The notes beneath the pieces are model-generated. The model made no database searches, was not told the DNA's origin, and was given only the letters and a program-made list of their open reading frames with translations. A DNA stretch of 64,000 bases from Amoebophrya sp. A120 (taxonomy: Eukaryota > Protista > Dinoflagellata). The position numbers were made by a program, and so were the translations under genes. The DNA is taken from contig CAJINV010000023.1 of the NCBI GenBank assembly GCA_905178155.1, positions 586,289 to 650,288 on the forward strand, given 5' to 3'. This document shows, one piece after another, positions 1 through 64,000 of the stretch. Numbering within the stretch: the stretch's first letter is position 1; each line of letters begins with the position of its first letter.

Positions 1-131
1 GCATTTGTCATGCAGATTAGGCATTGCGAAACCTTCTCGAGCCCTGTGATGCTAGGGCTTCCATGCCAGACCTTCTGCGTCATGCAAAAACAGCACGATA
101 TCTTCCAGACCAGCCATATTTGCATTTGATA

Positions 132-3100
132 AGACGTGTACGGGTACCACTGCATCGGTGTCGATCCTTCCGCCGCCATTCGTGCCGTGCCGCCTGCACC
201 CCCGCTCGAGACCGGCGGCGACTGCTCTGGGTCGACAAACGGCTCCATCGTGGCCATCGAAGACTTCTTCTGCACACGGGTGTGCAGCGAAATTTTGCAG
301 AAGTACGGACCCCTGGACGTGGTCGTCGGTTGTAACTGCCTCGCCCACATCGACGACATGCAGGAAATTTTCGAAAACATTCACCGCATCCTGAAACCCG
401 GAGGCAAGCTCGTGTTCGAAGTGCACTACGTAGGTCACATCGTCGACGGCATGTATCCTGAGTAAAAACGTACCCACCCCAGAGTTGTCATGCAGATTTG
501 CCATGACAGCGACAGGAACATTTGTGATGCGCAACCCCATGACAGGCATTCTCAATCGTGTTTGGGAACTTGTAATGCTGTAAACAGGATCAGAAGGTCG
601 ATTTGTGATGCGGCTTTCCTTGCTAACTTGCACTACCTTACGGACTGAAACTTGTCATGCGTGACTCCTAAAGCTCCTAGGTTTGTGTTGCAAAATCCCC
701 ATCCTGACTCTGGTGTGGGTACGGTTTTACTCAGGATAGCATGAACTTCGATTTTATTTACCACGAGCACATGAGCTACTACAGCTTCGGCACGGTGTAT
801 CGCACGAAAAAAGTGTTACAGTTGCACATTTGTTGGAGTTTCCGCATCACAAATTTTCTCTGTGTGGCAGAGAAAACTTGTAATGCGAAGATCATAAGGA
901 GAAACAGGAAGGAAACGAGGCTCCCAAGCATTTCCTGCATGAGAAAGGTTGGCTCTATTGCCGGTCTTGCATAGACTATGTGTGTAACTGTAACGCTTTT
1001 TTCTTCCCATACGGTGAAGTCCATTTGCCATCGGTACGGTTTTTGGCCGCTGGACATCCAGCAGATCGCCAATCACGGTGGCTCCCTGCGTATCAACTGC
1101 AAATGTGTCTGGGTCTGGAAACTTGTGATGCTGGGTGGCGTATTATGATGAGGCCACAAGTGCCGGCTCAGCATGACAAATTTCTGAGCTTCGAGGTTTT
1201 CTTGCCTATTCTGAACGACAAACTGCATTTCTGCATGACAGAAAAGCGGAACTCTAGGGTAACGTGTATGACAGATTCAAGAGTGATGCCAGACAAGCAT
1301 GACAAACATGCATTCTTCCAGACCTAGAGAGAGTTTTTGCACTTGATACTGCGCGTCTTCCTGCAGAAGGAGGAAGTATGAGATGCAAGATGAGCATCGT
1401 CTTAGTTGTAGAGATTGCATTACAACCATGCTCAGCATTAGAAATGGAATTTGTAATGCGGATTTATCTTGATAAAAAGAGTTGTCATGCATTTCATATT
1501 TACAATTAGTGCGAGTGCGATGCTTTTGCAATTCATAGGAAGTGGCGCAGGCGGATTTGCTCGTCTGGCAGGAAAAAATGAACAAGGCCTTCCATTTATC
1601 CTGAGCAAAAACCTCCCCACCCAGTAGTCAAGTTGGTAAATCTGCTACACAAATCGCCAAGCTTTGGGAGTGTGCATGACAAGTTTGTCCTCGTAGTGTG
1701 AAGATCCTGTTTAGCTAGTGCAGCAGCATCCCAAATCTAGCCTATCACGCTGGTTCTAGCATCACAAATTCCAGAGAACGACTAGAAAACGCTTCTCATA
1801 GGGCTCCGCGTGGGAAACTCTTGTGGCATCATGCAGATTTGCATTACAACTCTGGGATGGGGACGTTTTTGCTGAGGATAGAATGACAGCTTCGCCGCCG
1901 ACCTGTTGCGGGAGGAGGGCCTGGTATCGCAAGAAAAAACTGTTTCACTGTGAACTTGTGATGCAGAAAATGGATCGCAGAAGTGTGTGTCATGCTACAC
2001 ATGCACGACAATGGATTTCTAGCTGTGTTTTCCCTTAGGACCCCCGCATGACAGATTTTCAGTGTCATGCGTAACAGACTTGTGATGCAGATTTTGCAAA
2101 ATCACCACAGTGAAACAGTTTTTTCGTGGGATACCTGGGCTCCGAGTTGTATTGTGAGGAATGATCCCCCCTCCCCATATCGAAACGGAAGTTTGTGTTG
2201 CTGGATTTGTGTACACAAATCGGCTCTGTCTTGCAGTGAGACACTGCAGGCAAAGCCTAAGCGTGTGTAGGTGTGTTTTGATGTAGGTGCTTAGCATAGC
2301 AGAGGCCTGCCATGTAGCCGCATCAGCATTACAAATCGCCTGCTTAGGCCGGCGGATTCTTTGGATTTGCCCTCTTGCAAAAGAGACAGGATTTGTGGTT
2401 ACAAATCAGCATCACAAATTTTTAGGAACATACCTGTTCAATATGGGGAGGGACGATTTTTCCTTACGATAAGTTGCAGGGCCTGTTCACACGCGTGTGC
2501 GAGTGGCGGGACCAGTGCCGCAAGTGGTTCGCGGAGGTGCGGGACCAGCGGGGCATCCTGGTCGGTTACGGGGCCAGCGGAAGGGCAAACACCATCATGG
2601 CCATTTTAGGCGAAGGCTTCCATGTGCTCCTGGACGACTCGAAAGCCAAGTGGGGTATCAAATGCAAATGTGTACTCTGGGTCTGGAAGGATGCAAGGTT
2701 TGTCATGCACATTTTGCATGACTCCTGATGTCGGTGATGCATGTGTCCCTAGTAGCATCACAGATTTTATGAGGGCTTCCTGATGCCTATACCGCATCAG
2801 AGATGTTGCCCTCTCGCCATGACAAGAAAAGGGCCTCTCTCGTATTGCCGTTCATGATGCAACCAATACAGATTTATTGTAGAATCCAAATTCAGCATCA
2901 CAAGTTGCATTCTTCCGTGGGGCCCAGACATATTTACGATTCATATGGGGCAGTTTTGTGCCATTCTTCCACACGCGCATCGACCCCTCCGACGTTCTCT
3001 ACGAGAAGGACCCGGGTACTGGGCTACTGTACCAACTGCAAATATGTCTGGGTCTCGAAGATTGCCAGACTTGTCATGCATATTTGGCATGGCCCATGAT

Positions 3101-3471
3101 TGTCTGTGATGTATGCGGTAGCATTACAGATTTTTACCACCCTACTTCCTGATGCCTATTCTGCATGAGAGATCATGCCCTCTCCGTATGTAGACCAAAC
3201 TGGACTCTCTCCTCTTGCTGGTCATGCAATACAAATTTTTTTCGAATCCGAAGACAGCATCACAAGTTACAACAACTTTTGCATTCCATTTCCAGACCCA
3301 GACCACACTTTTGCATTTGATATACTGAAGTACAAAACAATTTTCATCCTGGCGTGGCCATACGCGGGCGCGATCGCTCGGCGACACAAAGAGTACCTGC
3401 GACTGGGCGGTCGATTCGTCAAGATTCTTCCAGAAATCAAGGCCATAGACCCCACCGAGATTCTCGGGTAG
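132..3471 (+). CDS. NDP-sugar C-methyltransferase-like protein (5' part outside window), interrupted by 9 TIR elements
   Basis: Removing elements 454-738, 798-1011, 1091-1348, 1377-1537, 1597-1880, 1925-2133, 2150-2471, 2656-2945 and 3030-3322, each plus 5 nt, gives one frame: ...IGVDPS...NCLAHIDD...FEVHY...NFDFIYHEHMSYYS...HGGSLRVF...VGYGASGRANT...DDSKAKWG...ILAWPY...GGRFVKILPEI...TAG(3469-3471). These motifs match the sugar C-methyltransferase (TcaB9/NovU-like) family. Confidence 0.9.
454..738. mobile_element. Family B TIR element (~280-310 bp, ~21 copies); representative copy
   Basis: TIR TATCCTGAGTAAAAACGTACCCACACCAGAGT; flanks GCATG/GCATG. Others start at 1597, 6138, 6985, 9807, 20168, 24642, 30535, 31078, 33210, 35946, 37804, 40418, 43120, 45729, 46326, 48005, 57229, 57539, 62049 and 63934. 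Confidence 0.95.
798..1011. mobile_element. Family C TIR element (~210-260 bp, ~15 copies); representative copy
   Basis: TIR TATC(G/C)(C/A)A(C/A)GAAAAAA(A)(G/C)TGT; flanks CGGTG/CGGTG. Others start at 1925, 8040, 8738, 11606, 12777, 13057, 18200, 19864, 22198, 26441, 40140, 40725, 56118 and 63530. Confidence 0.93.
1091..1348. mobile_element. Family A TIR element (~250-290 bp, ~50 copies); representative copy
   Basis: TIR TAT(CAAA/GCAT)TGCAAA(A/T)ATGTCTGGGTCTGGAA; flanks CTGCG/CTGCG. Other copies start at 2656, 3030, 6616, 8288, 10648, 10987, 11318, 12228, 12511, 13307, 14455, 15546, 15919, 16206, 17486, 18485, 19030, 19545, 20697, 21031, 21880, 24321, 25765, 28648, 29797, 30178, 32532, 32902, 34486, 37406, 39529, 39844, 41025, 42225, 44395, 44890, 45383, 46977, 47357, 47678, 55681, 56617, 56952, 58543, 59837, 60969, 61306, 62414 and 62744. 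Confidence 0.95.
2150..2471. mobile_element. Family D TIR element (~310-340 bp, ~32 copies); representative copy
   Basis: TIR TAT(CAAAA/TGTGA)GGAAAAATCCCCCCTCCCCATATCG; flanks AGTTG/AGTTG. Others start at 7379, 11880, 14090, 14757, 15158, 16513, 16940, 17804, 21471, 23800, 26751, 28293, 29064, 31842, 32195, 34785, 35541, 36423, 36877, 38246, 38630, 42685, 43648, 48772, 51755, 54781, 55151, 58159, 58980, 61644 and 63105. Confidence 0.95.
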
Positions 3472-4050
3472 GAGTGATGAAGGACAAGCTCCTACAAAGC
3501 GCAGCAGGAGCTTGCTGCCCTGATCATGATCTACTTGAAAAACCTAATTTAATATGTCAACAACATTTTAAAGAATAGAAATAAATTTCTGAACATCATC
3601 CACACAAGGGTCGATCACGATGATCAGGTAAAAACAAGCTATATAAAAGTCGGGTTGATGATGAAGTATAATTAAGTTGTATTTTTTTCCTTCTGCGTAT
3701 GATATTAGAGCAGTAGATTTTTTTTCATCTGTTTCTTCAGGAAAACTAGGCAGAGGCGGTCTGGTTCAGCGCGTCTGGTTCAGCGCGTCCCTTTTCATGT
3801 GGCAGGGCCCTTACAGTTACGCGCCGGAGTGCAAGGGACAATGGTAGGTGGTTTGGAACTCAGGGGGGAAGACGGTTGCGCCCTACGCCTTGGGATTTCT
3901 GGTACGAGCGTGTGGCGGTTGTGGCTATTCTTCTAGCATGACAACATCATTTGTGGTCTCAAATCATGCTACACAAATGATCTCCGCTTCAGTATGGGGA
4001 GGGGAGATTTTTCCTTTTGATAATGTAGAGGTTGTGTTCAGAATTGTTGC

Positions 4051-4708
4051 NNNNNNNNNNNNNNNNNNNNNNNNNNNNNNNNNNNNNNNNNNNNNNNNNN
4101 NNNNNNNNNNNNNNNNNNNNNNNNNNNNNNNNNNNNNNNNNNNNNNNNNNNNNNNNNNNNNNNNNNNNNNNNNNNNNNNNNNNNNNNNNNNNNNNNNNNN
4201 NNNNNNNNNNNNNNNNNNNNNNNNNNNNNNNNNNNNNNNNNNNNNNNNNNNNNNNNNNNNNNNNNNNNNNNNNNNNNNNNNNNNNNNNNNNNNNNNNNNN
4301 NNNNNNNNNNNNNNNNNNNNNNNNNNNNNNNNNNNNNNNNNNNNNNNNNNNNNNNNNNNNNNNNNNNNNNNNNNNNNNNNNNNNNNNNNNNNNNNNNNNN
4401 NNNNNNNNNNNNNNNNNNNNNNNNNNNNNNNNNNNNNNNNNNNNNNNNNNNNNNNNNNNNNNNNNNNNNNNNNNNNNNNNNNNNNNNNNNNNNNNNNNNN
4501 NNNNNNNNNNNNNNNNNNNNNNNNNNNNNNNNNNNNNNNNNNNNNNNNNNNNNNNNNNNNNNNNNNNNNNNNNNNNNNNNNNNNNNNNNNNNNNNNNNNN
4601 NNNNNNNNNNNNNNNNNNNNNNNNNNNNNNNNNNNNNNNNNNNNNNNNNNNNNNNNNNNNNNNNNNNNNNNNNNNNNNNNNNNNNNNNNNNNNNNNNNNN
4701 NNNNNNNN
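4051..4708. other. Assembly gap
   Basis: Run of N. Confidence 1.
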
Positions 4709-7700
4709 TGCATGACAAGTCTCAGAATCTTCCAGACCCAGACATTTTTACATTTGATACATCAGGAGAAACCACAACAAGACCAGTTGCGTCTTATGCA
4801 TTGCAGATATCTACTTCCCCTACGCCTTGGGATTTCTGGTACGAGCGTGTGGCGGTTGTGGTATTCACTCTTCGGCCAATCTCGGGTCGGGGGCGGAGGC
4901 TTGCTTTGTGGGGATTTCGCGGCTTATGGGGTTTGCCTCTGCCCTCGGAGGCCAGCATTTGCACTGCGCACACCCACGGGTGCTGGAGGTTGGTGCCTAT
5001 TAATTCATCTTGGAGCTTAAAACTCGACATGGACAGGGACTAGGGCCGCAGGCGGCCATGCCACTACTGGCAATCGAGGACGGGTCTCCCGGGGATGCCG
5101 GGCGGCACAGATGGTTGGATTTGGCTTTCGGGCGGATCTCGCAGGGGTGGTCTCCCCCTTGCCTTCTTCTCTCTCTCTCTCTTGGGTGGCCTAGTTTGGT
5201 CGCGGGACCCACTTGTGCGCCGGTTATTTGGAAGTGGCCAGGGGATTAGTCGCTTGGGAAAGTATGAGCACACACAGGCCCGGCTCCGGACGCTATCTTT
5301 TATTTTAGGCAGGGTGTTTGGATCTTGACGCCCTTGTCTACGGGTGATGGATGGCTCGTAGTAGACTTGCTACGGGTGATGATAGGATGGCGAGTTTTCC
5401 GGGCTTACACGCAAGTAAATTGACGCAGGCAGGTCGTTGGGCAGGCTCATACGGTCACAGGTGCAGGGTCTCCTGTCCGCGGCAAGGGTGCTCTCTGATT
5501 GCCTTAGAGGTTACTAGGAGTCGGGAATATGGAATTTATGGCGGAGGTCGCGTACTTTGTCGCTGGGCTTTCGCGTGCTACATTCTGTGTGAGGCCACTT
5601 GGTCCCTGGGGGGTGCTCTTGGGCCTAGACGGTTATGTCCATGGGCTCGTAGGTCGGTCCTCCGGTCCCTCTTTGGTTCGCCCGAATTCATCGTGTCAGT
5701 TCTCTTCCCTGGGTTCTTCGGGCCGCCTGCGCTGCGGCGTGTGGGGAGGGGCCTTGAGGCATCCTTGTAGGTTGTCTCTACGGTGAGGGAGCGAGAGGCC
5801 CTTGCCCTCTCTCCTCCGATCACGCCATAGGGCGCGTCGGGTTGATGGTTCAGATTGATAGGACGATAGGAACGAAGCGAAATTTTGTGTCCTGCCTTAT
5901 CGGAAATCATAAAATCCGTCAATCAACATCTCCGTTGCAAACAACTTCTAGTACTTAGCACTTCTTGCTTCTTTCTCGACAAAGCTAGGAATGTAGATAG
6001 ATATATAGAATCATTTTTTTTCTATATTCATATTCTCGGCCTACTACTTTCCTGTGCGGTGGTGGCCAATCGATTGATGTTTTGTTCGATTAAGAAAACG
6101 CGGCGCACGCCGCGTGGATTCGTTCTTATGGACCACATATCCTGAGTAAAAACGTGGGCCCCACACCAGAGTCAGGATGGGGATTTTGCAACACAAACCT
6201 AGGAGATTTGTGAGTCACGCATGACAAGTTGCAGGCTGTATTGTAGTGCAGTTTAGCAAGGGAAGCCGCATAACAAATCCACCTCCTCATCCTGTTCACA
6301 GCATCACAAATTCCAAAACACGATTGGAAATGGCTCATTACATTACATGCGCATTACAAGTCTTCCGGTCTTTGCAAATCTGCATTACGACTCTGGTGTG
6401 GGGAAGTTTTTACTCAGGATACCACACATCAACTCGTCATGCGTAATCGCATGACAAATTTCCTCAGCATGAGAAAGAAAATTTGTAATGCGGATTTAGC
6501 CTGAGAAAGAAATTTGTAATGCATGAATGCGATTAGAGTACGAGTGCGATACTTTTGCACAGGATGATTTGTCCTCCAGCTCGTCCCCCGCGTTGTTCCA
6601 GCGAATTCGATCCCATATCAAATGCAGAAATGTCTGGGTCTGGAAGAATGCAACTTGTGATGCTGCGTTTGGATGTGTAGAAAATTTGAGTTGCATGAGC
6701 AGCAAAAGGATTCTCATTTTTGCTACGCGGAGAGGGCATTTGTCATGCGGAATAGGCATCAAGAATCCCTCAAAAAACCTGTGATGCTAGGGCATGCATC
6801 ACAGACATCATGGCTCATGCAAGCCGTGCATGACAAGTCTCAGAATCTTCCAGACCCAGACATTTTTGCATTTGATAGCCCAACCCGCCTTGTAACGATC
6901 CCTAGCTTAGTCGTCTCGCCGTCCTCTCCGATAATTTCCTGATTCAAGAGCAGAGCGAAGCAATGCATCTCGAGAGAACTACACTATCCTGAGTAAAAAC
7001 GTCCCCATACCAGAGTCAAGATGGGAAATCTGCTAGACATATCAGCCGACTTTGGTTGTTTCGCATGGCAGGTTTGTCCTCGTAGTGTGATCCTGTTTAG
7101 CTAGTTCAGCAGTATCACAGATCTAGCATATCACGGCATTTCTAGCATGACAAATCCCAAAACGCGACTACAAAAAGCTTCTCATGGGGCCGCTTCGCAT
7201 GAGAAACTTTTTTGGCGTGCAGATTTGCAGCATGACAACTCTCGGGCGGTGGGGACGTTTTTACTCAGAATATACACCAGTTGAACAAGCAGTGACCAGA
7301 TCATCATCATCTGGCGATAGTTTTCATATCAAACGATGCGAACTCGGCCGCTCTACGTTCTACTTTCCGCTGGATGTATATCAAAAGGAAAAATCCCCCC
7401 TCCCCATATCGAGAACGAAATTTGTATTGCTGTAGTTGAGTACACAAATCGACTTGTATTGCTAGAAGGCCAAGAGACGCAGTGGCTCCCTCCTCTGCAG
7501 GCAATTTGTCATGCTGTTTCCCATTTCCATTTGCCTCCTGTCATGCTGGAGACGGAAGGCTCTCCTAAGCCTCCCAGCACTACAGTCCGCTTTTGTTGCC
7601 TTCTAGCATGACAACATCATTTGTGGTCTCAAATCATGCTACACAAATGATCTCCGCTTCAGTATGGGGAGGGGAGATTTTTCCTTTTGATAATGTAGAG

Positions 7701-7773
7701 GTTGTGTTCAGAATTGTTGCTGCCAGTGTTCATCTACATCTCTCGTCAAAATTTCACTCTTACCGTCCCTGTG

Positions 7774-10208
7774 ATGGCGGTCGTGGCGATGGCACAGCCG
7801 TTATGAAAGTGCACATAGCTCCCCCTCCCCCTCATTTGTCTTGCATGAACAGCAATACAAGTCAAGCGTCTGCAAGAATACAGGTTTTGCATGACAAATT
7901 AGTAAATTTGGACAGGAGTGTAGTGCTATTTGGGCTTCCAAAGCTTGTCATGCATAATAGTGACAGGAGGGAAAGCGTGGAGTTGGTATTTTGCATGAGA
8001 AATGAGGTGGAACGGGAGTTGTGCACTCTCATAGCCGTCTATCCAAGAAAAAAACTGTGTTAGTGTAGGTCTTTTGGGAAAACAGCATCACAAGTTCGTC
8101 TGCCATGACAGGAAAAACTTGTCATGCGCAGATAGGACGGGAAAACACGTAGGAAGCGAGCCTATCATGCATGTAGAGCATGACAAGCGTAACTGTTTTG
8201 CATTTTCTGCATCACAGACTTACACTTACACAGTTTTTTTCTTGCATACCGTCGCGCTGTGTTGTGGCGACGAGGACCACGACCTCGTATCAAATGCAAA
8301 TATGTCTGGGTCTGGAAGGTTGCAACTTGTGATGCTGTCCTTGGATTCTAAAAAAGTTTGTATTGCATGACCAGCAAGAGGGGCTCAGTTTGTGCTACGC
8401 AGGAAGGGCATTTCTCATGCGGAATACGCATCAGAAAGCTCTCTGCAAATCTGTGATGCTAGGCCACGCATTACAGGAATCATGGGTCATGCAAAATGTG
8501 CATGAGCATGAGATGACAACCCTAGCATCTCTCCAGACCCAAACATATTTGCAATTGATACCTAGGCCGTAAGTACAACACTCTTCCTGGCGAGTGCTGT
8601 GGCAGTGGTGCAGATTGTACGCAGCGGAAATAACTGTAGTTCTTTCCTCGGCAGTAGTACTAGCGTGGTCACCTGCATCAACGCGTGCTCCTCCTGGTTG
8701 CAAACTAGCACAGTGTCACCAGACTCTCGGCAGAGCATATCCAAGAAAAAAACTGTGTTAGTGTAAGTCTTTTGGGAAAACAGCATCACAAGTTTGTCTG
8801 CCATGACAGGACAAACTTGTTATGCGCAGATACAAAGGGAAAACACATAGTAAGCGAGCCGGTCATGCATGTGGCGGTTTCGCTCTACCATACGTTTCGG
8901 TGTGATTTGCATACAAAATACAATGCATTTTCTTCCGCTCTCTCATTGGGAAATCCGCGAACTCCGGCGCATCGAAACGGGCTGGCGATTGCACGACGTC
9001 GACACCGACCCCGGCTATGAATACAAAAAAAGCATACAAAATCGTATGTATTGATACAATTTGCAATATATACGGGGAAGCGCATCGAAACTACCGCGAA
9101 ACGCTTTCCCGCCCATACTAGATAGCGCATCGAAACTGCTCAGATGCGCTGCTTCCATGTACTTCGCAGAAGCTTTTGCTTCAGATAAGTCGAGAGGAAA
9201 AACGAGCATGTCGAGGGAAAAGCGAACGAGCAAGGAAGTCGGTCCGCCTAGGCTTGTACCTTAGCACCCTGCCCCGCAGGGCTAGAACCACCCCCCCCCC
9301 CGTGGCTGCATGTGATTTCGCCTGGCCATTGCGATTTTTCCACAGTGTCCCCGAGAAGATTGCCGCGACACTTAGCGAAGCGCCCCCGCTTTGTTTGAAA
9401 CACATAGCGACTATAAGCAGCGGCCCTGCCTCCCAAGGTCGTTGTAGGTTGGTAATCAGTGAACCGAGAAACGAAAAAAGCCTTTGCGCTTTAAAAGCAA
9501 AAACTATGAACGCCAGCGAGGCAGCGCGTGGCGACCCCCAATGTCGCGCATACTATGCGCGGAACAAGAGACGCGCCGCTCCGTATCGCGACCTAGCAGA
9601 TCTTCTTCTAGGTTCGCTCTACCAATACATATTTCACACCGAAACTACGGTAGTAGCGAAACGACGTCATGCATCTCGAGCATGACAAGTGTAACTGTTT
9701 GGCATTTTCTGCATCACAGATTTACACTTACACAGTTTTTTTCTTGCAGAAGTTCCACTTAGTCCTCCGAGCAACAATGTACGAAACAAAAAGAACAACC
9801 AGCGAGTATCCTGAGTAAAAACGTACCCACACCAGAGTTGTCATGCAAATCTGCATGCTTAAAATGTTTGTCATGCGGAGCCCCATGAGAAGCATTTTCT
9901 AAGGGTGTTTTGAAATTTGTCATGCTCCAATCAGCATGAGAGACTAGATCTGTAATGCTGCTGAACTAGCTCAAACAGCACTACACTACGCGTCCAAATT
10001 TGTCATGCGAAACAAGCAAAGTTGGCCGATTTGTCTAGCAGATTTTCCATCTTGACTCTGGTGTGGGTACGTTTTTACTCAGGATAGCGAGATGGCAAAA
10101 AATATCAGCGAGTCGACAAGGCCTGGTCTGCTGCAAACCTGGAATCCGTTACGGCAAGCGGAGGAGTGGTAATCGAGAAGCCGTCCTCGTCCTGGGAAAC
10201 AAACAGTG
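7774..10208 (+). CDS. Possible N-terminal/stem coding segment with hydrophobic anchor; may be the 5' part of the downstream GT61 gene
   Basis: After element removal (7802, 8040, 8288, 8738, 9807) one + frame stays open: MAVVAMAQPSRCVVATRTTTSAVSTTLFLASAVAVVQIV...SWETNS. No family motif is visible and the junction to 10608 is unresolved. Confidence 0.3.
8871..9665. mobile_element. Non-autonomous Mutator-like element nested in a family C element
   Basis: Imperfect ~33-bp TIRs (GTTTCGCT-CTACCATACGTTTCGGTGTGA / TCACACCGAAACTACGGTAGTAGCGAAAC); 9-bp duplication GTCATGCAT at 8862-8870 and 9666-9674. Confidence 0.7.
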
Positions 10209-10607
10209 TATCAAAGAAAAAGCCGCACATCAGGATCATTATTTTAATTTTGCAGGTGATTCAGTTCTTTCTGATTTAGCATGACAAGTTGCAATCTTCC
10301 AGACATCCAGGGAAGATATTGGCGGTACATAGAGGTGTGGAAGGATTGACACGGTCCCCAAAATTTTGCCGCGATTTCTTCTTTTTATTTGTGCTCAGTC
10401 GGGTGTATTGGTACTTGTAGCGTAGTGAAAATAAGGCAATATTGATTCACACGGATCAGCTATCCGATCGATCTTGGTGAATCAATATCTGCTTTTTATT
10501 CCACTGTACGCTTTTTTTCGTGCAGAGCAGTAGATTCATTTTGTTGACTTAGACTTGATGACCCAAGTGAAGGATGCATACGCTTTTATCGTGAAAAGCA
10601 GCCGGCC

Positions 10608-13600
10608 ATGGAAAAGATAGAAAAGGCCCGCGGAGGTGGTCGTGGTGTATCAAATGCAAAAGTGTCTGGGTCTGGAAACTTGTGATGCTAAAATGTGCAT
10701 GATGAAAACACTTCCGAATTCAGCCCGGCATGACAAGTTCCCAAAACGCTTTCTCATAGGCAATCCGCATGAGAAACTGCGTTTTTGCATGGCAAAAGAG
10801 GCTGCGGCTTTTGTTGGTTATGCAATACAGATTTTCTAGGTATGGAAAGTTAGCATTACAAGTTCCAATCTTCCAGACCCAGACATTTTTACAATCCATA
10901 TGGTGCCGATTTCATTGGTATTAATGCCCGCATCCAAGAACAAAATCTTCTGGTGCGCGTAGAAGTTCTCCTTTGTGCGTACATTTTATGCATCGCAAAT
11001 ACCCCTCGATGTCTGGAAAGAATGAGATTTGTATTGCTAATTTTCGATCAACATACAAAAACCTGTATCGTATGAGCAGCAAAAGGCTGCACTCAGATTG
11101 TTGCCACCCGAACAAGAGGGCATTTCTCATGCAGGATAGGCATAGGGAAACCTTCGTAGTAAAAGCTGTGATGCTAGAGCGTATGCATCACAGACATCGC
11201 GGGTCATGCACAATTTGCATGACAAATTGCCCCAATCTTCCAGACCCAGATCGATATTTGCAATGGATACATATCTCTTTGGTACAACATTGCCCCAACC
11301 TCGGGTGGTCGTGGTAGTATCAAATGTAAAAATGTCTGGGTCTGGAAGAATGCAACTTGTGATGCTGCGTCTGCATTATCTAAAAATCTGTATTGCATGA
11401 ACAGCAAAAGAGGTCTGGTTTTGGCCACGGCGAGCGGGCATTTCTCATGCGGTATAGGCATCAGAAAGCCCTCACGAGATCTGTGATGCTAGGGCATGCA
11501 TCGCAGACATCAGGAGTCATGCAAAATGTGCATGACAAACCTTGCATCCTTCCAGACCCAGACATTTTTACACTTGATAGGTAGTACAACTACACAAGAG
11601 TATCCTATCCAACAAAAAAACTGTGTAGGTGTAACATTGTACGGAAGAGGAAGAGCAGCATCTTCACAAGTTCGTTTTGCATAATTACAGGCGGGAAATA
11701 AACCTGTCATGCGCAGCTAGTAGCAGTGGAAACGGGCGTATGAAGGTGGCCTATGAAGACCGCAGAAATTCAGCATGAAAAGTGACAACTGTTGTACATA
11801 ATTCTGCATCACAGATTTAGTGCACTCACATAGTCTTATTTTTCTTGGATACATCCTCGAGTGGGGCGGCTCCGGTTCCTATCAAAATGAAAAAAGCCCC
11901 CACTCCATATCAAATGGGAAATCTGTGATGCAGGATCTGTGTACACAAATGCGCGCTGCCTTGCAATACGGCATCGCAGCCAGGTCCGCAGCCTCGGGAG
12001 GGACATTTGGGTCTAGGTGCTTAGCATTACAAACGGCTGTCCTAAAGGCCCAACAGCATGCCAAACCGCTTTTCTATAATGGGGCGGAAGCTTCTGCACT
12101 TGTCCGCTATGCAAGACAGACGTGATTTGTGGTCTCAAATCAGCAAGACAAATTTTCGGAAGCTGCATGCCTTTTCGATATTCGGACGAGGGGGGATTTT
12201 TCCTCTCCATAGTTCCACACGGCAGTCTATCAACTGTAAAAATGTCTGGGTCTGGAAGAATCGATGTTTGTCATGCTTGTCTGGCATGAGTCTTAAATCT
12301 GTCATGCACGTTACCCAGGAGCTCTATTTTTCTGTGATGCAGAAACGCAGTCTGTCATGCAGAATAGGCAACACCTAGAAGCTCAGAAACTTGTCATGCG
12401 GAGCCAGCATTTGTAGCCCCATTATGAGACGCCGCCCAGCATCACAAGTTTCCAGACCCAGACACTTTTACATTTGGTACAGTCCTGGAGCGGTTCCGAA
12501 AAGACCACCGTATCAAAAGCAAAAATGTCTGGGTCTGGAAACTTGTAATGCTGCGTTGGGAATAGTGAATGCTCTGTACTGCTGCACAGCCAAGCATGAG
12601 AAATATCTGCGCTTCTTTGTGTTGCGTGTTTCGCATGACAAACTGCGTTTTTGCATGACAGGCAAGAGGGTCTCTTCTGTGACACGCATCACAAACTTTT
12701 TGGTCATGCCAGACAAGCATGACAACTCTCCCAATCTTTCAGACCCAGACATTTTTGCATTTGATACACGGGAAGATATCGCGACAAAAAAATGCTTCAC
12801 GGTAACCAATTTGATGGCAAGTTTTGCATCAACACAAGTTTGTCCTACATGCCAGAAAAAATTTCAATTTGCCAATCGATGTCCGTAAACGGAAATAATA
12901 AACACGGCGGTTGCAGCAATGATAAACATAAATGCGTTAATATCTTGCATGTTGTGTGGCAAGACAAACACTTCTGTGATCATGCATTTTCATCTGCGTC
13001 ACAAGTTCATATACAGTGAAACACTTTTTTCTCATTTATAAAAGACGGTGAAGTCCTATCCAAGGAAAAAACTGTGTTAGTGTAACTTCTTTGGAGGAAT
13101 AGCATCACAAATTTGCTCTGCATGACAGAGAGAGCCTGTCATGCGCGCCTAGTACGTGAAAACACGTACGAAAAGAGCTTCTGATGCATGTCCAGCATGA
13201 CACGTGTAACTGTTTTGCATTTTCTGCATCACAGACTTACACTTACACAGTTTTTTTCTTGGATAAGTCCTACTACGAGGTTTTGACTCGAAACGCTACA
13301 CCCTCATATGCATTGCAAATATGTCTGGGTCTGGATCTGGAAGTAGAATGCATGTTTGTCATGCTTGTCTGGCACGACTGAAGAGCTTGTGATGCGTGTC
13401 CAAGAAGAGACCCTCTTGCTTGTCATGCAAAACGCAGTTTGTCACGCGGAAACCGCAGCACTAAGCGGCGCAAATATTTCTCACGCTAAGCTGTGCATTA
13501 CAGAGAACTCACTATTCACAAATCAGCATTACAAGTTTCCAGACATCCAGGGATATTTGCATTTGATACCTCAACCGTTCTCGCGACATTTGCGGAAGGG

Positions 13601-16600
13601 GCGCCGCTATCCTGTGCAAAAGTATCGTAGTCGTACTAATTGCAGTATATGCATGACAAATCTTCTTTTCAAAGTAAAACAGCATGACAAATTCCATTTC
13701 TCATGCTGAGCAAATTTGTAATGCAATTCGTACTAGTACGATACTTTTGCAGTTCATAGCCGCGTCACCTATTACAGTGAAAAATGTTCCCATCCCCAAA
13801 GTCGCAAAAATTTGTGATGCATAAGGTTTTCAAATGAAGAACTTTTTATCTATGCGTGAAAGGAGTATGAACCTTTCTGCTGCAAAATCTCGGCGTGTAT
13901 CGCATCGCTTGCATGACAAGCGCCACTCTTGCTGGGGTCTTTTGCAATGCAAAATTTTTCTATTCACGATTGGAGACCTGTGATCTTCATGCTGATAGCT
14001 GCAAGAGGGCGAATGTTTCATTTGGAAAGGTTTGCAACACAAATGCTTCTCAGTTCGGGGGTGGGGGCATTTTTCACTTTGATATCACCTATCGAAAGGA
14101 AAAATCTCCCCACCCCATACCTAAACTAAAAATTTGTGATGCAGATTTGTGGTCACAAATCAGCTTTGTCATGCTAGAAGGGAAAAGATGCGGACTGTAG
14201 TGCTGGTTGGCGTGGGAAAGCCTTGCATCTTCAGCATGACAGGGGGCAGCTGGAGGAGGGAAACAGCATGACAAATTTCCTGCAAAGGAGGCCACAGCTG
14301 CGTCTCTTGGTCTTCTAGCATTACAAGTCGATTTGTGTACTCAAATACAGCATCACAAATTTCGTTTTCGATATGGGGAGGGGGGATTTTTCACTTTGAT
14401 ATCACCGTGTTGCGGTTTATCGGGACGCGACCACGTTCGCGAGCGGCATTATTGTATGCATTGCAAATATGTCTGGGTCTGGAAACTTGTAATGCGAAAG
14501 GTGAATGAGAGTTCCATTGCAATACGCAGCCACGCATGACAAATTTTTGGGCTCCTATGTGTTGCGTGTTCCGCATGGCAAGCTGCGTTTTTGCATGACG
14601 GGTAAGAAGACCGTTTGGTGCCCATGCATCACAGATTCTTGAGTCATGTCAGACATGCATGACAAATGTAGCAATCTTCCAGACCCAGACACTTTTGCAT
14701 TTGATACATTGTCCTCCAAGACGGGGGGCAAGAGGAAAGCCGCATCGTCGCAAATGTATTGCGAGGAAAAGTCCCCCCTCCCCATATCGAAAAGGTATGT
14801 TTCTGAAATTTGTGTTGGTGATTTGAGACCAGAAATCACGTCTGTCTTGCAAGAAGACAAGTGCAAAGGCTTCCGCGCCATCATGGAAGCGATTTGGCAT
14901 GCTGTTGGGCCTTAGGGGAGAGCCGTTTGTAATGCTAGACAACTAGACCCAAGCGCCCCTATCTAGGCTGAGGATCTAGCTGCAAGGCCTTACTGCAAGA
15001 CAGCGCGCGTCTGTGTACGGAAATCCAGCATCAGAAACTTCGTCATGATACGGGGTGGGGGGATTTTTCCCGACAATAAAATGGAGGCTGCGTTCTGACG
15101 TCCCTGGTGCCCCGCGGAACCTACAGCTCCAAGCCTAGCAGCGGCGCGGCTGCTCCTTATCAAAAGGAAAAATCCCCCCTCCCCAAATCGAGAAGGACAT
15201 TTGTGATGCTGGATTTGCGTACACAAATCAGATTTGCCTTGCAGTGAGGGACTCACTGCAGGCTTATATCAAGCCGAAGTGGAGAGGTCTTGGCCTAGGC
15301 GCTCAGCATGACAAAAGTCCATGCTGTAGGCCCAACAGCATCTATCACAAACCGCCCGCATAATGCGTGGGGGCCTTTTGGGTTTGCCTTCTTGCAACAC
15401 AGACACGATGTGTGACCACAAATCAGCATCACAAATTTCCAACAGTATAGCTTTTCAGTGTAGTGGGAGGGGGGATTTTTCCTCACAATACTCCGCCGAC
15501 GGTGGTCCCCGGTAGCGTCCTCGCCATGGCAGCAACTTGGACCGATATGGATTGCAAATATGTCTGGGTCCTCTGGAAACTTGTAATGCTCAAAGTGAAT
15601 GATAGACTTACTGCAATAGCAATAGGCAGCTATGCATGACAAATTTTTTGGCTGCCATGTCTTACGTCTTCCGCATGGCAAACTGGGTTTTTGCATGACA
15701 GGTAAGAGGGCCTTTTCGTGCCTATGCAACACAGATTCTCGAGTCATGCCAGACAAGCATGACAAACTTGCATTCTTCCAGACCCAGACATTTTTACATT
15801 TGATAACCGAGGGCTTGTGGCACTTTGTCGCCGAGGCATTTACGGGACTCTCTTCGCTGCCGGTAACAGAGGCAGGCGCAGTCGAGATCAGCGCGGACGC
15901 GCGGCGGGTAGGAGTGCATATCAAATGCAAAAGTGTCTGGGTCTGGAGAAGTGTAGACTTCTCATGCCGATTTTTATATGATCCATGTTGTCTGGAGTGC
16001 AGGACCTAGCATGACAGCTTCTGTGAGATCCCTATCATGCCTATCCTGCATGAGAAACTCCCTTTCAACTTGGTCAAAAGTATACCGCTTTTGGGACTCA
16101 TGCAACAAAGATTTTTGCATGCTCCAGATTTACCATGACAAGTTGCAATCTTCCAGACCCAGACATTTTTGCAATTCATCGTGCACATCGTGGAACAAAC
16201 CGCGGTATCAAATGTAAAAATGTCTGGGTCTGGAAGAGTACAAACGTGTGATGCGCATTTCAGAACACAGAAAAATCTCTCATGCATAGGCAGCAAAAGT
16301 TCCCACTTTCTGTTACCAAAGGCAGGGATTTGTCATGCGGATTCGGCATTGCGGAGGCTTCTCGAAACTTGTGATGCTAGAGCTTCCATGCCAGACCTTC
16401 TGTGTCATGCAGAAACAGCATCACTCTTCCAGACCCAGACATTTTTACACTTGATACGCGGGAGGACCTCGGGGAGCCGGGACGGGGCGGTGGGAGCTGA
16501 AAAGCACGACGCTAACAAAAGGAAAAATCGCCCCTCCCCATATCGAAATGGAAATCTGTGATGCGGGACTTGTGTACACAAATCGGATTTGTCTTGCAGT

Positions 16601-19026
16601 AGAGGACTGCGGACAGATACGAACCCGGAGTAGGGAGATTTTGGTGTAGGCGCCTAGCGAGGCAGGCAGGTACTCCGTAGGCCATACAGCATTACAAATT
16701 GCCTGCAGAACGCGGCGGGGTTTTTGGATTTGCTTTCATACGGAGACGATTTGTGGCCTCAAATCAGCATCGCAAATTTTCAGAAGTGTCCCGCTTTGGT
16801 ACGGGGAGGGGGGATTTTTTCTCACAATAGACGCCGAATTCTCCCCTGTTTGTGCATCTGTCGCGGAAGAGCCCCTTCGCGGTGCAGTTCCTGCGGGCCC
16901 TGGGGGTGAACCAGTCCCAGCTGGTCTACGGCAGGATCTTATCGTAAGGAAAAATCTCCCCTCCCCATATCGAAAAGGAACGCCTCAAAAAATTTGTGAT
17001 GCTGATTTGTGACCACAAATCGTGTCTGTCTTGCAAGAAGGCAACGGCATCCGCTCCGCCCCATTATGCAGTCGGTTTGTAATGCTGTTGGTCCTAGAGC
17101 ATAGGCGTTCCCCATGCTAAGTGCCTAGGCCAAAACCTCTGCGCACTGGCATGATATCGGCCTGCAGTCCCCTACTGCAAGGCAAATGTGATTTGTGTAC
17201 GCAAATCCAGCATCAGAAATTTTGTTTTGATATGGGGTGGGGGCTTTTTTCACTTTGATAGATCTCGGCGCAAAGGCTTGTCGTCCCCGAAATGGGCGAG
17301 TGTGGCAATCCCTCACCCGGCCACGCACAATGGCTTCGCCAGTTCCTGCAGCGAAATTTGGTGGACGCAGCCGACCAGAAAGAAGTCGGGTCGCGGCGAC
17401 TCCTGGTTCTCATTCGCAGGCGGGGGAGCCGCCCGGTGCGCAATTGGGCCGCAGTGGAGGAAGTTGGCACCCGGTACGCGGACCGTATCAAATGCAAAAA
17501 TGTCTGGGTCTGGAAGAGTGCGCAACTTGTCATGCAGATTTTCCATGACTCATGAGGTCTGGAATGCAGGAACTAGCATGACAGATTCTGTGAGATCTCT
17601 GTCATGCCTATCCTGCATCAGAAACTCCCTCTACATGAGGTCAAAAGTGGACAACTTTTGGTAAGCATGCAACACAGATTTTTACAGGATGCAGACTTAG
17701 CATGACAAGTTGCAACCTTCCAGACCCAGACATATTCGCAATGCATAGACCGACACGGACTGCAAGTCTACGTTCATAGCGGCACCGGTTCTCTCCAGAA
17801 ACATATCGAAAGGAAAAATCCCCCCTCCCCATATCAAAACGAAATTTCTGATGCTGGATTTGTGTACACAAATCCGAGCTGTCTTGCTGGAGAGCACTGC
17901 AGGCCCATACCAAGTGTGGGTAGACGAAAGGTTTTGGCCTAGGCGCTTATACATGAAGAACATCCGCGCTGTAGGCCCAACAGCATGACCACAAACCGCC
18001 TGCACAATGCGGCGGTTGCCTTCTTGCAAGACAGACGCGATTCGTGGCCACAAATCAGCATCACAAATTTCCAAAAATATGCCTTTTCGGTATGGGGAGG
18101 GGAAGTTTTTCCTTTTGATAAAGCAGGCGGCTGCGTTTGCGGCCGCGCACACCATTGTCGGCCCGCACGGCGCCGGCTTAGTGTTTATGGCCGCCGCGCT
18201 ACCCAAGAAAAAAACTGTGTTAGTGTAACTTTCTTGAAGGAAAAATAGCATGACAAGTTTGCTCTGCATGACACAGAAAACCTGTCATGTGGAGCTAGTA
18301 TCAGTGAAAACACGTACGAAAAGAGCCTCTGATGCATGTGTCTAGCATGACAGGTGATAAGTGTTTTACATACGTCTGCAACACAAAGTTACACTTACAC
18401 AGTTTTTTTCTTGGATACGCGCCGCCCGGGGTGCGCATTGTGGAGTTCATGCGGAACCAGTTGAATTTGTGCTACGCGCGCTTGTATGCATTGCAAATAT
18501 CCCTGGACGTCTGGAAGGATGCAACTTGTGATGCTGCGTCTGAACTCTACAAAAATTTGTATTGCATGAACAACAAAAGAGGTCCAGTTTTTGCCACGGC
18601 GAGAGGGCATTTCTCATGCGATATAGGCATCAGGAAGCCCTCAAAAAATCTGTTATGCTAGGGCATGCAAAGCGGACATCAGGAGTCGTGCAAAATGTGC
18701 ATTACAATCCTTGCATCCTTGCAGGCCCAGACATATTTGCAATTCATAGCTTGGCGCTCTACTTGAGCGCGGACTACCAGTGCATTCCCTACATATCCTG
18801 TGCAAAAGTATCGTACTCGTACGTTGTAGTAAAAATCTTCGCAGTTATGCATTACAAATCTAGTTGGTTAGGTAAATCCGCATTACAAATTTAATTTGTA
18901 ATGCTGAGCCAATTTGTATTGCGATTTGTACTAGTACGATACTTTTGCAGTGCATACTACAAAGACGGCGGCAATGTCTCCATTGCCCTGCTGGAGGAAT
19001 CGCTCAGCAAATGGACAAGACAATAA
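10608..19026 (+). CDS. Glycosyltransferase family 61 (DUF563)-like protein, 26 element interruptions
   Basis: Rebuilt frame contains TEGLWHFVAE, FLRALGV, LVVPEMG, LVLIRRRGSRPVRNW, QAAAFAAAHTIVGPHGAGL, IVEF...CYARL and ends at TAA 19024-19026. One junction (15158) needs a 4-nt rather than 5-nt removal. Start codon uncertain. Confidence 0.82.
13608..13758. mobile_element. Family E TIR element (~150 bp); representative copy
   Basis: Ends TATCCTGTGCAAAAGTATCGTA / TACGATACTTTTGCAGTTCATA; flanks GCCGC/GCCGC. Others: 1377-1537, 18794-18956, 55531-55675, and a degenerate copy ~6127-6566. Confidence 0.9.
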
Positions 19027-19412
19027 AAGTATCAAATGTAAAAATGTCTTGGTCTGGAAATTTGTGATGCTTCTTGGCGTATCATGAGGAGGCCACAAGT
19101 GCTGGCTCAGCATGACAAGTTTCTGAGCTTCCAGGTGTTGCCTATTCTGCATGACAAACTGCGTTTCTGCATGACAGAAAAGTGCTGGCGCTCTTGGGTA
19201 ACATGCATGACAGATTTGAGAGTCATGCCAGACAAGCATGACAAACATGCACTCCTCCAGACCCAGACATTTTTACATTTGATAAAACAGGTCCGAATCG
19301 AAAAATGGACAAGAAAAGTTGTGAAATATTAAAAGTTTTACTCCGATGAACAAAGCATAGGTCTAGATTTACCGGGCGCCGAACTTCTCGCACAGAACCT
19401 GCACAGACCTTG

Positions 19413-20460
19413 TCAGGCCGCCGCGCGCAAAAGTTGGCGCAGAGTAAAAACTGCAAGAACGCTTTTCATTTTCTCCGGATCATGTTCATGGTGCATGTAC
19501 TGCATAGACCACGACGGCCTTCTTACTTTGTTCTGGCGACATTCTATCAGATGCAAATAGGTCTGGGTCTGGAAAAGTGCCAGGTTTATCATGCACATTT
19601 TCCATGGTCCGTGATGGCTGTGATGCTTGGCGTGGCGTCACAGCTTCTGCGACGGCTTTCTGATGCTCATACTGCATGAGAAATGCTCTCTCCGCGCAGC
19701 AAAAATTGAAGCCCTTTGTTTGCTGTTCATGCAATACAGATTTTATGTACAGTCCAAGGATAGTATTACAAGCTGCATCCTGCCAGACCCAGACATATTT
19801 GCAGCTGATGATGCACTCGTGAGTTCCCGCGTGGTGGAGGTGGGTCTCGAGTTGCTTAGTACTTATGCGAAGAAAAAAGTGTTACAGTTACACATTGTGT
19901 TGCAGGGCCAGCATGACAGACCACCTCTGTCATGCCGGATATGCATAGGAGCCTCGTTTCATAGGTGTTTTATTCCCGTAGGATTCCTGCATTACAAGTT
20001 TTCTCTCTCATGCAGAGAAATTTGTGTTGCCGAATTGACTACAAATGTGTAACTGTAACATTTTTTTCGTGGGATAGTAATCGTGAACAGTTCAGTGGTC
20101 CGCGAGATGCCGTTTTCCTCAGGATCTGACGTCGTGTAACTCTCATGCTGGGAAAACAGCATGAGACTATCCTGAGTAAAAACGTACCCACACCAGAGTC
20201 AGGATGGGGATTTTGCAACACAGACCTAGGAGTTTTGTGAGTCACGCATGACAAGCTGCACTCTGCAGTGTAGTGCAGGTTAGCAAGTGCAGCCGCGTCA
20301 CAGATTCATCCGCTCATCCTGTTCACAGCATCACAAATTCCAAAACACGATTGGAAATGGCTCTCATGGGGATGCGCGTTACAAGTCTTCCATTCCTGTC
20401 TTTGCAAATCTGCATTACAACTCTGGTGTGGGGACGTTTTTACTCAGGATAGAGACGCAT
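19413..20460 (-). CDS. Short hypothetical protein, 3 element interruptions
   Basis: One minus frame stays open across elements 19545, 19864 and 20168 (MRLMLFSQHESY...LRQLLRAAA*). No recognisable motif. Confidence 0.3.
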
Positions 20461-20655
20461 GTTGACATAGTGACGACGAGATGAACTTGAACTGGTTTAA
20501 AAATATTTAAATACGTATGCAAATATCAACATGGTTTTTTTTTCCACCTTTTTCCGTATGCTAGAAGAACCACTTCGGGCCCGAAGAGAAGCGGCACTAC
20601 CGGCGCCACGGTCTCAATCGAAGAGCAGGGCGCCCGCGCTTCATTAAGTGGGCGG

Positions 20656-22642
20656 CTACGGCAGTCTTCGTGCATCAACTCCCTGCCCTAGAACTCTATC
20701 AAATGCAAATATGTCGGGGTCTGGATGACGAGTCCAGAAGTTTGTCATGCAGATTTCAGATGCCCCGCGGGGTCTGGAATGCAGGATCCAGCATGCATGA
20801 TCACAGGTTTGTTCGCAACGGCTTTGCAATGCGTATTCCGCATGTGAAATGTAGTCTTAGCACGGCCAAAAGAGGGCATCTTGTGCTACTCGCGCAAGAC
20901 AAATTTTTGTGTGACGTACAGCATGCATCACAAGTCGCACCCTGCCAGGAGAACCAGACATATTTGCATTTGATAAACCCCGTGCGTCAGTCTATGTTGT
21001 CTCGTGGACCGCTTGTGAGCGCTGCTGTCTTATCAAGTACAAAAATGTCTGGGTCTGGAAGATTGCCAGGTTTGTCATGCGTATTTTGCATGTTGGCCCA
21101 CGATGCCTGTAATGCATGACCTAGCGTCACAGATTTTGCGAATGCTTTCTGATGCGTATTCCGCATGCGAAATGTCTCTCCGTGTAGCACAAACTGGACT
21201 CCTTTTGCTGGTCTGCCACTCTAACGGTGCCTCACATCGGGTCCGACCCCCGTTAGAGCTTGACCCTATCCCCCCGAGGTCATGCCCAGAGGCATTGGTC
21301 GTAAAGGGGGTACAGTGGTTGAGGGGTAAAAAAGGTCATGCAATACAAATTTTTTTGGAATCCGAAGACAGCTTCACAAGTTGCAAAAATCTTCCAGACC
21401 CAGACATATTTGCAATGCATATGTCCTCCTCGCTGCAGCTGGAACGGCAGAGGTTGCAGCTCAGACGGAGTATCAAAAGGAAAAGTCCCCCCTCCCCATA
21501 TCGAAACGAAATTTCTGATGCTGGATTTGGATACACAAATCAGCTTTGTGTTGCAGTAGAGGACTGCACGCAGATCCGGAGCCGAGGTGCGGGCCTTTTG
21601 GTGTAGGCGCCTAGCATGGTAGACGGCTGGGCCCCTGTAGGCGTCACAGCATTACAAATCGCCTGCACGACGTAGCGGACGGCCTGCGTGTGTCTGCTTG
21701 CAAGACAGACCCGATTTGTGGCCACAAATCTGCATCACAAATTTCCAGGAGGATGCGCTTCCAATATGGGGAGGGGGGATTTTTCCTTGCAATACGGAGG
21801 AGCTCTTTGTTTGGGAATATTTTGGTAATGTCTCGGCGCGGCCAACCGACGTGGTGTTGCAGAAATGCCGGCACATAGTTATGCATTGCAAATATCCCTG
21901 GATGTCTGGAAGGTTGCAACTTGTGATGCTGTCCCTGCATTTTAAAAAAATCTGCATTGCATGACCAGCAAGAGGAGTCCACTTTGTGCTACTTGGAGAC
22001 GGCATTTCTCATGCGGAATAGGCATCAGGAGGCCCTCTAAGAGTCTGTGATGCAGATGCTAGGTTATGCATTACAGGCGTCAGGGGAGGTCATGTAAAAT
22101 TTGCGTGACAAGTCTCGCAATCTTCCAGACCCAGACATTTTTGCTGTTGATAAGAGTCTCGGCATACGAACAAAACTTTGCCTGCACGAGTGGCACTTAT
22201 CCCACGAAAAAACTGTTTCACTGTGAACTTGTGATGCATAGAATGGAGCACACAGCTATTTGTCTTGCGACACATGCAAGACATCGGTTTTTTTAACGTG
22301 TTTTCCCTTAGGGAACACGCATGGCAGGTTTTCTTGGTCATGTGTAACGAACTTGTAATGCAAAACTTGCCAGATCCTTACAGTGAAACACTTTTTTCGT
22401 GCGATAGCACTGGCGCCGCGTGTAATAATACTAGCGAGGAGGTGTGGGTCGACGGCGGGGAAACGGAGATCCAGGAAGATGTTGTACGGTTTCCGCGGCT
22501 GCTGTTCGGCGATATTGTCAATATGTGCGCTGTTGACCCGGAATGCCAAGCGATTGCCGACCCGGGCTGTGAGGGATTCAACTCCCTCGCGGATCACAGA
22601 ACCTGGTATCCTCAGCAAATAAAACAAAGCCCGCGCAATCAT
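20656..22642 (-). CDS. Hypothetical protein, 5 element interruptions
   Basis: Minus frame is open across elements 22198, 21880, 21471, 21031 and 20697 (MIARALFYLLRIPG...GKVLFVCRD...DARRLP*). Two repeat mismatches are synonymous in this frame. Confidence 0.5.
21214..21333 (+). mobile_element. 120-bp SINE-like/retroposed structured sequence nested in a family A element
   Basis: A6 tail, GGTC duplication, internal hairpin CTCTAACGG/CCGTTAGAG. Confidence 0.5.
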
Positions 22643-23525
22643 GTCGCCCAAAGTCAATGATTTACATACTTTGAGAACAACCTACTAGCAACACAAGTAC
22701 ATCAGAAGTTGTTTCAGAGTCACGCATGTAGTTGACATCAAGCTCCCCGCGCTTGCATTTTCGTGCAGTTCATCGGAAAGGACATCCGTGGATCTTCTTC
22801 ACAAAGCCGTGTCCTCATCGTGCTCGTGCTCGCTGTCGATTTACTTTTCCATCAGTGTAGCTTACAAATTATGCCAAAACAGAAACACGGTTGGCAATGT
22901 CTCCTTAACATGGGGGCGCACGTTAGAAATGTTTTGGTTGACAAACCAGAATCTCAACTACGCCCCTTTGCCTCCACGTTTAGGCAAAAGAAACGCCCCA
23001 ACGTCGACCCCGACGTCCCACCTTCGGCACCGTTTAGGCTTAGGGGTCAGGGTCTAGGGTTTGGGGTTCAGGTCGTCGGACAGGGCAGCCGCCGCCGGCC
23101 GGACGGCCGGCGGCGGCTGCCCCGGCCGACTCCGGCTTGCTCATGGTAGCTGGCGGCCCCCTGGTATGAAACTTCAACAGATTTCGCGGCCGGGAGATGA
23201 TGGCGACGGCGCCTCGGTGCCCGCCTGACCTACCCTCCCTGCGTGACAGCCGTCTGCGGCCGTTTGCAAAGGTGGAGGCAAAGTGTTTCGCACTTCTGTT
23301 TAGCATGACAACTCTGGGGCTCGTTATGTTGGACACAGTGGCCGGGAGATGATGGCGATGGCACTTCGGTGTCCGCCTGATCCATCCGCCCGGCGTCTCA
23401 AGCCATCTGTGGCCATGGTGTAACTAATGAGGGGCTGCAAGTGGTGCAACCAAGGCGTGGTCCTACATTTATTTGTTTAGCATGATGACAACTCTGGCCG
23501 GGTGGGGACGTTTTTACTCAGGATA

Positions 23526-26500
23526 CCCGGATAACTGACGCAATCAGTGCAGGCGCGAGCGCTAGCGTGAATGCTTTCGAGGCTGCCAGACACCTGCGGG
23601 CCACCCCGCAGCTAGTGCACTTCTACCGGCACCGAAGACCCCCGACTGTGACAGCCCCTATCGCCGACTTTTGGTTTCCGAGGAAACTGCGGCTGTGTCC
23701 AGCCTCAGAGATGGAAGCTTTGTTCAGCGCAGTTGGAACGGGGCAAAACGAGGCGTGTGGATGGAAGAAAAAAACGGTAACGCTAAGTCAGGCACAAGCT
23801 ATCGTAAGGAGAAATCCCCCCTATCCATATTATCGAGACGAAGTTTCTAATGCAGGAATTCCGTATACAACCGCGCGCTGTCTTGCAGTTGTAAGGCAGC
23901 GCAGCCAGATCCCCAGTCTAGGTAGGGGCGTTTGGGTTTACGCCTAGTTGTTTAGCATTACAAACGGCTGTCCCCTAGGCCCAACAGCATGCCAAATCGC
24001 TTCCATAGTGGCAAGGAAGCCTCTGCGCTTGTCTTCTTGGAAGACAGACGGGATTTGTGGTCTCAAATCAGCCACGCAAATTTTCGCGGCCATACCTTTT
24101 CAACATGGGGAGCGGAGATTTTTCCTCCCAATACAAGCCGTGAATTCGTTTGGGGGAAAGTACGTGTGTGTGGGCTGGTTGGATGAAGATGAGTGCAAGG
24201 CCAAGGAATCGTCACTCGGAAGCCGCGTGAAGTGGACTAATGGCAACAACGAATTTCTTTCCGGCATAAACGGCTTGGACATGAAAGTAGACAATGAAAA
24301 CGACTGCAAGTGTGTGCAGATATCAAGTGCAAATATGTCTGGGCCTGGGAAAATGCAGGTTTGTCATGCACGTCCTGGACCGCGTCTGTGGCCTGCAATC
24401 AAATAGTGCGCACAAAAGCAGCACAAGTCATCTTTCGCATGCTTTCTAGAAATGCCTCCTATCCCGCATGTTTCTCGTCACAAGAAGTGGGCGACTATCG
24501 GTGCGCATGCAACACAGATTTTTGTGTCCTCCTGAATTTGCATCACAACTTCACATGTTTCCAGAGGAGCCAGACATATTTGCAATCGATAGCAGAAGCT
24601 GACGTACGATCCAATGGAGTATTCCTGGGACCTTGTCGGCCTATCATACGTAAAAACGTCTGCACGCCATAGTCAAGTTGGCAAATCTGCATAGACAAAT
24701 CAACAAGTTTTGTGAGTTTATGCATGACAAGATTCCATCTCTCTGTAGTGTACTAGTGCTGTTTGGCAAGTCCAGCCGCATTACAAAGACGCCTGCTTTT
24801 TATCCTGATGTTTTCAGAGTTCTATGATCTTCCTAGAACGCGACTACAAATCCCCCTCGTGCGGATGTGCATTTACCAGGTCTTTCTGTAGATGCAAATG
24901 ATCTGCATGAGAACTACGGGGTCGTGGGGACGTTTTTGCATAGGATACGGCCTCGAGGAAAATTATGACCCAGCTGTTATTGATGCCGATTGGTGTCAGA
25001 CGCGGCAGCTCGACCATTCCAATTCCACCTTGAGTCACGGAGTGCAGCAGTTTCTTGCTATCAGCCCCTCGGACGCAGCGTCACTCACCGCCTTGAAGTA
25101 TGAGAAGTCGAGCTACGAGAACATCAACAACTTAGTCAAGGTCATTAGGAGTGAACAGTTTGAAGGGAGCTACGGCGTGACCCCTTCCCCGGCGGAAGAC
25201 ATCAAGGCTAAACTTGAGCCATCAGGAGCTTACTCGGAATATTTGTGCGTGATGCGTGTGCCCAAACCCACAATAGACGGGGCGGCAGACCTTCTTACCG
25301 ATCTCGCAGTGGGGGCGGGGTTAGTCCCGCCTTCAGGGGATGCACTCCCCAAACAAAAGTCCTACGCGTGTGTGACCCCAAAAACCAACGGCACCGAAAC
25401 AGACCCGGCGGTATTTTATGGTTGGTGCTTGGAGGAATCCATCAAGTCCGACTACCCCAGTATCTTCTTCACGAAGGGGCACAATGCGAATTTCGAGAGT
25501 AGCGGTCGCCTCGTTGGCGGTGGTGATACGCAGACTTGCATGTGCTTGCAGAAATTACCGATCGCGGTCGAGGAACACGCCTGGGTGCCGTACGGAGTCA
25601 ATTTTGGAGATGCGGGCGAAAGTGATTCGACCTACACTGACGACTGGTGTCGGGAGCAGCAGCGCCAGAATCAAACGTTCGTTTTTGCCAATGGAGGCAC
25701 GGTAACGTCAAATAATGACCTTTCCAACTTCAAACGGGAAGACAGGACACCGATCAGTGCGGATTATCAACTGCAAATATGTCTGGGTCTGGAGATTTTT
25801 GCAAGTTTGTCATGCATATTTTGGATCACGCAGCTGCTCTGAAATGCGCGCAAGAACATTTCAAGTTTTGTTCAGGTCTCCTGCAGATGCCTATTCTGCA
25901 TGAGAAACTTGCTATTTGCATAGCGAAAGCGCTTTTAGATAGTACTCAATTTGGATTCTTCCAGACCCAGACTTTTTTACTTTTAAATTTTCTAGTCGTT
26001 CTCTTCCCTGTGCTGTACAACGGTCTTGTTTCCAGACAAAACACCAGACATATTTGCATTTGATACAGCTGTGCCGGATGACAAAAAGGACACATTGTTG
26101 AACTGCCTCAAACGGAAGGACATGATGTTGTACGCTGGGCAATCTGGGTTGCTGGGCTGTTACTTTCCCCACGACGATAGGATGTCTCAGACGGTGAAGA
26201 GAAGCAATGCGACAGAAAAGTACTCGCTCACGAATCTAAAAGACGAACTAAACCTGTGCTTAGGCGACGACAGATGCTGTTACGTGCGCGTTGTAGTTCT
26301 CGGCGATTCGGAGGACTATTTGTATGAGCGGCGCGGTTATCCGAAGGACGAGTGGGAGCAACTCAGCTTTGCACGCTGCATGGTCAACAAAAATGTGAAT
26401 GGGCTGGATTACATGCGTCACTTCTACTCCTACAGAGACGTATCCAAGAAAAAAACTGCGTTCGTGTAACTTTCTTGAAGGAACAGCATGACAAGTTTGC

Positions 26501-29500
26501 ACTGCATGACACAGTAGAAACCCTGTCATGCGTAGCTAGTATCAGTGAAAACACGTACGAAAAGAGCCTCTGGCGCATGTCCAGCATGACAGGTGTAAAT
26601 GGCTTGCATCGTCTCCTGCAACACAAATTTACACTTACGCAGTTTTTTTCTTGGATAAGACGTCAGCGACATGTACACCGACTGCGTGGAAGTGACAGGG
26701 TTCGACGAAGGACCCGATACCGACGTGCTATCGAGTGAAGCCGGGAGCCTTATTGTGAGGAAAAATCCCCCCTCCCCATACTGAAAGCGCATCCTTCTGA
26801 AAATTGCAATTTGTGATGCAGCAGATTGGGGCAGGTGGCCACAAATTCATATCCGGTCTGTCATGCAAGAAGACAAAGGCAGAGAGTCCGCCGCGTCATT
26901 CAGGCGATTTGCAATGCTGCAAGGCCTACAGGACAGACGTCTGCCATGCTAGGCGCCTACACCAAAAGGCCCCTGCCCACCCTTGAGATCTGCGCGCGGT
27001 CCTTTACTGCGAGACAAGTTCGCTGCGTGTACACACGTGCCGCGTCACAGATCTCCACTTTGGTATGGGGAGAGTGGATTTTTCATTTTGATATGCCTCG
27101 GAGACTGCTACAGGAACTGCGCCTACGAGGAGGGCTGCGTCGGCTTCACTTACCGACTGGAAAATGCAGGAGAGTTTCCGTGCAAACTCAAGAAGACTCT
27201 TGACAAAATATGACAGCGCACAATCCCCCTCTCCCTCCTCCCCCTCATTTGTATAGCAAGAACAGCAATACAAACACCACCACACATGGAGCCTATGAAT
27301 GACAAATTTGTGTACCTAATGTTTTACCGTTTAGGCTTTCGGAATTAATATTTACATTGCTTGACTTCCGGGTTCTGGTAACGCATACCCCCGGCGACAG
27401 GTGACCTTGACAGGCGACCTTGACAGGCGACCTCGACAGGTGACCTCGACAGGTGACCTCGACAGGTTACCTCGACGGGTGACCCTGACAGGTGACCTTG
27501 AGAGGTGACCGCGACGGGTGAACGCCCTGCCTTCCCCCACTAGTGCTTCGCGCACTAAGCCACTATGCGCGCGCCTGGTGTGAGGCGAGGGGCGGACGCT
27601 GTCCGCCCCGATGCCGAACACCCTTCCCCCACTAGTGCTTCGCGCACTGAGCCACCACGTGCGCGCCTGGTGTGAGGCGAGGGGCGGACGCTGTCAGCCC
27701 CGATGACGAACACCCTTCCCCCACTAGCGCCACTAGGGACGGGCACAAGGCCCCAGCGTGGGGACCCTGTCCCCACGCTCGGGTGGGCCTTGTTTGTCAT
27801 ACAACAAGCAGTGCTACAAGGCAGCGACTAAATTTGGGATTTTGCATTACAAATGAGGGGGAGGGGGGGTTTGCACTGTCATACAAAACCGCTGTCGCCG
27901 ATGTTGGTGTTGCTCCGACGTTGTACTATGCTATCACATTGAAAAGTGCCCCCACCCCAGACGTTTCAAACGTTTTTGTTGCAAGGATTGCAAATGAAAA
28001 CTTTTTGATTCTGTCTTCCAGGTTTGGAGGAAGACTATCCCTGCTTCCAATTCCAAGTCGGCAAAGCAGCTTTTGCCTTACAAGCCTCACCTGTGCTGAG
28101 TCTTTTTGCAACACAGATTTTTGCTTTCCTGTCGTGAAAATTTGTCACGCCGATACATGGAAAGTGGCAAATGCCTCCGGCGTTGGGAGCTTTGCAAGAC
28201 AAACATTTCCATACTCTGGGGTGGGGGCACTTTTCATTGCAATATACGCCGAGTACGCTTCGGTGCGGATGACAAGCGAATGTCGTGCGCAGTATCAAGA
28301 AGAAGAAAAATCACCACTTCTCATATCAAAACGGAAGTCTGTGATACAGAGTTGTGGTCCCAAATCAGCTTTGTCTTGCGGAAACGAACCGGAGGCGCAT
28401 GCTGGGCCTGTTTAGGTTTCTACTAGTCTAGCTCTTCAGCATGATAGACGCTGCTGTCGTAGGCTAAACCGCATTACAGATGGCAGAGGCATTTGCGTAC
28501 ACAAATCAGCAGCACAAATTTCCTTGTGGTACATTTTCGATATGGAGAAGGGGCTTTTTTCAAGTTTATACGCAGGTGAAGGCCCCTTGGGGAGTGCTCG
28601 CGACGCTGCATTACCTGGAAAACTATGAACTTCACCTAAACCCGAACTATGAAATGTAAAAATGTCTGGGTCTGGAAACTTGTGATGCTGGTCGGCGTAT
28701 CATGGAGAGGCCACAAGTGCTGGCTCAGCATGACAAGGTTTTGAGCCTCTAGGTGTTGCCTATTCTGCATGACAAGCTGCGTTTCTGCATGACAGCAGAG
28801 TGGGGCTCTTGCGTAACGTGCATGACAGATTCAAGAGTCATGCCAGACAAGCATGACAAACATGCACTCTTCCAGACCCAGACATGTTTGCATTTGATAC
28901 GAACTACGAATGCGCAACAGCAGTGGGGGCAAAACTTGAAGGCGGCCTGAACTTTAAAGCACAGGATCGCATCGATGGCAACGGGTACCACAGGGACGTG
29001 ACCAACATTTTGGATTGTTACATGTGGTGCGCACGGGAAGCTGGCAGTGCGGGCGTGGAAAAGTATCAAAATGAAAAAACTTCCCCCCTCCCCGTATCAA
29101 ATTGGAAATCTGTGATCATCATGCGGGATGTGTTTACACAAATCAACTTTGTGCTGCAGTAGAGGACTGCAGGCAGATACAAAGCTTGCGCAGGGCCTTT
29201 TATTTGGTGTAACTGCCTTGCATGGCAGAGGCAGTCTTGTCCTCTGCGCGCCATACAGCATTACAAATTGCGTGCAAAAGGCGGCGGAGTCTCTGGCTTT
29301 GCCTTCTTGCAATACAGAGACGATCTGTGGCCACAATTCAGCGTTGCAAATCTTCAATAGTGCTTCCTTTCAGTATCTATGGGGAGGGGGGATCTTTCCT
29401 CTCAATAAAAAGTGCGACGGATTTACGTTTGACGGTGCTGGCGAGAGCTCTGCTGGATCTGCCAGACGCTGCCAGCCAATATGAAAGTGCACGACTCTCG

Positions 29501-32500
29501 CACACTCGCCGCTTTTGAATGGCATCCGCAGAAAAAGTAAGAGGCAGTGGCAGAAATGTGGCTTCCGCATGACATCAAACCGTCGCACAAGTTGTATCAC
29601 TGGTTGAGGTTGTACTTGTTCCGAAATTTGTCATGCGGATAGTGCTGAAAGGCAACATGTGGATTCGGTACTTTGCGCCACCAATGAAGGGGAGTAGGAG
29701 TGGTCGTTCAATCTCATAGCAAAAGAGGTGCCTACACAAGATGTGTGATACTGCTGGCGGAAATGGGAAAGTGTCGTACGCAGACGGGACGGAGCTTATG
29801 CATTGCAGAGATGTCTTTGTCTGTGCCCGGAAAGTAGGTGCAAACTTATGATGCGGATGCTGAAAAAGGCAAGAATTTGTGTTGCACACCAGCAAGCAAA
29901 ACGTGTGCGATTTTTGTGTCCAGGCGGGGAGGATCGACTTTTCGTTCTTTTGCGGCCTCCGACTCGGTATGGAATTATCAACGCTTTTGTATAATTTCTC
30001 ATGCTCTGTGATGTGCATTTCAAACCACGTACTTCTACTGCTGTTGTTCTCTTCCAGACCCAGACATTATCTTTGCATTTGATAGAACTCACTGCTGTGC
30101 TATTGGTGGATGCAGACGGCGATGCTGATGCCTCCACGTCTTGCCGAACGTCTCTCCTCGCGAGCGCGGGAGACATTTATGCATTGCAAATCAGAAGTCC
30201 GGGTCTGGATCTGGAAGAGTTGGAACTTGTAAAAATGCGGATTCTGGAAGAGGCAAAAATTTGTACTGCATAAGCACCAAAAGGAGCTTCCCAATTGTTC
30301 TTGCTACGTCGCCAATAGGGCATCATTTCTGATGCGGGATAGACATCAGGAGGCCTCCTGCGCAAAACCTGTAATGCGTTTGCGTGCATTAGAGACCAGA
30401 CCAGTTGCTCGATCCAAAAGATGCATGACGAATTCCTGCAACCCTCTTCCAAACCCGGATGTATTTGCATTTGATAAGATTTCCACCACAACAACCACAA
30501 CAACGTCGCCGCTGATCCAGTTTGCCGAGACGTTTATTCTGTGTAAAAACGTCCCCACAGCATAGTCATCAAGTAAGTTGGGAGCCCTGCAAGACGAATT
30601 CAGAAGTTTTGGAAGTCAAGCATGACAAGTTTTTCATCTCTTTACTTATTGTAGTGCAGCTTCGCTTAGGTCGCAAGACATAATCACGAAGCCAGCTCCT
30701 TATCCTGTTTACAGCATTACAAATTCCAAAACGTGATGGAGTATGCCTCACATGGGAATGCGCATTACATACAAGGGTGGGTGCCTGTAATTGCAAATCT
30801 GCAGGACAACTCTGGGGTGTGGGCCCCGCTTTTGCTCAGAATAACGTTTTTGAAGTCCTCATGTCGAAACCCACTCGGCCCCTCCCGTCCGCCAATGCCG
30901 GATACTCTTGGGTACACAGAGCAGCGGCTACCAGCGAAGTGGAATTTCAAGCAGGTAGCGTGCGGTGGCTACGTGGCGTCGAAGTTTCCGCTTGACGGAC
31001 AAAAAAAGACTGTTGGTAGGACTTTGGTCGATCTGTCCGACGTGCCCATTGGTTCCTCGTTGCTGTCCGCAGACAAGTATCCTGTGTAAAAACGTTCCCA
31101 CCCCATAGTTGTCGCGCAAATAATTTCCATATTCAGGAACGTTTGTCATGCGCATCCCCACAAGACGCATTTTAGTCGTGTTTTGGCATTTGTAATGCTG
31201 TAAACAGGATAAGAAACCGTACGGATTTATTACGAGGCGGCATTCCTTGCTAACCTGCACTACAACAAAGAAGAAAACTTTCCATGCGTGACTTCCAAAA
31301 CTTCTAGCTTTGTGTTGCAAAGTTTCCACGTTGTCCTTGCCTCTGGGGTGGGGACGTTTTTCCTCAGGATAAAGAGAACAACGTAACCATGTCCACGCGA
31401 CTGCCGACCATGCGCAGCCTGTTCGAAGTTTGTGCCAAAGGCTGCTCCCACCCCACAGGGCTGACGCGGGGAATGGAGATACTGAAGGTGAACGAGCGCG
31501 ATGCTACGACCAATGTTGACGCAAAAAAGTACCAATGTGCTTGCTATCATGCAGCTGGGCAATTGAACAACCGGATCGCTGCATTGGACAGTATCGAGAA
31601 GATGGACGCCTCGGGTGCACTTGCTGCGGGCACAAATTGCATAGATCCGACGCAGGGAGAGCGTGTAGACATCACACCGAGCGACGGCACCTCTGCTTCT
31701 AGTGCCATCACCGACCTGGCAACAGTCACTGACGGGACAAACGATGTCGCGTTTCAGGTTGGCAATTACCAGAAACCCGGCAAGAAAGATGATAGTTCGA
31801 ACGCGTGCGCAGATACTGATGACAAAAAGGAACTTGGCCAGTATTGCAAGGAAAAATCCCCCTCCCCATATTGAAAACATGTCCTCCCGAAAATTTGTGA
31901 CGCAGATTTGTGACCACAAATCCTCTCTGTCTTGCCAGAAGGCAAATCCAGAGAGCCCGCAAGCGGTTTGTAATGCTGTAAGGCCAACAGGGCAGAAGTC
32001 TGCCATGCTACGCCCCTACACCAAAAGGCCCATCCTTAGGCTCGCGATCTGCGTGCGGATCTTTCCTGGAACACAAATTTGATTTGTGTACACAAATCCC
32101 GCATAACAGATTTCCGTTTTGATATGTGGCGGGGGCTTTTTTCACCTTGATAGCCAGACGTGCCCGTTTATCCAAATCGACCTCGGCGCATCAGTATCAG
32201 AAGGAAAAATCTCCCCTCTCCATATCGAGACGAAGTTTCTGATGCTGGATTTCTGTACATAAATGCGCGCTGTCTTGCAATACGGCATCGCAGCCGGATC
32301 CTCAGCCTAGTTAGGGGCGTTTGGGTCTAGGTGTTTAGCATTACAACGGCTGCCCCCTAGGCCCAGAAGCATGCTAAACCGCTTCCACAATGGCGCGGAA
32401 GCCTCTGCACTTGTCTTCTTGCAAGACAGTCTCAAATCACCAATACAAATTTCCGGCGACATACCTTTTCGATATGGGGTGGGAGAATTTTTTCTGTCAA

Positions 32501-35500
32501 TAATCAGACAAGTTTGTTTCGACAGTAACTATATCAAGTTCAAATATGTCTGGCTCTCGAGTGTTGTGACGCATGTGAGTGAATAATGATCGCGCTGTAA
32601 TGCGCCGCCAAGCATGACAAATTTTTTCGTAGATCTGTGTTGTGTATTCCGCGTCAGAAGTTGCGTCTTGCATGACAGAAAAGAAGATCACTTTGGGGCC
32701 TCACAATACACAGTTCCGAGGCATACCAGACTAGAATGACAAATCTCGCAATCTTCCAGACCCAGACAGCTTTGCACATGATAAACTATCAGAGTCGCCT
32801 ACACGCCACAGGACGTGCGCAAGATGTTTTTTACGTACCCCAAGCCTGTTGATGAGACCTGTACGGGCGCGGGGAATGCCAATGAGATTGGAGACACTGC
32901 TTATGCATTGCATATATGTATGCGTCTGGAATGGTTGACTTTGTTGTAATACATGTCTTGCATTCTTGGAAAATCTGTGTTGCATGGGCAGCAAGTGAGC
33001 AGCTTTCCTTGTCATGCAAAAACGCAATTTCTGCTGCGTGTTGCGTACCAGAAACCGTGGCGAAAGCTTGTCATGCTTGGCTGCCATTGCAAGCGTTGCA
33101 ATCATGCGCAATTCATAATTACAAGCTTTCCAAACCCAGACATATTCGCACTGGATACTGCTTCTACGGAAAACACATGGGGAAACGGCGAAGAGGACGG
33201 CGATCCGGATATACCGTGTAAAAGCGTCCCTACCCCAGAGTTGTCAGTTTCTCTTTTATTCCCAACAAAGTTTGAAACTTCTCTGTGCTTTCATTTGGTC
33301 TCTTCCTTCCAATACATAAAACACTCCAGAGTTATCATGCAGATTTGCAATGACGAGAACATTTGTACCGCGCATCCCAATGATAGGCATTTCCAATGGT
33401 GCTTTGGGATTCGGAATGCGGTAAACAGGAAACAAGGCAGCTGGATTCGTCATGCGGCTGTCCTTACTAACCTGCACTAAAATCGGCACTGCAACTCGTC
33501 CTGCGCTACTCCCAAAACTTCTAGCCTTGTGTTGCAAACACCGCATCTTGACTGATTCCGGAATGGGGACGCTTCTACTCAGCATACCGAACCGCGATGC
33601 GGGGTTTCGGGTTCTTTTGACTTCTGTCGAACGCAGCACAGACTGCTCTTCATCGTCTGGCGGTAAGTGTTACGCGTCTAGTGTGGGTGATAGTTGTCCC
33701 GTGCCTGCTGAAGATACAATTTGCGAGCACGTGAAAGCCGAGGAAAACTTGAAGGGCCTGTCTCGGTTTGTTAATGGTCCATCAGATGAGTATTACGAGG
33801 CCAGCATCGACTGCCGAGGTAAGAAGGGGCAGTACGTGATTTTAGAGCTTCCCGGCTCCCCGAGCGGCCAGGTGACTCGAGCGCTCGCTGTGACCGAGAT
33901 CAGGGTGATGAGCTACCCGTACGCATCGACGCAATCTCTGTCTTATTTCTTTGAAGCCACTCCCTCCACCGAGATGGAAGACATCACTCCAGACGAGACA
34001 GGAGTCACGGCCTCGACCGTATCCCAAAGAAAAGCACACCCATAGTACTCGAAAAAATGATGCTAGTGGACAAAGTAATTTGATATGTACAAACGAGTTT
34101 TGTTCTGTACATTAAACTCCAAGTAGTGCTCATTTTGATTTCTGTTTAATTTTTGATTTTGAGGCACGAATAGTATAGCAGCACAAATCTATGATATTTT
34201 TTTTTCTGGTAGCGACGTTCTGGTGGCAAGACCGACGGTCTGACCTTTGCACAGCACAGAGAAAGGACCGACATATTAAAATTGAAAAACCCCTATAATG
34301 GCATGCGAATTGGGGAGAGACTTTCTTCTTTGCTTGGGTGTACTTTTCTGTAGGATGCAGCGAAGCAAATGGTCAGTGCACGGCCTCCAAGCTCTTGAAT
34401 GTAACGTCTGACGGCTACGTGGAAACTTCTACGTTCGCAGACACAGGTCGCACTCTGCGGTGCCCCTGGTTCCAGCTTGACTTGGTATCACATGCAAATA
34501 TGTCCGGGTCTGGACGACTGCTGACTGTGTCATGCAGCGACTAGCATGTTGACAGATCCTGTGAGGCCTTTAACTTTACGATACTTTATCCTGCATGAGA
34601 AACTTCCTCTTAGTTTGATCAAAAGTCGTGGGCAACTTCTGGTAGTCACGCAAGACAGATTTTTGTGCGACCGACAGGACGCATCACAAGAATCCTAGAA
34701 TTTTCCACAACTACACCCACACATAGTTGCAACGCATACTTGGGTGAAGGAGGCCAGTACGTCTCGAAGGTCGACATCACGGCGTATTGTGCGGAAAAAT
34801 CCTCCCTCCCCGTACATAAAAGGAAAACTTGTGATGTAGATTTGTGGTCACAAGTCACTTCCTCCTTGCAAGAAAAAGAATGCAAGCGCCGACGCGAAAG
34901 TGTGCGCCGCATTATGGAGGCGATTCGCGACGCTGTTGAGCCTACAGGTTAGGCTTTCCCCATGCTACACAGCTAGGCAATTACGCCCCTAGAGAGGCTG
35001 AGAGTCTGGCTGCAGTTCCTTACAGCAGGAGAAACCTTTATTTGTGTACGCAGTCGCAGATCCAGCATCAGAGACATTTTTCTTTCCATATGGGGAGGGG
35101 GATTTTTCATTTTCATACGGCGGAGCTGCGAGCTGAGGCCGGTGCCGCAAATGTAAACAGCGATATCTTGCGCGAACTTTTTTTTGTATATGACTCACCT
35201 CCGACATCCAACAACGACTTGGCCGACAACGAAATATCCTACAGAAAAGAAAGGCATCCGAGCAAAAAAAATTTGTTGAATTCGTGTTGCTATGTTCGTT
35301 TTCGTGACACTAAAAACTCTGTATTTCAGAGACCACAAGAAAGGACTTCTGGAGGTTAGACGGATCGAGGTCGTGCCACACATGTTTGCCATGCTGAACA
35401 TCCAAAGAAGGTTTGCTTGTGGAACCAAAAACGAAAGCGTCGCGACTGCATTTTCTCCGGTTGTGCGGCTGTTGTACTTTTCTGTGCGATACGATGCTAC

Positions 35501-38500
35501 GGATAGTAGTGTCGCCGTCAAGCCTCAAAGTTCGCCGGGGTATCTTGAGGAAGAATCCTCCCTCACCATACTCAAAGTGGAAATTTGTGATGCTGGTTCG
35601 TCGCCACAAATCGGCTTCACCTATTCTATGCGGCAAATGGAATCCGTCTGGCGTACTCTACAGCCAATCGGTGATGCGATTTTGCCTACCGGATCAAAGA
35701 CTTCTGCCATGCATACTTGCTAGAAGCCCTGTGCATACCCAAACACGTTTGGATCATTCTTCGAAGTTCAAGATCAAGCTCTCGCCGCAATACAATTTCG
35801 ATTTGTGTACACAAATCCAGCAACAGGGATTGTCTTTTGAATATGGGACGGGGGTTTCGTTCACTTTGATACGGGGCTTCGAGTCTATGTAAGCAACGCG
35901 GGGCGAACACAGCTTTGCAAAGACACCGGCGCAGGCTTCTGCGAGTATCCTCAAAAAAACCGTCCCCCCCCTCGTCGTTTTGTTCTCTTTTTGATTTTGT
36001 GAAGAAAGACATTGAATTTTCTCTTTGCTTTAATTTGGTCTTTTGCGGACATTCTTGCTGCTTGGTCACGGTGTTCGATTGGGTAGATGTTCCCACGACT
36101 TGTATTTGGGTGTATGAGTCGGCGTGCTCTAATCAGCATGGGTTGTCATCCGCATGGGTCTGACGAGTTGTCATGCTCTAATCAGAATAAGGTGGACATG
36201 ATTTTCTTATGCGGCTTTGATAGTCGAGCACGGCTACATTACAGCGCGTCTAAAGTTATCGTACGGAGTTCGCGATGTGAAGCTTCTGGATTTATTCTTG
36301 TCTAACAGATTTCCCATCTCGGCCTTGGGGTGGGGACGTTTTTATGCAGGACAGCACCGGAGACTCGATCACCACAACGGACAAGGAGAAAGAGTGCAAT
36401 GCCATCACCAGCGGCACATTGTTATCGTAAGGAAAAATCCCCCCTCCCCATATCAAAGTGGAAATCTGTGATGCGGGACTTGTGTACACAAATCGGGTTT
36501 GTCTTGCAGTAGGGGACTGCAGGCAGATACACGGCCGGAGCAGTGGCGTTTTGGTGTAGGCGCCTAGCAAGGCAGGCGTGTCCTCTGTAGGGGGCCACAC
36601 AGCATTACAAATTGCCTGCAAAACGCGGCGGAGTCTCTGCATTTGCCTTCCAGCAATGGGGAGGCGATCTGTGGCCGCAAATCAGCATCACAACTTTTCG
36701 CCAGTATCCTTTTTTGGTATGGGGAGGGGGGATTTTTCCTCTCAACAATTGTGTGAAACGCTCGTCTACGACGCAGGGGCGGGTGTGAATCGGTTCAGAT
36801 ATCACGAAGACACAGCGGAGGATGCAGTAGGACAATATGGGACCGCGACGATTGACTGTCGTGCAGATGCTTCGGATATCAAAATGAAAAATCCCCCCTC
36901 CCCATATCGAAATGGAAATCTGTGATGCAGGATTGGTGTACACAAATCGGGTTTGTCTTGCGGTAGAGGACTGCAGACAGATACAAAGCCCGGAAAGGGG
37001 TGGCCTGGGGTAGGCACTTAGCATGGCAGACGTCTGCCCTAGTAGCGTAGCAGCGTTACAAATCGCCTGCGACACCCAGCGGAAGCCCTGGCTTTGCTCT
37101 CTTGCAAGACAGACCCGATCTGTGACCAGTGGCCACAGATCGAGTCTGTCTTGCAAGAGAGCAAAGCAGCATCACAAATTTTGAAAAGCACGCCTTTGCC
37201 ATATGGGAAGGGGGGATTTTTCCTCACAATATGGGACCAGCAAAGCGGGCCGATACACGGGAGGTACGTAATAATCGATCTTCCGGACGCAAGCCAAACT
37301 CAAAAGCGGAAACTAACCCTCCACGGTGTGAGAGTTTTTGGCTCGGGCACCACCACCACAACGACGACCACTGCCACGTACGACCTTTCGCACTTAGTGC
37401 TTGGATATGAAATGCAAAAATGTCTGGGTCTGGAAGAGTGTGAACTTGTCATGCAGGTTTTCCATGACCCTTGAGGTCTGGAATGCGGGACCTAGCATGA
37501 CAGAGTCTGTGAGGTCTCTTTCATGCCTCTCCTGCGTGAGAAACTCCCTCCCAACTTGGTCGAAAGTGGACAGCTTTTGGCACTCATGCAACACAGGTTT
37601 TTGCATGATTCGGATTTAGCATGACAAGTTGCAATCTTCCACACCCAGACATTTTTGCAATCCATATTGGAGTTTCCGTTTCGACGAATTCCACCGCATT
37701 TCCGACCGAGCAAATAATGGATTCCAAACTGAACACTTTCGGCGAAACAGGCGACGAGACGAGTGCTACCAGATGTCCCTGGATTCAAGCTGATCTTGGC
37801 GAGTATTCTAGGTAAAAGTGACCCAAATTTTCCATATAGTCAAGATAGGTAATTTGCTACACAAATTATCCATAAGTTTGGAGCATTGCGCATGACAAAG
37901 TCGGGCTCGTAGTGCACTCCGGTTTGGCGAGTGCAACCGCGTCACGAATCAACTACCTTGTCCTGATTCATCGAGCATGACAAATCCGAAAAGAGCAGAT
38001 GAAAAAACCGCTCTTCATGATGTGGCTCCTGCACATAAGACCACACAACATTTTATTTTAGGCGTGCAGAGTTGCATGACAACTCTGGGGTAGTCGTGGG
38101 GACGTTTTTACACAGGATACAGAGTCAAAGGTCGTTACAAAGGTGGTTGTCACCCTTCCCTTCGGTCCCAGCTTTCAGAGAGCGCGACGGGTTTTTTTCA
38201 ACGGAACTGATTTGAATAACGTCACAGATGTAACAGCAATGTCAGTATTGTGGGGAAAAATCCCCCCTCCCCATATTGAAAAGGCAAACTTCGAAAAATT
38301 TGCGTTGCTGATTTGTGGCCACAAATCACATCTGTCTTGCAAGAAGACAAGGGCAGATGAAGCTTCCGCCCAATTGTGGAAGCTATCTGTCATCCTGTTT
38401 GGCCTAAAGGCGGGCAGCCGTTGGCAATGCTGAACAACTAGACCCAAACGCCTCTACCTAGGCTGGGGATCTGGCCGCAATGCCTTCCTGCAATACAAAG

Positions 38501-41500
38501 CTGATTCGTCGTGGTCACAAATCAGCAGCACAAATCTCCTTTTCGATGTGGGGAGGGAAGATGTTTCCTTACAATAATTTGGTGAAGTGGAGAGCGGAGG
38601 ACTACGCGTTGTGGTGACAAGTCGAGGCCTATTGTGGGGAAAAATCCCCCCTCCCCATATCGAAACGGTATGCTTCTGGAAATTTGTGATGCTGATTTGT
38701 GACCACAAATCCAGTCTGTCGTGCAGGAGGGAAAACGCAAGTAGGAGTCTGGAACTTTATGCAGGCGATTTGTAATGCTGTTGCGCTGACATGACAGGCC
38801 TCTGCTATGCTAAGCACCTATACCAGAAGACCTTCCGCAGGCTTAGGCTTTGCCTGCAGTACCTCGCTGCAAGACAGACCTGATTTGTGTACACAAATCC
38901 AGCAACAGAAATTTCCGTTCCAATATGGGGAGGGGGAATTTTTCACTTTGATAAGGCCGCACCGCAGCAGAGCTGGGTGCCGCCGACGGTTGCCCCACGG
39001 TCGCGCTGGAAGTTTGCGAGACCATTTCTTACGACAACTATGGCACGCAAGGCGGCGACGGCCTTGACCGGTTCGCTGATGATGCAGAGGGAAAATTTTT
39101 TGCCGATGCAAAAGCCCTTCAGAACGCAGCTGCCGAAAATTTCCAAGAGAGGACTTTGACAGTGCTGTGTCCTGGAAAGCAGGGGCAGTACGTGATCGTG
39201 GAGCTCCCCGGGACGGAGGAAAGTCACAGGCGGGTCCTGGCGGTGAGTGACTTGCGCATTTTCGGAAATACCGTAACGCAGGCACCTGTGCCGCTTGCAT
39301 TTAGCTTGGCGGACGTCGAGACGGCGTGTGCGCAGGAGGGTGCTACCAGATTTACGGGGAGGTCTTACAGCCTCGGAACCGGGCAGGGGCAAGGTCAATT
39401 TGTCATTTCTGGGAACTTGAACGAGATGGAGTGCATCGGTCTGTGCGCGCGCAACGCAACCTGTGCTGGTTTCGTCTATGACACGTCCATTGTTGACGCC
39501 GGCAACGACAACTGCGCCGTGCGATCACTATCAAATGCAGAAATGTCTGGGTCTGGAAGAATGCAACTTGTGAAGCTGCATTTGAATGTCTGAAAAATTT
39601 GTATTGCATGAGCAGCAAAAGGATTCTAGTTTTTGCTACGCGGGGTGGGCATTTGTCATGCGGAAAAGGCATCAAAAATCCCTCAAAAAACCTGTGCTGC
39701 TAGGCCATGCATCACAGACATCATGGCGTATGCAAACGGTGCATGACAAGTCTCAGAATCTTCCAGACCCGGACACTTTTGCATTTGACAACCACTACCG
39801 CCGAACAAGTTGCAGAGCGGCGACTACGACCTTGAGACGGCGATATCAAATCTAGAAATGTCTGGGTCTGGAATCTTGTGATGCTGGGTGGCGTCTCATA
39901 ATGAGGCCACAAATGCTGGCTCAGCATGACAAGTTTCTGAGCTTCTAGGTGTTGCCTATTCTGCATGACAAACTGCGTTTCTGAATCACAGAAAAACAGC
40001 GCTCCTGGGTAACGTGCATGACAGATTTAAGAGTCATGCCAGATAAACATGCATTCTTCCAGACCCAGACACTTTTGCACTTGATAGGCGACTACCAATG
40101 ACCAAGTCCTATACGTGATGACGGAGGCCTGCCGAAACCTACGCAAAGAAAAAAGTGTTGCAGTTAGTCCACACTGTGTTGCACCACATGCAAGACAGAC
40201 AACCTCTGTCATGTACGAAATGCTTTATTTCAGCTTCGTTTCATGTTCTCCCTTTTATTTTATCTCTGCAATGCAAGTTTTTTCTGTGATGCAGAGCAAG
40301 TTTGTAATGTATTGCTGATGATCTAACAAATATGTCACTGTAACTACACTTTTTTCGTGGGATAAAGTCGTGCATTAAGTTACTTCGGGAAGGACGATCT
40401 ACATAACCGAGCTGGTCTATCCTGAGTAAAAACGGGGCCCGCACCCCATAGTCAATGATTGGGAACTCTGCAACGCAAATCTAGAAGTTTTGGGAGTCAC
40501 GCATCACATGCTTTGCGCTCTATTGTGCGGGCACGTTTTTAGAAAGGATAGTCGCATCAGAAAACCATCTTTCTTTATCCTGTTTACAGCGTTATACAAA
40601 TTCTCAAACAGGATTGCAAATGCCTAAATGTTCCTGTAATTGCAGATGTGCATGACAACTCTGGGGCGGCGGAGACGTTTTTTATCAGGATATGGTCAGG
40701 TAGTTGTACAGGCGACAAGTGTGGTATCCAGGAAAAAAAGTGTGTAAGTGTAACTTTGTAGGATGAGTAGAATTACAAATTCGTTTTGGATCTACAGAAA
40801 AAACCTGTCATGCGCAGTTAGTATCTAATACTAGCTCAGCGAAAACACGTATGGTCTGAGCCTCTGACGCAGGCACATCCAGCATGACAAGCGTGACTGT
40901 TTTGCATCACCCCCAACACAAAGTTTTTTCCTTGCATATTGGGGCGGCGCATCAGCTGAGCTGCTCGACTCGAACTCCGGCACAGCCGCGGCGACTTCTA
41001 GCGGTGCCTCCTCCTCCGCTCGCTTATGCATTGCAAAGATGTCTGGGTTGTCAAGAATGCAAGGTTTGTTGCCATGCATGGCTGAGGACACGAGAGAAAT
41101 ATTCGACCTGTCACGCCTAGTGAGATGGAGCACTCTCTCCTTGTGCTTGTCACACAAGAATAAATGCAATTTGAATGTGTGGGTTAATTCAGAAAACACA
41201 ATATCTAACAGCCGAGAGACTTGTCGTGCGTGGCTCTGGGCAGGGGGCTTCTTTTTACCAGCATCCACACATTACCAATAGCATCACAAATCTTCAGACC
41301 CAGATCGATATTTGCTATCCATATTTATGCGCATGGTTCCAAATAGACTTAGGCGAGCCAGTGATAGTTTCCTCGCTGAAGCTGACCGTTTCTAGCACAT
41401 TAGAAGACCTCCGGCGGCTTCTCTTCGACACCAATTTGGACGCAAGCGCTGCTTGGAACGCGTCGTCGACTCCAGATATTACAAAGACACGTGCCCCACA

Positions 41501-44500
41501 CCCGGGAGTTGGAAGTGTTTCTGATGCATAAGGTTTTCTAATGAACAGCATTTTCTCTATGCATGGAAGCACTATGAGTCTTTCTGATGGAGAATCTACC
41601 CACGCAAGGCATCTTTTACGTAACAGGCCCGGCTGGTGTTGAGCTCTTTTGCAACGCAAATCTTTGCTATTCAGCAATCAAAATTTGTGTTGCTAGCACA
41701 TTCAAAACGGCGCATATTTCCAATCGGAAGCTTTGCAATACAAATGCTTCCAAGTTCCGGGATGAGGGTACTTTTCGTCCTGATACCGGAGAAAGATGCT
41801 AATAAGAACTTAGGTTTGCGCATAGCACTGACCAATACCCCGCGTATATGGAAGCATCAGGATCGAAATCGACAAAGTTGAAAATGAAAAAACTTGTATA
41901 TGCATAAAGTGCAGAGCACAAAAAGCCTGTATTAGAGAGCAGACTGCAGGTGAGGCCTATTGTAAGCGTGTTTAGGGGGGGAAATAGAGCTGCGAAGGAG
42001 CACGACAAAGACAGCCTTCTTTGCCCCAAACAGAATAACAGATTAGGTATGGATGCTGCCAAAATTTGTCATGCGCCGATCAGAAACTGGGTTCCAACTG
42101 GCCGGCATTTTATGCATCATGACTACAAATCATTTCGACATTGTCAATTTCGATCCTGACACTTCCATCGCGTAACGATCAGACAGTCAACGACGACACA
42201 TACTGCCCCACGCTAGGCTCAGAATATCCACTGCAGATATATTCGGGTCTCGAAGCATGCGCATGTTTGTCATGCATCTTTTGGACCACGCAAATAGTCT
42301 GAAAGTCGAACGCGCGCAAAATAAGCATTGGAGGATTTATTGCACAGGCTTCTTCATCATGCCTGTCTCGCATGAACAGAAATTTGCTATTTGAATTTGT
42401 GTATAGCAAACAGTAGACAGCGTTTGGCGGTCATGCAACACAGATTTTCATGTGGTCGCGATTGAGCATCTCAAATTCGGTTCTTTCCAGACCCAGGCAG
42501 ATTTGCATTTGATACATTAGTCTGCGAAACCATCAAGACCGGGGAAACTAACCCTACCGAGCGCTTAAGCGGTGGCCGCTTCCCTAAGGTCTCCCCTACC
42601 GAGGCCGCCGCAACGGTGATGTGCGGCCGCAGAATCGGACGCTACGTGATCATTGAGGGTGCTTCTGCGACCGACGACAAGCGGTATTGTGAGGAAAAAT
42701 CCCCCTCCCCATAGCGAAAAGGTATGTTTCCAAAAATTTGTGCTGCTGATTTGTGGCCACAAATCAGATTTGTGTTGCAAGAAGAAAAGCGCAGCGGCTT
42801 CCGTGCCATTGTGGAAGCGATATGGCATGCTGTTGAGCCTAGACAGCACGAGCAGCCGACGTTTGCAATACTAAACAACTAGACCCATCAGACGCCACTA
42901 CCTAGGCTGAGGATCTGGTGGCCGCAGTGACTTTCTGCAAACAGGGCGCACTTGTGTACGTAAATCCCGCAACAGCAACTTCGTTTTGATATAGAGAGGA
43001 GGGATTTTTCATTTTGATGGGAGGGCTTTCAGCATCAACGACGTAAAAGTGTACGGGGAAACGACAACAACGACCACCCCGGCTCCCTGCAATTTGGAAG
43101 AGTACTGCTTGGCTGAACGTATCCTGAGGAAAAACGACGCCCACATCCCATCGTCAGGATGTTGGAAATGAAATCAGCTAGACAAATCAACGAGCTTTGG
43201 TTGTTGCGCATGACAGACTTGGGCTCGCAATGTAGTCCGACCTTTAGCTAGTGCAGTAGCAGCACAGATCTAGCATATGACGCTGATTTGAGCATCACAA
43301 AAAATCTAAAAATACAATTAGAAAATGCCTTGCATGGGTCTCCGCATGATGAGAATGAACATTGAACAGCATGGGCCTGCAGAATTGCATTACAACTCTG
43401 CCGGGGTCTGGGCCCCTTGTTCACCCGGGATAGCACGAAGCCCATATAAAGTTGACTGGGCGAGCATTTATGATGGCTTCGGCACGACGTATTCCGACAG
43501 CTTCTGGTATCCCGGCTATGTCTACGAGACGAACGCAGCAGATAGTGCGGCGATCGTATCCACGGAGAGTTTGTACAGTGCCAACATTGATAACAGCTTC
43601 GAAGCGAAGGAAAGCGCGGACTTCGCAGCTGGGTCTGCCTTCACATATATCAAAATGAAAAATCTTCCCACCTCCCCATATCTTCAAACGGAAAATTTGT
43701 GATGCAGATTTGCGATCACAAAGCGGCTTTTTCTTGCAGAAACAAGGTGAAGGCGTACTTTGCTGGGCCTGTTTGGGTTCCTAGCGGTCGTCTAGCTCTC
43801 TAGCACGATGGACGTAGCTGCGGTAGGCTAAATGGCATTACAGATAATTGCCTGCCCAGTACTGCCTTTGGCTCTTGCTCCCCCAGTGTGCAAGACCAAG
43901 GCACTTGTGTACACAAATCAGCACCAGCACAGATTTTCGTGGTGGTGCTTTTTCAATATGGCGTGAGGGGATTTTCCCGCACAATATCAGACGAAGCTTG
44001 GATCTACCCGACGAACGAAGACGCACACCTATCACCACGAAAAGCGTCAACGCCCCGAAAGTTGCAAAAGTTTCTCATGCAGAGTTTCCAAATGAAAACT
44101 TCTTCTTTTTGTCGTGCATGAAAGGCCTATGAGTCTTTTCAGTGCAGAACCTAGACGACGCAAGGCATCTGTCGCATCACAGGCCCGGCAATTGTTGCTA
44201 GGTTCTTTTGCAACACAAATTTTAGCTCTTCAATGCTGATATTTGCAAGAAGGGAAATATTTTCATTGGGGAGGTTTGCCAAGTTCTGGGGTGAACGCAT
44301 TTTTCATTGTAATCAAACCGCAAAGAAATTTTCGGCGGCACAGCCAAGGGCTTTTATCTCATTCGTGCTGAAGGGACCGGGGACGAGGAGTACATATGAA
44401 ATGCAAATATGTCTGGGTCTGGAAGAATGCAAGACTTGTCATGCAGATTTTACACGACCCATGATGCCTGTAATGCATCACCTAGCATCACAGATTTTTA

Positions 44501-47500
44501 GAGGGCTTCCTAATGCCCGTTCCGCATGAGAAATGCCCTCTCCATGTAGCACAAACTGGGCCCCTTTTGATGTTGCTGTTCATGCAATACAGATTTTCTT
44601 AGAATGCAGAGACAGCATCACAAGTTGCAACCTTCCAGAGCCAGACATATTTGCAATGCATAGCACAATAAGGAGTGCAAAACTGTCTCTGAGGACTACA
44701 ACTACCAGCCGGGTCCTGGGGAAGCCAGCAAACTCGATCCAGCCAATCCGTACGTGCTCCACGTCGGATATACAAGCACTTTCAGCACCCTCTGCATTCG
44801 ATTCGGGCAGTGGACGCACGTAGCGGCGACCGTCAGTAGCAATGCGGGCAACTCCCCGTATACGGTCGTGCTGTATTTAAACGGTGAGGTATCCACTCCA
44901 AATGTGTCTGGGTCTGCGAAAGAGTGCCACGTTTCTCATGCTCGGCTAGCATGACTCTCATCGATCTGTCATGAACGTTACCTAAAAGCGCCTTTTTTCT
45001 GTCATGCAGTTTGTCGTGACTCTGATTCTGTCAGGCACTCCTGTGAGGTGCTCGTGATTCTGATTTTTCTCCATCCAGCATCACAAGTTTCATCTTGTTT
45101 CAGACCCAGGTATACTTGTAGTACTTGACGGGCACGACATTGGCTTCAAACTGTGCTGTCGTGCATGTTGCGGAAGAGCGCGACTCTTTCGTCACGCAAG
45201 AACGAAATTTCTCATGCGCGCCAGATAAACATTGCTGTAGAAAATTTGTATAAGCTCCTGCTTCTCCTGCTATTCGTGTCTCTCTGCTCGAAAATTTCCG
45301 AAATTAACAGTATGACAACTTTCCAGACCGAGGCATATGTGCATCGCATAGGGAGAGGTGCAACGAAATACCAACGTGGTCTTATCCAGTGCCGATATGT
45401 CTGGGTCTGGAAGAAAGCAAGGTTCGTCATGCATCTCGTGGACCACAAACATGCTCTGGAATGCACCCAGCAGCATCATGAATTTTGCACGAGCTCCTTA
45501 ATGCCTAATCTCGGATGCGAAGTTTACCTTTTCCGTGGCGAGAACTGGGTAAATTTTGCGGTTCATGCAACATAACAGATATTTGATTTGTACGATTTAC
45601 ATTTAGTATGACAAGTTTGGATCCTTCCAGACGCAGCCATATTTGCACTGCATAGGACACGCCGGTAGTTATTAGTACCCAGGAGACCATGTTTCCGGCG
45701 GCTCTCGGGCAAAGCATTGGGGGCGGTTTATCCTATGTAAAAACGTCCCCACCCCAGAGTGAAAAATGGTCAGAACAGCCCCCCGACCCGAGCCTGCGGG
45801 ACCCCGAGAGCAGAAGGCCTCAGCCCCCACAATACGCGCCTCGCAGTAGTCTCGATTGATATGTGGCCACATTATTTATATTTACGTACTTCACCTACGT
45901 CATTCTCTCCTTTTTAACTTCAACAAAGTTCGAAACTTCTCTGTGTCTTAATTTTGGTCTTTTCCAGTACATAAAACACCCCAGAGTGAAAAATGTGGAC
46001 TTTGCAACGCGAATCCAGAGGGTCCGCTTTTTGCGCATGACAAGTTTGGGTGTCTAGTCGTGTAGTCGTGATTGACTAGTAGTGAAGCCGCATCACGAAT
46101 GTAGTTCCTTATCCTGACTAGAGCATGCCAAAGTCCCGGACAGCATGAGAAAATGCTGTTTATGGGACTGCGCATGAGAAAAAATCATTTGACAGGTATG
46201 CAGATTTGCATGACAACTCTGGGGAGGTGGGGACGTTTTTCCACAGGATACGGCTTCCTCGATTCTGACGAGAGGATTTTCAACGTTCGGGCGTGGAATA
46301 CCGTGCGAACCGAGGCACAGATTCGTATTCCCCGTAAGACCGTCCCCACCCCAGCGTTGTCATGCGAGTTTGCATGCCTACAATAATTCTCATGCGTGTG
46401 GCGCTGGGTGCGGGTGTCCACTACATGATGATGATGATGATGATGATGCGTAGCCACATGAGAGCCGTTTTCTCGTGCTGTTTTGAAATTTGTCATGCCA
46501 TTATGAGCGCAAGGTGATTAATGTCGACTGCGGCTGCGCTAGTCGACCTGCACCACGCTACAGATAGAATGCGTCACTCCCAAAACTTCCGGCTTTGTGT
46601 TACAAAACCCCCAACTTGACTTTGGGAAGGTGGGGACGTTTTTATAGAGGATAGTTCGCCGCTACGCGTTAGCCGTCCGTGCGGACCAAATAGACACGAC
46701 CACAGGTCTGGCTTGGTGGTTCCCACTCCAGAAGAGCTTGAACTCGACCGTCAGCGCAGAAACAACTGACACATCAGGAATTGTTTCCTCCTTTCCAAAC
46801 ATAACGGCCGTCGCTAGCACACTGGCGCATACAATGCTGGCAACGCAGTCTTGTGAGGCAGCAGATTCCTGCAGCGGCTTTCTTGGGTTGCCGGAAGAGC
46901 CAGCGCGACCGTCGCAGTATATCACCGCAGACGAGGCGAAGCGGAAAAGCTTTCGCTACTGTGTCTACTCTGACACTATGGATTGCAAATATGTATATAT
47001 CTGGGTTTGGAAAGTTGTAATGCTAAAAGTGAATGGTAGGCGCACCGCAAACGCAATAAGCATTCAAGCATTACAGATCTCTCAAGTGCTACGTGTTGGA
47101 TACTTGGCATGGTAAACTGTGTTTCTGCATGACAGGTAAGATGAACTTTTCCTGCAGCACAACATGCGTCACAGAGTCTCGTCCTCGTGTGTGTCATGTC
47201 CTCAGATTTGCATGACAATAAAGCTAGCAATCTTCCGGACCCAAACAACATGTTTGCATTTGATAGACACCATCCCGGACGATTGCTGCGATGCTGTCGC
47301 GCAAGTGCGTGACCAGTGCTACGAGAAGACGCAGGTTGTTGGTCTCTGCTCGCCCGTATGCATTGCAAATATCGGTCTGGGTCTGACAGGATCCAAACTT
47401 GGTCTGCTAAAGAATCTGAATTGTGATGATGAAGAAACCTGTGTTGCAAGCACCGCAGAAGTTTTTACTCATTTCTTGCCAAACAAAACCAAAAGGCAAT

Positions 47501-47960
47501 AAAGCTCTGATGCGTAAAATGCACTTGGAATCGAATGCAGATAAATTTGTTATGCTTCTGGGTGCCTCCCCACCATCTCTGTGATCCACGAGAGACATGA
47601 CAAACCTCACACTCTTCCAGATCCAGGCATATTTGCATTTGATGGGCCGTAGCAAACAGCAACGAATTTCCGATCTCTATCAACTGTAAAAATGTCTGGG
47701 TCTGGAACATTCCGACACTTGTCATGCACGTTTTGCATGAGCCCTGATGTCTGTGATGCATGCCCTAGCTTCACAGATTTTTTCGGAGCTTCTTGATGCC
47801 TATTCCGCATGACAAATGCCCTCTCCGCGTAGCAAAAATTACATTCCTTTTGGTACTCATGCAATACAGATTTTTCTGGAATCCAAATGCAGCATGACAA
47901 GTTGCATTCTTCCCGACCCAGACATTTTTACATTTGATAATCTCGGATTGCACGCAATAG
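23526..47960 (+). CDS. Very large multidomain lectin/adhesin: PAN/Apple domains, ~4 fucolectin/F5-8C-like modules, Thr-rich linkers, C-terminal LamG/ConA-like domain; 54 element interruptions
   Basis: A single frame is preserved across all 54 junctions by the element+5 nt rule. PAN motifs: SLGDCYRNCAYEEGCVGFTY...CKLK and ECIGLCARNATCAGFVY. Repeated module: CPFIQIDLG/CPWFQLDLG/CPWIQADLG/CAWFQIDLG with C.G..GQYVI.ELPG...LAV.EIRV. LamG: FTYEAWIYP...GQWTHVAATV...LYLNG...VRAWNTVRTEAQI. Stop TAG at 47958-47960. 5' end uncertain. Confidence 0.85.
27343..27800. mobile_element. Nested repeat K, copy 1 (12-bp GACAGGTGACCT(T/C) tandem array plus ~80-bp tandem units)
   Basis: Shares both ends and internal arrays with 59873-60722; lies inside a family G element. 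Confidence 0.8.
27932..28244. mobile_element. Family F TIR element (~300 bp); representative copy
   Basis: Ends TATCACATTGAAAAGTGCCCCCACCCCAGA / TCTGGGGTGGGGGCACTTTTCATTGCAATA; flanks TATGC/TACGC. Others: 13770-14084, 41477-41785, 44030-44314. Confidence 0.88.
34020..34357. mobile_element. Family H old AT-rich element (second copy 35235-35491)
   Basis: Ends TATCCCAAAGAAAAGCACACCCA / TGGGTGTACTTTTCTGTAGGATG; interior decayed; frame is restored by removing element+5 nt. Confidence 0.8.
41847..42169. mobile_element. Singleton TIR element (family I)
   Basis: Ends TATGGAAGCATCAGGATCGAAATCGACAA / TTGTCAATTTCGATCCTGACACTTCCATC; flanks GCGTA/GCGTA. Confidence 0.85.
45769..45977 (+). mobile_element. 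5'-truncated retroposon-like insert in a family B TIR (shorter copy 33247-33322)
   Basis: Common 3' end CAACAAAGTT(T/C)GAAACTTCTCTGTG...TACATAAAAC; 18-bp duplication ACCCCAGAGTGAAAAATG. Confidence 0.65.
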
Positions 47961-49167
47961 TCTTGGACTGTCGAGCTGGTGGGAGATGAGCAGAATACAA
48001 CAACTATCCTGAGTAAAAACGTACCCACACCAGAGTCAGGATGGGGATTTTGCAACACAAACCTAGGAGTTTTGTGAGTCACGCATGACAAGTTGCACTC
48101 TGCAATGTAGTGCAGGTTAGCAAGTGCAGCCGCGTCACAGATTCATCTGCTCATCCTGTTCACAGCATCACAAATTCCAAAACACGATTGGAAATGGCTC
48201 TCATGGGGATGCGCATTACAAGTCTTTCTGTCTTTGCAAATCTGCATTACAACTCTGGTGTGGGTACGTTTTTACTCAGGATAACAACAGTACGAGAAAA
48301 AGTGAACTGCTACGCCCAGATCAAGAGTACCAGACTCGACCGCGGCTACTCTTTTTTATCAGGTTGCTCCGCGGCTGACACGGATTATAGTGATAGGGCA
48401 GCTGCTTGTTCATCCAGGCTTATTTCAACAAGACACGGTTTTTTATTTACATATTAGAAGGCTCATCTTCAAAACAAAGTGCTTTCAATATACTGTACTA
48501 CTACTAGCTTAGCGTTTCTATAAAATTTTGCTTTTGATGTCGTTATTCAACATCACAACAGTTGCAAAAATTATATCGGATCATGATCATATTCATGTTT
48601 AAAGCTTTGGATGAGGACGTTTTTTTGCAACAAGAATTATCTGGCCGCTTTTTTCTTTTCGTATTAAAAAGTATGTACTCAGGGAGTTCCAAGAAAAAGC
48701 CCCCGTGCGGCCCTTACGTCGTACAAGCCCTACCTATTTTGTCCCTGATGTTGTTGTGTAAGTATTTTTGCTATCAAAATGAAAAATCCTCCCTCCCCAT
48801 ACAGCTGCTCAAACGGAGATTTATTATGTAATCAATGACTCGTGACCACAAATCACCGATTGTCATATGCTAGAAGGGAACAAATAGAGATTCGGACTGT
48901 AGTGCTGGCTGGCGTGGAGAAGCGTGCTGGCTGGCGTGGAGAAGCCCCGCGGCTTCGGCATGACAGGAAGCACTTGGAAGCGGGAAGCAGGATGGCAATA
49001 GTATATGCCTCCCAACGGGGTCGCAACTGCATCTCCTGGCATTTTTAGGAAAAATGCGAGTCAATCTGTGTACCACGCAAATCCAGCATCACAAACTTCT
49101 CTTTCACTAAGGGGAGGGGGGATTTATTTTGCTCACAATATTTGCGCCGGCCCGTCGTTTGCGAAGC

Positions 49168-52100
49168 ACAACTCGTAGGTTGCGACTTCGGTTGATGCTG
49201 GAGGTCAGCATGCAATACAGATTTAGAGAGTGAGGCGCTGGGCGGGGTGCGTCGTAGCACCAGGGAAACTTTTGAAAGTTTCAAGATTTCTTGAAAACCG
49301 AGCTGATTCAACTTTCAAAGTTTCCATCCATTTATGGTTTCCACCTTTTTACAGTTTCAAGCCTTTTGCAACTTTTACACATCTTACCCTCCTACAGCTT
49401 CAAGCTTCTTACAGTTTCAAAATAAAGGAAGGACGAACAGGGGGACCGGGTTGAGATCCGAGATCCGACAACCCGGATCCCGGACCCCCCCCTCCCCCCC
49501 CCTCTCCCACCTCCCCCCTCCGCCTTGTGTTTTCAAGATATCGCGACAACCGACCTGACGCAGCTTTTCGATTTTGTCCGAAGTGGGTTTGTTTCGATTT
49601 TGTCCCAAGTGGGTTTGCAAAGGGCGGGGCCACAGCCCTACTTACACTTTCCGCCCGGTGTGTAAGTTGCGGGGCCCCGGGCTTAAGTCCTTAAGATAGG
49701 CGCGGGCTTGGGGACTTGGGTTGCCGCCCCCCCCGTATTTCTGTGCTGTTGGGTCTGTTGCCAACAAAGTGCGTCGACCCCATCTCCCGGCCACAGACCT
49801 ATCCCTCAACTCAGGCGCGTAGCGCAAGGCTTGGGGCGCCGGGCTTTCGACCTTAAGTCCGGCGCGACCAATATGCTTTCCAATGTTTTCATGTTGTTGG
49901 GGTACCTTCGTAGTGTTGGGCTTCTGGCCCTTGCCAACGGAGCCGACTCCCGATCCCCCCGTCCCCCCCTTCCCCGCTTCCTTGTGTTTTCAAGATGTGT
50001 GCTTTCAAGATGAACCCAGACCCGACTTGATTCTCCCTTTCAATTTTCGGATTTTTCCATGGGTCGGAAAAGCCCCCCCCACTTCGACGGAGAATTTTTC
50101 TTCAAAACATTGGGAGGCGAAAACGACACAGCTGGCGCATATACGATCGCGGCGCTTTTAGCTTCGCAAACGCCTTTATCCAGCGCGGCCCGGAAAAAGT
50201 GAAACATCACTGAGATTTCGCTCCTTTTTCCAGTGCGGCACTGAGAAAGGAATGAAAACTCCCTGCGCTTTCACTTTTTGAGAGGTCTCACTTTTGGGCC
50301 ATCCCGGAGAAGTGGCTCGCAAAGCGAAACTTTTCAAAAAGTGAAATCTCGCGGAGATTTCAGTCTTTGAAAAATTTCACAGACTTTTGGACCATCCGGG
50401 CGAAGTGGCTCGGAAAGTGAAACTTGTCGCCACACTTGTGTAATCGAAAAGAAACAGTCGGGCAATGTTTTTTCCTCAGCGGGTGACGAAAGAAAAGACG
50501 AGTCTCTCATGCTGAAATCAAACGCATTCCATTTCAAGCGTGACAGTCTTATTTGGGAATCTCAGTCAATAGCTCGACTGAAAGACTTTTTTGTGTGTTG
50601 CCGCCCGTGTTCGCAATTCTTCGGTCAACGAAATTTCGCAAAAAGTGAAATAGCAGGGAGATTTTACAACGTTTTGAAAAGTCTCACTTCGGGGCCATCC
50701 CGGAGAAGTTGCTCGGAATACGAAACTTCTCAGAAAGTGAAATCTCACTGAGCTTTCAGTCTTTGAAAAGTTTCAGACTTTTGGGCCATCCCGGCGAAGT
50801 AGCTCGGAAAGTGAGACTTCTCAAAAAGTGAAATAGCAGGGAGATTTTACAACTTTTTGAGAAGTCTCATCTTGGGGCCATCCCGGAGAAGTGTCTCGGA
50901 GAGTGAAGCTTCTCAGAAAGTGAAATCTCGCTGAGATAGAAAGTGAAATCTCGCTGAGATAGATAGCGAAATCTCGCTGAGATAGAAAGTGGAATCTCAC
51001 TGAGATTTCACTTTTTGAGAGTGCTAGCCTATGCAGCCCTACCCCATACATTACTTACTTGACCACCCCGCCCAAGTACTACTACGAAGCCAGTTGCCTG
51101 GAATTTACAGAAGACGGGCCAGGTAAAAAACAAAGAGAGGCCCCGCATTGCCGAGGAATGCAATCACCGCGCGCGTTGTTCATCACGCGTGTCGCTGGCT
51201 TCATAATGCAGAGGCGGGCACAGCGACAGCAGTGGGCTGCTGCATTACTTCCACCCGGGCACACTGCCGCACTGCGTTGGCCCTGGGCATTAAAGGTTGC
51301 GACTTCGGTTGATGCTGGAGGTCAGCATGCAATACAGATTTATTATCACTCGAAATGAAATAGTACAAGACCAGCTTTTTTACAAGATCGAAGCTGTCAC
51401 AGACATCCAGCCAGGGAGTATGATATTTGCAAAGATGCATACTTGCCTGGATGCTGCAAGTTCTAGTACCTTCAGTTGAGACCTATGATCCATGTGTGCT
51501 CGTGTTCTGACTGTTTTCAGTGTCGTTAGTTCACTTCACAGCTCGCTCTTTTGCGAAGATGAGAAGCACTGCGGCTGAATGATTCTTTAGCCTCCACCTT
51601 CGCAAGAATGCTCTTTTAGTCTAGTTTCTTAGCCAGGAGCTTCCAAAAACTTCTTCTACCGCACTTAATATTAAAATTAATATATACGCATTTAAAAATA
51701 CTTATTGATGCCAAAAATCTCGTTCTTCAGAACGGATTCGATTCCGCAAAGGATTGGCAAAAGGAAAAACTCCCCCTCCCCATATTGAAAAGGTATGTTT
51801 CCGAAAATTTGTGTTGCTGATTTGAGGTCACAAATCACATTTGTGTTGCAAGAAGAGGGCGCCAGAAGCTTCCGCCCCATTATGGAAGCGATTTGTCATG
51901 CTCTTGGGCCTAAAGGGGGGCCGTTTGCCATGCTAAGCAGCTAGACCAAGACGCCCCTACCTAGCCTGGGGGTCTGACCGCAATGCCTCTCTGCAATACA
52001 AAGCTGATTTGTGTACACAAATCCAGCATCAGAAGTTCCGTTTTGATATGGGGAGGGGGGATTTTTCCTTCTGATGAGGATTGGCAAGAGATCATGGTGG

Positions 52101-53430
52101 AGAGCGGCGCATCAACGACTTCTAGGATCAGAGCCATTCTTTTGGGGTCCGCAGCACATTCTTGGCGTGCGGTGTCAGGATTTCGAGCAAAACAGCTACG
52201 CGACCGCGCTGCCATTCCTCTAGGTGGGAGTCATTAAAAGAGCGACCCCGGCAGCGCGGTGTTGCCTGGTCTCGGCCCAACGCCCGTGCTTTGGCGCTTA
52301 CGTGCTTCAGGCCTCCGGCCAATCCAAAACGCCCCGCCTGGCGATCAGGCCGCCTCGCGCTTGCATACTTCTGGGCAGCGGCTCCCGAACAGCGGCAGAC
52401 CACTTCTTCCGGGGCTGCCTAGGTTGCCTAATTCATGCGCCACATTTCTCAACGGGCCAAAGGCTTCGCAGGCGGGGCCGTCGTTGCTGCAAGGCAGCTT
52501 GGTCTGTGTCAAGGACCCGGCCAAAGCGCAAGCTCCGAAAGCAATCATCCTGCCCCGCATCTTGAAGGCCCTCGCAAAAGACCCAGCGTGGGCGCACGCC
52601 TTGGCTGGTCCGCTATCAAAAAAGCGGCAGGCTTCGCAGGCGATATCGCACTCCGTCGGGCAGGAATGCGTTCTGAGGTGGCGGGCAGGCTATTGCCGGC
52701 GCGCTGTGCCGAAAGGCTGAGCCCGCGACGCCGTTTTTCTAGAAGTCCCGGTCCCGGGCTTCCGGATGTTCTTTGGATTCTGCGAAGAAAGGTCCATCCG
52801 CGAGACCCCTAAAAGGTTTTTTTTCCGGAACCCTCGCAGCAGTGGGGGAAGCTTCCAAAAGTAGTGTTTTTGGCTACCCCTCCCGGAGGGTCCTCAACAA
52901 GGGTCTCGCAGAGGAGAAAGTCTCCAGCTTCGGAAGCCCTCGGCGCATCTTTCCGCCGGGGCCCCGGGCATCCCGGCCTGCCTACGGGCGAAGTTCGCAT
53001 AGGCCCCAGGGCCTACTGGAACTAGAGGCACGGAGGAGAAGGCGTAGGCCGCCGGGGCCTGCCGCTAGTTTACAGCTTTACCAGCGCGCCCGCCCCCCTC
53101 AGTTCGTTGTAGCTCTATCACAGCAAAAACGGCCATGGCCTTGAAAGCTTTCCCCACCAAACCCAACCGGGGCAATTTGTACCGATGGGGCTGCAGCGCG
53201 CAGGCTTCGCCGAGAGGGGTTCTGCCGCATGTGGCTGCGCTACTGAAGCGCGGCCCGCTTGGATTGGCGCCCATTACTCACGAAAGGGCATGAGGGCGCT
53301 GCGCAGAAGCAGAAAATCTGGCAGGCCAGGAAAGGGCCAAAACTGAGTGGGAAGGCGGGGCCTTTGATGTTCCCAACAACTCGTAGGTTGCGACTTCGGT
53401 TGATGCTGGAGGTCAGCATGCAATACAGAT
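49168..53430. repeat. Exact direct repeat R1, three copies (49168-49225, 51294-51342, 53376-53430)
   Basis: AGGTTGCGACTTCGGTTGATGCTGGAGGTCAGCATGCAATACAGAT is identical in all three. Confidence 0.9.
50270..51010. repeat. Degenerate tandem repeat (GGCCATCCCGGAGAAGT...AAAGTGAAATCTC units, then ~21-bp GAAAGTGAAATCTCGCTGAGATA units)
   Basis: Recurring units are visible near 50297, 50390, 50692, 50783, 50876 and 50916-51005. Confidence 0.8.
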
Positions 53431-54700
53431 CTATTAAGGTCGCGCCCGGAGGGCGATATTGGTAACCAAATGCGTGTGCGAAAATCTAACCAGCGCGAAG
53501 GTCCACCAACCTTTTTCTACCATCGCCGCGGCCCCGCGGGCCGCGCTTTCGCCGCGCGGCCGCTTCTGCAAACGAGAAAAAGCCCCATTTATTTCTAATT
53601 TCTAGATTCCCACGTCTTGGCAAGAGATCATGGTGGAGAGCGGCGCATCAACGACTTCTAGGATCTGCTGACTCCCACCGACACAAGCGCCGCAGCCCGT
53701 GTCTGCGATGCCGAAGGTCGGGCGGAAGAGCGGGCTGGAAAGATAGGCCTCATATTTGATGAGCCCGAAAAAACCCGTCGATCGTGATCCCCCCGGAACT
53801 GCTAGTTTGTTGTTCCGGAACCGCGCCACCGTAGAAGGACGCGACTTTGGATTTTTCACCAGCCGCGGGCGGCTGCGAAGAAGAAGATCCGGAGCCCGGA
53901 GCTGCTGTCTCCTTCTCCTGCATTTTGACCATCAACGCATGCGCCTTTTTGTCGACGGCAGACGGGAATGCGCGATCTTGTTTGCTGGGACGGTAGGAAG
54001 ATGGAGAGGCACTGGTGGTCTTGCCCTTTTTGCCTTTCCCCTTCGTGGCGGGGTTGGCGTTGCACTTCGAGGTAGGAAAACCAAAGCAAAAGCACGACTT
54101 TTTCATTTTGTCGCGACAGAAAAATTCCCCGAAAAAAAAAACAGCACGGAGCAATGTTCCCTACCGATTAATGGGCAAAAAAACTGTAATGAGTGTCGAA
54201 AAACTAGTGTCTTAATTGGCCCAAGTCTTTTGCAGATACCGACTTTGTATATCACGATAGACGACTACAAGGTTCGAACGATTGAAGAACGAGAAGAATA
54301 ATACTTCTTTAACGAACAAGAAGGCTTACGATGTGCAGAGACCGAAGATCGTTAAAGAAGAATAAATCAAACGAACGGGGAGGGTAGACGTCCTCGCGGG
54401 TGTTAGGGGTTTAAATTACTATTAGGCTTCTCCACCAATGTTGACCGACCGGTTGAACACGAAAATGTCAAACCAGAGATCAGAATTCATTCGGTTGAGA
54501 TACCCACAAAAGACTGTTCATTTTTGATGTACATTTCATGTTTCGCAATTCAGCAAGGCACGCTTGCTTTTTCTCTTTCTCGCGGGGAAAAAAAGTCAGA
54601 AAAAACATCAACAGATTCTGTTTCTTTCATTCACACGAGCGTGGCAACACAGCAAGAGATCATGGTGGAGAGCGGCGCATCAACGACTTCTAGGATCAGA
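52081..54700. repeat. Exact direct repeat R2, three copies (52081-52132, 53617-53665, 54652-54700)
   Basis: GCAAGAGATCATGGTGGAGAGCGGCGCATCAACGACTTCTAGGATC is identical in all three. Confidence 0.9.
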
Positions 54701-57538
54701 CGGATCGTGCCTTCTGACCATGCAGGGGTTCTTCATTTTAGTAGGGCCCACGCGGAATCTACTGACGAGAGGAGCTCTTATATTGTAATGAAACATGATC
54801 CCCCCCATATCGAAAAGAAAATTTGTGATGCTGATTTGTGAGGACCACATAATTCGTCTTGCGTATAAGGCAACCGGCACCCATGTGGCGCATTTTGCAG
54901 CGAGTCTGTCATGCGTTTTCGCCTATGTCGCACTTGTTTCTAATGCTCAGCTGCTACCCGGATGCGTACCCAAATGGGCTCAGAATAAGCCGACAAGCTC
55001 TTGCTGCAGTACAAAGCTCATTTGTGTACACAAATCCAGCAACACAAATTGTCTCTTTGATATGGGATGGGCGCTTTTTTCACTTTGATATCTTAGAAGT
55101 TTGCAAGACCTTCGGCAACGCGGGGTTGCCAGGGCATGAGCAGGAGAAAATATCGAAAGGAAACTACATCCCGCCTCCACCTCCATATCAAGAAAGGGGA
55201 AATCTCCGATGCAAGATCATTTCCGTACACAAATCAGCTCTGTCTTGCAGTAAGAGAATTATGGCGGCAGATGCAAAGCCTGGGCCGGGATGTTTTGAGC
55301 TAGGCGCTTAGGATGGCAAACGTCTGCCCTTTAGGTCCAACGGCATCACAAACGAAACCGCGCGCATAATGTAGCGAACTTTCTGGATTTGTCTCCTTGC
55401 AACACAGACGCGACCTGTCGCTGCAAATCAGCATCACAAATTTGCAGAAGCATGCCGCTTCAATATGGGGAGGGGAGATTTCTCCTTACGATAGCACAGA
55501 GCTGAAAACCAGAGGCGAGCCGATCGAGAATATCCAGTGCAAAAGTATCGTACTCGCATTGCCATCATGCATTACAAATCCTTTTCTTAAGGTAAATCTG
55601 CATTACAAATTTTATTTCTAATGCTGAGGAAATTTGTAATGCATTTATACGAGTACGATACTTTTGCAGTTCATAGAGAATATCCAGTGCAAATATCCTT
55701 AGATGTCTGGAAGGATCCGAACTTGTGATGCGAATTGCGGTTCTTCGTGCAAAGATTTGTATTGCATGACTGGCAACAGGTGCAGCTTACACCTCTGGCC
55801 ATGCTGAGAGGGTATTTCTCATGCGGAAAAGGCATCGGAAAGGGGCTGCAGAAACTGTGACCATGCTAGGACCCGCATTCCAGATTTGAGAGAGGGAGCT
55901 AGAAAAACTGCATGACAAAAAATACAAGCTTTTATGCAATACAGATTTTTCTGGAGTCCTGGACAAGCAATACAAGTTCAACCTTTCCAGACCCAGACAT
56001 ATTTGCATTTGATACCAGGCTGTGCTCGGTGGGGATCAGTCGGTCCAGTTTCCCGTGGATAATCAGCACGGGCTGGTTGCTGATGTTCTGGATGTGCAGT
56101 AAGTTTTGAAACCGGTCTATCACAAGAAAAAAGTGTTACAGTTACAACACATTTGTTGTAAGTAACTTCAGCAAGACAAATTTTCTCTGCATGAGAGAGA
56201 AAACTTGCAATGCCCAGACCATGATAAGGGAAAACACGTATGAAATGAAGCACGGAAGCATTTCTGGCATGACAGAGGTTGTCTGTCATGCTGGGCTTGC
56301 AACACAATGTGTATACTGTAACACTTTTTTCCCACGATACGGTCGCGCCGATCGGGGAACAAACTGCTTGTGGAGGTTGTGCTCGAGCGGCTGCCGGTCG
56401 TTGCAGTTATGCAATACAAATCAACAGTTCCCGCACATGATGCACACAGTGCATCACAAATTTTTTCCTCGATGTAGAGCTGCATGCAGCTTGTCTCGCA
56501 GCAAACGAGATTGCGAGAGAAGTTTTGTGATGCAAAAACGAGTGTGCGGTATTGATTTTTTTTGGACGATAGTAGTGCCCCCCGATGCCACCGCCGGCGC
56601 CGCCCCGTACGTGATCTATGAATTGCAAATATGCCTGCGTCTGGAAGATTTTGAGACTTGTCATGCACGTTTTGCATGAGCCATGATGTCTATGTCTAAT
56701 AGCATCACAGATTTTTCGAGGGCTTATTGATGCGTGCTCCGCATGACAAATGCCCTCTTCGCGTAGCAAAAATTACATTCCCTTCACTGCTCATGCAATA
56801 CAGTTTTTTTTGGAATCCAGATGCAGCATCACAAGTTGCACTCTACTTCCAGACGCAGACATATTTGCAGTTGATACGACCCAGGGAAAGACCAGGTTTT
56901 TGAACAGAAAGCCGACGAGCGCAGCTTTGACTCTCGCGCCGGCGCCTACGTTATGCATTGCAAATCTGTCTGGGTCTGGATGAAGGATCCGATCTTGTGA
57001 TGCGGGTTGCGGACTGTGCAAAGATTTGTGTTGCATGACCGGCAGCAGGTGCGCACTTCTGGCCATGCTGAGAGGGTATTTCTCATGCAGAATAGGCATC
57101 ACGAAGGGGCTGCAGAACCTGTGATGCTAGGAGCCGCATTCTAGATTCATTTGAGGGAGCTAGAAAAACTGCATGACAAAAAATCTCGGAATCTTCCGGA
57201 CCCAGATCGATAATTGCATTTCATAGAGTATCCTGAGTAAAAACGTACCCACACCATAGTCAAGATGGGGAATCGGCTAGACAAATCCACAAGTTTTGGC
57301 TGTTTTGCATGACAAATTTGGATTCGTAGTGTAGTGCTGTTTGAGCTAGCTCAGCAGCATCACAGATCTAGCATACCATGCTGATTGGAGCATGACAAAT
57401 TGCAAAACACGACTAGAAAATGCTTCTCATGGGGCTCCGCATGAGAAACATTTTCAGCATGCAGATTTGCATTACAACTCTGGCGTGGGTACGTTTTTAC
57501 TCAGGATATAGAGAAGACACAAGAACGATGCCGGGCTT
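54680..57538 (-). pseudogene. Alpha/beta-hydrolase (ABHD17/ABHD13-like) C-terminal half; 5' half missing, 3' end uncertain
   Basis: Rebuilt minus frame: PGIVLVSSLGAGARV...DRFQNLLHIQNISNQPVLIIHGKLDRLIPTEHS. No nucleophile-containing N-terminal half is found upstream and no clear catalytic His motif downstream. Confidence 0.55.
56408..56571. mobile_element. Singleton TIR element (family J)
   Basis: Ends TATGCAATACAAATCAA / TTGATTTTTTTTGGACGATA; flanks GCAGT/GTAGT; carries GCATCACAAA motifs. Confidence 0.75.
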
Positions 57539-58103
57539 TATCCCGTGTAAAATAAACTTTCCCGCGCCATAGTCAAGTTGGTAAATCTGCAACACAAATC
57601 TCCCAGCTTTGGGAGGTATATGCATGACAAGTTAATATCTGTAGTGTAGTGCAGTTTATTAGCAAGGACAGCCATATCACAAAGACGCCTGCTCATCCTG
57701 TAGTTTACAGCATTACAAACCCCAGAACACGACTACAAATTCCTCTCTTGCGGATGTGCATTACAGATTTTTCTGTAGATGCAAATCTGCATGCGTTGTT
57801 ATCATGCAGATCTGCAACTACAGAAGCATTTGTGAAGATGCGGCGCATGATCCCCATGAAGAGGGGCATTTCCGATCGTGTTTCCCGGACGAGCAGAAAA
57901 TGCTGTAAACAGGAGACGTAGAAGGTGGCGTTGTAAAAATGTTGCTGCTGCACATGCACTTGCTGATGCTGAACAAACTGCAGTATGATACAGAGAGGAG
58001 CTTGTTATCATGCGTGATTCCCAAAAAAACTTCTGGGTTTCTGTTGGGATTACATCTGCATCTTGAGGACTCTGGTGTGCGGACGCTTATTTTCCTCAGG
58101 ATA

Positions 58104-61100
58104 CGCTATGTACTCTCATCTTCTTCAGCATCAGCAGGAGCTGCTTCAGCTTCCAACATATCAAAATGAAAAATCCCCCCTCCCCATGTCAAAAAGGAAA
58201 GCTGTGATGCAGATTTACAGTCACAAATCAGCTTTGTCATTCTAGAAGGGAAAAGATGCGGACTGTAGTGCTGAGTGGCGTGGGGAAGCCTGCATGTTCA
58301 GCATGATAGGAAGCAACAGGAAGTGGGAAACAGCATGACCAATTGCCTGCAAACGAGGCCACAACTGCGGCTCGGGCTCTTGGCCTTCTAGCATTACAAG
58401 TCGATTTCTGTACTCAAATACAGCATCACAAATTTCGTTTTCGATGCGGGGAGGGGGAGTTTTTCCTTTTGATACAACAGCTTGAAAATTCCCTGGCTTT
58501 TGCTCGGAACAACGCTTGGGCTGTTTTGCGCTGCCTACCTGGTATCAAATGTAAAAATGTCCTCTGGGTCTGGAAGATTCTGAGACTTGTCATGCATGTT
58601 TTGCATGACCCAGGACGTCTGTAATGCATGCCCTAGCATCACAGATTTTTAGAGGGCTTCCTGATGCCTACTCCGCATGATAAACGCCATCCCCGCGTAG
58701 CACACACCTAGACTCCTCTTGCTGGTCGTGCAAAAATACAGAGTTTTTTAGAGTCCGAAGTTAGCATCACAAGTTCCAACCTTCCAGACCCAGACACTTT
58801 TGCATTTGATCCCTGGCAGGGAGGATCAACTATGGAATCAACCACGATCCATCATCATCTTCCTCGTGCGCAGGAGCTTGGGCAGTTCTTGGACCTACTT
58901 CCAAGCTCAAATTTCGCCAGCAGCGCAGCAGTCTGGCGAGTGGCGCGCAGTTGAGTGGGCCTGATGCCCTGCAAGGAGGTATCAAAATGAAAAATCCCCC
59001 CTCCCCATATCGAACCGGAAATTTCTGTTGCTGGATTTGTGTACACAAATCAGCTCTGTCTTGCAGTGGAGGAATGCAGGCCCATATCATGCCAATGTAG
59101 AGAGGTTTTGGCATAGGCAAGCAGCATGAGGGCTGTCTATGCTGTAGGCCCAACAGCATTACAAACCGCCTGCATAATGGGGCGGAGCATATGCCGTTGC
59201 TTTCTTGCAAGACAGACACGATCTGTGGCCACCAACCAGCTTCGCAAATTCTCTGAGGCATGCCTTTTCGATATGGGGAGGGGGGGTTTTTCTTTACGAT
59301 AGGAGGCCAGAATGTTCCTCGTCCGAGAACCTCTTCGGCAGGGCGAGATGAGATGAAAATGAATAATAAAGTAGAAGCGCCGCACGTCCCGCAGCCGCCT
59401 GTTAAGAATACACCCACGTCGAGCGCAACAAGCCCAACATCAAGGCCCACCAGTTCTTCGCAGCTCGTCGCGACACAACAAGTCCCAAATGGTGGTCTGA
59501 AAAGGAACCATCAGACGTCTACTGACGCGGCCGCTGGTGCCCTGTACGGCATCTGCAGCGTTGTGTCAGCGGCTGGCAGCGTATGAGAGTGCACAGCCCC
59601 CCCTCGTCGTGCTCATCATTTCTCATGCAAAATACCCAATTCCACACTTTCCCTCCTGTCACTATTATGCATGACAAGTTCTGGCACTGGCAGCCCAAAT
59701 GGCACTACACTCCTGTGCAAACTTGTCATGCAAAACCTGCATTCTGGTTGACACTTGTATTGCCGTTCATGCTAAACGAATGAGGGGGAGGCGGAGTTGT
59801 GCTTTGTCATACAGCGTGTTGCTGTTCGAAGACGGATATCAAATGTAAAAATGTCTGGGTCTGGAAGAATGCAATTAATATTTACATTGCTTAACTTCCG
59901 GGTTCTGGTCCCGCCTACCCCCCGGCGACAGGTGACCTCGACAGGTGACCGCGACAGGTGACCTTGACAGGTGACCTCGACAGGTGACCTTGACAGGTGA
60001 CGCTGACAGGTGACCTTGACAGGTGACTTTGACAGGTGACCTTGACAGGTGACCCGGACAGGTGGCCGCGACAGGCGAAGCGAGAGGATAAAGCAAAGGC
60101 GAGACCAGCGCCTGGGCGCAAATATTTATTTTTCACGCCAAACTCCGCTCTTGACATGAAAAATAAATTAAACGCGCCCAAACAAAAAAATGCGACGCGA
60201 AAAATGAAAAAGATTGAAGCTGTAACACAAACTGCCTCCATAAACAAAGAAGTCTTCGCGTTGTGATGCCAAAATCAACAAGCGGCTATCTCTGCAATGC
60301 ACGGCCAGGAGACAGCTTCTTACTTTGCTCTGTGGAATCGGAAAGGCGTTGCGCTTCAACATTAGAGAACTTTTTTGCAGCAGCCACACAGAGATATTCA
60401 CTTTGCTTCTATTTTTGTTTTTTCTTGCGAAATGCAGTGTGCCTAATTCGCCCTTTTTCCACTAGCGCTTAGCTCACTGAGCGACTACGCGCGCGCCTGG
60501 TGTGAGGCGAGGGGCGGACGCTGTCCGCCCCGATGCCGAACACCCTCCCCCCACTAGCGTTTCGCGCACTAAGCCACTACGCGCGCGCCTGGTGTGAGGC
60601 GAGGGGCGGACGCTGTCCGCCCCGATGCCGAACACCCTTCCCCCACTAGCGCCACTAGGGACGAGCACAAGGCCCCAGCGTGGGGACCCTGTCCCCACGC
60701 TCGGGTGGGCCTTGTTTGTCATGCTAAATCTGAAGCATGCAAAAATCTGTGTTGCATGATTGGCAAAAGTCGTCCAGTTTTGAGCAAGTCGGGAGAAAGT
60801 TTCTCATGCAGGATAGGCATGAGAGAGATCGCACAGAATCTGTCATGCTAGGTCCTGCATTCCAGACCTCATGGGTCATGGAAAAGCTGCATGACAAATC
60901 GCGCATTCTTCCAGACCCAGACATTTTTACATTTGATAACGGAGCGAACATCGACGCCGCGGATGCGGTATGCATTGCAAATACGTCTGGGTCTGGAAGG
61001 TTCTGAGACTTGTCATGCGCGTTTTGCGTGCGCCATGATGTCTGTGATGCATGTGTGCCCTAGCATCACAGTTTTTTTGAGGGCTTCTTGATGCCTATTC

Positions 61101-64000
61101 CGCATGACATCAAATGCCCTCTCCGCGTAGAAGTTGTAGCAGAAATTACATTTTTCCCTTTGCTGCTCATGCAATACAGATTTCTTTGGAATCCAACCGC
61201 AGCATCACAAGTAAGCTGCATTCTTCCAGGCCCAGACATATTTGCATTCGATATGCGGTCGTGCGGACGTCGCAGGGTCCGGTGCAGGAGTTTAAAAAGC
61301 ATGTGTATCAAATGCAAATATCCCTGGATGTCTAGAAGGTCACAACTTGTGATGCTGTCTGTGGATTCTAAGAAAATTTGTACTGCATGACCAGCAAGAG
61401 GGGTCCGGCTTGTCCTACGTGAGAGGGCATTTCTCATGCGAAATAGGCAAGAGGGAGCCCTCCAAAAATCTGTGATGCTAGGCCATGCATGACAGGTATC
61501 ATGGGTCATGCATAATATACATGGCAAATCTAGAAATCTTCCAGACCCAGACATTTTTGCATTTGGTAATGTGGGGGCCAGGACCACGCTCGCTATCTTG
61601 TCAGACACGTTTTTCGAACCTATCCGGAAGCTGCCACGAACGATATTCAAAGGAAAATAAATCCCCCCTCCCCATATCGAAAAGGAAATCTGTGATGCTG
61701 GATTTCCGTACACAAATCAGATTTGTCTTGCAATAGAGGACCTCTGCAGGCATACGCGGACCCTGGGCAGCGAGGTTTTGACATACACATAGGCGCCTAG
61801 CATTTCAAATGTCCACATTGTAGGCCCAGCAGCAACACAAACCGCCTGCATAGTGCGGCGTAGCCTGTGGGGTTGCCTTCTTGCAAGACAGAGACGATTT
61901 GTGGCCACAAATCAGCATTGCAGATTTCCCACCTTGGCTTCCTTGCTTTTCGATATGGGGAGGGGGGATCATTTTTGCTTACGATAAACGATGCTCGATC
62001 ACCTGTTGCAAGAAATCGCCGCAGCAGCGGCTCCGGAACCTGGACATATATCCTATGTGAAAACGTCCCCACACCGGAGTTGTGATGCAGATCTGCATGC
62101 CAAAAAAGTTTCTGATGCGGAGCCGCATGAGAAGCATTCTCTAGTGTAGTTTGGGCATTTGTCATGCTCTAATCAGCATTACAGGCTGGGTCTGTGATGC
62201 TGCTGAACAAGCTACACAGGATTACTCTACGAGGCTAAACTTGTCATGTGCAACAACCAAGGCTGCCTGATTTGTCTAGCAGGTTTCCCATCTTGACTAT
62301 GGGGTGGGGACATCTTTGCTCAGGATAGTTTCATCCAAGTCCCCGACCAAAAATCCTGTGGACGAGCTCGTGGAAAGGGGTGCGCCGGTTCCGAAGCGTT
62401 ATCAGGCAGTATGTATCAAATGCAAATACGTCTGGGTCTGGATGGTTGGAACTTGTATGTAATGCTACTGCTAGCTTTCCATATTACCTAGAAAATCTGT
62501 ATTGCATAACCAACAAATGTCGCAACCTCTTTTGTACATGCAAAAACGCAGTTTCTCATGCGGATTGCCAATGAGCAGAAAGCGTTCAGGAAAGTTGTCA
62601 TGCTGGGTTGCATTCGGAACTGTTTCGATCGTTCACATTTTAGCATCACAAGTTTCCAGACGCAGACATCTGTGCATTTGATAGTATGTGTGCAAGCACA
62701 AAAACGAACTCGACTTCTACATCTCGAACGTGTTCAGCGATCGTATCAAATGCAAAAGTGTCTGGGTCTGGAACAAAGCAACTTGTCACGCTAAATCTGA
62801 ATCATGTAAAAATCTGTGTTGCATGATTGCCAAAAGCTGTCCACTTTTGACCTAATCGAGAGACAGTTTCTCATGCAGGATAGGCATGACAGAACTAACA
62901 CAGAATCTGTCATGATGCTATGTCCTACATCCCAGACCTCATGGGTCATGGAAAACCTGCATGACAAGTCTGGCACTCTTCCAGACCCAGATACTTTTGC
63001 AGTTGATAGATCGCGAGGTTCTACAATGTGCGGCGACCTTTCGCCAGAACGAACCGAAAAGAGGAACGCGGATGATCACCTCCGGGCTAAAGTACATTGC
63101 TACGTATCAAAAGGAAAAATCCCCCCTTCCCATATCAAAACGAGGTTTGTGATGCTGGATTTGCGTACACAAATCAGACTTGTCTTGCTCGAGAGGACTG
63201 CAGGCGTATACTAAGCCTGAGTCGAAAGATTTCGGGCTAGGCGCTGAGCATGGAAAACCTGTAGTCTGCAGGGCCAACAGCATCACAAACCGCCTGCAGA
63301 ATGCGGCGGAGCCTGTGGAGTTACGTTCCTGCAAGACAGAGACGAGTTGTGGCCACAAATCAGCATTGCAAATTGTCTGAGACGTGCCTTTTCATCGACA
63401 TGGGGAGGGGGCAATTTTCATTGTAATACTACGCTGCTGCTCACTAAGGTCTGCTCCGAAGTGCACCTCTACGGCTTCCAGGATCACCCGGGGAAACCCG
63501 CCCTGTACCACTACTTTGACTGGGTACATTATCGCAACTCAAAAGTGTTTTACAGTTGCACATTGTCATGCAAGACTGGAAACAGAGACAACCTTCCTCA
63601 TGCAGGAAATGCTTCGGAGCCTCGTTTCCTTCCTGTTTTCCGTTGTGATCTTCACATTACAAGTTTTCTCTGCCACACAGAGAAAATTTGTGATGCAGAA
63701 ACTCCAACAAGTGTGTAACTGTCACACTTTTTTCTCGGGATATACATAAAAAGCAGGTGGATGTTGGTACAACTGGCGTCACAACCAACAAGGTCGTGAA
63801 CCACGATGGCAGAAATAAAGATGAAAATCAAATAAATGCGACCAGCGCGGTCTCGTTCCCCTCGCGGCCGCCCGGAGCAGAAAAAAAAAATGAGAAAGCG
63901 AAAGTGTATCACGGCGAGGAAAACAAGTCCGCCTATCCTGAGTAAAAACGTACCCACACCAGAGTTGTAATGCAGATTTGCAAAGACAGGAAGACTTGTA
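58104..64000 (+). CDS. GT29 sialyltransferase-like type II membrane protein (runs off window), 14 element interruptions
   Basis: Rebuilt frame has TM segment IPWLLLGTTLGLFCAAYLAG, sialylmotif-L-like CSVVSAAGSVLLFEDGANIDAADAVVRTSQGPVQEFKKHVGARTT, S-motif-like ITSGLKYIATLLLTKVCSEVHLYGF and motif-III-like YHYFD. Possible ATG at 57528. Confidence 0.85.
59582..59811. mobile_element. Family G TIR element (~230 bp); representative copy
   Basis: Ends TATGAGAGTGCACAGC / GTTGTGCTTTGTCATA; flanks CAGCG/CAGCG. Others: 7802-8033, 27209-27883, 29480-29718. Confidence 0.85.
59873..60722. mobile_element. Nested repeat K, copy 2 (longer)
   Basis: Same termini AATTAATATTTACATTGC ... GGGTGGGCCTTGTTTGTCAT; lies inside a family A element. 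Confidence 0.8.

What the first reader, a model, noticed from the sequence alone, without database searches (positions are those of the whole stretch)
454..2471. About ten unrelated TIR families converge on one end architecture: TAY-N7-A-tract with a mismatched loop at positions 4-10
Seen: TATCAAATGCAAAA, TATCCTGAGTAAAA, TATCCAAGAAAAAA, TATCAAAAGGAAAA, TATCCTGTGCAAAA, TATCACATTGAAAA and TATCCTACAGAAAA share only TAT and an A-run at ~11-14 (family G lacks the A-run). The two ends often differ consistently at 4-10, e.g. CAAA vs GCAT, CAAAA vs TGTGA, CCTG vs GAAC. That predicts a 3-bp terminal helix, an internal loop and then a long stem. Inference: this is the recognition signal for excision and/or transposition. 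TAY...RTA termini recall the IS3EU superfamily, although I recall a 6-bp TSD for it, not 5.
Basis: partly seen in the sequence, partly recalled or inferred. Interest (0 to 1): 0.8.

Follow-up and report, generated by a model that had tools for sequence, protein, structure and literature searches.

The report
Known introner ends; loop not needed
These are the already published transposon-derived introns of the marine parasite Amoebophrya A120: the shared TAT-N7-AAA end is real and transcript-like contigs lack each tested copy, but the proposed hairpin loop is not needed, and the cut likely follows a fixed offset from the end letters.

Summary
The end architecture is real but already in print: Farhat et al. 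2021 (PMC7789003) describe A120 introner ends as 'TAT, seven less-conserved nucleotides, at least three As', and a window exon is 100% identical to an A120 protein. Likely-RNA contigs lack each tested element plus 5 nt.

The loop idea fails as an excision signal. Mismatches fall at a few free sites, mainly 4, 5, 7 and 10. 16 of 122 elements have none at 4-10, and one of these (454-738) is removed. Removed elements range from fully paired to unpaired by folding prediction. All eight multi-copy families share an internal TGTVATGC repeat, so convergence of unrelated families is unlikely. The direct repeat is 5 bp, not the usual 6 of IS3EU, and no transposase was found.

All 15 junctions shown fit one register: intron = 1 nt + element + 4 nt. 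This scan found that rule earlier on other DNA of this genome. New here is a polarity: the first T never changes at the 5' end (232/232) but does at the 3' end (9/232), which favours a relaxed spliceosome over a symmetric hairpin cutter.

The parts
133..3471 (+). Host gene, 3' part: C-methyltransferase-like protein interrupted by 9 elements; the spliced frame equals the last 325 aa of P0001 (864 aa, named Amoebophrya sp. A120)
454..738 (+). Element, 285 nt, direct repeat GCATG/GCATG, ends fully paired at 1-13 (no loop); inferred intron 453-742
798..1011 (+). Element, 214 nt, CGGTG/CGGTG, 3 mismatches at 4-10; inferred intron 797-1015
1091..1348 (+). Element, 258 nt, CTGCG/CTGCG; inferred intron 1090-1352
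1377..1537 (+). Element, 161 nt, GGAAG/GGAAG; inferred intron 1376-1541
1597..1880 (+). Element, 284 nt, decayed repeat CCATT/GAATG; the annotated protein reads ...AFHDSF..., so 2-4 left letters are kept; inferred intron 1596-1884
1925..2133 (+). Element, 209 nt, CCTGG/CCTGG; inferred intron 1924-2137
2150..2471 (+). Element, 322 nt, AGTTG/AGTTG; the run X3 contig joins 1924 to 2472 through GCTCCG only; inferred intron 2149-2475
2656..2945 (+). Element, 290 nt, TGGGG/TGGGG, terminal helix not predicted; inferred intron 2655-2949
3030..3322 (+). Element, 293 nt, TACTG/TACTG, 5' end TAC; inferred intron 3029-3326
40140..46653 (+). 15 elements with junctions seen in runs X3-X6 (13 with decayed repeats) in a large PAN/LamG-type gene; they fix the register at 4 left letters kept
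41847..42169 (+). Element lacking the A-run, 3' end reading GAT; removed in contigs
45383..45654 (+). Element GGTCT/GGACA; its junction allows only 3 or 4 left letters (upper bound of the register)

Best explanation
These are 150-350 nt non-autonomous, transposon-derived introns (Amoebophrya A120 introners) that transcript-like contigs lack to the base, and they are likely removed by the cell's own relaxed spliceosome reading the end letters at a fixed offset rather than a loop. Shown: 5-bp direct repeats, insertion in both orientations, removal of element plus 5 nt, and one register fitting all informative junctions (intron = N|TAT...ATA|NNNN). Inferred: the end is a two-part transposon terminus (terminal TAT, a fixed-length spacer with a few free sites, then AAA and a family-specific inner repeat, plus shared TGTVATGC subterminal repeats) moved by one integrase-like DDE transposase lineage. 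Inferred for the RNA: the 5' end gives N-U-A-U, resembling GUAU with the +1 G relaxed and the +2 U kept; the 3' end gives a U-tract and an ATA 7 to 5 letters before the cut, a candidate branch site with a fixed distance to the acceptor. Because both ends carry the same code, either orientation splices. The long stem probably helps bring the ends together but is not needed in register.
For: Removal: the X3 contig has 255 nt between window 448 and 2472 and 79 nt between 2650 and 3323, exactly the exon sums if each of 9 elements loses 5 extra nt; run X1 contigs keep the elements. Register: 15 of 15 junctions shown (2 more were hidden) allow 4 left letters and no other value fits all; the annotated protein independently allows 2-4 at 1597-1880. 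GT..AG at this register in only 2 of 95 and 5 of 137 elements. Polarity: the first T is unchanged at 232 of 232 5' ends and changed at 9 of 232 3' ends, Fisher p=0.0036; a detector blind to positions 1-3 gives 0 vs 4 of 80 in the window. Orientation within + strand genes: 12/19, 13/13, 7/5, 5/2. Published context: spliceosome nearly complete, U1 not detected; other Amoebophrya strains use GT-AG. A spliceosome adapted to non-GT-AG introns is documented in Fritillaria (abstract).
Against: No lariat, snRNA or protein evidence was obtainable. Runs X3-X6 are one sample and 'RNA' is the tool's guess; the raw-read RNA runs X9 and X10 gave 3 and 0 reads. The upper bound of the register rests on one junction (45383) plus one annotated residue pair. 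The polarity test is post hoc, and the second data set alone is 0 vs 3 of 137 (not significant), with gene direction inferred from ORFs for 137 of 328 elements. The candidate branch A at -7 is G in 3 of 232. There is no general enrichment of G at +1 beyond a symmetric target bias, and no AG preference. No transposase was found.
Confidence: 0.6

Rival explanations
1. A non-spliceosomal endonuclease/ligase route recognises the paired ends and cuts at a fixed stagger (1 nt before, 4 nt after), as proposed for euglenid non-conventional introns; canonical introns use the spliceosome separately.
For: No conserved splice dinucleotides; fixed offsets from a hairpin; some A11-13 changes are matched on both ends (14, 6 and 7 of 232); U1 not detected. 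Euglena has such a paired-motif-plus-spacer code (abstract).
Against: In-register pairing is predicted to be weak or absent in several removed elements. Constraint at the terminal pair is one-sided. The matched changes at 11-13 may be inherited family traits.
Confidence: 0.25
2. One reading: a 3-bp terminal helix plus an obligatory internal loop at 4-10 plus a long stem is the signal, reached convergently by unrelated families.
For: Mismatch is concentrated at 4-10 in both data sets; two families have distinct left and right spacers.
Against: The loop-free 454-738 is removed; 7 loop-free copies lie in open reading frames; ends are no more mismatched than shuffled partners; positions 6, 8, 9 pair; families share TGTVATGC. 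Splicing efficiency was not measured, so a quantitative benefit of mismatches is not excluded.
Confidence: 0.07
3. The elements are cut out of DNA (as ciliate IESs are), and runs X3-X6 are a processed genome rather than RNA.
For: The tool labels X3-X6 as RNA only by guess; excision leaving one direct repeat is the IES pattern (own knowledge).
Against: The paper reports RNA-seq-supported introns of this kind; the X3 contig stops at 3969, about 500 nt after the stop codon; the 5'/3' polarity follows gene direction.
Confidence: 0.04

Closest known systems
Introner elements of Amoebophrya sp. A120 (Farhat et al. 2021, PMC7789003; read: passages, sections 10, 11, 16, supplement part 2 of 5 and a search of the supplement; figures not visible)
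   Same: Same organism by protein identity; inverted repeats 'TAT, seven less-conserved nucleotides, at least three As'; 3-5 nt direct repeats; mean length about 240 nt; non-GT-AG borders.
   Different: The text read leaves the border position 'variable/unknown' (Fig. 3 legend) and reports no transposase in A120. Here one register (1+4), a 5'/3' polarity and a shared TGTVATGC repeat are measured. Figs 3, S19, S23 and S25 may show part of this and could not be seen.
A120 introners in Gozashti et al. 2025 (PMC12130899; passages)
   Same: Massive, diverse TIR introners, tens per gene; family 38 carries integrase-like ORFs inside TIRs, a candidate source of a 5-bp-duplicating enzyme.
   Different: Whether family 38 has TAT ends or mobilises these families was not testable here; the passages read give no splice register.
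IS3EU/GingerRoot DNA transposons (PMC10045372, PMC12730594; passages)
   Same: TA..TA (TAYGG..CCRTA in rust fungi) termini, TIRs, integrase-like superfamily.
   Different: Duplication usually 6 bp there and 5 bp here; no TAYGG consensus here; no transposase to place.
Euglena non-conventional introns (PMC12501133; abstract and introduction)
   Same: No GT-AG; complementary motifs at fixed, unequal distances from the two cuts.
   Different: Code N3CDG...CHGN5-6|R there, N|TAT...ATA|N4 here; no purine rule at exon +1 here.
Fritillaria borealis non-canonical introns (PMC13326754; abstract)
   Same: Most introns escape GT/AG yet are handled by a modified spliceosome.
   Different: U1 is retained there and U2AF paralogues explain the 3' ends; neither was testable here.

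Membership tests
Amoebophrya A120 introner elements | Host is Amoebophrya sp. A120 | tested here: met
   Exon 133-453 is 100% identical to P0001, named A120 by its sources; the spliced frame matches 325 of 325 aa
Amoebophrya A120 introner elements | Inverted repeat TAT + 7 variable + at least 3 A | tested here: met
Amoebophrya A120 introner elements | Direct repeats of 3-5 nt at the borders | tested here: met
   79 of 122 exact 5-bp repeats
Amoebophrya A120 introner elements | Repeated, removed from transcripts, mostly non-GT-AG | tested here: met
   the RNA label of the runs is a guess
IS3EU/GingerRoot | TA..TA termini | tested here: met
   (624 of 656 ends TAT with a detector blind to positions 1-3)
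IS3EU/GingerRoot | Usually 6-bp target duplication | tested here: not met
   One search listed any repeat of 2-10 nt and found 5 at nearly all true pairs; 259 of 328 exact 5, 0 exact 6 (that detector was keyed to 5)
IS3EU/GingerRoot | IS3EU-type DDE transposase in autonomous copies | tested here: inconclusive
   No transposase family in 121 of 446 long ORFs or 14 further window ORFs; whole genome not held
Spliceosomal (U2-type) intron | GT...AG borders | tested here: not met
   2 of 95 and 5 of 137; only +2 T is invariant
Spliceosomal (U2-type) intron | Lariat intermediate and U2/U6 dependence | not testable with these tools
   Contigs only; no genome or snRNA sequences were available
Euglena-type non-conventional intron | N3CDG...CHGN5-6|R signature | tested here: not met
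   Ends read N-TAT and ATA-N4; exon +1 is not purine-restricted

The most novel reading that the evidence does not exclude
A transposon terminus doubles as a complete, orientation-proof splice code for a U1-less spliceosome: +2 U is the only invariant donor letter, there is no acceptor dinucleotide, and the 3' cut is measured 4 nt from the terminal ATA. One related transposon lineage could then insert anywhere in coding DNA without a scar, and the free spacer sites are shuffled among ends from a shared pool.
Probability: 0.5. Interest if true: 0.72.

Novelty: already known. Interest (0 to 1): 0.33.

Why it matters
How A120 removes tens of thousands of non-GT-AG introns without a detectable U1 is an open question in the 2021 paper. 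This finding's motif is already in that paper, so it adds little by itself. What is useful is the narrowing. The loop can be dropped as a requirement. The fixed 1+4 register and the one-sided constraint on the first T name the letters to mutate and predict where a branch point should map. That makes spliceosome versus hairpin cutter directly testable.

Tried and rejected
No whole genome is held, so no genome-wide logos, snRNAs or autonomous copies could be examined.

GT-AG splicing that keeps part of both repeats fits 454-738 by eye but not its neighbours, and the contig lengths exclude it. A 3-bp or 6-bp duplication was rejected. Selection against end pairing: observed mismatch is not above shuffled partners, except a trend in the roughly 320-nt family (P=0.08). 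5'/3' bias of spacer variants: none in 13 of the 14 commonest; GAAT 0 vs 9, p=0.004 before correction for 14 tests. Selection for G at +1 or AG at -2/-1: not reproduced. Hypermutation of the spacer: position 7 is in the top 1.4% of interior variability, but 4, 5, 10, 14 and 15 resemble the top 8-16% of interior sites, so it is not claimed.

Transposase search was negative but partial; 59837-60938 and 27209-27883 are long because of a nested insert. Among the 40 longest hits shown, the window's exons had no orthologue in the 166 loci, so no empty sites were found. The two-domain IS end model is from my own knowledge; one paper search for it found no supporting passage.

Rows left out: 8738-9750 and 55681-56014 (unclear pairing); about 7 further likely elements seen and one at 35235 were not counted; elements over 420 nt were not folded. 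That the register and polarity are 'not in the text read' rests on searches and the sections named.

Full report
What is there. The window is dense with 145-350 nt elements bounded by TAT...ATA inverted repeats and 5-bp direct repeats. A scan for any 5-bp repeat around paired ends gave 123 candidates, 68 with TA at both ends. Pairing of ends gave 121 elements. I re-paired six by hand, added three and dropped two with unclear pairing, leaving 122 for statistics; about eight more likely elements were seen later and not counted. Removing each element plus 5 nt opens long reading frames on the + strand, for example 325 aa across 9 elements at 133-3468 and 367 aa across 18 at 13042-19023. Exons hit methyltransferase, glycosyltransferase 61, PAN and LamG families, some weakly. 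Exon 133-453 is 100% identical to P0001, named Amoebophrya sp. A120, and the spliced frame matches it at 325 of 325 residues.

Already published. Farhat et al. [quoted passage not shown] That is the finding's architecture. They report U1 undetected, borders variable or unknown relative to the hairpin, and no transposase in A120. The figures were not visible and may hold more. Gozashti et al. 2025 (passages) add A120 TIR introners with integrase-like ORFs.

The observation. Conservation at 1-3 and 11-13 and the excess mismatch at 4-10 are real. They repeat in 328 elements from 166 loci of one other public assembly (JACKZZ01 contigs) that holds the same families at up to 97% identity. That set was fetched with a pattern for one family's end, so it is enriched for that family and for TAT. 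The spacer is not a 7-nt loop: in the five largest subfamilies positions 6, 8 and 9 are fixed and 4, 5, 7, 10 vary. 16 of 122 and 28 of 256 copies have no mismatch there. The two ends of a copy are more alike than shuffled partners in three of four large families. Interiors cluster into 8 multi-copy families and 10 singletons, but 107 of 112 multi-copy members carry TGTVATGC, nine times denser inside elements than outside and mostly pointing inward, 217 to 90. Shared ancestry or a shared transposase is the simpler reading than convergence (inference).

Removal. Run X3 (RNA by the tool's guess) has one contig covering 132-448, 2472-2650 and 3323-3969. The 255 and 79 letters between those pieces equal the exon sums if all nine elements lose exactly five more letters, and 1924 joins 2472 through GCTCCG alone; run X1 contigs retain the elements. 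On 40100-46760, four runs of one sample show 15 junctions (two more hidden), all element plus 5 nt. Because 13 of these have decayed repeats, the cut can be placed: six need at least 4 left letters kept, one allows at most 4, and only 4 fits all. P0001 allows 2-4 at 1597-1880. The intron is therefore N|TAT...ATA|NNNN. Earlier notes of this scan, seen before this test, gave the same rule on other pieces of the genome; they are leads, and the support is.

Test of the helix-loop-stem idea. Folding 91 elements with flanks shows that the 22 with removal evidence span every state. 454-738 is fully paired, 7 have terminal pairing of 0.2 or less, and 4 have little or none at 11-13. An element without the A-run (41847-42169) and three with a broken terminal pair are removed. 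These are predictions, and efficiency was not measured. As a requirement the loop is contradicted.

Polarity. Families lie in both orientations in genes, so either end can be donor or acceptor. Yet in 95 window elements in + genes the 5' end always begins TA, while the 3' end deviates at position 1 or 2 in nine (p=0.003). A detector blind to positions 1-3 gives 0 vs 4 of 80 at position 1. In the second assembly, 137 of 328 elements could be oriented: 0 vs 3 at position 1 and 1 vs 1 at position 2, the same direction but not significant alone. Pooled, position 1 is 0 vs 9 of 232, p=0.0036. At the 1+4 register this T is intron +2, the most constrained donor letter of spliceosomal introns (established knowledge). 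At the 3' end the A at -7 is kept in 229 of 232, with G in three; it is a candidate branch point, no more. Positions 1-3 and 11-13 stay conserved in old copies, which points to selection for splicing after insertion (inference). GT..AG occurs in 2 of 95 and 5 of 137.

Mechanism, with its basis. Shown: TIRs, 5-bp repeats, both orientations, precise removal in contigs, one register, one-sided constraint. Inferred: a two-part transposon end with a tolerant spacer (general model from my own knowledge; not confirmed in the paper search), an integrase-like transposase, and removal by a U1-less spliceosome that keeps +2 U and measures the 3' cut.

Superfamily. IS3EU has TA..TA ends and usually 6-bp duplications; here the ends fit and the duplication is 5 bp. 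No transposase family was found in 121 of 446 long ORFs or 14 further window ORFs.

Verdict. The register and polarity were not in the text I read, but the register has been noted repeatedly by this scan. Interest 0.33.

Noticed in passing
window 59837-60938 and 27209-27883: Two elements of different families carry the same nested insert (tandem GACAGGTGACC-type units plus a longer repeat; 94% over 264 nt), possibly a second mobile element that targets introners.
   Followed up: partly
window 133-3471: 8 of 9 introns of the methyltransferase gene start with GT at the 1+4 register, against 40 of 95 overall; post hoc and not reproduced as a general bias.
   Followed up: partly
window and loci L001-L166, TIR positions 4, 5, 7, 10, 14, 15: The same few alleles recur at both ends across the five largest subfamilies, and spacers such as GCATTGC and GAACTGC are shared between the roughly 150-nt and 260-nt families; this may reflect exchange of ends.
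   Followed up: partly
window 13765-14406; also 7802-8248: Back-to-back elements: TCACC occurs three times around 13770-14084 and 14090-14401, so two copies share one repeat with only 5 nt between them; 7802-8033 and 8040-8248 are 6 nt apart.
   Followed up: no
window 8738-9750: A family-3 element swollen by about 800 nt of unrelated sequence, with a damaged right end and no matching repeat; its 187-aa ORF has no Pfam hit.
   Followed up: partly
window about 3930-4050: Near-exact copy of about 7600-7720 beside the 658-nt N gap; probably an assembly artefact.
   Followed up: no
window 23489-47957: A very large, probably single gene with PAN- and LamG-like domains holding most of the old elements with decayed repeats.
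   Followed up: partly
window 54762-56945, minus strand: An apparent hydrolase-like frame on the minus strand with six elements (label by eye, not searched); usable to test the register on the other strand.
   Followed up: no
L001-L166: All matches returned for the end pattern lie in one other public assembly (JACKZZ01 contigs) filed under metagenome contigs, with eukaryotic genes and the same element families.
   Followed up: partly

Follow-up and report, generated by a model that had tools for sequence, protein, structure and literature searches.

Host Genes and Elements in the Window

The interval 12228-12766 of the window (the whole stretch of 64,000 nucleotides that was analysed) consists of two family-A elements, 12228-12479 and 12511-12766, flanking a 31-bp exon piece, and contains 7 strict and 14 weight-matrix sites of an internal motif. 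It lies in a gene whose coding sequence is interrupted throughout by such elements (Table 1), and for which contigs of probable RNA origin support the 3' part. In the second element, the sites at 12686 and 12717 are spaced 31 bp apart and make up a pair that lies 39 bp from the right end.

Table 1. Host genes, elements and motif sites (window numbering, except where a metagenome locus is named)
Feature	Position	Strand	Details
Host gene holding 12228-12766	10550..19026	+	Start approximate; 469-codon ORF once 26 elements are removed
Duplication CAGTC of the 252-bp element	12223-12227 and 12480-12484		5 bp
Family-A element, 252 bp	12228..12479		TAT..GTA ends, ~30-bp TIRs
Same-direction pair, 31 bp apart	12266..12307	-	Sites 12266-12276 and 12297-12307; outer site 38 bp from left end
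Three more sites	12330..12399	-	Starts 12330, 12350, 12389
Outward site	12439..12449	+	30 bp from right end of element 12228..12479
Exon piece, 31 bp	12480..12510	+	Without motif; within the rebuilt 469-codon ORF
Family-A element, 256 bp	12511..12766		Duplication CACCG/CACGG
Same-direction pair, 31 bp apart	12541..12582	-	Site 12541 and weak site 12572; outer site 30 bp from left end
Sites 12594, 12633, 12653, 12686, 12717	12594..12727	+	One minus-strand site at 12615
Family-D example, 209 bp	13057..13265		One end with an inward site, the other with an outward 31-bp pair
Family-E example, 151 bp	13608..13758		Inward-pointing sites at both ends
Family-C example, 312 bp	14090..14401		Three 32-bp pairs, one mirrored
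Host gene	20690..47960	+	Limits approximate; 2,590-codon ORF once 60 elements are removed; RNA-contig support
Old element, unalignable to any family	35235..35491		Two sites, no pair; exact skip 262 = 257+5
Old family-B element	35946..36353		One site; exact skip 413 = 408+5, borders -1/+4
Family-B example, 279 bp	48005..48283		Six strong sites in one direction; three pairs 30-33 bp apart
Minimal 109-bp family, copies	L016:5259-5367, L021:12058-12166, L043:2473-2581		Two TIRs, two sites 32 bp apart

The elements have TAT..ATA ends, terminal inverted repeats (TIRs) of about 30 bp and 5-bp target site duplications (TSDs) without strong sequence preference. The direct repeat was perfect at 5 bp in 79 of 135 elements, a figure partly built in by a caller that scored 5-bp repeats, and in none at 4, 6, 7 or 8 bp; the 5-bp duplication is matched by contigs of probable RNA origin, which skip the element length plus 5. 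Being short, multi-copy and without coding capacity, with TIRs and a TSD, the elements have the features of MITEs (miniature transposable elements with inverted repeats), or non-autonomous TIR DNA transposons. When each element was cut out with one copy of its duplication, ORFs of 325, 469, 2,590 and 498 codons were restored by the removal of 9, 26, 60 and 19 elements, respectively, all on the plus strand.

Independent material was provided by 155 loci of one metagenome assembly (552 kb after overlap removal), which contained the same families as the window and no exons in common with it; because the loci were fetched with the family-A terminal pattern, family proportions among them are biased. 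A search of these loci and the window for orthologous or paralogous shared insertions found none. A second caller, given neither the motif nor the terminal bases, was run on both sets and returned 361 elements, of which 350 ended in TA..TA, falling into ten multi-copy families, and 346 began with TAT.

Two neighbouring elements at 13770-14401 carry three copies of one 5-bp duplication, and therefore the second was inserted into the duplication of the first. The two TIR arms within a copy match each other slightly better than they match those of sister copies (0.35 nt, p 5e-10), a difference that could come from pairing, from conversion or from subfamily structure; at 26441-26657 both arms share one change relative to sister copies. 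Element lengths, examined for a periodicity near 10.4 bp, gave R 0.24 at 10.1 bp, with equal peaks at 9.0 and 11.4. Nucleosome-sized exons between elements were considered and rejected, exon lengths ranging from 0 to 812 with many of 20-90. Rfam gave 0 matches, and a homologue search with one exon found none.

Sequence and Distribution of the Motif

The motif GCATNACAA had been described as frequent in the elements and nearly absent from exons. It was found 237 times as a strict match in the 64-kb window, against 3.72 expected and a maximum of 9 in 100 shuffles. The proposed comparison of elements with exons placed 229 of the 237 matches within 134 curated elements (40,975 bp) and 0 in the rebuilt exons and ORFs (11,646 bp); both observations were thus confirmed, the exon zero being background level and not depletion, since about 0.7 matches would be expected there from the window shuffle-based rate. 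The remaining 8 matches belong to element pieces at the window edges or at an N gap, or to uncalled ones.

A weight matrix trained on the elements extended the motif to the 11-mer GCATBACARAY, with base 5 free. At this wobble base the strict matches have G (114), C (70) or T (50), as originally described, and A in only 3 of 237. All ten multi-copy families found by the motif-blind caller contain the motif, at 2.0-6.2 sites per element; among the non-TA singleton calls without element sequence, 8 of 9, read by eye, have 0-1 sites. A different TIR-like element, of 323 bp with TT..AA ends (L053:2011-2333), is without the motif and can serve as a negative control. In viral contigs 120 loci with a motif pair were found, none resembling the elements, and their number is about that of chance by a rough estimate. 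The motif may resemble lac/CRP half-sites and Sox-Oct and ApiAP2 motifs, a likeness that was not used as evidence.

The families had been described as having unrelated TIRs, which holds in part. The TAT start is common to them, and A-runs at TIR positions 11-13 were seen in 7/7 families tabulated; families L, M and I keep TAT and are without the A-run.

Spacing and Orientation of the Sites

The spacing of the sites, for which a periodicity check had been proposed, proved far from random: same-direction pairs 31-33 bp apart numbered 148, against 18.7 with randomised positions (maximum 31 in 300). Such a pair was present in 236 of 284 metagenome elements and in nine of the ten families, the exception being family M (0/8). 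The spacers between paired sites have no consensus in common, yet the spacing is kept. The smallest family, of 109 bp, consists of a TIR, two sites 32 bp apart and a TIR. Inverted pairs 14 and 18 bp apart recur in families D, E, A and I.

Measured from the element end, the outermost outward sites fall mostly at 29-30 or 37-41 bp, with about one helical turn between the two clusters; in family C the distance is 41 bp at one end, and at the other the commonest detected site lies at 52 bp. The mirrored layout originally described, with TTGTNATGC inside the left end and GCATNACAA inside the right, applies to 174 of 258 ends and prevails in families A, C, H, L, M and I. It does not extend to the 45 of 258 ends with inward-pointing sites, which are found at one end in families B, D and K and at both ends in E and J. 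All strong sites of families B and K face one direction. The motif is repeated at set spacing near both ends and is under selection (see below), as in a subterminal transposase-binding array.

Conservation of the Motif Core

In cross-family alignments the z-scores were 1.4-13.2, and at most 1.7 when the motif sites were masked. Within families the scores remained at 10.8-52.8 on masking for seven families; in E, I and K this control itself dropped to 1.0-1.9, so that the masked alignment lacks power for these three. With that reservation for E, I and K, the similarity of the interiors is not explained by alignable common ancestry, since it is gone once the sites are masked.

For substitution rates, subfamilies of five or more members were placed on trees (282 copies). 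Relative to the interior, the motif's seven core positions changed at 0.19x on internal and 0.45x on terminal branches, and the wobble base at 1.09x and 0.93x, respectively. TIR positions 14-30 are family-specific yet conserved (0.37x internal, 0.71x terminal); rates at the TAT ends are biased because the elements were called on those ends. Between subfamily consensuses (10 pairs) the core is 74-95% identical and the interior down to 48-70%. Copies within one family are not independent, and the effective sample is about ten families. The motif core is under purifying selection and the wobble base is neutral.

The contrast in these rates contradicts the reading of the motif as a functionless relic of common ancestry or of an old tandem duplication within the elements. 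All families have TAT ends and 5-bp duplications and therefore probably belong to one superfamily, and families D and E have a 45-bp three-site module in common. Common ancestry could explain the origin of the motif but not its retention: the core is conserved beside a neutral wobble base, similarity is lost on masking, and the spacers differ while their length is kept. We regard a relic as extremely improbable.

Decay of the Sites with Element Age

As the original prediction had proposed to examine, the motif decays with element age: site density falls with distance from the nearest relative from 2.74 to 1.18 per 100 bp (Spearman 0.59, n=130). Core divergence was 5.5% at perfect TSDs and 13.1% at TSDs with three or fewer matches, interior divergence rising over the same range from 15.9% to 25.2%; from TSDs with five matches to those with four, the core gained 0.020 and the interior 0.054. 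The core/interior gain ratio of 0.37-0.82 is a lower bound, because older copies also hold more lineage divergence. This pattern fits neutral or mildly slowed change of the core after insertion. Some selection on the core after insertion is possible, given the terminal-branch rate and the smaller core gain between the two best-preserved TSD classes.

In the non-element DNA of the metagenome loci 73 strict sites remained, against 12.3 expected (11 against 4.2 in long ORFs). Some of them fall in barely recognisable, decayed old elements; when TIRs were sought around 55 of the 73, the scores for the most part overlapped the null.

Removal of the Elements from Transcripts

Contigs of four sequencing runs from one sample, which are probably RNA (a guess as to their status), skip the element length plus 5 at 15/15 joints, among the joints listed, and the arithmetic of contig pieces was exact in 6/6 intervals. 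In all, 40 elements are absent from these contigs exactly to length, two of which (35235 and 41847, the latter resting on a loose end read by hand) were added after the RNA data had been inspected. A family-A element at 19030-19284, just 3' of the stop codon of the 469-codon ORF, is also absent from a contig by interval arithmetic. Contigs of a fifth run contain unjoined junctions. Two raw RNA runs contributed 3 and 9 reads, too few to be informative.

Where diverged duplications fix its position, the cut falls 1 nt ahead of TAT and 4 nt past ATA (-1/+4). Two joints, at 35234-35495 and 35945-36357, are unambiguous in this way, and 16/16 checked are compatible with this rule, which is constant whatever the distance of the motif from the end. 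The donor is therefore NT and the acceptor arbitrary. G is enriched at -1, giving GT donors at 46 of 114 elements (p 0.006 against an assumed 0.29); AG acceptors are not enriched (8/114).

Among the 40 verified elements, 17 without a pair and 3 with one site were all removed exactly, as was element 27209, which is split by a nested insertion of about 450 bp. A motif-poor repeat that has short tandem arrays sits inside two different elements, at 27345-27790 (in element 27209) and at 59875-60700, and at 8875-9645 a motif-free insertion of about 770 bp divides a family-D element.

DNA or RNA as the Level of Action

Had the motif acted in the pre-mRNA, as the site of an RNA-binding splicing factor or as hairpin arms, traces of base pairing or of strand preference would be looked for. 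Inverted pairs 14 and 18 bp apart do recur, the interiors often fold better than shuffles (in C, E and some A elements, with z of about -2 to -7.6), and in some inverted pairs concordance is in excess at positions 6, 8 or 9 (p 0.001-0.01, with family structure uncorrected). However, the wobble bases of inverted pairs are not complementary, their counts being at or near permutation means (11/42 against 15.1, 9/18 against 6.8 and 25/62 against 25.9), and sites in ORFs number 271 in sense against 232 in antisense. Family B, whose strong sites face one direction, is removed exactly in both orientations (9 against 6 in ORFs), sense-strand TIR stems have no excess of G-U over A-C (80 against 102), and spacing at three turns across unrelated spacers is what duplex DNA would be expected to show. 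An RNA role is thus rated as very unlikely.

Two of the options in the original prediction are affected. Internal RNA hairpins are disfavoured because the wobbles of inverted pairs are not complementary and the strong sites of B and K all have one direction. A protein that marks introns on the RNA is disfavoured too, since exact removal of family B takes place in either orientation; the DNA-level form of that option stands, at the low probability given next.

According to that form, a host factor on the DNA at the motif would mark non-canonical introns for co-transcriptional removal, replacing the U1 snRNA, and at least one site per intron would be retained after insertion. A DNA mark is orientation-independent, so that the two-orientation removal data leave it untouched, and U1 was not detected in this lineage, as far as the available part of PMC7789003 goes. 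None of the 114 in-ORF elements is without a site, but the missing zero class is without power, 0.3 being expected. Elements with two or fewer sites keep a strong one in 10 of 11 cases, against about 6 under neutral point decay (p about 0.01 by hand), in a simulation that ignores deletions, which leave perfect sites. The residual sites in non-element DNA and the reduced terminal-branch core rate point the same way. Against the mark, the cuts are tied to the TAT/ATA ends while the distance of the motif varies by family, pairs are dispensable for removal (17/40), the split element 27209 is removed exactly, and constraint is strongest on the transposition lineages. We consider such a mark unlikely.

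Proposed Function of the Motif

GCATBACARAY is most probably a conserved cis-site of ten non-autonomous, intron-forming TIR families, and a putative double-stranded DNA binding site needed for transposition. The original proposal of a site for one shared trans-acting factor is supported, because the masked interiors are unalignable, the core is kept beside a neutral wobble, and the spacing is fixed at three turns; among a subterminal transposase site, an intron-marking protein and RNA hairpins, the first fits best. One protein would bind two sites three turns apart, on one face of the helix, the outermost bound site sitting 29-30 or 37-41 bp from the element end. The bound protein would bring the TAT ends to a DDE active site for a 5-nt staggered cut, and splicing would be positioned by the paired ends (-1/+4) and not by the motif.

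The putative binder might well be a common transposase, an assignment we make tentatively; a host cofactor serving several transposases is a rather less probable identity. The family-specific, conserved TIR arms suggest several transposases with a common cofactor. What the families share, namely the TAT ends, the length of the duplication and the motif, points to a single enzyme, the arms being retained as complements and nothing else. In the 120 longest of 249 ORFs there were 0 matches to a transposase or integrase family, and no autonomous partner with matching ends was found in the approximately 0.6 Mb examined. Two long TA..TA elements (L020:505-1608 and L027:632-1465) were rejected as autonomous candidates, being read as nested insertions.

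It is also conceivable, though quite unlikely, that one DNA-bound protein both mobilises the elements and stays bound, marking them for exact, U1-independent removal. Its substrate would be any TAT-ended sequence with self-complementary arms and a three-turn motif pair; the motif array would be the real identity tag of the elements, with removal at -1/+4. Transposition and non-canonical splicing would then use one DNA-level signal.

For the approximately 30,000 A120 introners, PMC7789003 reports neither a transposase nor a U1 snRNA in that strain. A motif common to all families offers a concrete DNA bait for the factor and a probe for an autonomous element genome-wide, with the 109-bp family as a minimal substrate, and the -1/+4 rule provides the splicing reaction with a geometry open to testing. 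Should the motif mark introns as well, intron recognition would have a DNA-level route.

Comparison with Known Systems

The elements were matched to A120 introners by features and family sizes. For those introners the available text of PMC7789003 gives an inverted-repeat consensus of TAT, 7 nt and an A-run, direct repeats (5 bp) and non-canonical borders, and within the same text no transposase is reported in A120. The window elements likewise have TAT, 7 variable nt and an A-run (the latter not in L, M and I), border repeats and non-canonical removal. Sizes of 106, 149, 208-209, 252-261, 277-279 and 319-322 bp in the A120 dataset match families K, E, D, A, B and C (PMC12130899, in its accessible portion). 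As far as the available parts of PMC7789003 and PMC12130899 extend, terminal repeats are the only ones described, and neither an internal motif nor a rule for the spacing, nor a single -1/+4 rule for the borders, is mentioned. No report of GCATBACARAY was found in the introner literature searched, which included the accessible text of PMC7789003, PMC12130899, PMC11282704 and PMC11453091. The elements are already published, and the internal motif is a real, selected and apparently undescribed feature of them.

The P element has, in the part of PMC7776569 available, internal 10-bp sites 9 or 21 bp inside 31-bp TIRs. The present elements resemble it in a TIR of about 30 bp followed by an internal 10-11-bp site at two spacings about one helical turn apart. 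They differ in that P has 8-bp duplications and one family-specific site per end, whereas here the duplications are of 5 bp and 2-7 sites per element are common to ten TIR types. Membership in the P superfamily was rejected, the TSD being 5 bp and not 8 bp.

Arrays of TnsB binding sites at the ends of Tn7 (PMC9308760) and subterminal motifs of the Emigrant MITE (PMC1636448), both as given in accessible sections, are alike in that internal sites are repeated, spacing matters, and small non-coding elements are moved in trans. Each of those arrays, however, belongs to one family with its own TIR, and its protein has been identified; in the present elements the array is the main sequence common to non-alignable families, and the binding protein is putative.

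A 5-bp duplication is shared with TDD-4/5 of the Ginger/TDD group, and Ginger termini are TGTNR (PMC2836005, available part). In the accessible portion of PMC12130899, A120 fam38 is filed in the dataset as Ginger with "5-bp TSD, TA/TA termini", and the text describes fam38 as without Ginger termini. Ginger membership was rejected here, since 350 of 361 elements end in TA..TA, with a TAT start, and not in TGTNR.

The 5-bp duplication would also suit an integrase-like enzyme, for which the motif, as an internal promoter-like site, would yield an intermediate of RNA or cDNA; in the available part of PMC12130899, LTR-element homology is given for one A120 family with TA/TA termini. The sites, however, face both ways in layouts that differ among families, the TIRs point to DNA transposition, and the sequences examined show no LTR, primer site or poly-A tail; a promoter is accordingly given hardly any weight.

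Euglenid nonconventional introns, in the accessible text of PMC11282704, similarly have non-canonical junctions beside paired terminal repeats and TSD-like repeats. Their conserved signal, in contrast, is terminal (CAG/CTG), and no internal shared motif is described in that text.

Other Features of the Window

An array of imperfect direct repeats of about 60-120 bp, unrelated to the TAT elements, lies at 50190-51030. The element-poor stretch around it has one short sequence three times (49170-49225, 51290-51345 and 53375-53435) and a second one also three times (52085-52130, 53620-53665 and 54650-54700); these two sequences may be the ends of longer mobile elements. Finally, the segment at 3848-4050, 5' of the N gap, duplicates 7596-7730 and 4816-4866, possibly as an assembly artefact.
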